A DNA stretch of 63,860 nucleotides, counting the filler, from Hausera hauseri (taxonomy: Eukaryota), in assembly GCA_046269625.1 (NCBI GenBank). It is 12 parts of 12 records of this genome, joined end to end, with 100 filler letters (N's around TTAATTAATTAA, not from the genome) between each part and the next. Parts side by side here need not be neighbours in the genome. Positions count along the whole stretch, not along the records: positions 30,350 to 35,035 come from JBJURY010475576.1; 11 more parts are not named here. One strand, written 5' to 3'. The translations under genes and the position numbers were made by a program. Below are positions 1 through 63,860 of this stretch, one piece after another. Every line of letters starts with the position of its first letter. Positions within the stretch are counted from its first letter, which is position 1. The notes below the pieces were generated by a model. The model was given only the letters and a program-made list of their open reading frames with translations. It made no database searches and was not told where the DNA came from.

Positions 1-1560
1 GGATCGGATGGCTTTTAAGCTTTCGGGCAATCCCGGAGCCCCCCACCACACAGCCCGAGAAACTCCAGAAATCATCGAACTGCCTGGCCTCCATCACCAG
101 CGTCTGACAGGCAGCGCAGACGGACACGGTGAAGGAGGTGGAGCTGACGTGAGGCGGGGTTTTTTGTTGTTGTTCTTTTTCCCAAAGGTTTTCACTTTTC
201 CTCGCTTTCCAACAACTACATAAACAGTCCCAAATGAATACACAGAAACATACACACATCTTCAGACTCCTGAGGATCCATTTACTGGGACTGTTATAAA
301 AACAGGCATGGCTTCAAGAGACTGTTCCTACAGCATCAAGAACTTAACTGCAAAAAAGAGAAGAGCAGAATATGAAGACAGCAGTAGGTGCAGAAACCTA
401 CCTAAAGTACTTTGATTATGGTGACACGGCCTCTAGTTTGGCTTATATCAAGATTCTTGAATATTGGTATTGGAAAGTAGTAGACTATAGGATTCAAGTT
501 ACATTTGGAAATATAAAAAAAGCTTTTGTTTAAATTTATTAAAAGAAACAGAGAAGAAAATGCAGCATGTCAAGAAACATCTTGACATGTTTGTGAGGCT
601 TGTTCATTTTCATTCCATTTCATTTTTTATAACATTCCACGTCTTTTCATTAAATGTAACACTCGGGTTTGTCTATGAAAACTCCCCCGCAATTGCTCCA
701 CGTCACAGTCGTCTTGTTACTATAAATAATTACTCCACAAACCACAGATGTCATTAACGTAAAGAAACATGTATTTTAAACTACCGCATAACAAACAAAT
801 TTTGGTTATTAATTCATTTCCGTCAGCAGGCATTAGCTTCGGCGATTATAGACCATGGTTACTGTTAAATTTAATAGTAGTATGATGCATTTTGCAACAA
901 TAAAGTACTGTTAAAATCGGAGAAAGAACCAATATGAAGAATACTACGACGGTTGATATGGGAGCATTTTCATGACATGAGATCCCTTATTTGTGTGTAA
1001 AACAATTGTTGTGAGATGTTTGAGTGCAGGACATATGCACGATATACAGTTATGCATTGAATATCCGTCAAGTAAAAACGAATCGTTAGGCTGACGGAAT
1101 TAACAGTAATGAAAAACAAAACAATTTTGAGTGTTATTCCGAATCCGTTGGAATTTAAAATCATTAAAATGAAAAAGAACAACTATGAAAGAATTGAACA
1201 ATATAAACGTCTTGCTAATTTGCATGAAATAATTTTGAAAAGATATACCGTGTCCCAACAGATCGAAGAATATATACTGACAGTAAAATGGGATCCAGGA
1301 ACTTGGTATTAGACAATCTGAGTTTTGTCGAACAAAATCTTCGAAATCCGTTTGAAAAGTAAAGTGTCTTAGAATTTTGAAATTTATACCGGATCAGAAA
1401 ATCAATTATTGACATATGATTTTTTGATGGATCATATTTGATATCGTATTTGTCGTATTCGCTCGGCATTACATCATCGCCCTCCCCCCTTGGCAAGACG
1501 AAGACTATGAAGAGAAGAAAATAAATGGAAATTATAGGAGGCAGAAGGAAGAGCTTATAC

Positions 1561-4500
1561 CTATTCGGTTTCGGTACGTGTTAGACGTTGGACTCCATCC
1601 ATGAACTTCTCTCCGCTGTAAGTGGTAAACGTCACATGACGTTTAGATGTTGCTAGTGCCTGTGGGGTTGTTTGAGGGAAAGAAGCTGTGGATTTTGTGA
1701 TCTTTCTGGAGGTTGTTTCATGAAGAGGTGAAAATGGAGAAGAAACTAAAGACTGAAGTGGGGCAAGCGAAAGAGGCGATACTGGAGATGGAAGCAAATT
1801 GTGCGATGACGGTGAATTGAGTGGAGGGTGTACAGGCGATGACGTCGAAGTGAGTGGTGAATGAACAGTAAACGATGACGGAAGTGGAAAGAATTGATTG
1901 CGACTCGATTGCTGCTACGGCTCAAAATTATCGAGGAAATTAGATAATGACACGCGGATAGAGAAATTAGAGTCAGAATCTGAAACAAGCTGTTATCCTG
2001 GTCATCATTAGCGAAGAATGCTGGCTTAAGATTAGAGATATGCACATTTCAAGGTTTGTCCGTGGGTAAAATAGTAGCGGTGTGCGAACAAAGGTTTAGT
2101 AGTTTGTAAGGGCCAACGTATTGAGACTGAAAACCAGACGGTGAAAGATCCCTCAACCATACAAACTTGGCTGAGTATATGCCCTCTGGAATATAAGATT
2201 TGTCTTTGTTTATAAGACGGCAAAGGCATTCAAGTTTACATCAGCAAAGTGAGACTGCGCCGCACGAATAACTTCATCTGATAGACATTCATCCAGATTG
2301 GAGAGCTCAAATAGTGCTCGAATTGGTGTCCCAAAGAGAGATTCAGCCGGTGAACAACCTGTGGTAATATATGACGTGTTGCGCCAATCAATTAGGACAA
2401 GAGGAAAAATCGAGGTCCAATTACGCTTGTTGCTTACCAGGATTTTTAAAGAAATCTTCATGGTGCGGTGGAGTCTCTCAAGAAGACCATTTGCTTTGGG
2501 ATGGTACGGCGTCGTATGGAATTGGGCTATCCTCAAGTGCTTTACTAGAGATTTAAAAAGATCAGCTTCAAATTGCATATTCTGGTCCGTTATGATGTAA
2601 CGTGGTGAACCAAAACGGCTGACCCGTATCTTAGTAAATGCATCTGCTACTGAGTCAGTGTTGGTTGATCAAAGCGGAACGGCTTCAGGCCAGCGAGAAG
2701 CGCGATCCATTATGGATAAGATGTATTGATAGCCGTTGTCGGATGGCAAAGGACCGACAAGATCCAAATGCACAGTGTCAAAACGGGACGTACAAGAAAA
2801 GTGGTAAAGTGGTAGTTTTAGATGTTTGTGGACCTTGTATTGCTGGCATGCTGCACATCCCTTGACCCAGATCTGTACATCTGTACGCATAGTTTGCCAT
2901 ACAACGTGGCGTTGCAGTAGGCAACATGTGGCTTTTGAACCCGGATGATGAAGAGAGTGAAAGTGATTGAAAGCTGTTTTTTGTAGCGATGGAGCACGAA
3001 TGATCTTCTTGTTGGTCGAGTTGGAAGTGTCATAAGCTATGCCATCGATGATTTCAACAAATTTAAAAGCTTGGAGAATGTCAAATGCTAGCTGATTGCT
3101 TTTCAGGACCCCAAAGGAGAAAATTGGATGAACTGTAATTGAGTTAACTGACCGCGAAAAAAAAGCCGCTACTAAATTTTCGGTGCCTGAAATATATTTC
3201 ATGGAAAAGTTAAACGTCGACAGGTATGATATTTGTCGTTCTTGTCTGGGTGATGGCTGTTTCAAAGTCATTATATGAAATAAAGGCTTATAGTCGGTTT
3301 GGATGGTAAATTGACGTGAAAGAATCAAGTGCTTGAAATGCTTTACCGCTAAAACTACAGCCAAGAGTACACGGTCGAATGTGGAGTATCGGCTTTCCGG
3401 TTGCGTGACCTTTCGGGAATAGAACTCTAATGGTTCATCGACGCCATTGCATATTTGGTGTAATATCGCACCAATTGCTGTGGTTGAGGCATCGGTAGTT
3501 AATATTAGTTCAGCGTTTGGCTTTGGAAAAGCCAAGATTTCCAGTTTTCAGACCTTCACGAAGACAATCAAATTGGTTTACTAGATCGGCAGTCCAATGG
3601 ATTAATTGTCTTTTCTTTCCAGATGAGAGGTGTGCGAACGGTGACGTTAGTTTGGGGCAGTGTGGCACGTATTTGTGTATGAGATGCAATGTACCTAGAA
3701 AACTCCGCATATCCGTAGTTTTAGCTGGCAACGTTACATTTTTTAATTGTTTTAAGCGATCAGGCTGGAGCGAATGCCCTTCGGGAGTAATTATGTGGCC
3801 TAGGAAGTTTACGTGTTTCTGGAAGAAATTGCATTTGTAGAAATTAATTCGCAGGTTACTTTAATGCAATTTGTGGAAAATAATTCTAAGATGCTCATGA
3901 TGTTGTTTTATGGGACTGGAAGCGATTAATATGTCATCTATATATGGGTGAGCAAAATTGAGTCCAGAAAAAACGGTGTCAATGTGGCGCTGAAAGGTCT
4001 GAGATGCACTACGTAGGCCGAAAGGCATAAAGATGTATTCGTAAAGACCAAACGGTGTGATGACAGCAGTTTTTGGAATGTTATCAAGCGCAACAGGGAT
4101 TTGATAATAGGCCTTGTGCAGATAATAGTAGAATAAGTATTGGTGTTTATGATGCTATGAAGAATATCCTTAATGAGTGGTAGTGGATAGGCATCTGTAA
4201 GAGTCAGATTGTTTAATTGTCGATAGTCGCCACGTGGCCTATAGGTTCCATCTTTTTTTACCACTACATGAAGAGGAGAGGCCCATGGCGAATTTGATCT
4301 CTGAACGATGCCAGAACTTTCCAGTTCATTAAACTCCTGCTCAACAGCCTTACGTCTGCGTGGCGACAAAGGTCTGACCTTCTGTTTGATGGGCCTCTGA
4401 TGCTCCGTTACTATGTGATGATAAGTTGAGGATAAGAGCTTGAAGTTGACGTTTCTTTTAACTATTCGAAAGCATGATATTGTGATATATGATCTAAGGT

Positions 4501-5185
4501 CGGGGTCTAAAGATAAAAAAGATTGAGGCGTATTAATAGAAGGAACAGCTGCAATGACTGAAGAGAGGCAACTGGCATCGCTACTGTCGACATCTAATTT
4601 GGATTCCTGTTTCAGAATAGATATAGGATTTTCGTTCATAACTGAAGGTGTGCCGACTTTATCGGAAGTTTTTTTAATAGATGACGAAAAGTTTAGCATG
4701 TCTCCAAATGAGTGCAATAAATTGCTTGCTAGATTGTCTGCGAGACACATGTTTGAAGTTGAAATCGAGTTTGTGTTGAGAAGACAGCTGTATTTGCAAT
4801 CTGTCAATAGATCATGTGCGGCAAGAAAATCTGAGCCTATTATGGGAGATTTAATGTTGGCCACGTGGAAATTCCAGAAAAACTTATCTGTCAAGTTGGA
4901 AAATTTGAAAGTCAATTCCGTAGTTCCTGCAACATGCAACGGTTGACCACTGGCAGTAAAAAGCGGTGGACAGGAAATCATAGTCAATGTAGGAACGAAG
5001 GACAACGGAAGGAGTGAAATGGCAACTCCTGAATCTATAAGGAAGTCGATATGTGCAGCATCACTGAATAACAGTGCAGCCTTCAACAGAAAGACTGCAG
5101 AGGCGGTGTTAAAACGGCCAGAAGATTGAGCGATGTTGCCTGCGCCAAAAAGTGCCGTAAAATCTGGCGGCATTATGAATTTTTT
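1561..5185 (-). pseudogene. pol: Gypsy pol (PR-RT-RH-IN plus Ser/Pro-rich tail) with frameshifts and stops
   Basis: ORF fragments 3938-5173, 3510-3731, 2669-3535, 2210-2578 and 1561-1797 carry consecutive pol motifs. Confidence 0.9.
5143..5185 (-). promoter_or_regulatory. -1 ribosomal frameshift signal (A AAA AAU, 6-nt spacer, H-type pseudoknot)
   Basis: Gag ends CCA AAA AAT TCA TAA and pol is in the -1 frame. Stems UGCCG/CGGCA and GCCAGA/UUUGGC. Also present at 6870-6911 and 59873-59915. Confidence 0.75.
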
Positions 5186-6350
5186 GGAGGATTTGGAGGA
5201 AAGGACGAAGAGGAAGAAAAACTAGGAGATTTTTTGTTATAATGTCTACAACCAGGCACACATGACCTGGCCTGTGATTGATATTTGTTATGGTATATAC
5301 AAATAGGGTTGTTTACAGCGTATCGCTCACTAAAGAATCGACAGCCCAAGATACATTTCCTTGCTTCCTTTCAAAAACGCGTTTGGTAGAAACAAGTCAT
5401 GCGTCCGCCAGGTGAAGTGAACCGAAAAGAGTGCATTGAAGTGCTTCGCTTCCGTGAACGTCTGGTTTCACTTCGTAGAGGTTTATTAAGATTACTTAGT
5501 TGGGTTGTAATGGCCAAAACTAATTGTTGTAGAATGTCAAACTGTTGCTGCATCATTTGCAATTGTTGAGTAAAGAATGTTGTATCTGTAGTTGGAGCAC
5601 ATGTGGTTACAGCAGCAACAGGGAGAGAACTGTTATTATGAAGAATCTCAAAGGATTTGTCAGCCATTATTGCCAGTTTTTCGATAGCAGTGGATTCGTC
5701 GACAACGGTTAGTAACGCTCTGATTGAGGTTGGCAAAGACGATAAGAAATAACGGCGAATCAAATCCGCGTTATTCGCAGGGGTCACTCCTATCGCGCTG
5801 AGCTACAGAATGGCTATTTGGAGAAAGTTGGATGGCTTTTGGTTTCCTATTGCGTGGTCATTAAAATACTTTTGCATTGTATTGTCAATTGAAGGATCCA
5901 TGACATGCAGTACAGCGTCACAGAATGTCTCTTAAGGTGTCGAGAATTGTAGCAGCTCAGAAATATTATTAATCTGCTGCTTGATGTTGGCAGGCAAAAG
6001 AATTAAAAGGCTATTGGCTTGCACAAAAGAATCTGTGATGTTGTTCAATTTTAGCCACTGTTGGTGAAATTGGAGCCGTGGTTTGCTGGAGTTGTTTTTA
6101 TCAAGGAAAAACTCTACACAAAGCAAATTTATCGAAACTCGAACCTGTTCGAGTGTGGCAAACGATATATGTTGCCCGTATTCGTGGATTTATCACCTAA
6201 GCATGATAGATTTGGATCCGGTCCACCCCGAAGGCCAAAATGCGGCATAAGGTGGATGACTAGACGTTCATGGCATGCAAAAGACAAGAGTGAGTCGACG
6301 GGATGTATATTGATACCTCGATGTGTGAAATAGAAGTTGGCAGTGTCGAG
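5173..6350 (-). pseudogene. gag: Gypsy gag, CsRN1-like, with duplicated C-x2-H-x9-C-x3-C (CHCC) motif
   Basis: ORFs 5932-6126 and 5371-5787 (IRRYFLSSLPTSIRALL...LAIMADK); homologous to 59915-61050. Confidence 0.85.
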
Positions 6351-6688
6351 TGAGGAGTATAGAGAGGTGTGTAGTAGCTGCGCCGTGGCATTGAGTAGAT
6401 CCTTAATGGTCGTTGTGTTGATTGTTATTGAAGATAAAGAAGTAGAGCTTCAGAGAAGCAATTTCAGGAGAATGGTAAAATGCAAAATGAGCTTGTGCGG
6501 TTTGCTTCCGTGTTAACAAGAGATATTGGCGTGCAGTCGGGATAGCGGTGGCAAGTGATGATTGCAGTAAAGGAGTATCCAAAGATATTAAACTGAAAAA
6601 CATCTTAAAGTAAAAAATGGTGTGAGTTATGAAGGGTTTGTAAATGAGAAGAACATGGCCGCACCGGTGGGCATAAATCAATAAAAAA

Positions 6689-7846
6689 AAGCAAGGACAT
6701 GTTTTTTGGGATGTTGATTCTTTAGTGAGCGATACGCTGTAAACAACCCTATTTGTATATACCACAACAAATATAAGTCACAGACCAGATCATGTGTGCC
6801 TGGTTGTAGACAATACAACCAAAAATCACTTAGCTTTTTGTCCTCTTCTTCCTTTCCTCCAAATCCTCCGAAAAATCAATAATGCCACCAGATACCACGG
6901 CACATTCTGGTACAGGCAATATCGTTCAATCTTCTGGCCGTTTCAACACCGCCTCTGCAGTCTTTCTGTTGAAAGCTGAAATGTTATTTAGAGCCACATC
7001 ACAAATAGATTTCCTTATCGATTCAGGAGCTGCATTTTCACTTCTTCCTTTGTCTTTCGCTACTACATCTAACACAGTTTTCTGTCCTCCACTCTTTACT
7101 GCCTGTGGTCAACCTTTGAACATTGTAGGTATTACAAAACTGACCTTCATATTCTCCAACCTACCAGGGAAATTTTTCTGGAATTTTCACATAGGCAGCA
7201 TCAGATCACCCATAATAGGCTCCGATTTCCTGGCTTCATACGATTTATTAGTCGAATGCAAGCATAAATGCCTCCTGCACAGAAATTTCGTTGCAAATTC
7301 TAACAAATGATCACTAAACGACCAGTCGGACACTTTCTCTTCCTCTATTCATTCAAATGTCAATTTGACATCCTGTTCATCGGCTAATAACAACACAATT
7401 AACAATTCATCAATATTTGCAATCTCGTCAAGTGGGAACAAATCAATCTTGAAACAATCGGCTGAACCAAATGTCGTTAATGAAGCATCTAGTCATTCTA
7501 CATCAATTATAGCAACTGACTCTTATAATGATATGTTCTTATCATTCTTATCGTTGGGTTCTGACCGTAAATCCTACATTAAAACTTCTTGTTCCTGTAC
7601 TCTTAAGAAGGACATCAATTTCAAGCCGAATTCTACAACATAGCACTACATAGTCACCGAACACCAAAGACCTATTAGACAAAAGGTAAAGCCACTTTCA
7701 CCTCGCAGACGAAAAGCTGTTGAATCAGAGTTCAATGAACTCGAAAAGGCGGGCATTATTTGAGGATCCAAATCACTATGGGCTTCGCCTTTGCATGGTG
7801 TGACGAAGAAAGATGGCACATACAGACCATGCAGTGATTATTGGCA
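6689..7846 (+). mobile_element. Second, inverted partial copy of the same Gypsy family (gag C-terminus, protease, RT start)
   Basis: ORF 6882-7310 (MPPDTTAHSG...FLIDSGAAFSLLP) is a clear paralog of 3938-5173. RT start SLWASPLHGVTKKDGTYRP runs to the contig end. Confidence 0.9.
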
Positions 7847-7946
7847 NNNNNNNNNNNNNNNNNNNNNNNNNNNNNNNNNNNNNNNNNNNNTTAATTAATT
7901 AANNNNNNNNNNNNNNNNNNNNNNNNNNNNNNNNNNNNNNNNNNNN
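7847..7946. other. Artificial contig linker
   Basis: N44-TTAATTAATTAA-N44. Confidence 0.99.
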
Positions 7947-8508
7947 CACAGTTCCTTTAGGCTTTCGGACTAACATTACTTCGCTGGCACAGAAAAGTTC
8001 AGACATTTGCGGTTGGAAGAAACTTATATTTTCTGGAACTCTTCTTAGAACCGGAAACTATTTCTGACCATGAAAAGTTCTCCCAGAAGAAATGAATATT
8101 TGTACACCAACTATTTTAGTAAAGTCAGCAAGTCCGATGTTTTCATTTCCTTCAATGAGTAATCGGCATCGTTGGGATGAATTTTATTCTTTGTGTTATT
8201 GAACGTGGTCGTTCTAATAAACAATATTAAATGTTTCATTTAGAAATATTACATATGCGTATGTGAATGTTTTCAGAAGGCCCACCTTCATAATATTCTA
8301 CATATTTACAATATTCTATACAGTGTCAAAAAGTCGTGAAAACTTAAATTTTGGAAGAAACAAATTAAACATGACAACAGTGTACCATGTAACACGGAAT
8401 GGTAACGTTAATTTTGATCATAAAACAGTCAAACACTGGCGTTGTATTAAGGAAGAATATTTATTTAAAAGGCAAAAATACTCTGAATATTAAAACAAAT
8501 ATTGAACA

Positions 8509-11500
8509 CTCGCTCCCGCTGAACCTCAGGTACGATATATTATCGGTACTCTTCACGGCCACTGAGAGTTCCATCTTCTCATTGGTATGTCATCGAGAGT
8601 TCGTTCTAATTCATTGTCGCTTCGTTGGGAATCTGCTGGTGGTTCTTCTATTATCGAAAGCACTTCTGGATTTAATATCTGTATGACCATCATTATTACG
8701 AGTTGTGCTTTTTCTGATCTCCTTTTTTATACGGATTATATTTCTGTCAATCACCTTCCCGTCACTTAGTCTTTCTAGCTGGTACACATGTTTCTCAATT
8801 TTTAACGATTTTGTACGGTCCATCGTAATTAGATTGGCGAACTCCTTTTGCTTTTAGGAGTATTGTAGCCATTACTGTGATTCCTATTGACATGTCGCTT
8901 ATATCTCTTCCTTCTTTAAACAGACGCGCCTTTACTTTCTCTAGAATGCGTTGTCCAACTACACGTAGTTGCTTCTGCTGATGATTAACATAATTGTTCA
9001 CTAACCTTCGTTTTTGCTGACCAATTCTTTCTTGAGAATAAATCGATCTTATCTGCCATCCAAAGATTATTTCAAACGGTGAGAACCAAGTACTTTGGCT
9101 AACTGTACTTCTGAGACCAAATTCAATAGCGGGGATCGCTTTGTCAAAGTCACAACCCGACGATAAACATGTAGCAAACAGCATGTGTTTGACGGTACCA
9201 AATAGTCTTTCCACAACGGCATCGCCTTGTGCATAATATGGGTAACTGATCGATTTTCTAATTTCCAGAGTCATGATTTCATTCTCAAATGAAGTGCTTT
9301 GATTGAAGTGAATCCTTGTTGGAATCTCAAAAACCGGAATTCATTTTGAAAATACTTCTTTACAAACCATTTTAGCATCTATATTTTTCAATAGAATTAA
9401 CATAATTGTGTACTTCGAGTAACTGTCAGTCATTCCAAGGATGTATCTATTTCTCTTTCCGGCAAAGGCCCTGTGATATCTATGGATGTCATTTTGAACG
9501 TATACCCAGCACTGAGCGATCCCGGTTTGTTACTACCTAAGTTTTTTTCCAATCTTTCGTGCCAAACATTTATCGAATTTTCCGACTCTTAATCTCACGT
9601 CAAAGCTCATTTCAAGTCAGTAGTGTCTGCTGTAGCAAAACAGTTGCTTTGTTCACACCGATATGTCCATGAAACACGTGAACGTGACCAATGACATTTT
9701 GTAGCCTGTCCCTAGGCAGTATTAATTTATAGCCATCTTTGTGTATCTTATGTAGAAGACCCCCTTTGATTCTAAGGTTCTTCGGCCTTCACCATAGTAT
9801 TTTTGCTTCATTTTCGACCGTTTGCAATTCTACTGGATATTCCTCATCAAATTGTTTTTCTTTCATCAGTCTAAGAATGATGATAGATTTTATTTCCCTT
9901 CTAATCCATACCTTCTTCTTCCTGCATTATGCGGCAACAGTATATAATGGTTTTATCTTATCGTTCGAGGTATCGTCATAATATTTTGCATTTCTTTTAA
10001 CTTGGGCTTGTCGTGGCTCAGTGTACATTTCTGACACTGTTCGGGTGCTCTGGACAGGATATCCGAATTCTTGTGTTCGCCCTTCCTATACTGAACGTCA
10101 GTGTTGAACATACTTAACTCTGTTAACCAGTTTTTGCTGAGCATCCATGTTGATGCCTTGTGGTCTTTTCGTATAACAAATTTCCTGCCAAAAAGAGTGT
10201 TTGAACATCTTAGCATACTTTTAAACGCTTAACAGTTCTTTGCATGTTGCGCAATAATGTTGTTTTGCCTTTGACAGCTTGTGCGACGCAAAAGCGTTGC
10301 TTTGTTCCTTTCCTGATTGAATTTGATAGCACTGTTCCTATTGTGCTATCTGACGCGTCCGTGTCCAAGACAAAAAGCTTTTGCTGTGCGGTATTGATAG
10401 GATTGGCGCCGTGGTCAATTGTGTTTCTAGACATCTGAAAGCTTCATCCATTTGCTCTGAACATTGTAATTCATGTTCTTTTCTAGTGGATTTTCTATTC
10501 CATATCTCTCTACAGGCTCCTTCCAATGGTAATACTATTTTGGCATAGTCGCGGATATAGTTTCTATAGTAGCCACATAGACCGAGAAATTTCCTCATTT
10601 CCTCTTGGATCTGCGGATTAGGCAAATTTTAGGCATAATTTTTTCATTGTCAGTCGATATACTTTGAGATGATGTGCGATGACCAAGATATCGTACATAC
10701 TATTTCAAAAGTTCGCATTTTGATGGTGAGACTTTTAACCCAGCATCCATAATTTTCTTGAGAACTCTCATTAACCTGCCACTGTGTTCTTTTGATTTCC
10801 CAAATGCCAAAACGTTATCTAAGTAAATTAAGCAATCTTTCCAGTCTTTGAGAATCAATGTTATGGCTTTTTGCAAAAATGGCGGGCGCTGCTGCCAAAC
10901 CTATCGTAAAAATTCCTGAAGACGTCTCTTTGTACTGAAAGCAGTTTTTCCCGATCTTCCTTAGCCAAGAGAATATTATATCCAGCGGCCAGATGAATGG
11001 TGCTAAAATATTTCGAATCTGCCAGTGCGTCGAAAAATTGCTGAGCGTCGGTAATAGTAAATGCTGTAGTTTTTGTTTTCGTACATACAACGACTAGTGA
11101 GTCATTCCATTCCATTTTGAGTCACTCGGTTGTATGATTTTTCTTTTCAATAATTCCTCAGTAAAATCACCAAAGCCATAGGGATTCGTCTTTCGGGTTT
11201 ATTAAGAGGTCTTCTCCCTCAGTTTGATCTTATGTTCAATGTAATTTTTTAATCGTATATGGTGCTTTGATAAGCTGAACACCTCCTTAACATCACTAAT
11301 CATATTCACTACTTCGTCGTCTACTAAATTACCTCTTCCAACTTTCAATGCTACATTATCAAATGTTGTTTTCTCTGAGGTCTCAGCTTCTACTAAATTA
11401 CGAATCTCACAAGGTTCATACAGCTCTCGACCCTCAAACCAGTGCCCATCTACTTTAAATGTTTTGTTGGAATCGTCGTATCAGCATTGATATTTGCGAC

Positions 11501-12369
11501 GAATGGCAGAGATGTTCCTCCGCAATATATACCATTTTTATCGAATGTGACATTAATATTCAAACTATCCATTCCTGGTATTTCTAAAAGAATATCCGGA
11601 CGCAAATAGCCAAGAATCATAAATTTGCGCTTTCTCCTGTTGGCCTCAATATCCGCTCTAAGACACACTTCGGATTTTATTGGTATTATAATATTCATCT
11701 GCGCATTTAACTTTCTTCTTGGACCTCATTATCTCCGCAGTTGGATTCGCGTTTTTGATCTTGGTTACCATCTGTCTGCTAATTGCGTTAACCTCTGCCC
11801 CAGTATATAACATAATTATTTCTTTAACCCCATTTATCTTTGAATTATATATTGGTTTTTGTTCTTTTTCACAGGTTTGGAGCTATTTTCCACATTTTCT
11901 TTCCGACTAGGTTTTGTATGTCTAGTCCTGATCACATTCTTTTGCTGACTGTCTGAGCCCTCACTTTTCACCTCTTTTATTTCGGTTACTTCATACAAAT
12001 TAACTTCATTAGAACTATCACAGGCTCTAATAGATTCCATTCACTGTGTGAGCTACTTGTTGTCTCAGCGAAGTGTAGTGATTTCCTTTTTTCCTGTCTA
12101 CTGAACATGTCTATGTAGCCCTTCTGTTTACATAAGCGACAGAATTTACTCTTCCTGCAACTTTTTAATAAATGATTCTTATTGTTGCAATTCCAACTCA
12201 TAAATTTCTGACCTTAACCATTTTACCTTATCTTCTTGTATCGACACGCTTAATATGCGCGAGCTATCCGGTGAGTCAATCTCTTTTTTATCATTTCGTA
12301 GGTATTGTCTAGTGTTTTCGGTTGTAGCCTCAACAGTGCCCTCTCAGTCTTTTCGCTTGTTAGGCCATT
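8509..12369 (-). mobile_element. Ty3/Gypsy element (different family), heavily decayed gag-pol
   Basis: Degenerate zinc knuckles (11986-12201), RT remnants, RKFLGLCGYYRNYI, FVLDTDASDSTIG, integrase YYAQGDAVVERLFGT, DGPYKIV. PPT-like AGCGGGAGCGAG followed by TGT at 8508. Confidence 0.85.
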
Positions 12370-12469
12370 NNNNNNNNNNNNNNNNNNNNNNNNNNNNNNN
12401 NNNNNNNNNNNNNTTAATTAATTAANNNNNNNNNNNNNNNNNNNNNNNNNNNNNNNNNNNNNNNNNNNN
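12370..12469. other. Artificial contig linker
   Basis: N44-TTAATTAATTAA-N44. Confidence 0.99.
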
Positions 12470-13737
12470 TAATTTCTATGAGCTTGTAGAGGCACATGTA
12501 CTACAGTTACAGCCCGCGTCTTTGTCGGTTTTTCAGCCAAACAAAGTAAGCTTCTTGTAGATTCTTCGGCACGAGTGGTTTTCTGTGATTGTTGTGGAAT
12601 GCGGGGTTCGTGTCTACTGACAAGAAATGCTTCAGAGCTTGGTTGAGAGTAGGAATGGAAGTTACTTCCTCGTTGCTCACCAGATCTTGTGGGAGTGTGA
12701 GCACCAAATTTTAGTTGTGCCAGAGAGGCATCGGTGCTAGTGTTGGGAGGTTTCTTCAACCCGATAGCACGATGGGTAATGCATCCAGCTAGTTCTTGTT
12801 GTCGTGGCATAGAATTCGTAAGGATAATTTGAGTGTACGATGAAATCGTTCAATCGAACTATACTCCTGTGGACGGAGAGGCGATGTATGTATATGCTTT
12901 GAACCAAGCATTATTAATGCGAGTGTTGTTGGCAGCAGGTATTGAATCAATGTTAAGGCTTTGTTTAGTTGGCCGGTGATGCTACATTGCGTAGTCCATA
13001 TTTCAAACACATGGAACCACTTCAATAGCGTTCAGTCCAAACTTATGAAGAAAGTGGGATACACTAATTTGAACTGTTTGGCCTGTGTTGCTGAAGCAGT
13101 TTCAGCTTTTTGTCAGGCGTATTGGTGTCAACACCTTTAATTTGGGGGTTGCGAACAGTATCGCATTGTTTGTAGGAAATTAATCCAAAATGGGACTATC
13201 CCATGGATGAAAAATGTTTGCGTTGTAGTAAAAAATGTGGTCCAGATATGAAGTGGCGAGCTGTTGTAGCATCACCTTCATGGATGTGTGAGATGAAAAG
13301 CGATATGCTTTTTCGACCACGTACAAAAAACTGAATTTCTCCCAGTGGTGTTGTGTCATTGGAATTGTGTGCCGATTTGTCTGTATTGGCACATGAAACC
13401 TTGTTTGGGTATATAAGCTTCGGATGTTGTTCAGTATCAGTCGTTGTGATTTTCTGATTGATAGCCGCGATGAAGGTATTGTCAGTGGGTATTGTGTGGT
13501 CATGTTCAATGATGTAAGCATGTGTGGCCTAATTATTTTCGACGCCACTGTTATTAACCGGATTAATTTCAACGGTGTTTATGAATTTGAGCCAAACTGC
13601 TATCAACGGCCGTATTTTTGTGAAGACCGGATGAATATCCGCGATTCTGTCCGAATGGAACGTGTATTTTTATATTCATAATTGTTTATGTTGACTCCTA
13701 ACGACGGGCTTTAAACGTGGATGGAACTGGGTCACCG
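12470..13737 (-). mobile_element. Internally deleted CsRN1-like Gypsy (gag N-terminus joined to integrase C-terminus)
   Basis: ORF 12789-13025 begins gag-like (KWFHVFEIW...IT) and ends integrase-like (IERFHRTLKLSLR). tRNA-Trp-like PBS GGTGACCC at 13736-13729. Confidence 0.7.
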
Positions 13738-15064
13738 TAAAGATACTTTTTACTAGTCACAACATTTATGCCGAGGATTAATAACATTTGCAACGAAACC
13801 AAATAGAAAAATTATACAAAGGCAAAATTTGGGATGAAACAATCTGAATTTTTTACAGTAGTTTGTGAAAATCTCCTGAAAATTTACATGAGACAACCCA
13901 CTGTTTCATATTTGTGTTTATTAATAAATTATCAAATGATTATATAGACCGACAATAAAAAAGCGCGGCTGCATTTTTATTAACATAAAACATGAAAATT
14001 ATGAAATGTTTTCACAATTTAAAAAAATACTTGTGTGGCAATCTACTCAACAAGGACTAATTTTTTTTCCTTATAAAATTCTTGGAAACAGTTACATAAT
14101 GCAGTAATTGTTCGTATAACTGTACATATATTTATATCATTTCCTTTCACTGTTACGACGTCACATTTACGTCCAATGATAGCTATTATCCTAATGGGAT
14201 ATAACTGATATAGATCATTTTATTGGTATTTGTGCTTGAAATATACGTAGTACTTCATGACATGTAAAAATTTCAGCGAATCAGTTTATGATTTCCGGAG
14301 GGTAAATCGATCACGCATGGTAAGACCGAATTAATAAAGCAAACGACGATGCTTTTTCCTCAAAGTTTATTAATTTAATTTGACAAGTGTAAAATTTTAT
14401 AGATTACTAGTCTGTAAAATTAATTTTCTGTTCTCAATTAATAATAGTGTATTTGTGAATTTTGTACGAATATAGTTCATATTAATCCATCAAGGTATTT
14501 TAAAATGATCCAATAGAACATATTTGATCGATGTAGCAAATACGGACCATAAAATTTAAGTAAAGATAAGCGGTTATCGACTTGCATCCAAAATCGAGTG
14601 CTAAAAAGGTACATTTTAAACAGTCTGACGACCGAATAATATTTTGCTCGACCCACCGATATAAACAGTATTCGTAAAGTGGAATTTCATCACACTTGGA
14701 TGTAAATTCATGTCAACATTGACATATTATGAATTTCGAACCGAGCTGTAAAATAAATAAAAGAAATGTCGACACAATTGAGTAGCAATGTACACGACAA
14801 AAATTAAAAGCTAATTGATCGATAACAATGGCCAATGGTCAGGAGAATATTACACGGGGGAGACGAATATGAATATCGTCAGTGAAAATGATCATTTATA
14901 TGTATTTATGTGTCAGACAAGATCTTTTCTCTCATGCATAAATATCATGCAAATTTTATTATTTCAACTTGAAAACCCTGATTTAATACTCGACTCGACG
15001 CAGCTCTCAGACCCGTACACTCTATCTCACAAGCGAACAGACACACAGTATATCTTATTAACCT

Positions 15065-16826
15065 CTATTGCCGTCCATTCTGGATGAAACCCTGGATCGT
15101 CGGGGTACCATTATGGATCTGCGATTGTTGGTTGATAATCAACTGTTGGAAATTTGAGTGACCGGGTGGCATGTGTTGTGCGAGCATTTGAGAATAGAAC
15201 GGTTGGGAATAAAAATTGTTCAATTGCTGTGGCTGTTGCGGCTGCTGCAGAGGCTGATGAAGAGACAGATGACTTTGTGTCTGTATGATTGGAATGTTCG
15301 TTGGCTGGATGATCTGAGGACGCATCTGGTGGGCTGCCGCCGATGGCATCACGTTGTGAGTTAGTGACGCTGCATTGGCAGCATCTATTGACGAAGCGTA
15401 CATATGACCGGATTCGTTGACTCCCGACTGCATGTGATCCGGTGACAGCACCATCGGCTGGGTGAAATAAAACAAATGGCCAGCCTGAGATGCTTCTGGG
15501 GCGACTGGTCGGGGAGGGAACACATGCGGCATCATCTGGGTAGGAAACGATGTCTGGTACTGCTGTAGTACGTACTGGTTGGGACCAGGAATCTGTAGAG
15601 GCACCTGGCTGGTGACCATCCTCTGTGCAGGATATGGCTGACTATGCAGGACTGTTTGCTGTGGATGGTGTTGTGCAGAAATTGTCATGTTGTTCATCCG
15701 GTTTATGAGCAGCAGTTGCTGCTGCTGTTGTTGTTGCTGAATCACATCGCAGTTAAGTTGCACACTGACTGTCGGTGCATCCTCCACATGTTCTGCCAGT
15801 TCCTCCAGCTTCTGTCTCGGTCGAAATTCCGGTGCATTCGGATTGAGCTTATGTGTGGTCGTCGTATTTGACGGTTCTGATTTCACTGTCGTTGCCGGCA
15901 CTAAAACGAAAGTTGAAATAAAAAGTTTCCTTTTATCTCCACCTGGATTAGATATAACTGCACTAAATTGCAATTCTTCATCTTGGTCATCGTCCTCCAA
16001 ATTACAGTTCCGCTTCAACACAGAGTCGTTTTCGATTTCCTTGGCGAGTCTCTCGGCTCGTTCCATTTTCTCCTGCAAGAGTGGATCAGACTTATCAATT
16101 TGTGTTGTATATTGCTCCATTTCTTCACTGAACGTGCTCTTTATGTGAAACCGTTCTTCGTTATCCTTCAGCATAACATCAGGAGGATACCAACATGCCT
16201 GATTGTCTTGCAGTGACGTATTTAAATATTCATCATCTTTATGCTCCCCATAATGACCATCATCATCATCGAAGTACGGAACCAAACTCTTGTCTTCATT
16301 CAAAATAGTCTTGTTGTTTTGTTTCCTCTGCGCGATTTCCTGATCGAGTAATACGTTTTCTGAAATTGATTAATTCATGAACATAGACAATACAAAAGAA
16401 TAAACATAAAGATACATCTATTAATTCTCAATGAAGTTGTATTATACACTTATTTAAAGCAGAATTTAGACAGATGAACATTTCTTAATTAAATAAATAC
16501 ATAAATTGTATTCATTATTAATAAATCAATAAGTCTCATGTGCATTTCACAGCTAAAAGTTTATATAACTATACAAGACACACAAACACAATTTATACAC
16601 TTACATTAACACAACACATTAATTTGTAACATAAAATAAATTAAATTATCGACAGTAAAAATATTATAATCAGAAATTTCACCAAAATACTTACCAACTT
16701 TACCATTAACATTTAATCGTTTTATATGCAAAATATCACGAACTGGAACTTCTTTTAAATCCAGTAAATCTTTCAAGATGGGCAAATTATCACGTGCCGT
16801 TAAATCGTATACAAAAACTTTCGACA
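15065..16826 (-). CDS. ATXN2: Ataxin-2 homolog, 5'-truncated by contig end; exons about 16826-16695 and 16359-15065
   Basis: LsmAD (STFSEEMEQYTTQID...AERLAKEIE), PAM2 motif KLNPNAPEFRP, Q/P-rich tail. GT..AG intron 16694-16360 keeps frame. Confidence 0.88.
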
Positions 16827-16926
16827 NNNNNNNNNNNNNNNNNNNNNNNNNNNNNNNNNNNNNNNNNNNNTTAATTAATTAANNNNNNNNNNNNNNNNNN
16901 NNNNNNNNNNNNNNNNNNNNNNNNNN
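16827..16926. other. Artificial contig linker
   Basis: N44-TTAATTAATTAA-N44. Confidence 0.99.
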
Positions 16927-17207
16927 AACATCTCGCGACGCAAGTTCATTCGCCAACTCATTGACGAGCTGCTTTCCATAAGTCCGTCAAAAGCAAAGCA
17001 CCTTGGTCAGAAGCAGCAATTTGATTTGCTGATAGCACCAAAACTCACTGCCGTCAAACGACGTCGGTGTGGCATGCAGAGTACAACAACAAGACGTCAT
17101 CAGTGTGGAAGACACTGCTGTGGTGTGCAAGCAGGTGCAAAAATAGTGGTTGTTGTATCTAGTGACTGCTTTGAATAATTCAAATGACCCATGCCGGCAT
17201 TCCAGGT
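16927..17207 (+). mobile_element. piggyBac-like transposase C-terminal remnant with possible right end
   Basis: Manual translation ISRRKFIRQLIDELL...KRRRCG...HQCGRHCCG resembles the piggyBac Cys-rich C-terminus; followed by a TIR-like CAAATGACCC motif. Confidence 0.55.
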
Positions 17208-19974
17208 AGATCCATTTATACTGAGTTCTACTATTAACATACATTTTCTTGTAGAGAATAGTCTTGCATGGACTTCTGCGGCTTCAAGTAATATAGATAC
17301 TGACAAGGTCACGTTGTAACAAAACAAAAACGTCGTCATAGTATTGTTTGACAGTCGAATAAATTGATACATTCTATTGTTTTAATTGAAATGTAACTTT
17401 CGGAATATTATCATTTGCGAATATGCACATTTGTTTTACTGACATGTTCATCAAAATTGTCGTCAATTCTGAAAGACCGACAAATAACATTTTTCAACAA
17501 TTGTAAATAGTATGTATAAAATTTGTGATTTATTACCATGATGACAGCATTATAAAAGCTGCATCTGGGTTCGAATGTGACTCAAATTACGATTAGTATT
17601 TGATTCTAATAGTAGAGGAGTATTTATAGGCTTGGGCGACAACAGTATTTATAAACAGCTTTGTTAAGAGGATCTGTTACCCATTTAATCAATCAATATT
17701 GGCTGACGTAAAGAGGACAGTTAAACATTCTCAAAGAAGTCACAATTAGCCCGAATTTCTTTAAACGACTCGCCATCCATAAACTAATACAAATCATGCA
17801 GACACAAACATGGTAGCATGTATACAAAATCCGCATGTTCGTGGACCGCACATCATCGACGTTATTCGACCACGTAGGTATCTGCAAAATACAGCAATTT
17901 CAATTTATTCAAAAAAGTATTTCAAGGAACATTCAGGACTTACTACTAAGAAAATGGAATCCAAAACGTAATAGTTTGACGAGGTTTCAATCCTTCCTAA
18001 GGGAAATCAGAATAACATTTAAGGAAATTTGATAAAATTGTTACAACATTTAATGACATACCCAAATTGCAAATTTTACCACTTAAATAACGCATAGATC
18101 CATCAAAATAGTGCAGATGTAACTTACATTTTGATGAATAAATAATTCCGTGACATTGCTGGATATTAAATCTAGAAATTAATTACAAAAAATCGCTCAA
18201 TAAAAGAATAAATAATCAAATATTTTGTTAAGTTTAAAAGGTTCTAAATAGTTTAGGCCTCGCGACCTTAAACTTAAACTTTAATTACTCTTGCAGTAAC
18301 CTGTGCGGTTACTAGTTGTTAGTTGATCCTAGGGCGTGATTCGATCGCTAGGAGGCACATTAGCGATAGTCCCCCTTATTTATCTGATTTTAGACAACCG
18401 TCCTTATGGGACGGAATACCGAAATGGGCCCTTTGTTTCTTAATTAGTTACATAGTCTTATTTAAAATTACTTATTTATTTTCTTAAAAATAAAAAGGAA
18501 CAAAAACAAACAAATATGATGATACGAATTTTAATAGTAATTAAAATCAACTAAACAAACGAGAATAATGAAAAACAATACAATGACAATAAAAGACATT
18601 TGCAATTGTTACAAACAAGACAAAATAAGAATTATAAAGCTGTGTCAAAAGAATTGTGTGTTTAGACTAGAATGTAACTCGTATTTATAGGAATAAGATG
18701 ACATACAATGTTGGAGACAATACAAAATCACGTTACGAATCATTTATGTCAATTCGGATCCGTTAATCAAATCAAAAAATGTAAATATTTTATTGGTCAG
18801 CCTTATCACAATTGTTAATTAATGTAAATCCAGTCATTAGTTATTCTGCTCGACAATTTACTAAAGTCAAAAAACTAGAAAAATTCAAGTTATGCAATTA
18901 AACACCAGAGACTGACGTTTCTACTATGGTTTTCATAAATTGACACTTAATATTTGTTACAATTAATTCCCTGTTCCCCAATATTAAACCAAAATATACA
19001 CACAAAGTAGCTTATCAAGGACAACAATTGTATGTGAGTAATGTCACTCCTTTTACAGGAATTGCACCTCACAACAGCATTTGATATTGAAACAAGTGTT
19101 TTCTCTTATTATTATTTTTATCAAATATTTTGAACCAAACTAAAATTTGTTATCAATAATATCAATGAATCAATTTGACAAGTCCTTATGATATAAAAAA
19201 TGTTTAATAAATAAAATAATTTACTTAATATTGTATAACAAATGGTAGTTTCAAAAAACCCAAATCAAAAACGATTTCTGTAATCTTTTCACCATCCTTC
19301 CAAATCATGTATGATACTTTTAAAAAGCTCTTTCTCATTATTGAGCTAGCTTGCACGTCTTGGCTGGAAATCTTCAAAAAGGAACATAACCGTTGTTAGT
19401 TAGAGGTAAAAGTAAAAACGTATGAAGATGTGTACGACATACTGCAGACGTATCACAAATCGAAGCCAAACACTAATGTCGGGACACCAATGAAAGAGAT
19501 CCAGAAAACAAGACAAACAAGTACAACAAAACAAATTTATTAATTCTAAATAACATGAACAATAAACAATAAAACAGATGCAACATCTCACAAACAGTCT
19601 ACACTATTTATGAGATAAAATGTCCGTATTGTACAAATTCAAAGATCAGCAGTTACAACAGTTTATCATTGTCATTTCAAAAATAGACTAAGAGAACAGT
19701 TGACGGAATACTTCGGTATTGAATGGAATTACATACTCATAATTCAGCTGCCGCAGAATACCATATTCAATGTATGTTATTTGATTTGACATATTATATT
19801 CGACAGGTTCACTAATCGCTATACGAACTGGTAAATATGAAACACTATGAAAGCTTACCTTCCTCAATTGCTTGGTCTTCGAACATTTCTTCAAAGTTGT
19901 CAGTTTCGTCGATCATATTGGGCTATAAGTATATACTTCAGTTTTGTTTATTCATCACAAAAGTTAGAGAACAT

Positions 19975-20620
19975 TTATTCGGTAAGCATTGGTCTCACGT
20001 TGATCAGAATCGGTCTTGTAAATCTCCTTGTAAATTGTATATTATGATACAAAAGTGCAGGATTGGCACGAGTGAGAATCAAAATCAATGCTGGTAGAAA
20101 ATCATCTGCATTCAACATTTTTAGATGCATTGTTAGATTCTGTGTTGGCATGAGATTGCAGAGCAAAAAAAAACTGACTTACAACGCCGAGCAACATCGT
20201 TTAGTGTTCATTTCAATCACTGTTGTTATTGCATCACCTGAACATGCCTTTTCGTCGAGATTTTCTTCCTTAATTGCTCTTTCCAGTATTTCTGGTGTTA
20301 TCCAATACAACGATTTGATGCGTTGAAGATTTTCCGTTTTATCATTGGTCAAATTTGATTTAAAAACCCAACCATAAATCTGATTTGTCAAATACCACTT
20401 CTTCCAGTATTTTTTTGACTGTTGTTTAGTAATACCTTTCTAAGGGCTTCATTATTAGGTCTGTCTGCATGCCATTTATGAAATTTCTGAAAATACATGG
20501 CGTGCTGCTCAATTTTTACACATTTTCCCTCTTCCAACGCATTATGATATAATTTCATTTGTATTGTAATTCCAGCAGCCGATGTTCTCTAATTTCAAAG
20601 AAAAATTGTCAAATCTATTT
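19975..20620 (-). pseudogene. RABGEF1: Rabex-5/RABGEF1-like VPS9-domain gene, frameshifted or partly deleted
   Basis: QRIKSLYWITPEIL...DAITTVIEMNTKR and [26 protein letters not shown] match the Rabex-5 helical bundle and VPS9 motifs; frames do not join cleanly. Confidence 0.72.
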
Positions 20621-21710
20621 TAAACATCGGAATTCTCGTCATATAAAAGTAAGTCGCGGAGAAATTCACTCACAAAAACCAAAAATGACCACCTTATGAT
20701 CCATTCACGATCATGGAAAATATCGTCTGCGTTTAGATAACGGTATGCGCAGCCCGGAGCCACGAAATCGAGAAGAAAAATTCTGACACCATTTGCTATG
20801 TTCCGATTGGTTAAATCTGTGAATTTTATTTTAAACGGCATAAAATTTGTGCACAAAAACAATTTTTTGACATTTTAGGGCACCAAAATATACGCCGTTT
20901 TAGGGCATCAAGATTTCGGTATCCGCAAATTCTGTAAATAAGCTGACAAGTACGGGGATTTACAAAAACCTTGCTGTCCAAAATCATAATTCATATAGAA
21001 AAGAAAAAATCAAATTGAAGATGAATTGCAATATAAAAATAAAATTGCACAAAATATAATTCCGAAACCTCAATAAAAAATTTTCAATATGGCAGTTAGA
21101 AATTCAAATGGAATGTTATTGAATCATTTTTGTTATTGCATATTAAAACAAAAAGTTCTGGAAATGTCGATCATTTGTGCAGCTAGAAAAACAAAGGTCC
21201 GGCGAATCCGGCATTTATGAGTAAACCCTCTCGCAACTCCACCGTATCCTGGTCGATTAATAATTTCGGTCATTTAAAGAGTGGTCATAAAGAATTTGGC
21301 CAATTTCTTGATTTGCTTTATTTATCATTTGCGTATTAGACGAATTTTATTGTTTGATAGCTTGCAAAAAAAGCAAATAAAATTCGGATCACAGCGTAGG
21401 AACGAAATACTGTGAAAATGAGATGTAACGACATTTGTCTAACAAGAACTGAATTTTTTATATATTTAAAAGAAATAATTATTAAATTTGTCGTCAGTAG
21501 AGAATTCAGTAAAATGTAAAAAAGCAACAAAAACTGCCAACCAAACATGGCGTTTGATGTAATATGTATGAATTTTGAAAACTTCACGAATGCACTGAAC
21601 ATGAACGATCATTCAAGGAGCACAGATAAAAATGAACAACTAGCTGCGCAAGAATTTTGATATTTGACTTTAAATACAATCCCAAACCATATAGTTAGAA
21701 GTGCCGAACC

Positions 21711-21810
21711 NNNNNNNNNNNNNNNNNNNNNNNNNNNNNNNNNNNNNNNNNNNNTTAATTAATTAANNNNNNNNNNNNNNNNNNNNNNNNNNNNNNNNNN
21801 NNNNNNNNNN
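21711..21810. other. Artificial contig linker
   Basis: N44-TTAATTAATTAA-N44. Confidence 0.99.
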
Positions 21811-22610
21811 TTTTGTATTTTTTGTATATTAACGTATTTTGGGATCTTTTGAAAATTGTTATTTGAGATAAGATTTTACGAAAAAAAAATTTTTAAATTT
21901 GTGATTTTATTTAGTATTTTGTAAGGTGGAACCTTACAATTTACATAATTTACATAAACCAAAATGTATACATAATCGACGAAATATGATAATTTGATCA
22001 ACGCACTGCACTTTGGCATAACGTGAACGACATGCGGGAGATGGAACTTTGTTCAAAGATTTTACCAAGTTCAAAATTCTTCTGCATGTTAGAAGGGGAA
22101 ATTGTAGAAGTGTGAAATGACGTAACAATTTTAGATTTGCTTGCGAAATTTTTTCATATCACAACTGGCATAAAAATATTCTGACTAGCAGTAAAGTAGT
22201 TTTCAATGTAATAAGGTCTTTGTACAGCAACATTCTGATAGATCCAGACTTATCATCAATTTTCCACAAAAAATATCTGAGTAATGTTCTTCATCATTTA
22301 CTGGGAATAACTGTAAAAGGAAAATATGAGTTTCTAGCTGAAAGTTGATATGAAAATAGAATACTCAACGAATATATTTATGTAAACAGTATAAAATTAT
22401 AAACTCGTTATACGTGTCATGAGGACATTATATCAACCATATTTTGATTTGGAGTCTGGTCAGATGATGATTGTACTGAAATTCTTTTTTAGTTCCGATG
22501 TCTGATATCTAATGTATGTTTAACGACCTGGACATTTTTGCACAGAACTGTATCTTACAATTGTCATCCATGGGTGCTGATATGGCACGAGTCACTCCCG
22601 CGACCACTGC

Positions 22611-23945
22611 ACAACATCACCCGCCCACGTGGCAAAAAAACAATGTATGGTTAAAAGGAATGATAAAACAATTGCAACAAAAGATTAATGTTTAGTGCCT
22701 ATTTGGTTTTAGTATGTATCAGGTGTTGTGTGCTATCAAGGAACTTTTTCTTGCTGTGGGTACTAAATGTCACTCTGCGTGCCTTACTTGACTGATTTAT
22801 GTTTGGCCGTTGAGCGCAATTGTGTGATAGAAGTTTTGTGAGATTATCTGGTTCAGTGTTTAGTGTTGCATGTGATGAAGATGGTGAAGGTGGTAACGAG
22901 AATGGGTCAAACAAAAAAGGCGATGCAATTAGAGGCGATGAAACAGAAGGCAATGAAGTAATGGAGGTAATTGAGGTGAAGAAAGTGGTGGAGATGATGA
23001 AAGAGAGGGACAGAAAAGTGATTGCTGCAACGGATCAAAGTCATTTAAAAATCTGAGAACGGAATGGAAGGAGTAAGAGTTGAGTTAAAATTAGAGGTAG
23101 AATTGGGATCCGGATTGGCATTAATGAAGAGAGCGGGCTTTAGATTTGATATATAAACGTGGTAAGGTTTGTTTTGGCATAAGATGGTAGCTATATGTGA
23201 TGAGAGACTAAGAAGTTTGTAAGGGCCAGAATATTGAGGTCTAAAACCCGAAGGCGATTAATACTTCAGCCATACAAACTTGGCGGTGTATAAATCCTTC
23301 GGAATGTACGATTTGTTATTGTTGAAGAGGCGGCAGAACGAGTCTGAAATGACCTCGAAGAAATGAGATTGTGCAGCACGAATATTTTCGTCTGTGGGAT
23401 TGTCGTCAAAATCGGAAAGTTTAAATAAAGCCCGAATTGGAGTCCCAAAGAGTGCCTCGGCTGGAGCACAACCAGTAGTGGTTGGGGGTCTGTTGTGCCA
23501 TTCTAGTAGAACAAATGGTAAAATGGACGTCCAATAACGGTGATTGTCAGCCAAGATTTTTAAAGCAAATTTTCATTGTTCGATGGAAGCTTCCAAGGAG
23601 GCCATTTGCTTGAGGATGATATGGTGTTGTATGGAAATGGGATATCCCCCAGCGTTTTATAAGTGATTTGAGGAACTCCGATTCAAATCCGTTATTATGT
23701 AACCTGGGGCACCAAAAGGACTGATCTAGATTTTTATAAAGGCGTCGGTTACTGAATCAGTGTTCGCTGAACGAAGAGGAACGGCTTCATGCCAGCGAGA
23801 AGCACGATCCATCATGGTGAGTATATATTGATACCCGTTGTCAGAAGGTAAAGGGCCAACGAGATCAAGATGAATTGTATGAAAACGTGAGGTACAGGGG
23901 AAATGGTAAAGCGGCGGTTTAAGATGTTTACTGATTTTGTATCTA
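22611..23945 (-). mobile_element. CsRN1-like Gypsy integrase and 3' end fragment (same family as 1474-6688)
   Basis: HLDLVGPLPSDNGYQYIL, GPYKLL, Ser/Pro tail ending RRVTFSTHS; PPT-like GGGCGGG then TGATGTTGT. Confidence 0.88.
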
Positions 23946-26200
23946 CGAAAAATAAAGTGCTCTGGAAATGTCCGACAAATAGTTAACAGAAACATGTTTG
24001 CTGAAAGTAGAACAATAACTGCAATAAGAACCAAACGTAATTTTTGCGACAAATTTAAGATACGATAACTAAACGTATAACTCAAATGGTAATAAAATGA
24101 TAACCGACTGTCTCCAACAATCAAATGAACACTGATTGAGAAAGGTTCGTTGAATTGAGATTATGGAATTGTCACAAGACTTTTGAGGTTAGTATCTGCT
24201 AGTTTCGAAGATTCTGTGAATTCCAAATCACACCAAATACGAGAGGATTGAGCGTCTATAGATTTTTCTGAAGAATTTTGCTTTTCTCAAAAAAGCACAG
24301 TGTCTTCTAGCGTAAAGCGAAAGTGACAAACGTTAAAACGTAGGACCTTGAACTTTTTCTTTGACCTTGGGACTGGATAATTTGGTCCTGGGTAATTTGG
24401 GCAATTTCGAGAGTTTCAGTTGCTTCGGAAATTCGGAACTGGGCGATTTCGTTCTGTATAATTTTGACAATTTTCTTATTAACCACATGGTGACTGACTC
24501 TGTCAAGCAAAGTCCACTGCACTTGTTCGTTAGTTAGTTTTATATTGAAGGAATGAAAGGGAAAATTTCATATTTACAATGACTCACTACTCACACTTGA
24601 AACTAATTACGTCTTTTAATGTGTGCAGATTATTGAGAGACGAACTCGATGATTTAGGCCGGATCGTGAGTTGAAAAGGAAAAAAAGAAATTTCTTGATA
24701 TATTTTGCTGCGCAATCTGATTAATCAAGCACCGAAGACCAAGACCGAGAGGCAATGTTGTAACCGGAACTCAAGCCGGTTTACGAGCATTCCACGCCGA
24801 CAACTTGTCAAGCAATTGCGTTGTGCCCGCGACCGCGGCACTATAAAAGGGTTTAACATAATCAAAAAAAGAAGACGTTTACATACGTACAAGGATTTAG
24901 TATTTATACAAAATATTCATATTGTCATAGTCCTTTACTATGGATTGTAAGATTTCAAATCACAAAATACTTGTTAATATTATTGTTTTCGAATCATTTA
25001 AATAATTGTTAATATATATCAATTTTTGATGGTTCGGATATTCTGTATTGATTTTATCTAAGCTTGAATTAGAATTTTCAATTTGTAAGTCTAGATTTTA
25101 TGGGTTTATTTTAATAGCATACCCTAACACTATCTCGAAAATATTCATGTACATAGATAATGTCATCAGAATTAAGGTTTCCAGCCAGGGCGGAACTAGC
25201 CCGGGATATATAAATTTAACATGCTTTTTGTCTTGGGGTCCCGGGTTCAAATATTTATTAAAATATCGGACTTCCCGAGATGAAGTTAAAATAGCCCGGC
25301 ATATGCTGTCAAGTCAGTCGCTCATCTTATATATAACACTCATTATTTTACAACTGTCTATGAATAATTACAGAGAAACAAAATAATTTTGATTCTTATT
25401 TAGACTTTTAAATACTGTATTAAGTAGCTCTGAAACATTTTTGTAAAATGTTTTTCACAACTTTTTGTAACGAGTACTGGATGCATACTTATATCAATAT
25501 AAGAAATATGCACATTATATATTGTTGTATATTATTGTTCAATTTGATTCCGAGCGAACGAAAATTTTCGGATTTCGTAAGGGTTACGAGGTTTTTTCAA
25601 GAAATGTGCTGTCTCCATGGGACTTTCAATGTAACAAGTAAGGTCCTATTGGATGTTCCTTAATAAGATCAACATTATTTATTAATAAACGACTGAAAAT
25701 CCAATAATTTATGATTCTCCAGTTTCAAAATGAAGGCTTCCATGTCTCTCACAATGGTATTGCTTTGTAAAAACCCTTTCTTGTTAAGTGTCCAATGCAA
25801 TAAATACAGTCTCAATCAGGTTATAGAAACAACATTTCTTGAACTTTCATTGTCAGTACAAATTTCTACTGGATCAATTTAATCCACTTGGTCCTTAGAT
25901 GTTTAACAAATCCTCTAACCAACTAGTGCAAATCATGCAGACAGCAATTTAAAATATTCATTCAACAACACCTAAAGTTATATTTAACCTCTCACAATTG
26001 AATTAGAAAATCTGTATCCAATAAATGATAACTTCATAATTATTAGAATTGTACTGTAAAATTGATAAATAAACGTTATTAATAATGATGTTTGACTACA
26101 TGTGAATGCCAATGCAGCCTGTGAATATTGCCTGTCTCTTGGCGAATAAAAAATATTTCCATGTCTTTGGTGAAGATAAATCCAATAAAATCCAAGGCCA

Positions 26201-26300
26201 NNNNNNNNNNNNNNNNNNNNNNNNNNNNNNNNNNNNNNNNNNNNTTAATTAATTAANNNNNNNNNNNNNNNNNNNNNNNNNNNNNNNNNNNNNNNNNNNN
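26201..26300. other. Artificial contig linker
   Basis: N44-TTAATTAATTAA-N44. Confidence 0.99.
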
Positions 26301-27459
26301 CCCTTAATTATTGTATTTTAAAATACCCGATTTTTACAGGTCGAGATAAGAAAATCGGGCCGAGTTTGAACAAGAATCTTATTTATTATAAACTATAGAA
26401 TTACTTAATATGATAAGAGATAAATGATTAAAATAACCACATATACCGTATTAGAATTATAATTTTAAAATAAAATGATAGTAATAACTTAGCAAACAAA
26501 TAAAAACTCATCCATAATAATTGTTCATGAGTGTCAACCGTAGATCAAATCTTATACTTGTGTAGTATCACCATAAAATTCAAGTATATATAAAATCATA
26601 AAGAAAAATGAAATCAAATTATATTTACAGACAAAAAATGAGATGAAATTACAATTATACTAAGAAAAACGAGTCTGTCTAGACTGCATCAAATAAATCA
26701 AATTTGTTAATTTGTTGGATCACTCAACGTCGATTGTAAATCAACTGAATAATTAATTCAATGTCATTAATTCAGAATCGTTGCGAAGTCGATTGCGGAT
26801 CAGAGGTAACAACACTCTTGACGATATGTTCCAATGTACTCCACTGATTTGCAGAGGATTTCATAAATATATTCATTGACATTGAAACGTTGTGCCGCCA
26901 TATACTTCAATAAAATGCAGAAATTGTATTTTTGATGAAAGAATTTGACGCATGAATACAAAATTTTTAATTTTTACTTTTTTCGAGCTGTATGGTGACA
27001 CTATGTTTCAAACTCAGTGAAATTCTCTATACATTTGTTTTGAAGAAATGTGCGTAACAATATGTACAGTATATTTTACTTTAGAAGAATGATTTTCAAA
27101 TTTTAATGATAAAAACGAAAGTAAAATAGATGAAAATAATTTGTCAATTGCGTATGAATTATTCTTGTTTTTCATAACCCAAAACAAAGTGACTTTCGAT
27201 TATCATCCAAACGTTTAAAACATTGATCATACACTGTCAAAACCGCAGTGTGGTATAAATCAGCGTATTTCACTAGATTTAGCTAAAGAAATGCTAACGT
27301 ATATTTTTGTCACATTGACCCACACTTACATCAGTGTCAATGTATATTATGATGAAACTGGAGCATGTCTGTGATGATATACTGCATTATGCATATTTTC
27401 ACATAACGACATATAATGTGAGTATATAAAGTCATTTTTGCATCTGATAATTTGTAATA

Positions 27460-28013
27460 ATGACTTCTCAAATCAGACAAAACTTCCACAGCGAATGCGA
27501 AGCGGGTATCAATGATCAAATAAACAAGGAACTCTATGCAAGTTACATTTACATGGCAATGAGCTGCCATTTCGACCGGGATGATGTGGCGTTGTCGGGA
27601 TTTCGGGAATATTTCAAAAAGAACTCCGATGAAGAAAGAGAACATGCACAGAAATTCATGAAGTACCAAAACAAACGTGGCGGTCGAATTGTTTTTAAGG
27701 ATGTGCCAAAACCCACAAGTTCTGAATGGACTGCAGAAACAGCCTTTGAGGCAGCTCTGGCTCTGGAAAAAGATGTTAACGAGGTAAAATTTATAAATTC
27801 GAAAAAGTATCAGATTGAATTTAGTCGTTGTTAAATTTGCATAAAATTGCGCAAACTCACGATGATCCTGAAATGACGGAGTTTTTGGAAGATGAATTCC
27901 TTGGTGAGCAAGTCGAATCCATCAAGAGAATTGGAGATCATTTAACAAATATTCGCAGAAATGGTGATGGACTTGGAACGTATCTTTTCGACAGGTTAAC
28001 GATGAAAGATTGA
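27460..28013 (+). CDS. FTH1: Ferritin (H-type, cytosolic), 170 aa; join(27460..27783,27825..28013)
   Basis: [34 protein letters not shown] and EQV ferroxidase residues. 41-nt GT-AG intron 27784-27824. TATATAAA at about 27424. Confidence 0.96.
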
Positions 28014-28174
28014 GATTCAAAATAATAAAATTTGACTATGAAAATTTGTAACTGAATTTTAAATAAAAGAAATATTTCTGAGTTGATTATCAAATATATT
28101 ATTTTTGATTAGCAATGAGTTTCAATTAGAGTGGCATAAGAAATCAGGCACTTCCGCAGTATCGTGTGCATCTA

Positions 28175-29545
28175 CAGTCGTGGCCATTCGATTAGAAGCA
28201 AACAACATTGATAAAAAATGCTTTAATGGCGTACGATAAAACAACTAAAAATACTGATGATAAAATTGTCACACAAACAAAGGTCTTTAATACAGTAATT
28301 AAATATTTTGTTGGATATCCTCTTGCCTTAAGCACAGCTTGAATGCTACTTGGCATTGATTCTATCAAATAGCGATAATACTCGTCTGAGATTTCCCACA
28401 CCCGCACAAGCTTTAATTTATTGGCGAGGTCTTCTTGGCTTGCTGGCTTTAACTCTCTGACCTTCTTCTTGACAAAGGCCCAACAGTGCTCAATTACGAT
28501 AAGGTCAGGAGGGGGTCTTGCCGAGGAGATAAATACTGATAATCTGAGATTCTAGCTATTGAATGACAATTTTCGCCTTGCGGCATGGAGCGCCATCATG
28601 TTGAAATATAGTCACTCGGTACATGGCACCAATTGTGGTAGCTAATCCTTTAAGATATGAAGGTAGACACTTGAGTTGATTTCGTACCTTCATGCAGTAT
28701 CCAGAGAGCACCATGAAATGGTTCTTTAGCAGAAATGGAACCCGAGAACATGATGTGTTTAGAATCCTTTACACTTTAAGTGGTGTAGCGTGAGCTATAC
28801 CACTATCCAGGAGAACGACGCAACGCAAGTGTTGTAACTGTAGTACAGACTCACCGTACTTTCGTCAGAAAACATAACTTTATGCCAATCTTACTTGGTC
28901 CAAGCTTGATATTGGCGACAAAAATTGAGGTGATCACGCCTGTTCTTCTCAGACAACAGTGGTTTACATGCTGTTCAATATGATTTCAGCTTAAAATATC
29001 TTGTTAGTCGACCATTATTTATTTTAATGCCGGACGTATTGTCTGAAGGCAAATGGGGTGCAATTGAAGTGGCAGAGATGCTAGGATTAGCCTTTTCAAT
29101 GCGATGAATTATGGTGTCAGTTTGCTTGCTTGTCACTATTGGACGTTTTGACCGAGATCTTTCTGAATAGTTCTGTGTGGCAGCATGGCGAGCAAGACAC
29201 TTATGAACAAATGAATGTGATACATTTAACCGAGCAGTTATGACCCTTCTGTCAATCCTTCTTTAATCAAAAGAATCATTTGACCAACTTTCACAGCTGA
29301 AACGTCAGTCTTTTCCCCCATTACGATACAACATTAATGATAGTAAAAACGATAATAGACATTTATATACAGTTTTTTTCATATTATTGATAACAGTATG
29401 CGTTTTATTGGTATAAGTAGGCATTTTATAGGTAAGGTTGTTCCAAGAATGCATTAGATGAATTTAATGAACTTAAAAACTAGTATGATAATACAATTGT
29501 TTCATATTATTGATAAATGTATCGTTATTAATAGTTGCTAATTGA
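28175..29545 (-). mobile_element. Tc1-like DNA transposon, decayed
   Basis: TA followed by CAGTCGTGGCCA TIR at 28173-28186. Transposase remnants from ATG 29321: VMFSDES, FQHDGAP, PDLIVIE.CW, SMP..IQAVLKARGYPTKY. Far boundary uncertain. Confidence 0.85.
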
Positions 29546-29712
29546 ATCTGATGTCCTTTCGCAAAAGTCAAAGAGATGGTAAAATGGTCATTAAAGTCAA
29601 ACATTGTATTGAAAACGTGAACATATTATATTTCTGCAATGTAACAATCACTAATTAATGATTGTAATTTGAATAAGTGTGAGTTTCATGAATTTGCAAT
29701 GATAATGATGAA

Positions 29713-30249
29713 ATGGAACAAATTTCATTCACCACAAGATATTATTCTACTAAATTGGGCACGAAGAAAGACCTGACAAGTGAGAAAATAAAAGAAATCA
29801 AGACATTAATTAAAGAAAGGAGATACTCCACAAGTGAGATAGCGAAAAAGTGTGGTGTCAGCAACTATTTAATAGCAAAGGTTGGTAAACTTATAAATGA
29901 TAAGAAGCTATTCTATGATCGAAAGGGTTCCTGTGGTCGAAAGAGAAAAATGAGTTCTGTTGACATTAGAAGCTTGTTGCGGAGTGTTAAAAAGTCTTCT
30001 CGTACTACTGTCTCCAAACTATGAAATGAGTTGTCTCTATCTGAAGTTTATGTCAGCCGAATAACTGTGTGACGCCGAATTAAAGAGGCCAAATGCAAAT
30101 CCGTTAAACCAAGATTTGCTCCGAAGCTAACTAAGGCAATAAAAGTAGCTCGCCTGAAATTTTGAAAACAACATTGAGATTGGACATTTGCTGAATGGTC
30201 CAAAGTTGCTTTTTCGGATGAGTCTCTGTTTGAATGCAGTGAATCCAGG
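29713..30249 (+). mobile_element. Second Tc1-like transposase, N-terminal half, decayed
   Basis: HTH region (SEIAKKCGVS), GRKRK linker and WSKVAFSDES first catalytic Asp; cut by the contig end. Confidence 0.8.
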
Positions 30250-30349
30250 NNNNNNNNNNNNNNNNNNNNNNNNNNNNNNNNNNNNNNNNNNNNTTAATTA
30301 ATTAANNNNNNNNNNNNNNNNNNNNNNNNNNNNNNNNNNNNNNNNNNNN
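30250..30349. other. Artificial contig linker
   Basis: N44-TTAATTAATTAA-N44. Confidence 0.99.
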
Positions 30350-31850
30350 GTGACGGATCACAAAGCAGTTACAACACTAAAAGGACGAGCTAATAACCCA
30401 ACATGCAGATTAAACCGTTGGATCGACGAAATTTCACGATATAATATTGAATTTCAATACAAACCGAATAACAAGCACGTTGACGCTGATGCACTGTCAA
30501 GGCTAAAAACAAAAACGAGTGCAATCATTACATTAAAGAGACCACAACTTGAACAGCTGATTGAACGACAAAGAACCCTAATATCGGACAAGACGCTTAG
30601 AATGACGGCTGAACAGACTAAAGATACAGTTATTCAGCAGATTATCGAGTTCGTACAAGACAAAAAGATACCGAAAGGACGACATGTGAAAAAGCATCTA
30701 CAGAAGCACGGACATAAATATCATGTATTGGATCAAAATAATATTTTGTATTACAAGCGTAAAGGGAAAAGACTAATTGTACTTATGGCCGAACATGATT
30801 CATATTTAGCCGGACACATGTCTTGGAAGAAGACATTAGAAAGGATATTAAATAAATACTATTGGCCAAGCATCTATATTAATGTAAAGAATTGGGTAGG
30901 AGCATGGGAAGTCTGCGCGACAAAACAAAATAAGACGAAAGGCTACGTAGCAGAATTAAAACTTACAAGTGTACCAGACAGGCCTATGCAAGCCGTGTCT
31001 ATGGACATAGTAAAACCGTTACCAAAAAAACTCACAAGAATAACAGATATATCTTAACATGTGTAGATCAACTCTCACACTTTGTTGAATTGGTGGCACT
31101 GTTAAATCAAAAGGCAGAAACTCTAGCTGACGCAGTAGTTAGGAAAATTATTTGCAGATATTGACCACCAGAACAAATTTTAACGGATAGAGGAAGAAAC
31201 TTTACGAGCGAACTATTTGAAAAAATTACTAAAATATTTGAAATCGAACGTTTAACTACTACCGCGTATCACCCTCATGTAATGAAATGGTCGCGCAGAT
31301 GAACGCAACAGTTATTCGGATATTATCAACAGTAGTGGCAAAAGACCAAACGGATTGGGACTAATTCCTAGAAGTAACACAATTCGCAATCAATACGACA
31401 CCATATCCAGCGACAGGGTTTACACCATTCTTTATGATGTAAGGACGAGAAGCAATCTTACCCCCAGATTTAGACATGACACCCTACGAAAAGAACCTCG
31501 AGGATCTGGAGCAAAACTTTGTTGAAGTTTTGCGGACAAGACTGCAAAAATGTTGGGAAGTTGCAAAAACATTTTCACTTGAATATCAGGAACAAATAAA
31601 AAAACAATATGATAAAAAGACTAAGCCTCATGATCTGCAGAAGGGAAATTGGGTTTATATACATTACCCAGTCGCGAAGAAAGGTACCTCCTCGAAATTA
31701 ACACGTACCGGTAGAGGACCTTATGAAATCATCCGCACCACGCCGACCACGGTCTATGTTAATAAAAATGGTAAAGAGGAAGTCGTATTGATTCAAAGAG
31801 TAGTTAAAACAGATATAAGGCCAGCTAAACACTACAATCTAAGATCATGA
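30350..31850 (+). pseudogene. pol: Ty3/Gypsy pol, RNase H end plus integrase
   Basis: TDHKA, RLNRW, H.DADALSR, HDSYLAGH, YYWP, MDIVKPLP, LTDRGRNFTSELF, TAYHP, GPY, HYNLRS. Confidence 0.92.
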
Positions 31851-33292
31851 GAAAATAAAACTTCGTCGATCGTCACTAAACCAGTATCTTATGCACAGAT
31901 AATAGTAGCCTTATCACTGATTGCTCTCCTGGCGCCTGGGACTAATGCTCAATGGTGGGTAGATTAAACTTCGTTGAACGATATATATGGAATCAAGAAA
32001 AGCGGATTAAAACCTTCACCGCCAAAAGAAGAAACTTCCGAACACAAATCGGACAAAAAAGCTGAAAAATTTTTATGAGCAATAGAATTAGATTATTTTT
32101 CGTCAGAAGCACCATGAGTCGGATTTAAGTTATTAGGACCATATAAACAGCGAATTCAAATAATACTCCATGACTTGTTAAGCCAAGCCGAGTCCGAGTA
32201 CCATTTCGAACCGAACATGATACTAGTTGCTGTAACGTAGAGTACGGACACTCTTACACCCTCAGCTATCGTTCAAATTTGCCAAATTGTAATCATGTAC
32301 AAGCTGAAACAAAGCTGAATGCACGTTTAATTATACCACGAACTTATGGAGACTACCTTGATATAGAGCTGGAAGACATGCTCCAATCCAATGATCCATT
32401 AAAACCGATGCTAGAGGAAAATATAGCCAGCATAACGGAAAATCCGAAGGACAACTGTGTTTAAATAAATACAAAAGTGCGATTAATTAACGGTCGAGTA
32501 ATCACAGTTCAGTTCGTAAAGGAGAACAAAGCAGCTCCGGACCAACAATACTGCCAAATTGACGTCGAACGACCGAAAAGATGTTGCAAGTTACCTCAGA
32601 AATATAAATATAGGATTCAATTAGACTTATATAAAGTTCCACTAAACCAGTCGAGTATTTATTTAGGAAGTTACCAGTTTGGAAATCCAATCGCGCAAGT
32701 TTCGCAGAAGATAACGAGTAGAATTACAAAAACAAAGACTGCCACTCCGATATCCACCAAAATCATCATAACGAGTGGATTATCTCAAAAGGATCTAGAA
32801 ATGATTCCTATAAAATATTGGACACAACAGCGTGAAATAACGTTCATTGGGGAAGAGACCCTTAACTACATTGTAGAAATAAGCTGCCGAACATTACACA
32901 ATAATCAGAAAGTAACATTGGTTAAAGGTAGCTATCGAACCAAATGCACCGGTCTGAAACTCAAAACGGACTATATAATACAAATGAGTGCAGAGAGCAA
33001 ACAAAGTAGAACGTTCGCGGTACGGATTGTAAATGAGATTGTCGTAACAAAACCACTGATTGATGAGAAAACTGAGGATGAAACTACGACTACCGCTAAA
33101 ATGAGAAATTTAAGTAAATGGACAACTTTGTCATTGACACCGATTATTGGAACGTCAGTATTTTCTCTCATAATTTTTATCGCGTTTTGTCGATTGATTA
33201 CCAAACATTTCTGTATTAAGCGCCATAAAATCACTGAGAGGGAATTAAGGATGATGGTACCACAGAGCGTAATCAATGATGGAATAACCTGA
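31851..33292 (+). pseudogene. env-position type I membrane protein: signal peptide, three FN3-like repeats, TM helix
   Basis: In the pol frame: IIVALSLIALLAPGTNA|QWW. Three (L/V)-x5-Y tyrosine-corner motifs; TM IIGTSVFSLIIFIAFC; short tail. Confidence 0.6.
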
Positions 33293-33394
33293 CAACTACA
33301 GATCGGGTTATTCCACCATCAAACAAAGAATTGGTTCACTTTTAGAACAATACGTTGTTTTAGGATTGACCCTTATTTTGTATTTCCTTTCAGA

Positions 33395-35020
33395 ATGGTA
33401 AGTATGATCAGCCGAATTAGTGTCGGCAATTTCCTACAAGAACACGCGACAGTATTTATACCAAAATCAAGATCCATCTACCGACGCATAACCGAAGTCC
33501 TCCAAGCAGAAACTTCAATTAAATTTTCAAAAGTGACCGAGATTTCAAATGGCCTAAAAGGTATAACAGAAGAAAATCGAACCATATACCTTTACGCGAT
33601 GCGTGAAAATAATCAAGCAGGAGCCTACTCACTAAAGGACTAATTCCAAAACTAAATAGTAAAACTAAAGATGTATACATATACCTAGCCGATGAAGAAC
33701 TATATTACAGAATAGAAGATCAACCATGAAACTCCAGTAAAGGGCATCAATACCGATTTAGTACGTTCAGGATAAACAGACAAGATTTAGAAAGTATCAA
33801 CTATGGTCTAGAATTCAGAATAGCAGCCATTCCTGTTAAACTTATGTTCAAAATAACCTACGGAGAAAACTGCAACTTAGGTTTGCCAGTTCTAGAATTC
33901 GAACAAACCCCAATCGAGGCAGAAAAGGACGAAAACCGTCAGTCATATAGGCTAGTCAAGGATGGCCGTAACATAAGGATTATAGCAATAAATTGTGGTA
34001 GAGGAGATGACGGATATGGAATACCCATCGAAATATCTGTTAAAGAAAGAGATGGTATCGAAATCTATTCAACGATCATAAACCCCCGGAAACATGTCCA
34101 AGAGTCGTTTGCAGAAGTGACTGGTTTGAAAAGAGGCCAGCTCATAAAAGGAAAAGATATCCAACAGGTCCGTTCAGAATTAGACCATTGTCTGTTAACA
34201 GGATACAACGTGAAACGGGAGATTGAGCTATTAGGGATATCCGATGCAAACATTGCTAGACTTAGGGAAATAGCCACTCACTCAATAGTCCAAGAACGAA
34301 TGGAGAAAACCGTACAAGGAAGAAATCGGCCAACCGCATCAGAAGCTTTTTTCAAACAATGGTCGAAGCCATGAGAAATGAATCAAATAAAATTCCAAAG
34401 CTCCTAACGGCCAGTCAACGTTCTAAATATCTACAATAAATTTATAAGTTATTAAAGTAGGAACATGAATGGGCCCCCGGAGGCCCTATATACAATTTAC
34501 GTAGTTTCCTGAAACCCGAACAAATAGACGTCATATATAGAAAAAACATCAAGCCCTACTCCCCGACAAGAACAGTCCAACCAACAGATAAACATAGTGT
34601 CATGATTACAGTACAGGAACCTATGGAAGAACAACAAGAAAATAAAACGGAATTAAGGACAAATGAAGAAGAAGACAAGACGTTAGAGGGAACATCAAAG
34701 CCTCCGCAAGAAAACAAAGAAGAACCAAGGCCAGAAACGATAATTAAGAAACCAAAGTTAGAAGAGAAATACCAGTCCAGGAAAACACTATCTATTTATA
34801 ACTATCTATTCAAGAAATAAGAGGATGAGGAACAAAAAGTGGAAAACCAACAAAACAGGCCAAGTACCTCACAGGAGATAGAACCTCTAAAAAAGGGAAT
34901 TAGAAGTCCCATAATAACCGAAATTAATGCCCTGATAGGAAAGAGAATGAAAGGGAATGTACATTGCAGAACAGCTCAAGAATGCTGGTAAATACCGAAT
35001 ATTATAGTACAAAGATAATG
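33395..35020 (+). pseudogene. Extra ORF with inactive DEDD (REX4/RNase T-like) exonuclease fold and acidic tail
   Basis: IIAINCG...IEISV...G.EIYSTIINP...VTGL...LTGYNVKREIELL follows the DEDDh pattern with catalytic acids replaced. Frames 33395-33643, 33844-34374 and 34602-34820 can be joined. Confidence 0.6.
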
Positions 35021-35035
35021 AAGGAAGCCGTGTTC

Positions 35036-35135
35036 NNNNNNNNNNNNNNNNNNNNNNNNNNNNNNNNNNNNNNNNNNNNTTAATTAATTAANNNNNNNNN
35101 NNNNNNNNNNNNNNNNNNNNNNNNNNNNNNNNNNN
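35036..35135. other. Artificial contig linker
   Basis: N44-TTAATTAATTAA-N44. Confidence 0.99.
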
Positions 35136-35303
35136 CATATATAAAAATTTTGGCCTACGTAACCGACAAATTCATAAATAAAGTTCGATAATTTCCGTAA
35201 TCATTGCTAAACAATTTATATTTACAGTTTGGCAATTCTGCATTTTAAATTATTTCAATGACCACGGTTCAGCTTACTGCATCAACCATCGCAGTTCGGT
35301 TTA

Positions 35304-38300
35304 TCACAGTACCGATAGTTGTCTCAATTCCCTAATTAGGTCCGCATTATAGTCGATTTCCTTTATTTTTCTTGGCCTTCCGACCGGTCGTTTCGCTTTC
35401 ATCAGTGGTAAGGTTTCGTCTATATGAACTAAGTTCCTATCGTATTGCTGTTTGTCATCATCAGCCTGTAAGTATTCGAAATACATTTCGGCATCCTGAA
35501 TCCCCATAATTCTTCCGACGCAATGCTCTGCATGTGCTTTTCTCATGGCTTCTTCTTTGGTTTGCTCAGTGACGATTATTGCTATTATTCCCTATTAATC
35601 CCTACATCTGCCAAGGCTTCTAACTCGTCTAATATCCTGCCCTTGAAATTGAGTCCGTAATTAACTCCTTCCCTACCATCCTTATTCATTATCCGCTATT
35701 TTATATCCCCAACGGTGGTATGGGTAGTGCATTCAAATTCCTCGTCGTCCATCCCTTTGGATGATACTTTCACTTTAATTTCTGCTTCTGGTTTGTCTTT
35801 CAATAGTTTGGCGTATTATCTCACCAGGAGCTTGGGTACAGCGCTGTATATGGTGTTTTCCCTGGATAGCTCGGTCAAGATTGGAATCAATTTCCTTAAC
35901 GTACCTTTACTTATGTTTATTTTCAATATACTGCTTAGTTCCTTTCCGCTAACGTGGAATCAAATAGCATTTGTACGTCGAATTTCGTCTTCTGAGTACC
36001 AATAGGCGACTCATAAATTTGTATTGGAATTCTTTGGCTTTGCTGGTTTAAACCTTGGAGATATTCAACCTCTCAGCATTGTTATGCGGGTCCGGTAACT
36101 CTTAGTTTACTAGTGCGGCGTGACCAACTTGGACTCTTTCGCTCAGTTCTCTTATCTGTGGTTGTAATATTTTCATTATGGATATCCTAAATCTATTTCC
36201 GTTTTCGCAAGCTTCTTGTATCATTTTTATTAACCGGCACATTTCTTCTGGTGGTATCAAGGCTTTCTCTTAATAGTTAGTTATTTCTGCAATTCTATCT
36301 CTTTGCCATCTTTGTATAAAGTCCATTTTCTCATTAATTTTAGATTCCGTAAGGGAATACTTGTTCTTATAAATTTCTGCCTCCCTCAGTAATTAGTTTA
36401 GCTCACGTTGTCTTTTTCGGAGCGTAACCGGGTTTCTTTCACCAGACGGATTCGATCCTTTAGTCGTCTGGCTACTACTTCGTCAATTTCTGCCACTTCC
36501 GTTAACAGTAGGATCAATTTGTGCATCTGATTCAATACTTTGGCGTCCGGATCTATCGCGTCCATCAGCATGCCTATGAACTTGGCTTCGTTGGATGTCA
36601 GCTGAAGGTCCTTTCCAATTTCCGTTAGTTCGGTATGGCAATATAGGTCGAAACCTGGTGTTCATCCTGCTGGATTCTGTAAATATTGTAGTGATTGCGC
36701 CAGAGCAATCCGGTGATCGTTACATACCTCTAATGTTTCTATTTCCTGTGCTGAGATTTCCTTTAACGGTTTCTGTATTAAGTTTTGTATTCCTTCACAA
36801 AGGATGTTTACTAAACTTCGCTGAAGATCACTTAGCTTGATTCTTTTTCTGTTGAATTCCTTCCTTTCTATCATACTATATTTTTCTGTTAGTGTTGTTC
36901 GATTTTGATCCTTGCTCATAAATTCAAGTTTCCGGAATGATTCGAATTTAATTCGCAATTTTGCTTCATCTTCCATCGTACCGATGCCTAGTAACATTTC
37001 CCCCAATTGGTGTCTCATTATAGGCTCAACCATAGCGAATTCTTTTAGTCTTTTATTTATTATCCCTGATATGGAAGGCAGCAAATCTATCCACTTTCTT
37101 ATTTGTTTGGATGTTGCCGGTTTAATATAGATTGTTTTGTCTAATGTGTCAAGAGCTTCTTTATTTCGTGATCTGGCCCTCGTGGAAATTCTATGATATG
37201 CTTTATGTAGTTGAATTCTTCCTTATACTCATGTAATTCGGGAAGACAAGTACGTATTTTTCTCTGTGCTTCTGCTTTTTCAGGGTGGACTATGCCGATC
37301 CTTAAGTCGTTGATTTTGGTTCGCATTTCCTTTTCTCTTTCAATGCGTATTTTTAAATCGGGGTATTGGCGAAGGCTATCCTTTATTAAGCTGCACATTG
37401 CTATTAAAGGAGAAATATTGATTTGGTCTATACCCAAGATGGACATAAATCAGTTCATACACTGGCTCATTATGGAGATGAGAAATTATCCCTTTTCGAT
37501 CTCATAAATCAATCCTTCTAAATTACGTCTTATGCGTTTCAGTTTTGGGTTGTCCTTCAGTGCGTTTAATAGTCTTTGCGCTTGATCAACCTGGTAGAGA
37601 AACAGCTCATTTCTATTTTACCACATTTTCGTAAAATCAATCCCACTCTTTACCCAAAGTACTAATTTATTTTGCCAACTTCTTATCAAGTCTTGCAGCG
37701 TTTCTTGGTGTTCGTAAGGTGTGTTATCTCCCTCTTTGTGAGGATCGGGTTTAAGCTTTTTATATAACTTTTCTATGAATTGTTGTTCTTTTCAGGAGAT
37801 ATCCAACTGTTTGCTCGTCTGTTGGAGTTTTTGCAGGCTCTCATGTAACCTTCAGGAATCATTCACTGTGTCTTTTATCTTAATTAGTTCGTTTGCATTT
37901 TTCCAAGATTTTCTAATCTTCCAAACTTAATAGGTTTTTCCCCTTCTGGTTCCTCCTCACTACGTGGTAATGAAAATATTTTATTAATTTCATAGATATT
38001 CGAAACATTCGTTGTTTCGGGAACGCTTTGAGTCATAACCGGAGTATTTAACTCCGTTTCATCTATTAAAATGATGATGAAGTCTTCCTCTTTTTCTAAG
38101 TCCTTTTAATAGGGGATCGGCAACTAGTTCCCTACCTTCTCCTAAGTGAAGGACTTCTACCTCTATTTTTTGTTATTTTGAGTATTAGTGGACCAGTGAA
38201 TTTTCTCTGAATCTCGTCTGTTATTTTGTCCTTATTTTGAGACGCGATATCGGTATCTGCGTCCAAGTCTACACTTGGAGACGTAGTTGGCTTCCCCTCT

Positions 38301-39306
38301 TCCGCTACTTGATTTAGGTTTTTCTTCCTGGCCATGTTAGTATTCTTAGGTGCTATAGCATTTTCGTACTCCGTTTTTGGTTCTCTTAATCCATGATAAA
38401 CCTCCATTAGCTGCAACTTTTCTTTATAGTTTTTCATGGCCTTGATTATTTGTGGATTATTAGATTCGCCCATATTGCTTACATACCTTCGTAAATCCTG
38501 CATCTCGATAATTATGCTTATATCACCTCGTTTTCCATAGATGCCTTCCAAATTATCCTTTATCGTGCTAGCTTTACTGGTCTCTGAGAATGACACGTTT
38601 CGTGGATTAGGATATGATCTAGCTATATGTCCTTCCTTACCGCATGAATAACATATCAGATTCCCGTCTCGGCCGATTTTTTGTCTCCCGTCTTCGTTCA
38701 CTGGTGATCTGGATCTGCCTGTTATTTTGGTTTGAATTGGTTGAACTTGCTAATCGATTCCACTATTTCCATTTTCGAAACTTCGATTATCTATATACCA
38801 ATTCTTGTTGCTTAAGTCATTATTTTGGTTCCTATCCGAAATATAACCTGTTTTATTGTAGGAATTGTATGTGTTCTGATTATCACTAAAGTTCCTATTA
38901 TTATATCTTGTGCTGCGATTAGTGGCATTTTGAGCTCTATTCTCATAGCATCGACTCTTATTATTATTATTAAATCATTTATTGTTTCGGTTTCTATCCT
39001 GATTTTCGCGATCGTTATTTCGGTCATATCTATCACCCTGTCTGGCGTATTTATTTAGTGCCATTTTTAAGTTCTGAGTTAGCTGTAATGCAGCCTTAAA
39101 ATTGTCTGGTCGAGCTAAAATTAGTTGCTTAACTAAGTCTCTGGACCATATACAATTTATCCATTGAGTTGTCACCATGACATCTAAATTTGGCGGGCTG
39201 GCCTTTTCTGCCGCTTCGCGTTTCGCGTCTGTCTTTGCCTTCGTTGCATTAGCTATCCCTAACGTACTTACGTAACTATTCGCTAGCTTTTTTACTGCGA
39301 ATGCAA
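35304..39306 (-). pseudogene. gag: Very long Gypsy-type Gag (capsid C-terminus, R/D/N-rich region, zinc knuckle, helical region, ubiquitin-like domain, AT-hook)
   Basis: QWINCI...RPDNFKAALQL, ICYSCGKEGHIARS; coding-like continuity through stops and frameshifts to 35304. UBL at 35779-35571; KRPVGRPRK. Confidence 0.65.
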
Positions 39307-39406
39307 NNNNNNNNNNNNNNNNNNNNNNNNNNNNNNNNNNNNNNNNNNNNTTAATTAATTAANNNNNNNNNNNNNNNNNNNNNNNNNNNNNNNNNNNNNN
39401 NNNNNN
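39307..39406. other. Artificial contig linker
   Basis: N44-TTAATTAATTAA-N44. Confidence 0.99.
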
Positions 39407-40250
39407 ATGTAATTTCGTCTTATGTACCCTTGTTGACCGCACACATAGGATATTATGGGTTTTCTTTCCAGACAATTTCTGTTAATATGTCCTTCTTTCC
39501 CGCAACCAAAACATCTTGGTACGTGTTGGAGATTGCATGTCCGGCTTTTATGCCCGTCTTTCTTGCATGACCAGCATTTCATCATCCTCTTTGCATGCGT
39601 ATTGTGCAGTTTGAAATCCCTTCTTTCCTCTCTTGGTTTGGCAAATTTGTGCACTACCACATCCCGATAACTCCATCGACCATCTTTAGTGTATTCTCTT
39701 ACTTAATTTATCTCTTCCGTCTTAGTTGCCATTTCGTGAACTTTCTGTATTTTCGCTTTAATTTGTTTTACGTTTTTTTCGTCACTGCGGTAGATTTCTT
39801 TTCTCATCTCTGGATTGTCACAACGGTGGATCATCAGTTCCTCTGTTAGAGATTCCGCAGTTATTTTGTGGCTGAGGATGCCCTTCACCAGCTGTTCGAT
39901 TTTGTTGTAGGAGGCGGCCGGTTCGGCCCATTCATTCTGTAGTCCAGTGCTTCCCGCAGATCTCCGCACAGCGTTGTGAGTTTTTCAAAGGCTTTTCTCA
40001 ACCAATTTTGATAAACTCTCGCCTTCTGATTCACAAGCTGGTATTTTTCCTGTTCTTCGTCCGCCAACAGGCACAGGACCGCGGTTTCCCGATCCTACTC
40101 CTACATCTTTATGAAGTCGAAGTATCTCTCGCATTTTCCAATAAAGGTTGCCACGTTGTCACATTTTTAGAATTTTTTTGGCATCAAATTCTTCTCGAAG
40201 AAGTCTCTTCAAGCGTGGTTTGCCATGTTAGTAGATCGCGTTTCTACCAT
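39407..40250 (-). pseudogene. gag: Gypsy gag with three CCHC zinc knuckles (third degenerate)
   Basis: MVETRS start at 40250; CWSCKKDGHKSRTC, CFGCGKEGHINRNC, YVCGQQGYIRRNY. Confidence 0.8.
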
Positions 40251-40275
40251 TCCGATCTCAACGTCATTCGATGAT

Positions 40276-40457
40276 TGTATGATTGAACTCTGCATAAGAA
40301 ATTTATTACAAAAGATTTGTATAACAATTATCTCCTTCACTCATTAAATGATTTTTCTTTTCATCTTTTTTGAATTTCCTGACTTTATATAGGCTGTTCA
40401 TTGATTTAACTTTAAATTGAATTTAAACGTTAATATTCGCTTAAATTCCTCCTCACA
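40276..40457 (-). repeat. Probable 5' LTR of the preceding Gypsy element
   Basis: TG...CA ends with internal TATATAA and AATAAA, just upstream of the gag ATG. Confidence 0.55.
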
Positions 40458-41930
40458 GGGGAAAAATGGGGTTCTCCCTCACCCCGGGGGGAGGTAATCG
40501 ACAAAGGAATTTTCACATGTGCCAATTGATAGTGTATGCGGAGCACAATCGATCGGTAGTGTGCCAGACGACGGTGCCGCTAGGCACCGTTTCTAAGCAC
40601 ATTTTTGCACATTTGACAAATCGATCGCTTCACAGCACAGTATTCATCGAATCAATCGGGGCAAAGTGCTAGTCGATAGTGCACATCAGTGACCATCGAT
40701 GAGTGCATTGTACAGGTGTGCAGAAATAAATAATATCGGATTTCCGATAATTCCAGTATTGATGATTACGGCACCGCAACGGGTGCAATCGGTATCACAC
40801 ATGATGAACTGTGCCAATATGCAGTTAGAATTTAAATATACTGATTAATTCTCGAATAATTTCCAACTGAGGAAAAACTCGTATATGCCTTTCCGCTATA
40901 AAATAAAAATCGATAATATCGATCCGCGGCAAGCAGTTGTACGTAGTACACACTGTGAACTACCGATATGGAAATGCTCAAGGTGAAGGTACCTTGGATA
41001 CTGTTGCCAAGGCACTTTTTCTCTTTTTACATATTGGTCACTGGGCAGCGTAGGATTGATTGAATCGATCGGGGTTAAGTGCATGTGGATAGAGCACATC
41101 GAGATGCACCTTGATATACACTATGCAGATGCGCAGCACATGTGCAAGTGTGCAAAAATCAATAATATCGGATTTCCGATATTTCCAATATTGATGATTC
41201 GGACATGTGACCGGATGGGATCGATTGGAAACAAGGTGCAGTATATAAATGTGCAGTTAGAATTTAAATTTATCGATTAGATTTCGAATAATATCGATGC
41301 AAAGTGCAACTGAGAGAGAACCCGCATATGTTTTTAGGCCCTAAGGTAGGAAAATACGATATTATAATTAGCGGGGATAGATAGGAAATCGACTATGGCG
41401 ATCTCGAATCTCGAGTTGGATATACAAAATTCAAAAAATCTTTGGCCCAATTATCGAATATCGAACTATTCGAAAAATCTAACAGCGGAAGTCGATTCCT
41501 CATATATGAAAGCCCCCTTATGCATAAAAATTATTCCATGAAAATGTACTACATAAATATATAATCATTATTTCGAATTAAGCAAAATGTGTTTTTAAAG
41601 CCCAATGAAACGAAAATCAATAAATCTATAAGCGGGACGGGATAGGAAGTCATGTGGGTAGAATTTGAATCTTGTGTTAGATATTTAAATTCGAGCTTTC
41701 AAGTCAAATACTTTGCTATTCGAACTAGAATATTCGATCAAGCATGCATTATTCGAAGAATTTAATGACGTTATTCGATTCCCCATATAGGAAAACCTTA
41801 AATTTGGCGCCGTCTTCTATTTAATTTAATTCATGCAATAAAACAAAAAGCACATTAAACTGATCAATAAGCGAGGCAGTACATGGTGATATGGCAAAAA
41901 ATTTCATTATTTCCAAAACCACTTCAACGA
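40458..41930 (+). repeat. Terminal (TIR-like) non-coding region with about 430-nt and 260-nt internal tandem units and hairpins
   Basis: AATAATATCGGATTTCCGATA...GCAGTTAGAATTTAAA recurs at about 40729 and 41161; AGCGGG..GATAGGAA recurs at about 41370 and 41631. Confidence 0.75.
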
Positions 41931-44900
41931 ATGGCGAGTTTTTTAATTGTGCGCCTCAAAATAATTGGTTGATTTTTAGATGTGCAAACTTCACAGCGAA
42001 TGTTTGTCTCAAATCAGCAAGCCTGAAAATTGCCACAGTATTATGAAAAAGTACTTTGGCCATCTATACAACAGGGTTCAGTATTATATATTAACTACAT
42101 GTAAAGTAGTGTGCCAAACCAATTATGAAGACTTTGACAATGTACATAAACAGCACTTGATTTCCTTCACCAAGTCGAAAAAACAAATATGCAGTACCAA
42201 TATGCCAATAACGACTTTCGTGCCAAAGGAAAATCAAAGATGCAGTTCATATGTGTATTGCACATGTATAATACACAACCCTCAGAATTGCCACAATACC
42301 ATGAGGAGCTATTATGGACACAAATTCAATAGGATCACTTATTATATTTGCTCAGGATGTGAGGCTGTATGTGATGAAGAATACATACAGTTTTATAATG
42401 ATCACAAACATCATTTGACTGACTTCACATAAAAGTCAAAGAAGATCATCTTTAATGAACATAAGCCAGTTGCACAGCCTGTAGTACAGCCAGATGCAGG
42501 GCTAAAACGCGCATCAGGCGCATCAGGCGTAGCGGCTCCAACAAAAAGTCAAAGACAGCGGCCAGTTGATGCTACAGTATTAAAGAGGAAATCTGCAAAT
42601 ATGTCATTGATGCAACTGGTTAAAGAACCATCAAGGAGTTCCTGGAGTACACAGAAGAAGAAACAGAGGGAGTTCTCTAGGACAACATAGTTGAGCTCGA
42701 GGCCATTAAGGCTAATATGAAATTGGAGGCCACATACATCAATGTTGATGACGAAGAGTTCAAAAGTGCCTTCAAGACCACAAGTAGACCCATTTTTGAA
42801 GCCACCAATATAGTAGAATGGTTGCATGAAGAGCATGCAAAGCTGAACCGTGAAGCCGATGACAGCCAGAGTAAGAAGAACGGATGGACTCTGGCAACCG
42901 TCAAGAGATTGCTTGTGTATGTTCACGAGTATTCTCCCATGAGGGGTAGTTCATATATCTAGCTTCCGGAATGGATCGCTAAAAAAGCATGTGTCAATGT
43001 CCATGAAAAAGACAACAAGTGTTTCATGTATGCCATTTTACGTAAACTCGTACGGGATCAAAAACATGCAGCAGTACTATGACTTCCAATGTATTAAGTT
43101 CCCTCCATCCTTAGATAAAATTAAGAATTTCAGCCGAATCAACAACATATCCATCAGCATCATTGGATTGGATGAGGAGGACAAATTCTATCCCTTGCAG
43201 ATATATGATACTGAATTGGAAGATCATATGGATCTGCTCCTATTAGACGATAGAGAAAAGAAACATTATGTTTGGATCAAGAACTTTAAGCGTCTAGTCA
43301 CATCCAAAATTACGAAACATAAGGAAAGAATCGAAATATGTAAACGATGCTTTTCCAATTTGAGTGGGGATTCAGCAGTGGATAAGCTTGCAGCGCACAA
43401 GATGTACTGCAGCAACAAATACTGTGTGAGGGCAGAATTTCCCAAGGAAGACTATATTGCATTCATGGAGTTCGAGAAGAAGATCAAGGTCCCAATATCT
43501 ATTGCAACTTTGAAGCTATTCGTCGGCCAATTCACAGCTGCACTGCCAGTCCTCAACATAGCGGCACAACGGCATACCAATATCATGAACTCTCATCGTA
43601 TTGCATGTATGCCAAAGGACTAGACAATGAATCATTTCTATTCAGGGTCCAGGCGCAGCAGCACATTTTATGAAACGACTTGAAGATATGGCTCATAGGC
43701 TTGAAAACATGCTTCAGCAGCATAAGGAAACATTGAGCATGTTGTGAAAACAAGCAGAAGAATGGCGCAAGGCAACAACATGTTACTTGTGCGACAAGTC
43801 CTTCATCAAGGAGAATCATAAAGTTAAGAATCACTGCCATTTTACAAGTGCACATCGAAGGGCTGCATGCAATAACTGCAATCTTCGCCGCAAAACATGC
43901 ACATATGTGCCTGTAGTGTTCCATAATCTCAGTGGCTATGATTTCCATTTCATAGTCCTAGAATTAGGCAACATTAATAATAATATAGATGTGATAACCA
44001 ACAGTGAGGAGAAATATATCGCCTTCACCAAGTATGTTGGGAAAATCAGACAGCTTCCGTTTCATGTCGTCTTCATTGGACAGTTTAACGAAGAACGTCC
44101 CTGCAAAAAAACTCAAGGAGACGAAGCGATTCTTTTCCATTACCTTTGACCTCGTTAAGAAGAAAGGCGTGTTTCCCTATGACTATATAACCTCATGGGA
44201 AACACTGGATGAGACTTCATTGCCGGCCAAGAAGGACGTTTACAATATCCTCTCTCACTGCGATATCTGTTATGCTGACTACCATCATGCCCAGAACGTC
44301 TGACATGCATTTCAATGCCGAACAATAGGACAATACAGCGACACATACATCAAGACGGACGTGCTGCTTCTGACAGATGTCTTTGAGAGTTTCAGAGATG
44401 TTACAATGAAGAACCATGCTTTGTATCCGGCTCATTTCTTTACGGCTCCAAGAATGAGCTAAGCAGCAATGCTGCGATATACGGGCATAATGCTGCAGAT
44501 CATTAAGGATTACGACATGATCCTTATGATCGTGGGAGGCATTAGAGGCGGAATATGCCAGGACATTCACCGGTATAGTGAGGCCAATAACAAGTATATG
44601 GCCGAATACTACTCAAGAAAAGAATCATCATATATATCATACCCGGATGCCAACAACTTGTATGGATGGATAATGGGCGCCCCATTGACATATGATAATT
44701 TCAAATGGGTCCAGAATCCCCAAAACATCCCTATATTGGACCTAGATCCCACTGGAGATACGGGATACATACTGGAGGTAGATATGGAATATCTGGAATT
44801 TATCCACGCAAAGCATCAACAGCTACCTTTCCTCCGTGAGAGCAGGCCTCCGCCCCATGGAAAGCAGAGAAAACTGCTATGTCATCTGGGTAATAGGGAG

Positions 44901-45581
44901 AGGTATGTAGTCCACTACATCAATCTCCAGCAGGCAGTTAGACATGGACTGCGTATTACCAAGATCCATAGAGCCCTCCAGTTCAGCCGCCCATGTGGCT
45001 GCAGTCATACATAGATCTCAATACGNNNNNNNNNNAACGACTTTGGGAAGGACCAGTTCAAGCTTTACAACAACCTGGTCTTAGGCAAGACCATGGAAAA
45101 TATCCGCAACAGGATCAACATTAAGCTAGTATGTGACTGGAAGCGGGCAAAGAAGCTTATTGCCAAGACTAACTTGCATAGCAGCACCATATATACTGAG
45201 AACTTGGTAGGAATCCATATGCTGAAAACAGAATTGGTATTCAACGAGCGCATATATGTGGGTATCGCAATCCTCGACCTGTCAAAGACCCTGATGTGTT
45301 ATTTCCACTACATTATGGTCCCCAAGTACAATTCCATGCATCTGATGTATATAGATACTGGCAGTTTTATCTATCAGATCAATACAGAGGATATTTATGA
45401 GTAATTTGCCAAATTGGCTTAACACATGGATATCTCGGACTATGCGAAGGATAATCCCAACTATTCAATTGCCAATAAGAAAGTCCTAGAGAAATTTAAA
45501 GACGAAATGAATGGGACAATACGATCGAGATTAGTGGCTCTCAGATCTAAAATGTATGTTGTACATGTATGTGGCCAAGGA
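41931..45581 (+). pseudogene. Protein-primed DNA polymerase B (tandem Cys/His domain, terminal-protein-like region, vOTU-like, exonuclease with EndoVII-like insert, polymerase)
   Basis: GSSYI.LP, DNKCF...HYVWIK, NHCHFT...CNNCNL, FHNLSGYD, KGVFPYDY, DANNLYG, KLYNN..LGKTMEN, YIDTGS, KFKDE, LRSKMY. 10-N scaffold gap at 45026-45035. Confidence 0.92.
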
Positions 45582-45681
45582 NNNNNNNNNNNNNNNNNNN
45601 NNNNNNNNNNNNNNNNNNNNNNNNNTTAATTAATTAANNNNNNNNNNNNNNNNNNNNNNNNNNNNNNNNNNNNNNNNNNNN
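45582..45681. other. Artificial contig linker
   Basis: N44-TTAATTAATTAA-N44. Confidence 0.99.
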
Positions 45682-45896
45682 TCACTCAAGGAATGAATAT
45701 CCAGATTATATCCAGAAATGTTCCGTTCTCCTCTGTACTGGAGGATCTCATCTCAGTGCATGGACTCCGTAGTTCGGAGAGAACCTCCCTTCATGGTAGA
45801 TTTTAATTAGAATGTTCCTAGTGCAGCGGTCGCTAGATTTCTTCCTAATCAGGAGAATTAATTAACAGAACAACAAAAAGAAAAAAAGAGAGAAAA

Positions 45897-45979
45897 GGCT
45901 CACTCAGCTTGCAGTGAGATTCGAACCTTAGACCAACATCACCAGAGGTGGACACCATACCTCGAGACTACTCAGCCCC
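45897..45979 (-). ncRNA. tRNA-derived Pol III unit (SINE head or tRNA pseudogene)
   Basis: GGGGC start, A-box-like TAGTCTCGAGG, B-box GGTTCGAATC, then T-runs; cloverleaf incomplete. Confidence 0.5.
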
Positions 45980-46020
45980 GTGATCAATAATCAGCCTCTA
46001 AAAAGGATCCATTTACTAAC

Positions 46021-46092
46021 CTTCTGTAGTTGTCAGATTTATTGTTTTATTACAGTCTTCTGTAGTTGTCAGATTTATTGTTTTATTACAGT
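46021..46092. repeat. Perfect 36-bp tandem duplication (DCNKTINLTTTE x2)
   Basis: cttctgtagttgtcagatttattgttttattacagt occurs twice in tandem. Confidence 0.95.
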
Positions 46093-46386
46093 CAATGTCG
46101 TATCCACCTGCGTCTTGTATCTTAAACTGAATGGCGTACGATATTTTCGGTTGTAATCCAAAGACTGTAAAATTCATTGACTTTGACAGGAAGATTGTAT
46201 ATTCAAGCTTGGAAACGGACGCCATGCATGTGAAAGACGAGCTTTTTCTATTGGTACAGTTGCTGATGGGGTAGAGTGTCATCATGACTGAACTTCTGAC
46301 TTCACCAGGTTCTAAAGAGAGCGTCGTGGCATTATGTGACGCTGAGATTATCGTGGCATTAACCGGGCAACTTGGCAGCGCAGAAT
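46021..46386 (-). CDS. Fibronectin type III domain exon (phase 1-1) of a host cell-surface protein
   Basis: ttcAG|ATTCTGCG...GAAG|GTtagt, 366 nt; PSCPVNATI...FTVFGLQPKISYAIQF; many N-glycosylation sequons. Confidence 0.65.
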
Positions 46387-46542
46387 CTGAATTATTAAAA
46401 ACGAAATGATAAGCTTAGAGTTAAATGCACATTAAGTATAAGATTCAAAAACATTTAAATAGTTGACACATAATAAGAATATTCTATTTCTCATGACAGC
46501 ATACTTGTTTCTTCTAGCTTTTATCTCTATTTTAATTTTAGA

Positions 46543-48621
46543 ATGCTGTTTTCCAAATATTTCCAAATTACAAAACATTTCGTCAAACGTAACTTTATTC
46601 ATTTACCGGTCAGTATTTCAACCGATGTTCAACATGCAATATTCAACAAAAATCCAATTGTAGCTTTGGAGAGTGCCGTGATTACTCATGGGATGCCATG
46701 GCCAGAGAATTTCGAAATTGCAATGGAATTGCAAAGTATAATTTCATCAAAAGGTGCTACACCAGCAACAATCGGAGTGTTACATGGGAAATTAAAAGCC
46801 GGATTTTCTACACATGAACTGGAACTATTTTCCAAATCTGTAATAACTGGAAAACCACTAAAAGTATCACGACACAACATTTACAATCATAAGCAAATGG
46901 AATTTGGCGGTACTACGGTATCTGGTACAATGATTGTTTCCAGACTTATTGGAATAGATATTTTTGCTACTGGGGGAATTGGCGGTGTGCACAGAAACGT
47001 GGAAAAAACAATGGATATCAGTGCTGACTTACGGGAACTTGGAAGGTCCCAAATCTGTGTCGTTTCATCTGGTATTAAATCAATTCTGGACATTCAGAAA
47101 ACATTAGAATATTTGGAAACAGAAGGGGTTTATGTTTGTACTTTAGGATCGAAAGAATTTCCCGGTTTTTTCGTAAAGTCTAGCGGACTGGTATCTCCAA
47201 ATTCGATTTATTCATTGCAGTCGGCTGCCGAATTAATTCAAGAAATGAAGACCTTAAATATCCAATCAGGTATGTTATTGGCTGTTCCAATTCCGGATAG
47301 TTTGGAAAAAAATGGCGAGGTTCTTCAAAATTCAATTGATATAGCTTTGAAAGAAGTCTCAGAAAAGAAAATTTGTGGAGCGGCTGTAACGCCTTTTCTC
47401 TTAAATCGAGTAGTTGAATTAACAAATGGAAAATCACTGATACTGAACAAAAGTCTTCTAAAGCATAATTCTGCAGTTGCAGCAGATATCGCCATTGAAT
47501 TAAGCAAAGTAACTAAGGAAATCTATACAGAAAAATTACGGGAAAAAACATTTGCAGTTGTTGGAGCTAGTATTTTAGACACGAATTCAAAGCTTGAGGA
47601 TCAATCGGTAACTTCCTTACAGACGATTGTCAAAGGAGGAACCTATGAATGTAATTCAATTGAAACATGTGGAGGAGTAGGACGAAACATGGCCGAAACG
47701 TTTTCAAAACTGGGCGAGAACTGTCTATTTTATTCAGTAATTGGAAATGACATCAAAGCAATTTATCTCATTGAAAATTCAAAACCCTTGGATTTTCAAT
47801 TTGTATTACGGGATAATGAACATGGTACATCAAATTGTACAGTAATAATGCTTGCTAATAATGATGTTCTTCTCCACACAGGCAATCTGAAATCATGCAG
47901 TAAAATAACACCAACCTACCTCGACACGAATATGGCAAAAGTACTCGACAAAATTGATATAATTGCCATGGATTTGAATGTGAATAAAAGTACATTGAAA
48001 TACATTATCGAAATGGCCAAATCAAGAAATATCAAGACAATACTGGAACCAACCGATGTACGACTAGTTCATAAAGCGGTGGACGTGATTCTGGAACTAT
48101 CACCGACTATTAACGGACCAATAGATATTATTTCTCCGAATATTTACGAATTCGTCGAAGTCATTAATTTGTTGGGTAAAAACAAAACGAATCTCATTTT
48201 GGAAAACGTCGAAACCCACCCGGATGATGTGTTTGCACAAATAAAAAGTACGTTTTCACAAACAAATCTGTTAGACATTATTCCCATTTGGATCATAAAA
48301 TTCAATCGATTTGGGATCATTTTCGTGTCAAAGGATGAATCGTTTTGGTTACGGCAATCGTCGTCTCTAATACAAAACAACATGATAGTGAGTGCATCTG
48401 GTGCCGGTGACTGTGCACTCTCCTGTGCAGTCTATTTGCGATATAGACAGAATCTATCGTGGGAAGAAAGCATTGCCGGGAGTATAAGAATTGCTCTGGA
48501 ATCGCTACAAAGTTCTAAAACGGTACCAGAGTCGATTAAGCCAGAAAACTATTCTAAACCACAAATTTTAGAGTGGATTCGAGATTCTTACAATAAGAAT
48601 GTGATAATTCTCCATAAATAG
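46543..48621 (+). CDS. Bifunctional pseudouridine-5'-phosphate glycosidase (PsuG/IndA) - pseudouridine kinase (PfkB) fusion, 692 aa
   Basis: VALESAVITHGMPWPEN, TTVSGTM, FATGGIGGVHR, DISADLRELG; PfkB motifs GGVGRN and SGAGDC. Intact and intronless. Confidence 0.95.
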   Translation: MLFSKYFQITKHFVKRNFIHLPVSISTDVQHAIFNKNPIVALESAVITHGMPWPENFEIAMELQSIISSKGATPATIGVLHGKLKAGFSTHELELFSKSVITGKPLKVSRHNIYNHKQMEFGGTTVSGTMIVSRLIGIDIFATGGIGGVHRNVEKTMDISADLRELGRSQICVVSSGIKSILDIQKTLEYLETEGVYVCTLGSKEFPGFFVKSSGLVSPNSIYSLQSAAELIQEMKTLNIQSGMLLAVPIPDSLEKNGEVLQNSIDIALKEVSEKKICGAAVTPFLLNRVVELTNGKSLILNKSLLKHNSAVAADIAIELSKVTKEIYTEKLREKTFAVVGASILDTNSKLEDQSVTSLQTIVKGGTYECNSIETCGGVGRNMAETFSKLGENCLFYSVIGNDIKAIYLIENSKPLDFQFVLRDNEHGTSNCTVIMLANNDVLLHTGNLKSCSKITPTYLDTNMAKVLDKIDIIAMDLNVNKSTLKYIIEMAKSRNIKTILEPTDVRLVHKAVDVILELSPTINGPIDIISPNIYEFVEVINLLGKNKTNLILENVETHPDDVFAQIKSTFSQTNLLDIIPIWIIKFNRFGIIFVSKDESFWLRQSSSLIQNNMIVSASGAGDCALSCAVYLRYRQNLSWEESIAGSIRIALESLQSSKTVPESIKPENYSKPQILEWIRDSYNKNVIILHK

Positions 48622-49373
48622 ACTTACGTTTTGTTTCAAATTACTCCTCATTTGTAAAGTAATATTATTGTTTGAATTTGTGTATGTATCTTAAGAATAC
48701 TGCCATGCAGAATTTTGTAGATATCACAAAGAAAAACCTTAAGCAAATTAGAAAAAACCATACATTAATTTATAATTTGGAATGTACATTATACTGTCAC
48801 CCTATGGGACACATTTTTGTTCATTACATGGAGCCCTCCATAGAGAAAACGTCTGTTATATGGCACGTTGTTAATATTGTAAAGGTTATTCAAATTATAG
48901 ACTAAATCGTATAGACTGAAGTAAAAGTCACCATTATTTAAATTTACAAAAATGATTAAAATGTTGTAATATCGTATTGTTAAAGATTTTTGTGCATTTA
49001 CTGGTAACAGCCAATTAAATTTGATAGATAATCCTGATTAGTTCTCTAGGTAATCATCGCTTCCGTTTAACTACTTTTCACAGTTTTAATACATTATAAA
49101 ACTGTGCTGATCCAGACTTTGTCACATGACCAGTTCTAACTCACAAGGAAACGAATTTTGGTGTAAATTTGGATTTTTAATAAATAGTCAGAGAGATGTG
49201 CAAAATATAATGCGGATTAATAATGTGAAAAAACGTTTGCCAAGAAAGCTAAAGTAATACATTTGGAGCCTTTAAATATAACAGCATTTCGTACTAGTTC
49301 AAATCTCCACTATGTTTAAGAATTTTGAACTTTGGCAAAATTTTCCTTATTTTTATCTAGGTATATGAAATTA

Positions 49374-51898
49374 AGAGGAAAATATACCGTCTTCCTCACG
49401 CACCTGGGAGGATAAATCGATAAATCGATATTGGACATGTGTTAGTCGACAGTGCACTCGCTGCACTATCGGTCGGCGCACGTGCATGGCGACGGTGCCT
49501 TTAGGCACCGTTGCCATGGCACATTTGCACTTTGCACATATTGATCGATCGAGGTAAAGTGCTCATCGATAATTCATATCAGTGCACATAGATTTATGCA
49601 CAATGCACTTAAGGAGCACATGTGCAAATGGGTGCAAATGGGTGCAAATTAATAATATCGGTTTTCCAATAATTCCAATATTGATGATTAGCACAAGGCA
49701 CCGCAGGCAATCGATTGGAAAAACGGTGCACTATACAAGCGTGCAATTAGAATTTAAATCCATCGAATGGTTTTCGAATAATATTGGTTTGAAAATTTAG
49801 TCAGGGAGAAAGTACGTAGGTTTTTAGACTCTAAGGAAGCAAAATTCGACAATACATTAAGCGGAGACAGATAGGAAACCATGTATGGAGATTTTAAATA
49901 TAACATCAGATATTCGAATTCGAAAAAAGTTTTGACCGAATATCGAACTAAGCACTATTCTAAACATCTGATTACATCATTCGATTTCCTTTGTTCTAAA
50001 ATCTATGAAAAATTTAAATTATTCAATGAAGATGTACTATATAGTTATAAAATCATTAAATCGAATTAAGCAAAATGCACATTTTATGCTCAATGAAGCA
50101 GAAATGGAAAAATGTTTAAGCGAGTTTGGATAAGAAACATTATATTCATAATCCGAATCCGATGTCACATATTCGAATACAAGTTTCCAAATCGAATATT
50201 TAGCTATTGGAACTCGAAAACTCGGTCAAGCATATATTGTTTGAAGAATCTGACCTATAATGAAATCGAAATTGGCACTGTGCAGCACTGTTTTCAATTG
50301 AAAAGATCAAATTTGGTGGCAAGTTCATGTAATTGATGCAATAAAACAAACTGTTCTAGAATATTCGAAAATCAAATTTTTAAAATCAGTAAAATCAAAA
50401 TTTGAATTTAAAAAATCTATAAACGCCGCAATGTGCGTTGACATAGCTGTATATTTTATTATTTCAGAAATCACTTCCAAGAATGGTGAGTATTTTAATT
50501 GTGCTTCTCAAATAATTGATCTATTTTTTAGACTTGCAAATTATACAAAGATGTTATATTTCAGTCACCTTTCAACAGGACTGAATACTATCTATGTCCT
50601 ACAAGCGAGATAGGGTGCCTAACTTGTTATGAGGACTTCTACAATGTCCATAAACAACATATGACTTCCTTTACCAAGTCGAAGAAACAAATATTCAATA
50701 CGAATATGCCTATGATATCTTACATTTCTCAGAAAATTTAAAATAGCAGTTCATACATGTATTGCACATCTGCAATACACAATCTGCAGAACTGTCATTA
50801 TACAATGCAGCGTTACTGTGGACACACATTTAACAGGATCGAATATTATATTTGTCCAGGATGTGAAACTGTATGTGATGCAGAATACATGCAGTTTCAT
50901 GAAGATCACGGCTCATTTAAGAGAATTCAAATGAAAGTCCAAGAAGACCATCTTCAATAAGCACCATAATCTTGTTGCTGCAGCAGCACAACAGGTTCCA
51001 AATACAGTACAGCCAATTCCAGGTGCAGTGCAACTAGTTCCACACACATGATTAAAACGTACAGCGGCATACTGGTATTAGACTGCAGATCTTGAAGGAT
51101 TATGATATGATCCTCATGGTAAAGAGAGGTATTAGAGATGAAGTATGTCAGACTATGCACCGGTATAGTGAAGCCAGTAACAAGTACACGGCCGAATAAG
51201 ATCCATCCAAGGCATCCTCATATATTACCTACTTGGATGCCAACATAAAGCCTTAAGATGACTTTAAATGGGTAGATCATTTAGAAGACTTAGCAATACA
51301 ATATGTAGATCCCAATGGAGATACAATCTACATAATGGAGTGGATGTTTAATATCCATATAATACGCATACAAAGCATGGACAGCTGCCTTTCCTCTCTG
51401 ATAGCAAGCAGCCACCTAATGATAAACATAGAAAGCTACTCTGCCATATGGAGAAAAGGGAAAATATGTAACCCGCTATATCAATCTCCGGTAAGCGATA
51501 AAGAACGGACTCTGCATCACAAAAATCGATTGGGCCCTGCAGTTTAGCCAGTGCATGTGGTTGAAACCTTACATGAACCTCAATACACAGCTGCGGGCCA
51601 GTGCCAAGAACGATTTCGAGAAAGATCAGCTTAAGTTATACAACAGCAGCGTTTTTGGCAAGAGTGGGAAAATATCCGGAATAGGATCAACATCGAGTTT
51701 GTATGTGAGTAATGCGAGCCAAAAAACTCATAACCAAGACGAACTTCCGCCGCAGTATAGAGACCTGGGTCCGGATCAATATGCTGAAGACATCTTTCAA
51801 ATTCAATAAGCCATAATATGTGTATGTCGATACTAGACTTGTCAAAGACCATGAAGTACCACTTTCACAACCACATTCAAGACTCAACAGCTTATGTA
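49374..51898 (+). mobile_element. pPolB element copy 2, internally deleted
   Basis: Homologous terminus 49374-50482, ATG-intron, Cys/His domain (50757-50960), then a jump to polymerase motifs (YLDAN, KLYNSSVFGK, ILDLSKT). Confidence 0.82.
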
Positions 51899-54800
51899 AG
51901 TAGGAAGAAAATGGCGGTTCGGTCCCACCCCCGCGGAGGGTGTGCCAAAACGATATTTTACATGTGCCAATCGATAGTGCACATAGAGCACTATCGATCC
52001 ATAGAGTGCTAGACACCGTTGCTAGGGACACTTTTGCACTTTTGACAAATTGATCGCTGCACAGTGCAGTATTGATCAAATTGATCGGGACAAAGTGCAA
52101 ATCGATAGTTCACATCAGTGCGCATCGATTTGTGTACCTTACAGGTGTGCAGCACATGTGCAAGTGCGCAAAAATCAATATTATTGGATTTCCGATAAAT
52201 GCAATATTGATGATTAGCACTCCGCACCGGGTGAAATCGGTAGTCCGTGTGATGCTGTATGTGAATGTGCAGTTAGAATTTAAATCGATTGATTGGTGTT
52301 CGAATAATTCGCAAGTGGAACAGAACAGCCACAGGCCTTTTCGCTATAAATTTTAAATCAATAATATCAATATGGTACATATACTGGCAGGTGCAGTACT
52401 TGATGTACTATCGTTCAGTGCAGTACTCGAGTGTGGTGTTCTCTTGGATACGGTTGCCAGGGCACTTTTTTACTTTTTACACTTTTGCAGTTGTGCAGCG
52501 TAGGAGTGATAGAATTGATCTGAGTCAAGTGCAGGTGGATAGAACACATCGAGATTCCCCTTGATAAATGGCCTGCAGTGCAAAAACATGTGTGCAGATG
52601 TGCAAAAATCAATAATATCGAATTTTCGATATTTCCAATATAGATTATAAGGACATGTAACCGGGTGCATTCGAATGGAAACATGGTGTAGTATATGAAT
52701 GTGCAGTTAGAATTCAAGCTTATCGATTGGTTATCGATTTAGATTAATCTAAAGGGTAAAATGGCCTACTTTCAATAAATTTTTTAAGCCGTTGGGAAGC
52801 AAAAATCGATATGACATTGAGAGGGACAGATAGGAAATCGACTATTGCGAGATCGAATTTCGAGTCTTTAATTCGAAATTCGAATAATTTTTGGCTCGAA
52901 TATCGAATATAGAAATATTCGAAAAATCTTACAGCGGGAATAGATTTCTCGTATTCAAATACCCTTATGTACATATAAAATATTTCATGAAAATGTACTA
53001 TATAGGCGTAAAATCAATTTTTCGAATTAAGCAAAAAGTGCATTTAAAGCGCAGTGAAGCGGAAATCGATAAATCTAATAGCGGGCTGGACAGAAATTTA
53101 TATATGCCGATTCGGAATATGGCATCGGGTATTGGAATTCGAGCTTACAAGTCGAATACTTGGCTATTAGAACTCGAAAGCTCGGTCAAGCAAGCACTAC
53201 TCGAAGAATCAGATGACGGCATTCGATTCGTCATTGTCGAAAACCTTTATGGCAATCAAAATTAGTGCGATGCATGACATTTCAGTGTATAAAAACAAGG
53301 TTTCTTAAATATGCTAAAAGTTCTTGTTAAATGCTAAGTAATTCTTATATTGATTAAACAATTGTGTTGATTTTGAAGGTGAAGCACATTGAAATCAATA
53401 AATCTTTAAGCGCAAATGGATAGAAAAGCATATGTGAAGAAGCCGACTCTGGTGTCAGATGATCGAATACATTATTAAAACTCGAAGAAATATCGAATCG
53501 AACTCGAATATTCGGTTAAGCAAGCATTATTCGAAGAATCTGATGGCTTTAATCGATTCCGCATATATAAAAACCGAATATAGAGCCGCTACATATTTAA
53601 AATCATTTGATGCATTAAAACAATGACAAGCAATATAATAATTACGTGACAAGTTCATGCATTTGATGCATTAAAACAAAACGCGTGATGTTGACAACAC
53701 AACATATTGCCAACAATATGCAGTGCCAAAATTTACCCCCACCATTAAAATTATTTCATTAAATCTTTTTGTTTTACTGCATCAAATATCAAAATTAGGC
53801 AGTGTAAGTTGACATAGCTATATTTTTTATTATTTCCAAATTCCCTTCTGAGAAATGGTAAGTTCTCTTATTTGTGTTCATCAAATAATTGCTTTGTTTA
53901 GATGTGCAAACTACAGAGAGTGCTTGGCTCCAATTCATGAGCCTGATGTTGCCATAGTATTATGATGAAATACTATGGGCATATGTTCAACAGGATACGG
54001 TATTATATATGCCCTACATGTGAGGTAGTGTGCAGGACAGTGTACGAGGAATTTTACAACGTACATAAATGACAACTGATATCCTTCGTCAAATCGAAAA
54101 AATAAATATTCTATGACAATATACCCACAACGTCTATTGTGTCAAAACAAAAGGTGCAGTTCATATATGTACTGCACATGTACAATACATAACCCCGAGA
54201 ATTGCAACAATACCATGAGGATCTATTATGGCCACAAATTCAATCAAATCCTTTATATTTTTCCTGGATGTGAGACTGTATGTGATGGCGAATGCATACA
54301 GTTCTATGAAGATCATAAAGATCATCTGACTAACTTCGCATCAAAATCCAAAATCATATTTAATGAGCATAGGCCAGTTGCACACTACGCAGTGCAGTCC
54401 AAAGTACAGTCCGCAGTGCAGTCCACAGTACAGTCCGCAGTACAGCCCGCATGAATAAAACGCCAATAAGGTCCATCAGATGCCTCAGGCTCAACAGGCG
54501 TAGCGGCTTCGCCAAAAAGCCAATAACAGCGACGAGTTGATGCTGCTGCATTAAAGAAAAAACTCTGCAAATATGTCATTGATGCAAATGGGCAAAGGAG
54601 CATGAAGGAGTTCCTGGAATATGCAAAGGAAGAAACTTAGGGGATCCTCCAGGACAATATGACTGAGCTCAAGGCCCTTAAGGTTAATATGAAACTTGAG
54701 CCCACATCCGTCAATAGGGCCTTCAAGACCAAAAATAGTCCCATATTGGAAAGCATAAATATAGCTGATTGACTGCATGAAGAGCACATGAAGCTGATCC

Positions 54801-54992
54801 GTGAAGCCGATGAGAGCCAGGATAAGAGCGGATGGGCTCTGGCAACCATCAAGAGAGTGCTTATATATGTACACAGATACTCCCACATGCGAGGCAGTTC
54901 ATATATACAGCTTCCGGAATGGATTCGGCAGAAAAATGCTTGTATCAATGTCCATAATAATGACAACAAGTGCTTCATGTATGCCATTTTAT
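51899..54992 (+). mobile_element. pPolB element copy 3 (terminus plus 5' part of the polB gene)
   Basis: Begins AGTAGG; terminus 51899-53854; Cys/His repeats; SGWALATI...RGSSYIQLPEWIRQKNACINVHNNDNKCFMYAIL; cut by the contig end. Confidence 0.87.
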
Positions 54993-55092
54993 NNNNNNNN
55001 NNNNNNNNNNNNNNNNNNNNNNNNNNNNNNNNNNNNTTAATTAATTAANNNNNNNNNNNNNNNNNNNNNNNNNNNNNNNNNNNNNNNNNNNN
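54993..55092. other. Artificial contig linker
   Basis: N44-TTAATTAATTAA-N44. Confidence 0.99.
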
Positions 55093-55168
55093 TACATACA
55101 TACATACATACATACATACATACATACATACATACATACATACATACATACATACATACATACATACA
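55093..55168. repeat. (TACA)19 microsatellite
   Basis: Directly visible at the contig start. Confidence 0.97.
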
Positions 55169-55199
55169 TTCAAAAGTACGTGCATATATCCGACTAACA

Positions 55200-56350
55200 A
55201 AGAATATTACTTGAGAGAAAAGATATTAGAAAAAACACAAAGGAAGAAAAAGTGAAATGTATTAGCAAATCTACGCCGGAAAAGTATAGCAAACAATGGC
55301 TTGAAAAGAACAAAGCTGTAAAATTCAAAGTCACCACGACTCTGGGAACCACTCACAAAAGCATACGGACAAAAAGATTAAAAAAGTAAAGAAACTATGG
55401 AAGACACACAAGTGTATCATCGCACAGTAGCAGAAGAAGTTGAGACAGCAGTGCAGTATCACAATATTAAAATAACACATAAAATCACAAAGAAGATGGG
55501 TGGAATATTTTTATTGGAAATGATCGTACTACTTAATTTGTATAATGGACATACGGAGAGAAAGAAAAACTAATACAATGGACAAATAATTAAGCACTTG
55601 ACGGAATAGACCATAGCCGCAAGTATATGTTACAGAAGATCATAGAAACAATATATAACTTCAAATAAATCAAGCTCAACAATGCTGAAAGCAATAAGAA
55701 AACTTGAATTCGTAAAAACCAGCAAAGCAACTCGTAAAAGATTAGATAAATCCTGAGATGTAGAAGAAGGATATAAAGAGATTCTTAAATACTTCTGTAA
55801 AATATTCAGACACACATTAAAAGAATCAAGAGATTAACGAAAATAATATATGCTACAAAATGTTAGACTACATGTATGAAATACGAAATTACCGATAAAA
55901 ACTCAAAAATAAAGCAACTATTTAATCCATAGAATATACCAGTGGAGGTAAAAAGAATATGCATTTACCTAATACAGCATAGTGATAACAATAAAGATGT
56001 TAATACAAGAATAACAAAGGAAACAAAAGCGTCTGCGGCACCTTAAAATAAATCTGCAAATCCAACAAGCTGAGCATGCAATCTAATATTATGATATCTA
56101 AGAGCAACGTTTTTACTATTGTGATATATGGACGCAAATGTTGGAGGATGACAAAGACAACAAAATTTACCGAGTTCCAGAAAAAGTGTTTGATAAGAAT
56201 CAATACACACGAAACTCTGCCACCAATAACATTACAGTTGACTTCGCAAAGCCAGATACTATGATTAGTAAGGACTGGTTTCAGATGTTCCACGACTACC
56301 ATGGCTACAAGGAAGCACATAGAAAGACAGAGAAAGATAGAGATATAGAG
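55200..56350 (+). mobile_element. RTE-clade LINE remnant, highly decayed
   Basis: ICKSNKLS..SN...SNVFTIVIYG.KCWRMTK...FQKKCLIRI matches the RTE RT C-terminal pattern; boundaries approximate. Confidence 0.6.
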
Positions 56351-57817
56351 ACAGCAAAATATAAATGTTACAGTCAACAATAACTACTTACCTTGTATCC
56401 GGTGGGGATTTCTGACTAGAGAATACACGTTGCTGGACTCGGCTGAGACAGTGATGAATAACGTTGGAGAAGGGCCATTTTATTATGTAAAGGTGATGCA
56501 GTGAAATGTAATAGAGGCGTATGCTTTATCAGGTCTAGGGAACAGGTTCACACATTTCATGGGTCCTCTATCAATCAATGATTAAAGCGTGGTTTTGAGA
56601 GTGATATATGACCTGTTAATTAAAGAACAAGGAATGCAATAATAGTTATCTCAGTCCAAATAAAAAATAATGTCATAGTGAAAGGTGGCGCAACGTCTGT
56701 TGCCAGCCCCCGGGGCAAGGCAAGTACTGCTTGAAATAACTAATGGCGCTTTAGAACTCTTGAAGCCTTGATTCCAAATATACGTATTTTAGGCAAAGGT
56801 AATCGAAAATACATTTAATGATGCTTTACTCAAATTAATATTAAATCGCCAGATTTTACATTTGAGCTATTGGCTCAATAACTAATGAAATATGCATTCA
56901 ATTTTTCTGAATTGCTAGGTTACTCAGTCATTGCTGGCTGACTTGTAGATCCATAATACGTTTTTATTAAACTCAGTTTTGATAAACGTCTTATACAAAC
57001 GACATTTGATGCAGGCAGTTATATTTTTAAAACATTCTTAATGTGACAATAAATTTAGGCAAATTTCAATTGCACACTCACAGAAATAAATGTAATCATA
57101 TCGAGAACAAGATACCGGGGTATCGAAAGTGATAACAGCTGTAGCTTTTAAATCTGTCTACCAAGAACATGCATCGTTCATTTGTTATTTTTATATAATC
57201 ATTTTGTGCAATATGCATCAATGTCTGGATGTGCAGGAAAGTACATCCCTGATCATGAGTATTCATTTTTATTGACCGAATTTAATTTTGACTTCAGCTG
57301 GTCAGTATAATTTCAGAGCTTACTCAGTGTCTTGTGATACTAGATGAGAGGTAGAAAAAAGTTAGAAATCATTAAGGAAGCTACAGACAGACAAACATGC
57401 AGCAGAAAACAGAAGGTGACGTTACATATTGTTAGGTTTTTTCATGGGCTGTTAGAGAACAGACACATACAAGTAAATATAAAACGGCAACAATGACAAA
57501 CACATACTCAAGGTAATAACACGGAAACACGAGCAAAGTAGAAGAAACGTAAATAAACCTATTTCAATATTAAAATATACGATGTTTCTTGACAATGTTT
57601 TAATTTATGCACACATTAAACAATTATAATTACTTTTTTGTTGCAGGTTGATTTGAGCATCATTTTGTTCGGCTGATACAAGGATGCGATAATGATTTTT
57701 CGTGTTGCATGGCACCTAAGTTCAAAGTTTCAATTCTTTCTTCGGCGCATTCATCAAATTCGCATATAGGAATTGGGCGCACAGCCTCGTCTGACATTCT
57801 GTCCTTCTTTTCTTACA

Positions 57818-58450
57818 TCATTCATACATTTTGCATTCGTTCATACATATAAAATAAATATTGCTAGTTGTTAAACGTGCGAGTGCCATGTCAAATGTCG
57901 GTCTGTCGTTGGTCTTAAAATTGTGTTCTGTTACATGTTCTATACCGGCCCTCTCAGTGCGTAGGTGGTGCAGTCGCTTTGGCATATTCTTGAGTTCTTG
58001 ATTTAGTGGAATAATCATTGGTATTATTATCGAATCTTTTACTGTCATGCGATTTACTTTTACTCCACTTGATTTTTTTAAATCTACATTCGTCTGAAGC
58101 TTATTTTCTATTGATTCACTTTCTATTTTACTCGCATACATTGTGCAGGCTGTAGCAAAGACGTCATATCTTGTGTTGGTACAACAAAGTGGAAAGTTAC
58201 TGATATAAAATGAAAAAAGCAAGGACCCGAGGATACAACCTAGAGACACACCGGATTTTATGGTGGTGCTCTCAGATATCCAAAAATTATACCAACGATT
58301 TGCACGTGTTTGTCTGAAAGAAATGATTAAAAATATGTTACCAATATGGCCCGGATTAAAACTTTCAAATGTTTGCAAAAGGACGCCATCGTCAGCCATA
58401 TCGAAGGCCTTCATCAAGTCAATAAGCACAATACCACACATCTTAGCGTG
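57818..58450 (-). mobile_element. CR1/L2-like LINE reverse transcriptase fragment
   Basis: IDLMKAFD, SGVSLGCILGSLLFSFYISN (degenerate GVPQGS motif), degenerate FADD. Confidence 0.75.
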
Positions 58451-58454
58451 GTCT

Positions 58455-59634
58455 TCTTTTTCTTCTTCTCATTCGCTGTTGTTTAATGTTGTCTACACAA
58501 GTAACCCAGTTTCCTGGATGAATGTTGCAGTCTTGGTGAGTTCATCTGTGCTTCCATACAGCTTAGAGTGGACTGGTGTTTCTGTTGGCCAGTGTACAGT
58601 TCTCAGTTGAGTGAACATATGACAGTCCTGTAGAACATGTTCAACTGTCTGTGCTGCCTGTTTACATATACACAGGGGCGAGGGTACTAATTTCAGCCTA
58701 TGCAGATGATTGTTCATTCAATTGTGTCCTGTTCTAAATCGGAGCAGGATCATCTGTCCTTCACGATCTAGGTAGTGGTAGTTGTCATTATATTGATGTA
58801 TCCTCCTGACAGTCTTGATAAGAGTCTTCTTTTCATTGAAGGTGATAATTTGTCCTTCCTGCTCTTTCTTTGCTCCTTCTTTAGCTAACATATCATCTTT
58901 TTCATTGCCTGGTATACCACAATGAGCTGGTATCCACTGCAGCACTACTCTTTTGTTGCTGTTCACTTCATGGAGGTTATTATACTGAGTCCAGGAAGCT
59001 GATCCCATGGACTTGGGAAGAGTGTTGGGGATATTTCTGTTGTGATGTCTGGTAAGTCTTCCTTATACAGCCTACTCTGTCTTTTGGAACAATGTACGAA
59101 GCTGCTTCTCTTCAATCTTCCACTAGCTAAATCTTCGAATCTTGTTTTCATTGGATGTGAGTGCATGCTCTTGTACTTTTCTGCATGGATCAAAGTCTTA
59201 GTGTCTCGTCTGTAGGATAGGGGTGGAACACATGTGATTTTTTCCATTTCACGTATTGGAGTGGACTTCATGGCACCAGTGATCAGCCTCAGGGCTTGGT
59301 TTTGTACTTTGTCCAAGGCTTGTAGATGCGATTTGGCTGCAGTCGACCATGCTGTTGATCCATATTCTATCACTGGCCTTATAGCACCTGTTCAAAGTTT
59401 TTTAAGTATCTTTTCATTGGCTCCCCAATTTGATCCAGCTATTTTTCTCATAATGGCAAGTTTTCTCCTTGCTTTTGCCTCTATTTTCTCAGTCTGGGGT
59501 CTCCATGTCATCCTCCTATCAAACTTGATGCCTAAATAAACTGGTTCCTCATCTACCGGGACATTTGTATTTCCAAGTTTTATTTCCCTTGCCTTGTCTT
59601 TGTTTGAGAGCGTGAAGAGTGTTGATGAGGATTT
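58455..59634 (-). mobile_element. I-group (Ingi-like) non-LTR retrotransposon 3' part with RNase H and CCHC domain
   Basis: YLGIKFD..MTW, EYGSTAW, QNQALRLITGA, LQWIPAHCGIPGNE.AD-like motif, RFRTGH, C.C..TVEHVLQDC; GAA-rich 3' tail inserted next to the CR1/L2 fragment. Confidence 0.85.
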
Positions 59635-59734
59635 NNNNNNNNNNNNNNNNNNNNNNNNNNNNNNNNNNNNNNNNNNNNTTAATTAATTAANNNNNNNNNN
59701 NNNNNNNNNNNNNNNNNNNNNNNNNNNNNNNNNN
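59635..59734. other. Artificial contig linker
   Basis: N44-TTAATTAATTAA-N44. Confidence 0.99.
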
Positions 59735-61394
59735 AAGGGAAGGAGCGAAAGACAGCGTCTGATTATATAAGGAAGTCGATATGTGAAGTATCGTTGCATA
59801 ACAGTGCAGCTTTCAACAGAAAGACTGCAGAGGCGGTGTTGAAACAGCCAGAAGATTGAGCGATATTGCCTGCGCCAGAATGTGCCGTAAAATCTGGCGG
59901 CATTATTAGTTTTTTTAAGATTTTAAAGAAAAGGAAGAAGAGCGAGGAGATTTATCGTTGTAATGTTTACAGCCAGGCACGCATGATCTAGCCTGTGACT
60001 GGAACTTATTGTGGTAGACACAAATATGGTTGTCCACAGCGTACCGTTCTCTGTAGAACCAACAATCCAAAAAGCATTTCCTTGATTCCCTTCGAAATCG
60101 CGTGTGATAGAAGCAAGCCATACGTCCGCCAAATAAAATGGGTCGATTAGAGTGTCTTGACATGCTTCGCTTTCTTGAGGGGTCTGGTTTCACTTCGTCG
60201 AGGCCCATTACGATTATTTAGTTGGGTAGTAATGGCCGAAATCGACTGCTGTAACTTATCAAACTGTTGCTGCATCTTGTGAAATTGTTGAGTGAAAAAT
60301 GTTGTGTCTGTATTTGGAGCACATGTGGTTGCAGCTGCAATTGGGAGAGAACTGTTGGTGTGGAGAATCTCAAAGGATTTGAAAGCCATTATTGCCAGTT
60401 TTTTGATAGCAGTGGATTTTTCGACAACGGTTATTAAGGCTGTTATTGATGTGGGCAAAGACGATAAGAAATAACGGCGAATTAGATCCGCATTATTCGT
60501 ATGTGTCACTCCTAGAGTGCTAAGCTGCAGAATGGCCGTTTGGAGAAAATCGGGTGGCTTTTGTTTTCCTACCGCGTGGTCGTTAAAATACTTTTGTATT
60601 ATAGTGTCAATCGAAGGATCCGTGACATGCAGTACAGCTTCACAGTGTCTCGTAAGGTGTAAAGGATTGGAGCAGCTGCTTGACGTTGGCAGGCAGAGGA
60701 ATTAAAAAGCTATTGGCTCGCGCAAAAGAATCAGTGATGTTGTTCGATTTTAGCCATTGTTGGTGGAATTGGAGCCATGGTTTGCTGGAGTTGTTTTTGT
60801 CGAGGAAAAATTCAACACAAGGTAAATTTAACGAACCTCGTGACTGTTGTGAGTGTGGCAAACGATAGATGTTTCCTGTATTCGTGGATTTATCATCCGA
60901 GAAGGATGAATTGGGATCCGATCCACCCCGGAAGCGAAAATGGAGCATGAGACAGGTGACTGGAAGTTCGTGACATACCAAAGACAAGAGGGAGTCGACA
61001 GGATGTACAGCGATACCTCGATGTGTGAAATAGAAGTTAGACATGTTCAGTGAGGAGGATAAAGAGGTGTATAGCAGTTGCGCTGTGGCATTGAGTGAAA
61101 CTTTAATGGTTGTAATGTGTGGATTATTGCTGAATACAAGGAAGGATTTGCAGCAAAGTAATCCCAGGAGAATGGTGAAATGCACTGGCAGCTTGAGCGG
61201 TTTCCTTCTGTGATAACAAGATGTGTGGGCGTGCAGCCGGGGTAGCGGTGGCAAGTGATGATTGGGATAAAGGAATATCCGAAGATATTGAACTTAAAAC
61301 CCCTTTAAAATGAAAAATTGTGAGCTATAAAGGATTTGTAAATGCGCAAGATGGCCTCATCGGTGGGCGCAAATTAATAAAAAGACCTTCACCA
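59735..61394 (-). mobile_element. CsRN1-like Gypsy 5' part (PBS-like site, 5' UTR, gag, frameshift site, protease start)
   Basis: Colinear with 5010-6688; CFYHTRFRRESRKCFLDC and CVYHNKFQSQARSCVPGC; A AAA AAC at 59915-59909; TGGTGA at 61394. Confidence 0.9.
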
Positions 61395-61439
61395 ACCTGT
61401 GTTTGACTGTGGTTTTGCTGAACACCGTGACAGTATCCT

Positions 61440-62045
61440 CATCATGACCAAGCATTGACGATGTGATTTTGATATAGAATGATTGCGCTGAACAATTTTC
61501 AACGGGACCGAATGCTGTTAAATTGAAATGGACACCGTGTGGACTGATCTGTCTTTGTGGTAAGAGGATATTAGTATCTGCAATTTTAGGAGCCGTTCCT
61601 TGAATTCAAAAACTCTTTGGATCACTATGATCACTTTTGCCTGTCACATTCTGGGACCTGATTTGAGAAGTAAAATATGACGAACAAGTAACATTGTTGA
61701 TATAAAACGTTCGAGCACTGTGTTCGACTAGTACAGTTTTAAATGTCTTTGTATACCGATTAGTCCAGTTCACAATGAACCCAGTTATTGGTGCCGTACT
61801 GTCAGTTATGCCATGAGATTTCCATCTGATACAAACACTATTTTCCATCGTTCGAATATTACTTATGCTTAGTGCTCGTGGCAAACCATTTGTTGATTCT
61901 TGGATAATAAGATTGTATCTGATGAAATCGTAAATTGTACTGCACACATATTAGAACGTGGGGAATTGTTCGACGGACTTTATTAATAGCGAATTGTTTC
62001 TAAGAACATCTAAATTTGAGTGGTTACTTAACTGACTTCCAATTT
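61440..62045 (-). pseudogene. Dscam-like Ig-FN3-FN3 fragment with in-frame stops
   Basis: NNSLLIKSV..YVC (Ig end); W..(G)..APITGFIVNW...INNVTCSSY...N.TGKS..S (FN3); GTAP...VHFNLTAFG..NCS..SF resembles the last Dscam FN3 domain. Confidence 0.55.
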
Positions 62046-62074
62046 CGCAAATAATCATAGTGGCTTTTTATAAA

Positions 62075-63477
62075 GTTGATAATGATCAAAAAACAGTTGC
62101 AAATAGTATGATATATGGTGTTAATTGAAATTTCATTCGTTTGACGATAAGTGCCAAAACCAAACATGTAAATGACGTGGCAAAATCATAAGTTTCGGTC
62201 TGTTATTTAGTAGGTAGCCACAACCGCCACAATAATCACCTTCCGCTCCAACAATGGAATCACATACTCGGGTGCAATTCTTCCTCCTCCTCAGTATCGT
62301 GCCAAAGTACAGTGAAGCATGATATCAAAATTATTAATCCAAGACACATAAGTTCAATAATGTATGGTACACCTATCATTTCTAGGGACTTAATATATTC
62401 GTCTAATGACAACCAACGAAATCCTTCGTAACACAAATATAAATTAACATGACAGTCGTTAGATGCCCATAGTCCAAATTTTGCTAGAAATTTTAGCATG
62501 TGCACATCATCATGGGGAAAAATATACTTCATTAGTCGTTGCAAGAGAACTGAAAATACCAGACGAAGAGTACCTTGAAGACTTAACCAAGTTATTCTAC
62601 CGGAAAAGCTTGATTGCGTCATTTCTGGTGACTTAAGCATCCGAAAAATCAATGAAATAACAATAAATGATAGCAGAATGGATGCTATAGTCATAATGTT
62701 AAATGATTGTAGAAAAGAAACTCTAATGAAACTGAAGAGGGCAGTTGAGTAATAAAATTTCACTCAATCCGAATATATAAACTCGAAACTTTCAGGACAA
62801 AATACACACCAAGCTTCCGTGAAAATAATAATTGGACTAAATTTCCATTGTATACAGGATAAAAACGTTGACAAGAAAAACAATAATCGAGTAAAGTTTT
62901 GATAATTGAAATTGGTGAGAACGTGAAATGTTAAAACATGTAGCCACAAAAAAGGAAATGAAAAATTTTCACGTATATTTAGAACATGTTACTCGAGATA
63001 TGCCATGCCTGATAAGAGCAAAGAATCCAACTGATAACAGACCGGATAGAAGGAATTATTTAAAAGTAACGATAGAAGGAATATTGAAGCTATGGTCAAT
63101 CCTTGAATAGTTAGCACGCAGTAAACATAGAAATTGATAGGAGAAATGGTAAATTTCAACGCTGACAAAATCCGAAACGAAATACCAAACATAATTTCCT
63201 GCCAAATATTCATCCCTTTAATGACGTTGATTTCGTCTGGATATTCAGTCATATTGTTAGAGAGCAGAACACGGAATGCATCAAACAAATTATTGGCTTC
63301 TATAAATTCCTGAAAATAGGAATAATAAAGTCCTTGTTCGGTTCGCAGAGAAATAAGCTTTTCCACATCGGATATATTGGTCCACCACAATTCAGATTCA
63401 CGACAAAAATATAAATAAATGGAGTAGCCAGCGCTAAGTAGAATTACTAATGGTGTTAGAATTAACGGCGAATACAT
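62075..63477 (-). pseudogene. DPY19L: DPY19-like C-mannosyltransferase, frameshifted and 3'-truncated
   Basis: ISLRTEQGLYYSYF, NMTEYPDEIN, RENFSFPF, QWKFS, DDVHMLKFLAKFG, LALIVKRMKFQLTP; several frameshifts and stops. Confidence 0.85.
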
Positions 63478-63860
63478 TGTGTATCAAAATTCTATCCGTA
63501 GCGTTAATTAGTAAAATTTTCAGAAAATCTGCGAATAATTTTGTTGTGTAGCATTATTAAAACAAATGCGGTGTTTAGTGATACAAATTTGTCTATTTTT
63601 GTAAAATTTAGTAACGGCACTTAGAGCTTAGTGAAACCCTCAATGTGAAACTAAAAATTTTAATCGTACCTTGATTTACTGCAATTACAAAGATGTCAAG
63701 GTCAAAAATAAATGTAAAGTTTTTTGTTTATATTAAACATATATTGAAGTGGTAAATTTGTACTTGTAAAACATATGTAAGTGCATGTAAAACATTTGCG
63801 TGCGTCTAGTGGAGTTTTCAACAAAAACTAAAGAAAGGATCCAAAAACTCAGAACCAACC

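Follow-up and report, generated by a model that had tools for sequence, protein, structure and literature searches.

A putative pseudo-nuclease gene behind the env-like ORF of a gypsy-type element in Hausera hauseri, with candidate splice and readthrough routes

In bdelloid rotifers, the LTR retrotransposons Juno and Vesta carry a third open reading frame, ORF3, that encodes a DEDDy exonuclease, and the accessible text on these elements gives its catalytic residues as intact (DEED) (PMC5408684). ORFs downstream of env are, according to the available pages of another source, known in general (PMC6431247). Proteins of the same superfamily that have given up cutting are described in host genomes, where Maelstrom and EXD1 (PMC5408684) and the PXL domain of PML (PMC13659232) are presented as pseudo-exonucleases that bind nucleic acid. 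On the viral side, the arenavirus nucleoprotein is described as having a DEDDh domain used against host defence (PMC7968707).

A further set of precedents concerns stop codons that ribosomes pass. Readthrough in retroelements is described at the pol/env junction of SIRE1 and at the gag/pol junctions of Tca2 and MuLV (PMC2194720), and the readthrough context of TMV is given as UAG CAA UUA CAG AUU (PMC13517186, Table 1). In the accessible text of three sources, CAR YYA is the type I signal, which requires no structured RNA behind it and is active in mammals as well as in plants and yeast, with all three stops in the latter two (PMC13517186, PMC11166343, PMC2194720). The type is defined for UAG, and a review has it absent from animal viruses, yet working in mammals and with stops other than UAG (PMC13517186). 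In the ilarviruses, CP-RT is described as a structural protein extended by readthrough, with a zinc-binding motif domain, that suppresses RNA silencing (PMC11166343).

Here we present ORF3 of a gypsy-type element from Hausera hauseri, found in a window (the whole stretch of DNA that was analysed) of 63,860 nt, which consists of 12 short contigs with N linkers between them; the feature lies on the contig at 30350-35035. As in Juno and Vesta, the pol of a gypsy-like element is followed by an extra ORF, which here very probably descends from the DnaQ exonuclease superfamily, and the accessible account assumes a spliced message for the rotifer elements. The ORF3 described there is RNase D-like DEDDy and replaces env, whereas the one presented here follows an env-like gene, is without the Exo I acids, finds its best matches among DnaQ/REX-type enzymes, carries an additional domain at its N-terminus and has, in one of its relatives, a RING at the other end. 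We class it as a variant of the known DEDD ORF3 cargo and not with the active exonucleases, the rotifer DEDDy group or Maelstrom. Taken whole, our reading, which we hold with moderate confidence, is that ORF3 is the third gene of the element and encodes an RNA-binding pseudo-nuclease adaptor, made by both splicing and readthrough. In the literature searched, mostly without subscription papers, we found neither a cargo that joins a dead DEDD domain to a RING nor readthrough at the end of env into a further gene. An earlier sequence-only reading of the locus proposed a dead nuclease expressed from a spliced RNA; it is incomplete, leaving out the N-terminal domain, the RING on one relative and the readthrough route. 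The features are as follows.

30353..31850, + strand: 3' part of a gypsy-type pol, its frame broken by stops and frame changes
31851..33292, + strand: env-like ORF, broken, named from layout; stop TGA at 33290-33292
31884-31940, + strand: hydrophobic signal-like stretch, from hydropathy over 19 residues
33143-33199, + strand: membrane span, from hydropathy over 19 residues
33290..33304, + strand: stop with type I (CAR YYA) readthrough context, TGA CAA CTA CAG ATC, from the sequence
33293..33394, + strand: 34-codon spacer, open in the env-like/ORF3 frame, from translation
33366..33393, + strand: branch-point-like TTGAC, pyrimidine tract and CAG acceptor, from the sequence and its variation among copies
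33394..33403, + strand: A, ATG start and GTAAGT donor-like site, which would bound a 4-nt micro-exon
33395..33960, + strand: ORF3 N-terminal domain of about 180 residues, with one frame change and one stop, conserved in relatives
33961..34460, + strand: putative DEDD (DnaQ/REX-like) pseudo-exonuclease domain, from profile matches and motifs
33979-33999, + strand: AINCG within IIAINCG, Exo I
34201-34221, + strand: GYNVKRE, Exo II
34404-34424, + strand: LTASQRS, presumed Exo III
34461..35035, + strand: remainder of ORF3 as far as the contig reaches, charged and of low complexity

All three genes, gypsy-type pol, env-like ORF and ORF3, stand in this order on the + strand of one 4.7-kb contig, and all three are broken. 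Translation of the pol piece gives the end of the RNase H region, the integrase zinc finger, the core and the C-terminal domain in that order, and a Pfam profile search finds Integrase_H2C2 (E 7.6e-13) and MLVIN_C (E 0.0027) within it; integrase after RNase H in pol, in a multicopy element, is the Ty3/gypsy arrangement. That it is multicopy is indicated by contigs of two public runs at a likeness of at least 80%, 9419 in one and 910 in the other, which cover the stretch in 30 of 30 bins and point to a family found, by the run labels, in two organisms. Contigs from these runs bridge the end of the env-like ORF, the spacer and the start of ORF3. A host gene that happens to adjoin the element was considered for ORF3 and ruled out, as many diverged contigs cover it and it is bridged to the env-like end. 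The contig at 30350-35035 contains no LTR, its ends falling inside pol and inside ORF3, and the statement that none separates the membrane-protein gene from ORF3 on the same strand is borne out by the 102 nt that lie between the env-like stop and the ATG. The A-rich character attributed to the strand also holds, with an AT skew of +0.18 to +0.38 over 30001-35000.

Other parts of the window hold features of their own. An unbroken, intron-free ORF of 692 residues at 46543-48621 (+) is a fusion of a pseudouridine-5'-phosphate glycosidase-like part (Indigoidine_A) with a PfkB kinase, and 15065-16369 (-) is an Ataxin-2-like open frame with LsmAD and PAM2. Other retroelement pieces encode RNase H and an integrase zinc finger (2669-3547, -), a reverse transcriptase (57818-58468, -) and a zinc knuckle (38132-38749, -). 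An inverted repeat of 622 nt, 80% complementary, joins 4750-5371 to 6684-7305, and its region also matches 59735-61400 at about 80%; the contigs at 39407-45581 and 45682-54992 have several repeat segments in common, 66-80% alike.

The env-like ORF has a Cys-bearing ectodomain between its signal-like stretch and its membrane span (hydropathy 1.9 and 2.3 in a 19-residue window), and a tail of about 30 residues behind the span. Protein searches, word-based ones included, found no homologue of its 275-residue piece, and a Pfam search for envelope homology gave only DUF6345 (E 4.6e-05), under the family cut-off; because the homologue searches came up empty, the name rests on layout only. At the upstream end, over 31848-31967, a TGA closes the pol frame, which continues without a shift into the signal-like start; the env-like start piece lacks an ATG and is not preceded by a strong acceptor. 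Possibly pol and env form one frame or are joined through a second leaky stop, whose context is TGA GAA AAT, not CAR YYA. In run X1, a contig of depth 135.6 passes over 1046 nt within the env-like ORF, 31925-32972, and the ends of the skip are CT..AC, which is GT..AG on the minus strand.

ORF3 itself had been described as a decayed ORF of roughly 540 codons. Its decay is plain, with three frames (the changes lying near 33637-33643 and between 34327 and 34350) and seven in-frame stops, at 33727, 34437, 34458, 34818, 34989, 35016 and 35019; the length agrees as far as it goes, with 547 codons over 33395-35035, and is set by the end of the contig at 35035. A full HMMER search of 1,835,955,588 cluster representatives found two relatives, both open frames without stops and each on one contig: P0001, of 870 aa (45% identical, E 1.3e-38), and P0002, of 333 aa, which ends inside the nuclease-like domain (39% identical, E 1.1e-27). 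By tblastn, P0001 matches all three frame pieces of ORF3, from 33422 to 34631, the third piece being placed in this way. The N-terminal domain is 40% identical to P0001 and 44% to P0002 over 33413-33637, and between the two relatives it is as conserved (55% identical) as the nuclease-like part (57%); no Pfam family matches it above cut-off. P0001 consists of this domain, the nuclease-like domain, a charged linker and a further region that ends in a C3HC4 RING at 747-790 (PF00097, E 2.6e-07, 30.8 bits against a cut-off of 21). ORF3 is cut at about residue 580 of the 870, before the place of the RING, which is thus known from P0001 alone. The comparison covered the relatives at the level of their protein sequences. 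A word-based search with alignment returned P0001 and P0002 only, while one with a 214-residue piece found no relatives among longer proteins and also missed P0001. No ORF3 locus was found in viral contigs, metagenome contigs or phages. When P0002 was compared with viral contigs, four of eight candidate stretches passed tblastn as encoding a relative.

Two candidate routes into ORF3 are marked in about 100 bases in front of it. The first is a splice acceptor, TTATTTTGTATTTCCTTTCAG, which ends at 33393 as previously given and is followed by the ATG at 33395-33397 and GTAAGT at 33398-33403. The acceptor is the contig's only YYYYAG with at least 14 pyrimidines in the preceding 19 nt, and 33398 is its only GTRAGT, GTAAGT occurring 10 times in the whole + strand of 63,860 nt. 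Variation at the junction was surveyed in 518 and 63 contigs from the two runs over 33245-33445, with differences of at least 3% listed. In both runs, no such variant falls in 33392-33404, and the four in the acceptor region all keep the motif: TTGAC, 24 nt before the AG, varies within YTRAY only, the tract from C to T only, and CAG to TAG only. The second ATG, at 33404, is not kept across copies. The earlier claim of a candidate splice acceptor for ORF3 gains from the way copies keep branch, tract and AG. Both relatives have a Phe-rich run and VS at the upstream end (FLFLAKVS and FFFRLVS, against FPFRMVS in the window), which suggests what a pyrimidine tract, AG and GTAAGT would read as in translation. 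In all three proteins a Met stands 5 to 12 residues before the first conserved motif, as a separate mRNA would need, and this counts for a free protein. Splicing to 33393 thus probably gives free ORF3 protein, judging from these motifs; the donor-like GTAAGT 4 nt behind the acceptor may regulate the choice of site or bound a micro-exon, and being strong it could also splice ORF3 out.

The second route, missed by the sequence-only reading, begins at the stop of the env-like ORF. Past this TGA the frame stays open for 34 codons and runs into the ORF3 ATG; directly 3' of the stop lies CAR YYA with an open frame behind it, which is the type I signal with UGA as its stop, and the bases that follow agree with the TMV context at 10 of 12. 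CAR YYA stands behind 17 of the 6886 stop triplets of the window, and composition would lead one to expect about 1 in 340. Over 33245-33445 there are 22 variant rows of at least 3%, none of them an indel. The longest variant-free run, the 20 nt of 33283-33302, holds the stop and the motif, and the contig pile-up peaks there; its P of about 0.04 is post hoc, the run having been picked after the data were seen, and the mapping of contigs favours invariant stretches and so biases such runs. For the 9 nt of stop and CAR YYA, freedom from variants is not significant alone (P 0.26). No listed variant creates a stop in the spacer at 33293..33394, where variants at codon positions 1, 2 and 3 number 4, 5 and 7, without clear third-position bias; a spacer of this kind is open in 10% of shuffles, and a second frame of it is open as well. 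No stable RNA fold was found behind the stop (z -1.0). As in SIRE1, Tca2 and MuLV, in the accessible accounts, an in-frame stop lies between two ORFs, and as in TMV it is followed by CAR YYA; unlike in all four, the stop closes an env-like gene just past its membrane span and is followed by another gene, with an acceptor in the same spacer. Judged from the DNA, the signals for candidate readthrough of this stop are about as clear as those for the predicted splice, and we see an even chance that readthrough gives an Env-ORF3 protein with the pseudo-nuclease on the cytoplasmic side of the span. In run X1, a contig of depth 12.6 passes over 93 nt without changing the frame, going from the CAG after the stop (33301) to the ATG (33395) and losing the acceptor while retaining stop, CAR YYA and ATG; the skip ends in AT..GA, which resembles a deletion at a short repeat and not a splice.

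The alternative that survives best, though we think it unlikely, is that the pseudo-nuclease comes from a spliced (or trans-spliced) RNA only, CAR YYA and the open spacer being coincidental and the conserved stop block serving something else, for instance as an RNA-processing signal or, through CCTGAC..CAG, as a weak branch point with its acceptor further upstream, at 33301. It would account for an acceptor, branch point and ATG kept across copies, for the Met at the start of the domain in all three proteins, and for a spacer whose openness is matched by a tenth of shuffles and shows no codon-position bias; the accessible text on LTR elements also has their ORF3s typically coming from spliced messages (PMC5408684). 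It has to leave to chance a CAR YYA expected about once in 340 stops, ten of twelve bases in common with TMV, and the coincidence of stop, motif and frame with the longest variant-free run and the contig peak, and the CAG at 33299-33301 that it calls upon lacks a pyrimidine tract, with just 9 nt separating it from the putative branch A.

Conversely, ORF3 might be made as a readthrough tail of the env-like protein only, with acceptor and donor forming a micro-exon or recursive site through which ORF3 is spliced out or another gene beyond it is reached. The invariant GTAAGT, the only GTRAGT of the contig, fits such a role; so do the VS at the same place in both relatives, the Leu that P0002 has in place of the Met there, and the X1 contig that joins 33301 to 33395 in frame and without the acceptor. 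Both relatives have a Met of their own where the domain begins, however, the contig contains no second strong acceptor (it ends early), and an exon of 4 nt is hard for a spliceosome to define, so that we consider this very unlikely. We return to the reading in which both routes are used and turn to the protein itself.

That ORF3 contains a DEDD fold is suggested by matches that are individually weak and convergent, and that cover Exo I to just past Exo II only. A three-sequence profile matches, in the PDB, DnaQ (8h18, E 2.7e-4), PolC (2p1j, E 4.6e-4) and SDN1 (5z9x, E 2.1e-3). The P0001 stretch matches nine NCBIfam families, eight of them named DnaQ, PolC, DinG or 3'-5' exonuclease and one hypothetical (best E 0.0011), and in PHROGs the exonuclease phrog_192 is matched at E 3.4e-5. 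The neighbours in an atlas, which are leads only, are RNase_T clusters and the C-terminal domain of the arenavirus nucleoprotein, with scores of 0.84 to 0.92; the arenavirus exonuclease, an active enzyme, is the top neighbour (0.92, 141 of 256 features), with no match found at the level of an alignment. Pfam RNase_T gave no match at E 0.1 to 1. Against a profile of 32 bacterial DEDD sequences the three proteins scored 0.3 to 1.9 bits, where the best shuffles reached 4.5 to 5.2, and the alignment stopped short of Exo III; a profile-profile alignment with hhalign gave P 0.0077 and a probability of 5%. Two AlphaFold models had a pLDDT of 36 and 42, too poor to use, and the fold searches on the second (Foldseek without a hit at E 0.001 or less, VIA with a best Z of 4.1) are void given the poor model. 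The proposal of a pseudo-DEDD domain is thereby upheld by the convergence of the profile matches and by the loss of the Exo I acids in three of three proteins, and no structure backs it; we regard the fold as very probable from the sequence comparisons.

It had been claimed that the catalytic positions are non-acidic, and this holds at Exo I but is wrong for Exo II. Exo I reads IIAINCG in the window and IIAINTG and ILAVNLA in the relatives. In the SDN1 register its Asp falls on the Asn of AINCG, AINTG and AVNLA, in the DnaQ register, shifted by two, A stands on Asp and N on Glu, and whichever register is used, no acid occupies either Exo I place in the three proteins, two of them unbroken. At Exo II the catalytic Asp of SDN1 and DnaQ aligns with the Glu of GYNVKRE, which is acidic; P0001 has Met at this residue and P0002 ends before it. 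At Exo III, TASQRS is homologous by tblastn to SATKCS of P0001, and LTASQRS and LSATKCS carry neither the His/Tyr nor the Asp; no alignment to a known nuclease reached this motif, and its register is presumed from the motif pattern. Decay of this copy was considered as the origin of the Asn at Exo I and ruled out, both unbroken relatives having it. Shared as it is with unbroken relatives at 39-45% identity, the Exo I loss was inherited and did not arise by damage to this copy. In the DEDD superfamily, two-metal catalysis does not survive the loss of both Exo I residues, and, given the DEDD fold, the domain is very likely without nuclease activity, on the evidence of its motifs. The opposite view, that the domain is no DEDD derivative or is an active nuclease with a rearranged site that takes its acids from the stretch just past the Exo I strand (GDD, EDE, ENEE) and from the Glu at Exo II, draws on the poor models (pLDDT 36 and 42), the weak profile scores and the presence in all three proteins of acidic residues 3 to 5 positions beyond the Asn, and we hold it to be very improbable, as PDB, NCBIfam, PHROGs and the atlas all point to the same superfamily, the matching acidic patch of SDN1 (CEDG) comes after the catalytic DCE and does not supply the catalytic pair, and P0001 has Met at Exo II.

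How such a protein might act can be pictured from the known cases. In the mechanism we propose, a DEDD-fold protein descended from an RNA-trimming enzyme would have ceased to cut before the spread of the family. The free protein would come from a spliced RNA whose junction is at 33394, and readthrough on the env-like message would yield a minor form with ORF3 as an extended tail at the cytoplasmic face of the span. Through its dead nuclease the protein would bind RNA, by analogy with Maelstrom, EXD1 and the PML PXL domain, and the RING, where present, would ubiquitinate a host factor met on the bound RNA. Maelstrom, EXD1, the PML PXL domain and Exuperantia are, in the accessible descriptions, DEDD folds that bind nucleic acid without catalytic residues, as proposed for ORF3; they are host genes, whereas ORF3 is cargo of an element. 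Searches of Pfam and PDB, which have little reach from three sequences, gave no match to Maelstrom, Exuperantia or the PML PXL domain. PML, which carries a RING, joins it to its pseudo-exonuclease domain in the reverse order to P0001, where the RING is C-terminal. Only tentatively, and by analogy, do we suggest that RNA binding through the dead nuclease is coupled, where there is a RING, to the ubiquitin tagging of a host factor for silencing or antiviral defence. Among possible purposes we favour counter-silencing, with similar reserve. The ilarvirus CP-RT offers a functional model for reading ORF3 as an Env tail; in the available text it belongs to a plant RNA virus and has a short extension and no nuclease fold, unlike ORF3. 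The fullest version of this idea, which we think possible and on the doubtful side, is a TMV-type readthrough that adds to Env a tail of several hundred residues (N-terminal domain, dead DEDD domain and RING), while the free form comes from an acceptor within these same 100 bases, so that one anti-silencing or RNA-capturing module would exist both anchored in the membrane, possibly in particles, and in soluble form.

The use of the accessory genes of invertebrate LTR retroelements is almost entirely unknown. In this family, the inherited loss of catalytic residues in a conserved DEDD domain would point to selection on binding and not on cutting, and the RING on a relative suggests how that binding could be turned against a host factor.

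Follow-up and report, generated by a model that had tools for sequence, protein, structure and literature searches.

The contig at positions 35136-39306 (4.2 kb) carries a decayed, truncated member of a highly repeated family. The family is probably one of Gypsy-type LTR retrotransposons in which Gag would have formed part of a single giant open reading frame with about 1,100 accessory codons, including a likely ubiquitin-like domain (UBL) and an AT-hook-like motif. The window, meaning the whole 63,860-nucleotide stretch of Hausera hauseri DNA that was analyzed (37.2% GC), consists of short contigs chained by N-spacer-N linkers, and the feature is confined to this one contig. Comparison with the other contigs of the window gives no blastn match, and a tblastn match at the zinc knuckle only. 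Read along the coding strand from Gag to the tail, the components are as follows.

39056-39304, minus strand: C-terminal portion of a domain resembling a Gag capsid, assigned by Atlas features; the contig starts inside it.
38657-39055, minus strand: Asn/Arg-rich linker with two stops, from the translation.
38612-38656, minus strand: single Gag zinc knuckle (Pfam zf-CCHC).
35816-38611, minus strand: charge-rich accessory coding region (31-33% K/R/D/E), decayed, defined by the frame path and with no detectable homologue in the parts searched.
35571-35779, minus strand: ubiquitin-like domain (Pfam PF00240, PF11976), with a stop at 35698, a frameshift near 35590 and no di-glycine.
35367-35393, minus strand: AT-hook-like basic motif KRPVGRPRK (AT_hook 14 bits, below the cut-off of 17.4).
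35304-35309, minus strand: junction at which the focal copy leaves the family sequence, and apparent stop of the reading frame, from depth and contig loose ends.
35136-35303, no strand assigned: low-copy tail outside the high-copy unit, covered by one contig and with strand bias lost.

The Gag-like piece belongs by Atlas features to a Caulimovir_coat_dom cluster (0.91, 53% of members) and a Retrotrans_gag cluster (0.88; recognition 2936), a match that we treat as a lead, its shared-feature counts being low and its three best matches unnamed, and it has no match in Pfam or among PDB sequences. The knuckle ICYSCGKEGHIARS matches Pfam zf-CCHC with 22.2 bits (E=1.5e-4; cut-off 20.8 bits). Its fourth ligand has decayed in the focal copy, and a Cys occupies that place in 32 of 32 like motifs from the metagenome loci matched; a query of metagenome contigs with the knuckle piece recovered 31 loci, with all 37 HSPs spanning the knuckle only. 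The combination that marks a Ty3/Gypsy Gag, a capsid domain followed by a CCHC knuckle, is thus present, with the knuckle above its cut-off and the capsid part by Atlas features only. There is no pol, LTR, primer binding site or polypurine tract on the contig, nor any LTR-like repeat, and assignment as an LTR element therefore depends on the Gag-like piece, which is itself an Atlas lead. Another decayed Gag, with as many as three knuckles, lies at 39407-40320 (minus strand) on the next contig; we did not join it to the focal contig, as the likeness is at the knuckle only and the linker between the two is artificial.

The initial annotation described about 1,100 decayed codons after the knuckle with neither protease nor reverse transcriptase, and this is borne out. 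Between the knuckle and 35310 there are approximately 1,097 codons with 14 stops and six frameshifts, where a random frame would give 78 stops, and protease and reverse transcriptase motifs are absent from the three minus-strand frames of the contig. A codon model trained on retroelement reading frames from other contigs scores the minus-strand path at 13.9, compared with a mean of -94.6 for shuffled sequences (sd 11.2, best -75.4, n=30) and -14.1 for the plus strand. Each of the 13 bins of 300 nt has one frame with no more than five stops, and the score is positive in 12 of them. The coding path thus runs on the minus strand, unbroken from Gag to the hook and with no non-coding gap. Pieces of the extension are 31-35% charged (K/R/D/E), with no clear membrane segment (the top 19-residue hydropathy is 1.61), and a Pfam scan of the six-frame translation of the contig (1,389 residues per frame) reports zf-CCHC and ubiquitin (E=0.022) only. 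A second AlphaFold model has a pLDDT of 35, and the helices in it are a hint only.

The element is highly repeated. The evidence for copies comes from one public run (X1), possibly the source of the window itself, in which 6,177 contigs match across the stretch, the UBL included. Most are 80-95% alike: 197 match at 99% identity or above, 748 at 95-99%, 2,400 at 90-95% and 2,832 under 90%. In 29 of 30 bins the summed depth lies between 458 and 13,411, compared with 4.7-7.8 where only contigs that match the focal copy exactly are counted, and while summed depth is not the same as copy number, the ratio points to hundreds of copies. We conclude that this is a multi-copy element with many diverged copies. 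Gag, extension, UBL and hook all lie within the repeated unit, and this rules out a single host UBL gene, answering the concern raised in the initial annotation that the UBL might belong to a host gene unlinked to gag.

The focal copy itself is dead. Five of its stop codons, two of them in Gag and the other three in the extension, have 98% or more of the matching depth differing inside the codon, and these breaks are therefore private to this copy. Within 35136-35900 there are 61 places, about 10% of repeat bases, where the majority of the family differs from the focal copy; of 40 such places listed, 36 could be classed by codon position (four near 35834-35861 were dropped) and they fall 16, 7 and 13 in positions one, two and three, a distribution that neutral decay of an inactive copy would produce. 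The focal copy makes no giant Gag-UBL protein.

One segment of the extension, near 37914-38143, is more variable than the rest. Depth falls to 458 at 37936-38075, there are several joints between 37914 and 38229, and a single contig with a depth of 124 bridges the variable stretch at 37914-38134. Next to this most variable stretch there is a stop (38134) and a shift of frame (near 38100), and neither is among the 40 of 863 entries listed. If Gag ended near 38134, the extension would be a separate accessory reading frame of the same element, and its product a UBL-hook protein unfused to Gag. The position of these two breaks agrees with such an arrangement, and it has precedents in the upstream accessory reading frames of Burro-like elements and the ORF3 genes of rotifer LTR elements, and in a Dugesia element whose MATH domain occupies a reading frame of its own, according to the portions of those reports available. 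Against this, the coding path is not interrupted by non-coding sequence, it crosses the point at 38134/38100 free of stops when the penalty on frame shifts is lowered, and the five other stops are private to the focal copy; we thus regard a separate reading frame as unlikely and prefer one continuous Gag reading frame.

Identification of the UBL depends on a modest but specific signal. With an X at the stop, the segment at 35588-35815 matches Pfam ubiquitin PF00240 (E=3.3e-4, 20.8 bits; cut-off 25.4), in agreement with the likeness to ubiquitin first seen by eye, although the E-value is near 0.04 after allowing for about 110 windows of such size in six frames. Four of four Pfam matches are to the ubiquitin clan, including PF11976 (E=0.0058, also below cut-off), and the outcome that the initial annotation named as refuting, the lack of any such match, therefore did not occur. 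In a PDB search (E up to 10), 58 of the 60 matches listed of 125 are ubiquitin or UBL-containing chains; the very low E-values among them are sums over the repeats of polyubiquitin, and a domain taken singly has a weak score (0.089 for viral ubiquitin). The translation first given for 35779-35571 stands as quoted from 35779 to 35594, with one stop at 35698, whereas its final IIAIIV is in another frame, past the break near 35590. The absence of a C-terminal GG, also claimed at the outset, holds for every in-frame piece, and among the 40 of 61 minority places listed there is no majority difference at 35554-35605. At the place equivalent to Ile44 most copies differ from the focal copy, and the patch is therefore unreadable from this copy.

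It is very improbable that the ubiquitin resemblance arose by chance or that it reflects a separate host gene beside a Gag fragment. Such an explanation would accommodate the Pfam scores below cut-off, an NCBIfam search with one unrelated weak match only, and a single-sequence structure model (input without the last strand) with a pLDDT of just 44, but it sits poorly with matches so consistently of ubiquitin type, with a UBL frame that is the one chosen independently by the codon model, and with a UBL as repetitive as Gag. Given the specificity of the Pfam signal and the decay of the copy, we consider the UBL very probably real, as judged from its sequence. As a likely ubiquitin fold that lacks di-glycine and is embedded in a longer polypeptide, it is like the integral (type II) UBLs such as Ubl1 of coronavirus nsp3, which binds nucleoprotein (PMC9938351 and PMC8769549, as far as these are available), with no homology beyond the fold, and it is unlike the conjugatable (type I) modifiers, which have the C-terminal di-glycine that it lacks.

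The hook peptide KRPVGRPRK, initially annotated at about 35366-35393, is present at 35393-35367, although as an AT-hook it is non-canonical and below the Pfam cut-off. Its core is V-G-R-P, where the AT-hook canon (PF02178) has an R-G-R-P core with basic flanks. In 2,000 shuffles the strict pattern, which was written after seeing the motif, appears in nine and the bare core in 153. Depth within 35136-35900 peaks at the hook (12,635) and the following helix (9,789), compared with about 450 just upstream, a peak that also reflects contig breakage, and the two listed family differences inside KRPVGRPRK are silent. Taken together, the depth peak and the silent differences suggest that the hook is under constraint in the family. 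The literature covered, which includes PMC6431247, PMC6338049, PMC13524379 and PMC5408684 in their available parts and has most subscription papers and Repbase outside its scope, reports no AT-hook in a Gypsy Gag extension.

The point at which the focal copy leaves the family sequence lies just beyond the hook. Depth is 3,782 at 35318-35343, 229 at 35292-35317 and 4.7 below that, and 17 contigs with loose ends at 35309 continue in other, mutually similar letters (agreement 0.89). The description of an extension ending in the UBL and AT-hook is thus not supported, because the focal copy departs from its family at about 35309. As the stop sits at the junction of this copy, it need not be that of the family, whose reading frame may end only a few codons farther on or run into pol. 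Extending the contig beyond 35136, as the initial annotation suggested, would not reveal pol, because element-like sequence already stops at 35309. In the tail at 35136-35303 the A/T strand bias of the body (65:35) has gone (60:58, P=0.002; one of 192 body windows is equally low). Its cover is one contig of run X1, 170 bases long and 86% alike with 23 other letters, whose ends are almost those of the tail, and no identical contig covers it, though other parts of the focal copy are matched exactly. The tail may be an insertion, the sequence of a minor subfamily or an assembly join.

The same junction bears on whether the family ever had a pol. A non-autonomous element with Gag and accessory sequences alone, TR-GAG-like in kind, ending its reading frame after the hook and moved by the pol of another family, would explain why no pol motif occurs in the 4.2 kb of the contig. 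By eye, the hook with its short helix also resembles the tail of a protein, and Gag-only non-autonomous LTR elements are published for plants, in the parts of that work available. We find this improbable, more so than the separate reading frame. With the copy cut at 35309 the missing pol is uninformative, and the high copy number fits either case. Our preferred reading remains a truncated copy of a Gypsy-type element with a giant Gag reading frame.

Searches for relatives of the extension were negative in their respective ranges. Word-seeded protein searches with 36398-37153 passed none of 2,004 longer and none of 628 near-length candidates, with proteins of more than 2,000 residues, such as ORF1 of the planarian element Burro, out of range. 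HMMER against 1.84 billion protein representatives gave no match to a query spanning 35588-37153, in which about 190 of the 522 residues are out of frame. Viral contigs yielded nothing for two pieces and one match to the basic motif only, metagenome contigs yielded nothing for the middle piece, and none of four exact look-ups succeeded. Two candidate assignments were rejected: a PH domain at 36665-37153 (Atlas clusters 0.81, recognition 1992) was dismissed as noise, and a Ddi1-like reading, in which a UBL is followed by a helix and a protease, is without Pfam or PDB support at 35304-35591.

The layout resembles, by description, that of Burro/GYPSM1, giant Gypsy-like LTR retrotransposons of dugesiid planarians, and the architecture that the initial annotation did not recognize among described LTR elements is in its central features already published for ORF1 of that element. 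According to the available portion of its description (PMC6431247; Arkhipova and Yushenova 2019), ORF1 of Burro encodes 4,873 residues that comprise Gag and its two or three knuckles, followed by Smc, MATH, a domain of Ubi2/SUMO-like type (PF11976), BCL2, env and pol, the element is present in thousands of copies with decaying fragments reported in one species, and meddling with host ubiquitination has been proposed for it. Both elements have Gag (a Gag-like piece in the focal element) and CCHC, after which accessory coding sequence extends for a great length with no protease yet reached (1,097 codons or more in the focal element), a domain matching PF11976 (below cut-off in the focal element), and many copies. 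They differ in that the focal element has one knuckle, and in that its approximately 1,100 codons have no Smc, MATH, BIR, ankyrin or BCL2 match, which decay or, for motifs downstream of the UBL, the cut at 35309 could hide; the AT-hook, present as a motif here, has no occurrence in the available Burro text (PMC6431247). Burro is more than 30 kb long with LTRs and an in-frame env and PR-RT-RH-IN, whereas the focal copy is cut, and a figure of more than 70% A/T is given for S. mediterranea, compared with the 37.2% GC of the window. With one knuckle and no MATH, BIR, ankyrin or BCL2 match, we do not file the focal element as Burro. Planarian Burro is the only ubiquitin-domain giant Gypsy polyprotein in the literature covered, and PMC11410931, PMC8532177 and PMC3383448, in their available parts, add nothing on the UBL.

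A second comparison is with the LTR retrotransposons of bdelloid rotifers, which are also of Gypsy type in animals and have acquired accessory domains, although there the extras (DEDDy, GDSL and TM) are ORF3 genes located after pol, and the available parts of the report mention neither ubiquitin nor an AT-hook (PMC5408684). The window contains the 3' part of another LTR element at 30350-35035 (plus strand), with an integrase zinc domain (E=9e-13), a reading frame that closes with a hydrophobic segment where env would be expected and then an extra reading frame at 33730-34374, whose sole PDB match is to a PolC exonuclease region (E=1.3) and which recalls the DEDD-type ORF3 genes of the rotifer elements. 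Its coding strand is A-rich (39% A, 23% T), as in the focal contig. Remnants of a Gypsy-like pol are also present at 1-7846, where 617 bases recur as an inverted duplicate (80% identity), and these are related to the contigs at 21811-26200 and 59735-63860.

Other contigs of the window speak to the identity of the host. An intron-free, bifunctional pseudouridine glycosidase/kinase gene of 692 codons at 46543-48618 (plus strand), on a separate contig, has one relative at 50% identity, and named insects, molluscs, fish and other animals among the 120 of 1,119 matches listed are approximately 30-42% identical, with no flatworm named among them. The gene is about equally distant from all of the named animals listed, which argues for a fast-evolving and little-sampled host lineage. 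Assuming that the contigs are of one organism, the host would be an animal far from its named relatives, and it is probably not a well-sampled planarian. Pieces of an ataxin-2-like host gene (LsmAD, PAM2) and a Dpy19-like host gene are found at 15068-16369 and 62992-63483, both on the minus strand. The segments at 40460-45581 and 45682-54992 are paralogous, decayed and 67-81% alike, with an Endonuclease_7 match (E=2.8e-4); they have reading frames that by eye resemble Polinton-type DNA polymerase B and that have no Pfam match.

Integral UBLs serve as binding modules, with Rad23/ubiquilin and Ddi1 as examples. In an active family Gag would build the particle and bind RNA through its knuckle, and the UBL, built into the protein and not conjugated, could serve for docking to a partner from either the host or the element, a role suggested by this established behavior and by the binding of nucleoprotein by nsp3 Ubl1. 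Candidate partners are the proteasome and ubiquitin machinery or, as with coronavirus nsp3 Ubl1, the nucleoprotein of the element itself; by analogy we would put a host ubiquitin-proteasome partner somewhat ahead of an element-internal one. The basic hook may serve in nuclear import, or may hold the replication complex to chromatin through the minor groove.

The focal copy is one dead 4 kb fragment with no pol, and its central claim has been published before, which limits its value. A second high-copy family whose extension differs from that of Burro, and whose host lineage probably does too, would nonetheless show that the design recurs, and its many natural copies could be used to look for selection on the accessory parts. 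A bolder proposal, which we hold to be possible but rather doubtful, is that this LTR family is unrelated to Burro, resides in poorly sampled and fast-evolving animals, and independently took up a ubiquitin fold and a conserved AT-hook that end a 1,100-residue Gag extension lacking known relatives. If so, giant Gag-UBL polyproteins would be a repeated invention outside the planarians, and Gag itself would be able both to attach to chromatin and to engage the ubiquitin system of the host.

Follow-up and report, generated by a model that had tools for sequence, protein, structure and literature searches.

Kapitonov and Jurka reportedly set out a panhandle model of Polinton replication in 2006. 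The cis-acting signals of these Maverick-type elements (origin, packaging signal, promoter) have been little dissected. Mavericks are 13-25 kb long, are bounded by TIRs and target-site duplications of 5-8 bp, and encode an rve integrase, capsid proteins, a packaging ATPase and a protease beside the polymerase. TIRs are described as 46-1,447 bp long in vertebrate Mavericks and 100-1,500 bp in general (PMC8502044, PMC8097293, bioRxiv 10.1101/2023.08.22.554363), and one account gives (AG)3 or (AGT)2 as the ends of vertebrate Mavericks and calls their intact ORFs intronless (PMC8097293). HNH insertions in the pPolB2 polymerase are described in bioRxiv 10.1101/2023.08.22.554363 and PMC11071308. At the left end of adenovirus, redundant packaging A-repeats are described between the ITR and the E1A promoter, in pairs 21 bp apart (PMC5033970), and the DRE (TATCGATA) is described as bound by the BED-finger protein DREF/ZBED1 in promoters of fly DNA-replication genes (PMC7471704).

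Here we analysed a window (the whole stretch of 63,860 nt) in which three decayed and mutually diverged Maverick-like copies each open with a non-coding array of 1.1-2 kb. An abundant, modular, motif-rich end joined to a finger domain without a name makes this a concrete case of such signals. The window consists of 12 short contigs joined artificially by 11 linkers of the form N44-TTAATTAATTAA-N44, so that it is not one locus and adjacency across each linker is artificial. Of the three copies, the first is on contig 39407-45581 and the other two share contig 45682-54992 (Table 1). All copy counts refer to the window.

Table 1. Coordinates of the linkers and of the features of copies 1-3, counted along the window; all splicing is predicted from sequence
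Feature	Position	Strand	Remarks
Linkers 1-6	7847-7946, 12370-12469, 16827-16926, 21711-21810, 26201-26300, 30250-30349
Linkers 7-11	35036-35135, 39307-39406, 45582-45681, 54993-55092, 59635-59734
LTR-like end of unrelated retrotransposon	40229..40457	-	adjoins first base of copy 1
Copy 1 non-coding array	40458..41930	+	tip, A1, A2, B1, B2, promoter-like proximal segment
Copy 1 A1	40491..40901	+	outermost unit; dyads H1 40525-40553, H2 inner stem 40571-40590, H3 40734-40749
Copy 1 A2	40906..41327	+	H3 dyad 41164-41183; H1 and H2 degenerate
Copy 1 B1	41332..41585	+	TCGA-rich, without folding signal
Copy 1 B2	41593..41860	+
Copy 1 ATG (41931-41933) and predicted 46-nt GC-AG intron	41931..41979	+
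Copy 1 two tandem ~65-aa Cys/His zinc-finger-like domains	41980..42432	+
Copy 1 broken pPolB with endonuclease-VII (HNH-type) insertion	42576..45581	+	reaches contig end
Copy 2 array	49374..50482	+	tip AGAGG, single A (49411-49818), B1 (49822-50073), B2 (50082-50351)
Copy 2 41-nt fold-back	49482-49522		within copy 2 array
Copy 2 ATG and predicted 46-nt GT-AG intron (50486-50531)	50483-50531	+
Copy 2 two Cys/His domains	50532-50957	+
Copy 2 ATG-intron-Cys/His-pPolB	50483..51897	+	internally deleted, ending where copy 3 begins
Copy 3 array	51899..53854	+	tip AGTAGG, A1 (51945-52349), A2 (52354-52776)
Copy 3 A1 perfect 11-bp dyad	51970-51998		H2 lacks its left arm in copy 3
Copy 3 B units	B1 (52782-53034), B2 (53043-53318), B3 (53371-53629)	+
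Copy 3 ATG and predicted 44-nt GT-AG intron (53858-53901)	53855-53901	+
Copy 3 two Cys/His domains	53902-54454	+
Copy 3 ATG-intron-Cys/His and pPolB N-terminal region	53855..54992	+	to contig end

Element copies, their boundary and their gene

The array had been proposed as the terminus of a pPolB element. Only a few bases separate the points at which homology between the copies sets in on the left (40457/49374 in the comparison of copies 1 and 2, 49364/51893 in that of copies 2 and 3). The flanks beyond are mutually unrelated: copy 1 adjoins an LTR-like end, copy 2 sequence downstream of a host gene, and copy 3 the interrupted copy 2 polymerase. The left boundary of the array is thus likely to be the end of the element. 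An inverted copy of the array was absent from the window, in which contigs are short and the far ends lie beyond the assembled sequence. The tips read GGGG (against the LTR-like end), AGAGG (AGAGGA) and AGTAGG in copies 1, 2 and 3, a partial match to (AG)3/(AGT)2 in copies 2 and 3 and none in copy 1. We also observed a short C-rich/G-rich dyad near the tip in both copy 1 and copy 2, 15-35 nt inward (40458-40500, 49374-49410), and a longer C-rich/G-rich dyad 10 nt inside the end of the TIR of a related locus (L021:11-72).

The sequence adjoining copy 1 is presumably the LTR of a retrotransposon, its landmarks being a TG start at 40457, TATA at 40384-40391, AATAAA at 40302-40307 and a CA followed by TGG; no second LTR was found in contig 39407-45581. 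On the minus strand, 39407-40457 consists of this LTR-like segment of ~230 nt and a gag-like gene with three zinc knuckles, and the segment is covered by many contigs of runs X1-X4. We considered the upstream gag-like gene as part of the element and rejected this, because the flanks of copies 2 and 3 differ and the segment has LTR landmarks.

About 750 nt upstream of copy 2 lies an intact host gene, a pseudouridine-5'-phosphate glycosidase/kinase fusion in a single ORF (46477-48621), with named relatives across animals at 32-42% identity and one relative at 50%. A quick tree placed it on a long branch beside cestodes with support 96, possibly by long-branch attraction. The host is, to judge from this gene, a fast-evolving animal. 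Other host genes in the window are ataxin-2-like (15065-16369) and Dpy19-like (62260-63483), and retrotransposon pol fragments (RT, RNase H, integrase) occur at 2006-7305, 23119-23942, 30302-31850 and 57818-61383, with an inverted duplication in one retrotransposon region (4750-5366 / 6689-7305).

All three arrays end at a conserved ATG, followed in each copy by a stretch of 44-46 nt with splice donor and acceptor signals. Next come the two Cys/His domains, which are likely to form the N-terminus of the pPolB protein. Over the fragment searched, the polymerase of copy 1 is 44-54% identical to PF03175/PF02945 proteins.

The Cys/His domain has 11 relatives among 1.84 billion representatives, and the clusters of the seven relatives examined supplied no name for them. 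It occurs in one to three copies per protein (P0241-P0259) and has eight ligand-like positions; in P0246 the sequence behind it is weakly similar to the N-terminal region of pPolB (E 0.005). No Pfam family was common to more than 2 of 13 members, a comparison with PDB sequences gave two rows at chance level, a word search among longer proteins gave no match and the Atlas yielded none usable. The domain was likewise absent from the related pPolB loci described below, from 120 pPolB matches and from viral contigs and prokaryote genomes (0 loci), and the titles and abstract openings retrieved in literature searches mention neither a Cys/His-fused pPolB nor a TCGA array. A structural model (pLDDT 70) predicts a helix and a beta hairpin together with a finger of the CxxC...HxxH type. 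Its likeness to C2H2 and BED fingers was weak (Kaiso, Foldseek best, E 0.68; Serrate/ARS2, Z 3.7, rmsd 4.6 over 53 aligned; ZBED2, Z 2.1), and none reached E <= 0.001 or Z >= 5, which implies neither a new nor a different fold.

A search with pPolB recovered 103 related loci, 23 of them viral and 80 metagenomic. The other genes of five relatives were scanned (L007, L015, L021, L063, L095): rve integrase and A32/IVa2 ATPase are present in all five, PLA2 in three and a double-jelly-roll match in one, a gene set that fits the description of Alpha adintovirus/Polinton group 2 (PMC8502044). TIRs are visible in four related loci, and in two of these, L021 and L095, the first long gene after the left TIR is pPolB. 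The ends of these two loci hold duplicated blocks without TCGA excess, those of L095 possibly a nested insertion. We further observed that L095 (L095:1-780 and the right end) has AGTAGT ends and terminal repeats with TTAGGG runs, the number of blocks differing between the ends.

The element contigs in our window end within or just after pPolB. Integrase-like matches fall on other contigs and are mostly retrotransposon pol, and a search of the window with 567 ORFs of related loci gave no clear match to capsid, packaging ATPase or protease (two weak, unexplained ones), the contigs being too short for these genes. The element would appear to work like a Maverick, its membership resting on the polymerase and the layout. 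The family is very abundant, given the contigs of four sequencing runs that together cover all 30 bins of 39407-45581 at a likeness of at least 80%: they number 113,849 in run X1, possibly the source of the window, and 5,919, 1,040 and 973 in the other runs. Depth of run contigs does not equal copy number and does not rank parts of the element, and the high value at 41055-41260 was left out of account.

BLASTN of the arrays against the 103 related pPolB loci gave no match, and the array motifs, searched as DNA patterns, had no matches in metagenome contigs, viral contigs or prokaryote genomes. With a related array absent beside all 103 loci, the array is lineage-specific. This would also be expected of an independent satellite or MITE that sits beside pPolB here and mostly occurs without it, an outcome that the preliminary description had named as grounds for abandoning its view. 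We regard it as very improbable. All three arrays lead into the same ATG, intron and zinc-finger/pPolB region, no free-standing unit occurs in the window, and no inverted ends bound the arrays themselves, where the exact matches extend to 6-9 nt at most.

Repeat units and palindromic sites

The five sequences quoted in the preliminary description were all found where it had placed them, and its two unit types in copy-variable number were borne out, with A offsets of 414-435 nt and B offsets of 260-330 nt. A units (~415-435 nt; n=5) number two, one and two in copies 1, 2 and 3, and B units (~260-330 nt; n=7) two, two and three, in the order A1-A2-B1-B2, A-B1-B2 and A1-A2-B1-B2-B3, respectively. 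Shorter periodicities of 131, 147 and 31 nt can also be traced. Identity between units of the same name in different copies (A1-A1 76%, A2-A2 71%, B1-B1 68-76%) is higher than between neighbours of one type (A1-A2 57-64%, B1-B2 44-58%), indicating that the A and B duplications predate the split of the copies. The single A unit of copy 2 is like A1 in its first half and like A2 in its second, in line with recombination between units. Among the joints listed for contigs of run X1 there are skips of 425-444 nt or ~295 nt and back-steps of one unit; these agree with a variable unit number and, at 80% likeness and with short sides, may instead be between-unit mis-mapping. In copy 3, we observed an extra segment after B3 (53605-53787), possibly a small insertion; it is marked by two identical 20-nt stretches in direct orientation (53604-53623 / 53660-53679) and an inverted partner of 21 nt at 53767-53787.

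The reported saturation with palindromes proved correct for all four motifs when compared with 200 dinucleotide shuffles of the three arrays. TCGA occurs 28, 20 and 37 times in copies 1, 2 and 3 (7.5, 5.4 and 9.0 expected, an excess of about four-fold), ATCGAT 9, 5 and 10 times (~1 expected), TTCGAA 5, 5 and 7 times (0.7-1.0 expected) and TGCA 18, 16 and 27 times (7.7, 7.3 and 13.8 expected); none of the remaining 4-mer palindromes tested in this way showed an excess of similar size. TCGA density is 18-19 per kb in the arrays and 3.3 per kb elsewhere in the window, and B units are as rich in the motif as A units. Both flanks are A/T at 60 of the 85 TCGA sites. TCGA has a z of 6.1-9.6 in the three arrays; across 474 windows from the 103 related pPolB loci, the top palindromic 4-mer reached z 6.0 and TCGA at most z 4.4.

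Some spacings are frequent among the TCGA sites. Pairs 21-23 nt apart number 5, 4 and 10 in copies 1, 2 and 3, compared with 1.8, 0.9 and 3.2 under jitter; after look-elsewhere correction p is 0.04 for copy 3, 0.61 for copy 1 and 0.34 for copy 2, the copies being non-independent. The spacer of H1 is fixed in length at 7 nt and variable in sequence. Farther downstream, by 131-147 nt, another TCGA pair has a spacing of 23 nt in copies 1 and 3 with non-complementary inner arms, and TCGA sites 7 nt apart are present in B units as well.

Observed/expected CpG is 1.15-1.35 in most kilobases of the array, ~1 across much of the window and 0.45-0.68 in the polymerase regions (42000-46000, 51000-52000, 54000-55000). 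We rejected CpG decay as an origin of this pattern, since the CpGs of TCGA are mostly retained (38/58, 22/36 and 22/38) and it is the polymerase region that is CpG-poor. A reading as heat-shock elements was also rejected, with GAAnnTTC or TTCnnGAA present just 1-2 times per copy.

Turning to constraint, the arrays differ by 24-29% (24.5% between copies 1 and 3, 27.4% between copies 1 and 2), while third codon positions of the adjacent gene differ by 28-44% (28% between copies 1 and 3, 34% and 44% between copies 1 and 2). Second positions differ by 14-20%; in the polymerase of copies 1 and 2 they changed by 17%, well below the 44% at third positions, which indicates that the coding regions diverged under selection. 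Aligned TCGA sites are retained in 17/28, 9/18 and 9/17 cases against a background of 0.36, 0.29 and 0.25 (p 0.007, 0.045 and 0.013 in three copy comparisons that are mutually non-independent), and by retention TCGA ranks 3/57, 7/32 and 4/25 among frequent 4-mers, high and never top. In these alignments the array appears to be about as conserved as third codon positions, or better, with TCGA retained above background, although the edge over third positions is small between copies 1 and 3 (24.5% vs 28%), and identities in non-coding alignments are inflated by the way gaps are placed.

These figures weigh against a passive origin, in which duplications at the end undergo unequal exchange, TCGA richness is inherited from a short ancestral repeat and the sites have no function. 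Such a history would be compatible with the free variation of unit number, the traces of shorter periods, the 7-nt TCGA spacings within B units and the end repeats of L021 and L095, which show no TCGA excess. We nevertheless consider it improbable, because the A1/A2 and B1/B2 identities have been kept across lineages 28-44% apart at third codon positions, TCGA lies above background in all three comparisons and the H3 block is near-invariant in all five A units.

Folding and covariation

The arrays had been characterised as dense in hairpins with compensatory changes. The first point was borne out in part: perfect stems of at least 7 bp exceed dinucleotide shuffles in copies 1 (5 vs 1.4) and 3 (9 vs 2.3) and not in copy 2 (2 vs 1.5), and they exceed 4-mer shuffles in copy 3 only. 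Excess folding is limited to A units and is mostly attributable to TCGA/GTGC/GCAC content. The outermost A units of copies 1, 2 and 3 have folding z of -2.9, -6.6 and -5.5 against dinucleotide shuffles and -1.5, -2.6 and -2.2 against 4-mer shuffles. Against 4-mer shuffles, the two A2 units score -1.2 and +0.8, none of the seven B units falls below -0.8 (top strand), and one of five control stretches, in the adjoining gag region, reaches -2.9.

The positions of the hairpins were conserved in part. The stems of 8 bp inside the hairpins at 40571 and 49492 match, and being identical in sequence they carry zero covariation; the stem at 51970 lies at a different position. As for compensatory changes, the G-C to A-T double change between 41164-41183 and 52614-52633 is genuine, and covariation as a whole was not above shuffles. 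Each of the two changes in this H3 pair creates TCGA in one arm, so that motif preference is enough to explain it. Across the named stems, 5 of 43 pairs show double changes, a number reached by 62 of 500 shuffles (mean 3.0 +/- 1.3), and 84.3% of cells in the three named dyads pair, compared with 82.5% in shuffles (43 pairs, 5 units; 22 of 500). RNAalifold penalised A and B units alike in its covariation term (A +9, B +1.04). With five A and seven B units, from decayed copies, the power of the covariation test is low. Among top-strand stem cells, G-T outnumbers A-C 24 to 9, and 9 to 4 (p 0.13) after manual removal of shared states and of the degenerate H1/H2 rows of A2.

These results bear on the idea that the outermost A unit acts as single-stranded DNA, the displaced strand folding into a row of hairpins that would serve as an origin, integration or packaging signal. 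The excess of G-T over A-C and the folding of the outermost A units, which is better than in either type of shuffle, lean towards it, as do the proportion of named-stem cells that pair and the one clean double change in H3; moreover, some broken pairs could be damage after insertion, the copies being decayed. We judge this reading unlikely, if worth keeping in view, given that double changes stay within the range of shuffles, that H3 gains a TCGA with each change, that H2 has no left arm in copy 3 and is degenerate in both A2 units, that the gag-region control folds equally and that B units do not fold.

A structured non-coding RNA templated by the units, also put forward in the preliminary description, was not supported. 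Local hairpins in A units and the slight top-strand G-T excess would suit such an RNA, but Rfam gave no match at gathering score over the whole window, the covariation terms are penalties and B units are unstructured. The four sequencing runs listed as carrying the sequence include none of RNA, which has no bearing on expression. We consider it extremely unlikely.

A candidate cis-control region and its counterparts

Taken together, the alignments and motif counts indicate that the array is a genuine feature, constrained and lineage-specific, of a probable Maverick end. The anatomy given in the preliminary description holds, and its claim of covariation does not as yet. That B units are TCGA-rich without folding, and that spacing is fixed where inner arms are non-complementary, points to sites rather than stems. 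Of the earlier suggestion that pairing or dyad symmetry is under selection, an array of dimeric sites at a Polinton end fits best, and selection on base-pairing was not upheld. We think it on balance probable that the array is a left-end cis-control region of a Maverick, built from redundant, putatively double-stranded TCGA dyads that would bind protein, in a layout like that of adenovirus. End functions, as a protein-primed origin or in integration or packaging, would fall to the outer A units, whose dyads have spacers of fixed length; the inner B units may act as promoter or enhancer of the spliced zinc-finger-pPolB gene, and unequal recombination between units would change their number. Candidates for the binding protein are the tandem Cys/His domain of the element itself or a DREF-like protein of the host with a BED finger.

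Among described elements, the likeness is closest in kind to the TIR or subterminal region of Mavericks/Polintons (alpha-adintovirus, group 2/pPolB2). Both have a PF03175-type pPolB with an HNH/endonuclease-VII insertion, whose gene reads inward from an end without coding sequence, and two of the three tips here start with AG. The arrays, at 1.1-2.0 kb, reach or exceed the longest Maverick TIRs in the published range, and they differ from the 103 related loci in having the TCGA excess and the tandem Cys/His domain, both absent there.

The DRE shares with the array the palindromic core ATCGAT upstream of a DNA polymerase gene. Within the window, 24 of 34 ATCGAT and 13 of 17 WATCGATW fall inside the arrays. 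In contrast to the DRE, TTCGAA and ATCGAA are also common in the array, and the quick tree places the host outside the insects. The exact 8-mer TATCGATA occurs nowhere in the window; given this and the non-insect host, DREF specificity cannot be assumed.

The adenovirus left end, the nearest functional model, resembles the array in that redundant repeats fill the space from the genome end to the first gene, with spacer length fixed and sequence free. A pairing of sites at about two helical turns (21 bp there, 21-23 nt here) may be a further likeness, one that passes the look-elsewhere correction in copy 3. The A-repeat consensus TTTG-N8-CG itself was not found as a feature of the arrays (0, 0 and 1 matches in copies 1, 2 and 3), and the sites here are palindromic and lie in a region several times longer, made of 260-430-nt units. 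We can also imagine, though we rate the chances as low, that the tandem Cys/His finger fused to pPolB reads the TCGA dyads, so that polymerase and origin would co-evolve as a private lock and key. If the fingers do not bind the dyads, the array would be an ordinary, lineage-specific Maverick end; if they do, the array would show a transposon telling its own ends from those of other families, and the candidate Cys/His reader would take the place of the host factors that adenovirus uses.
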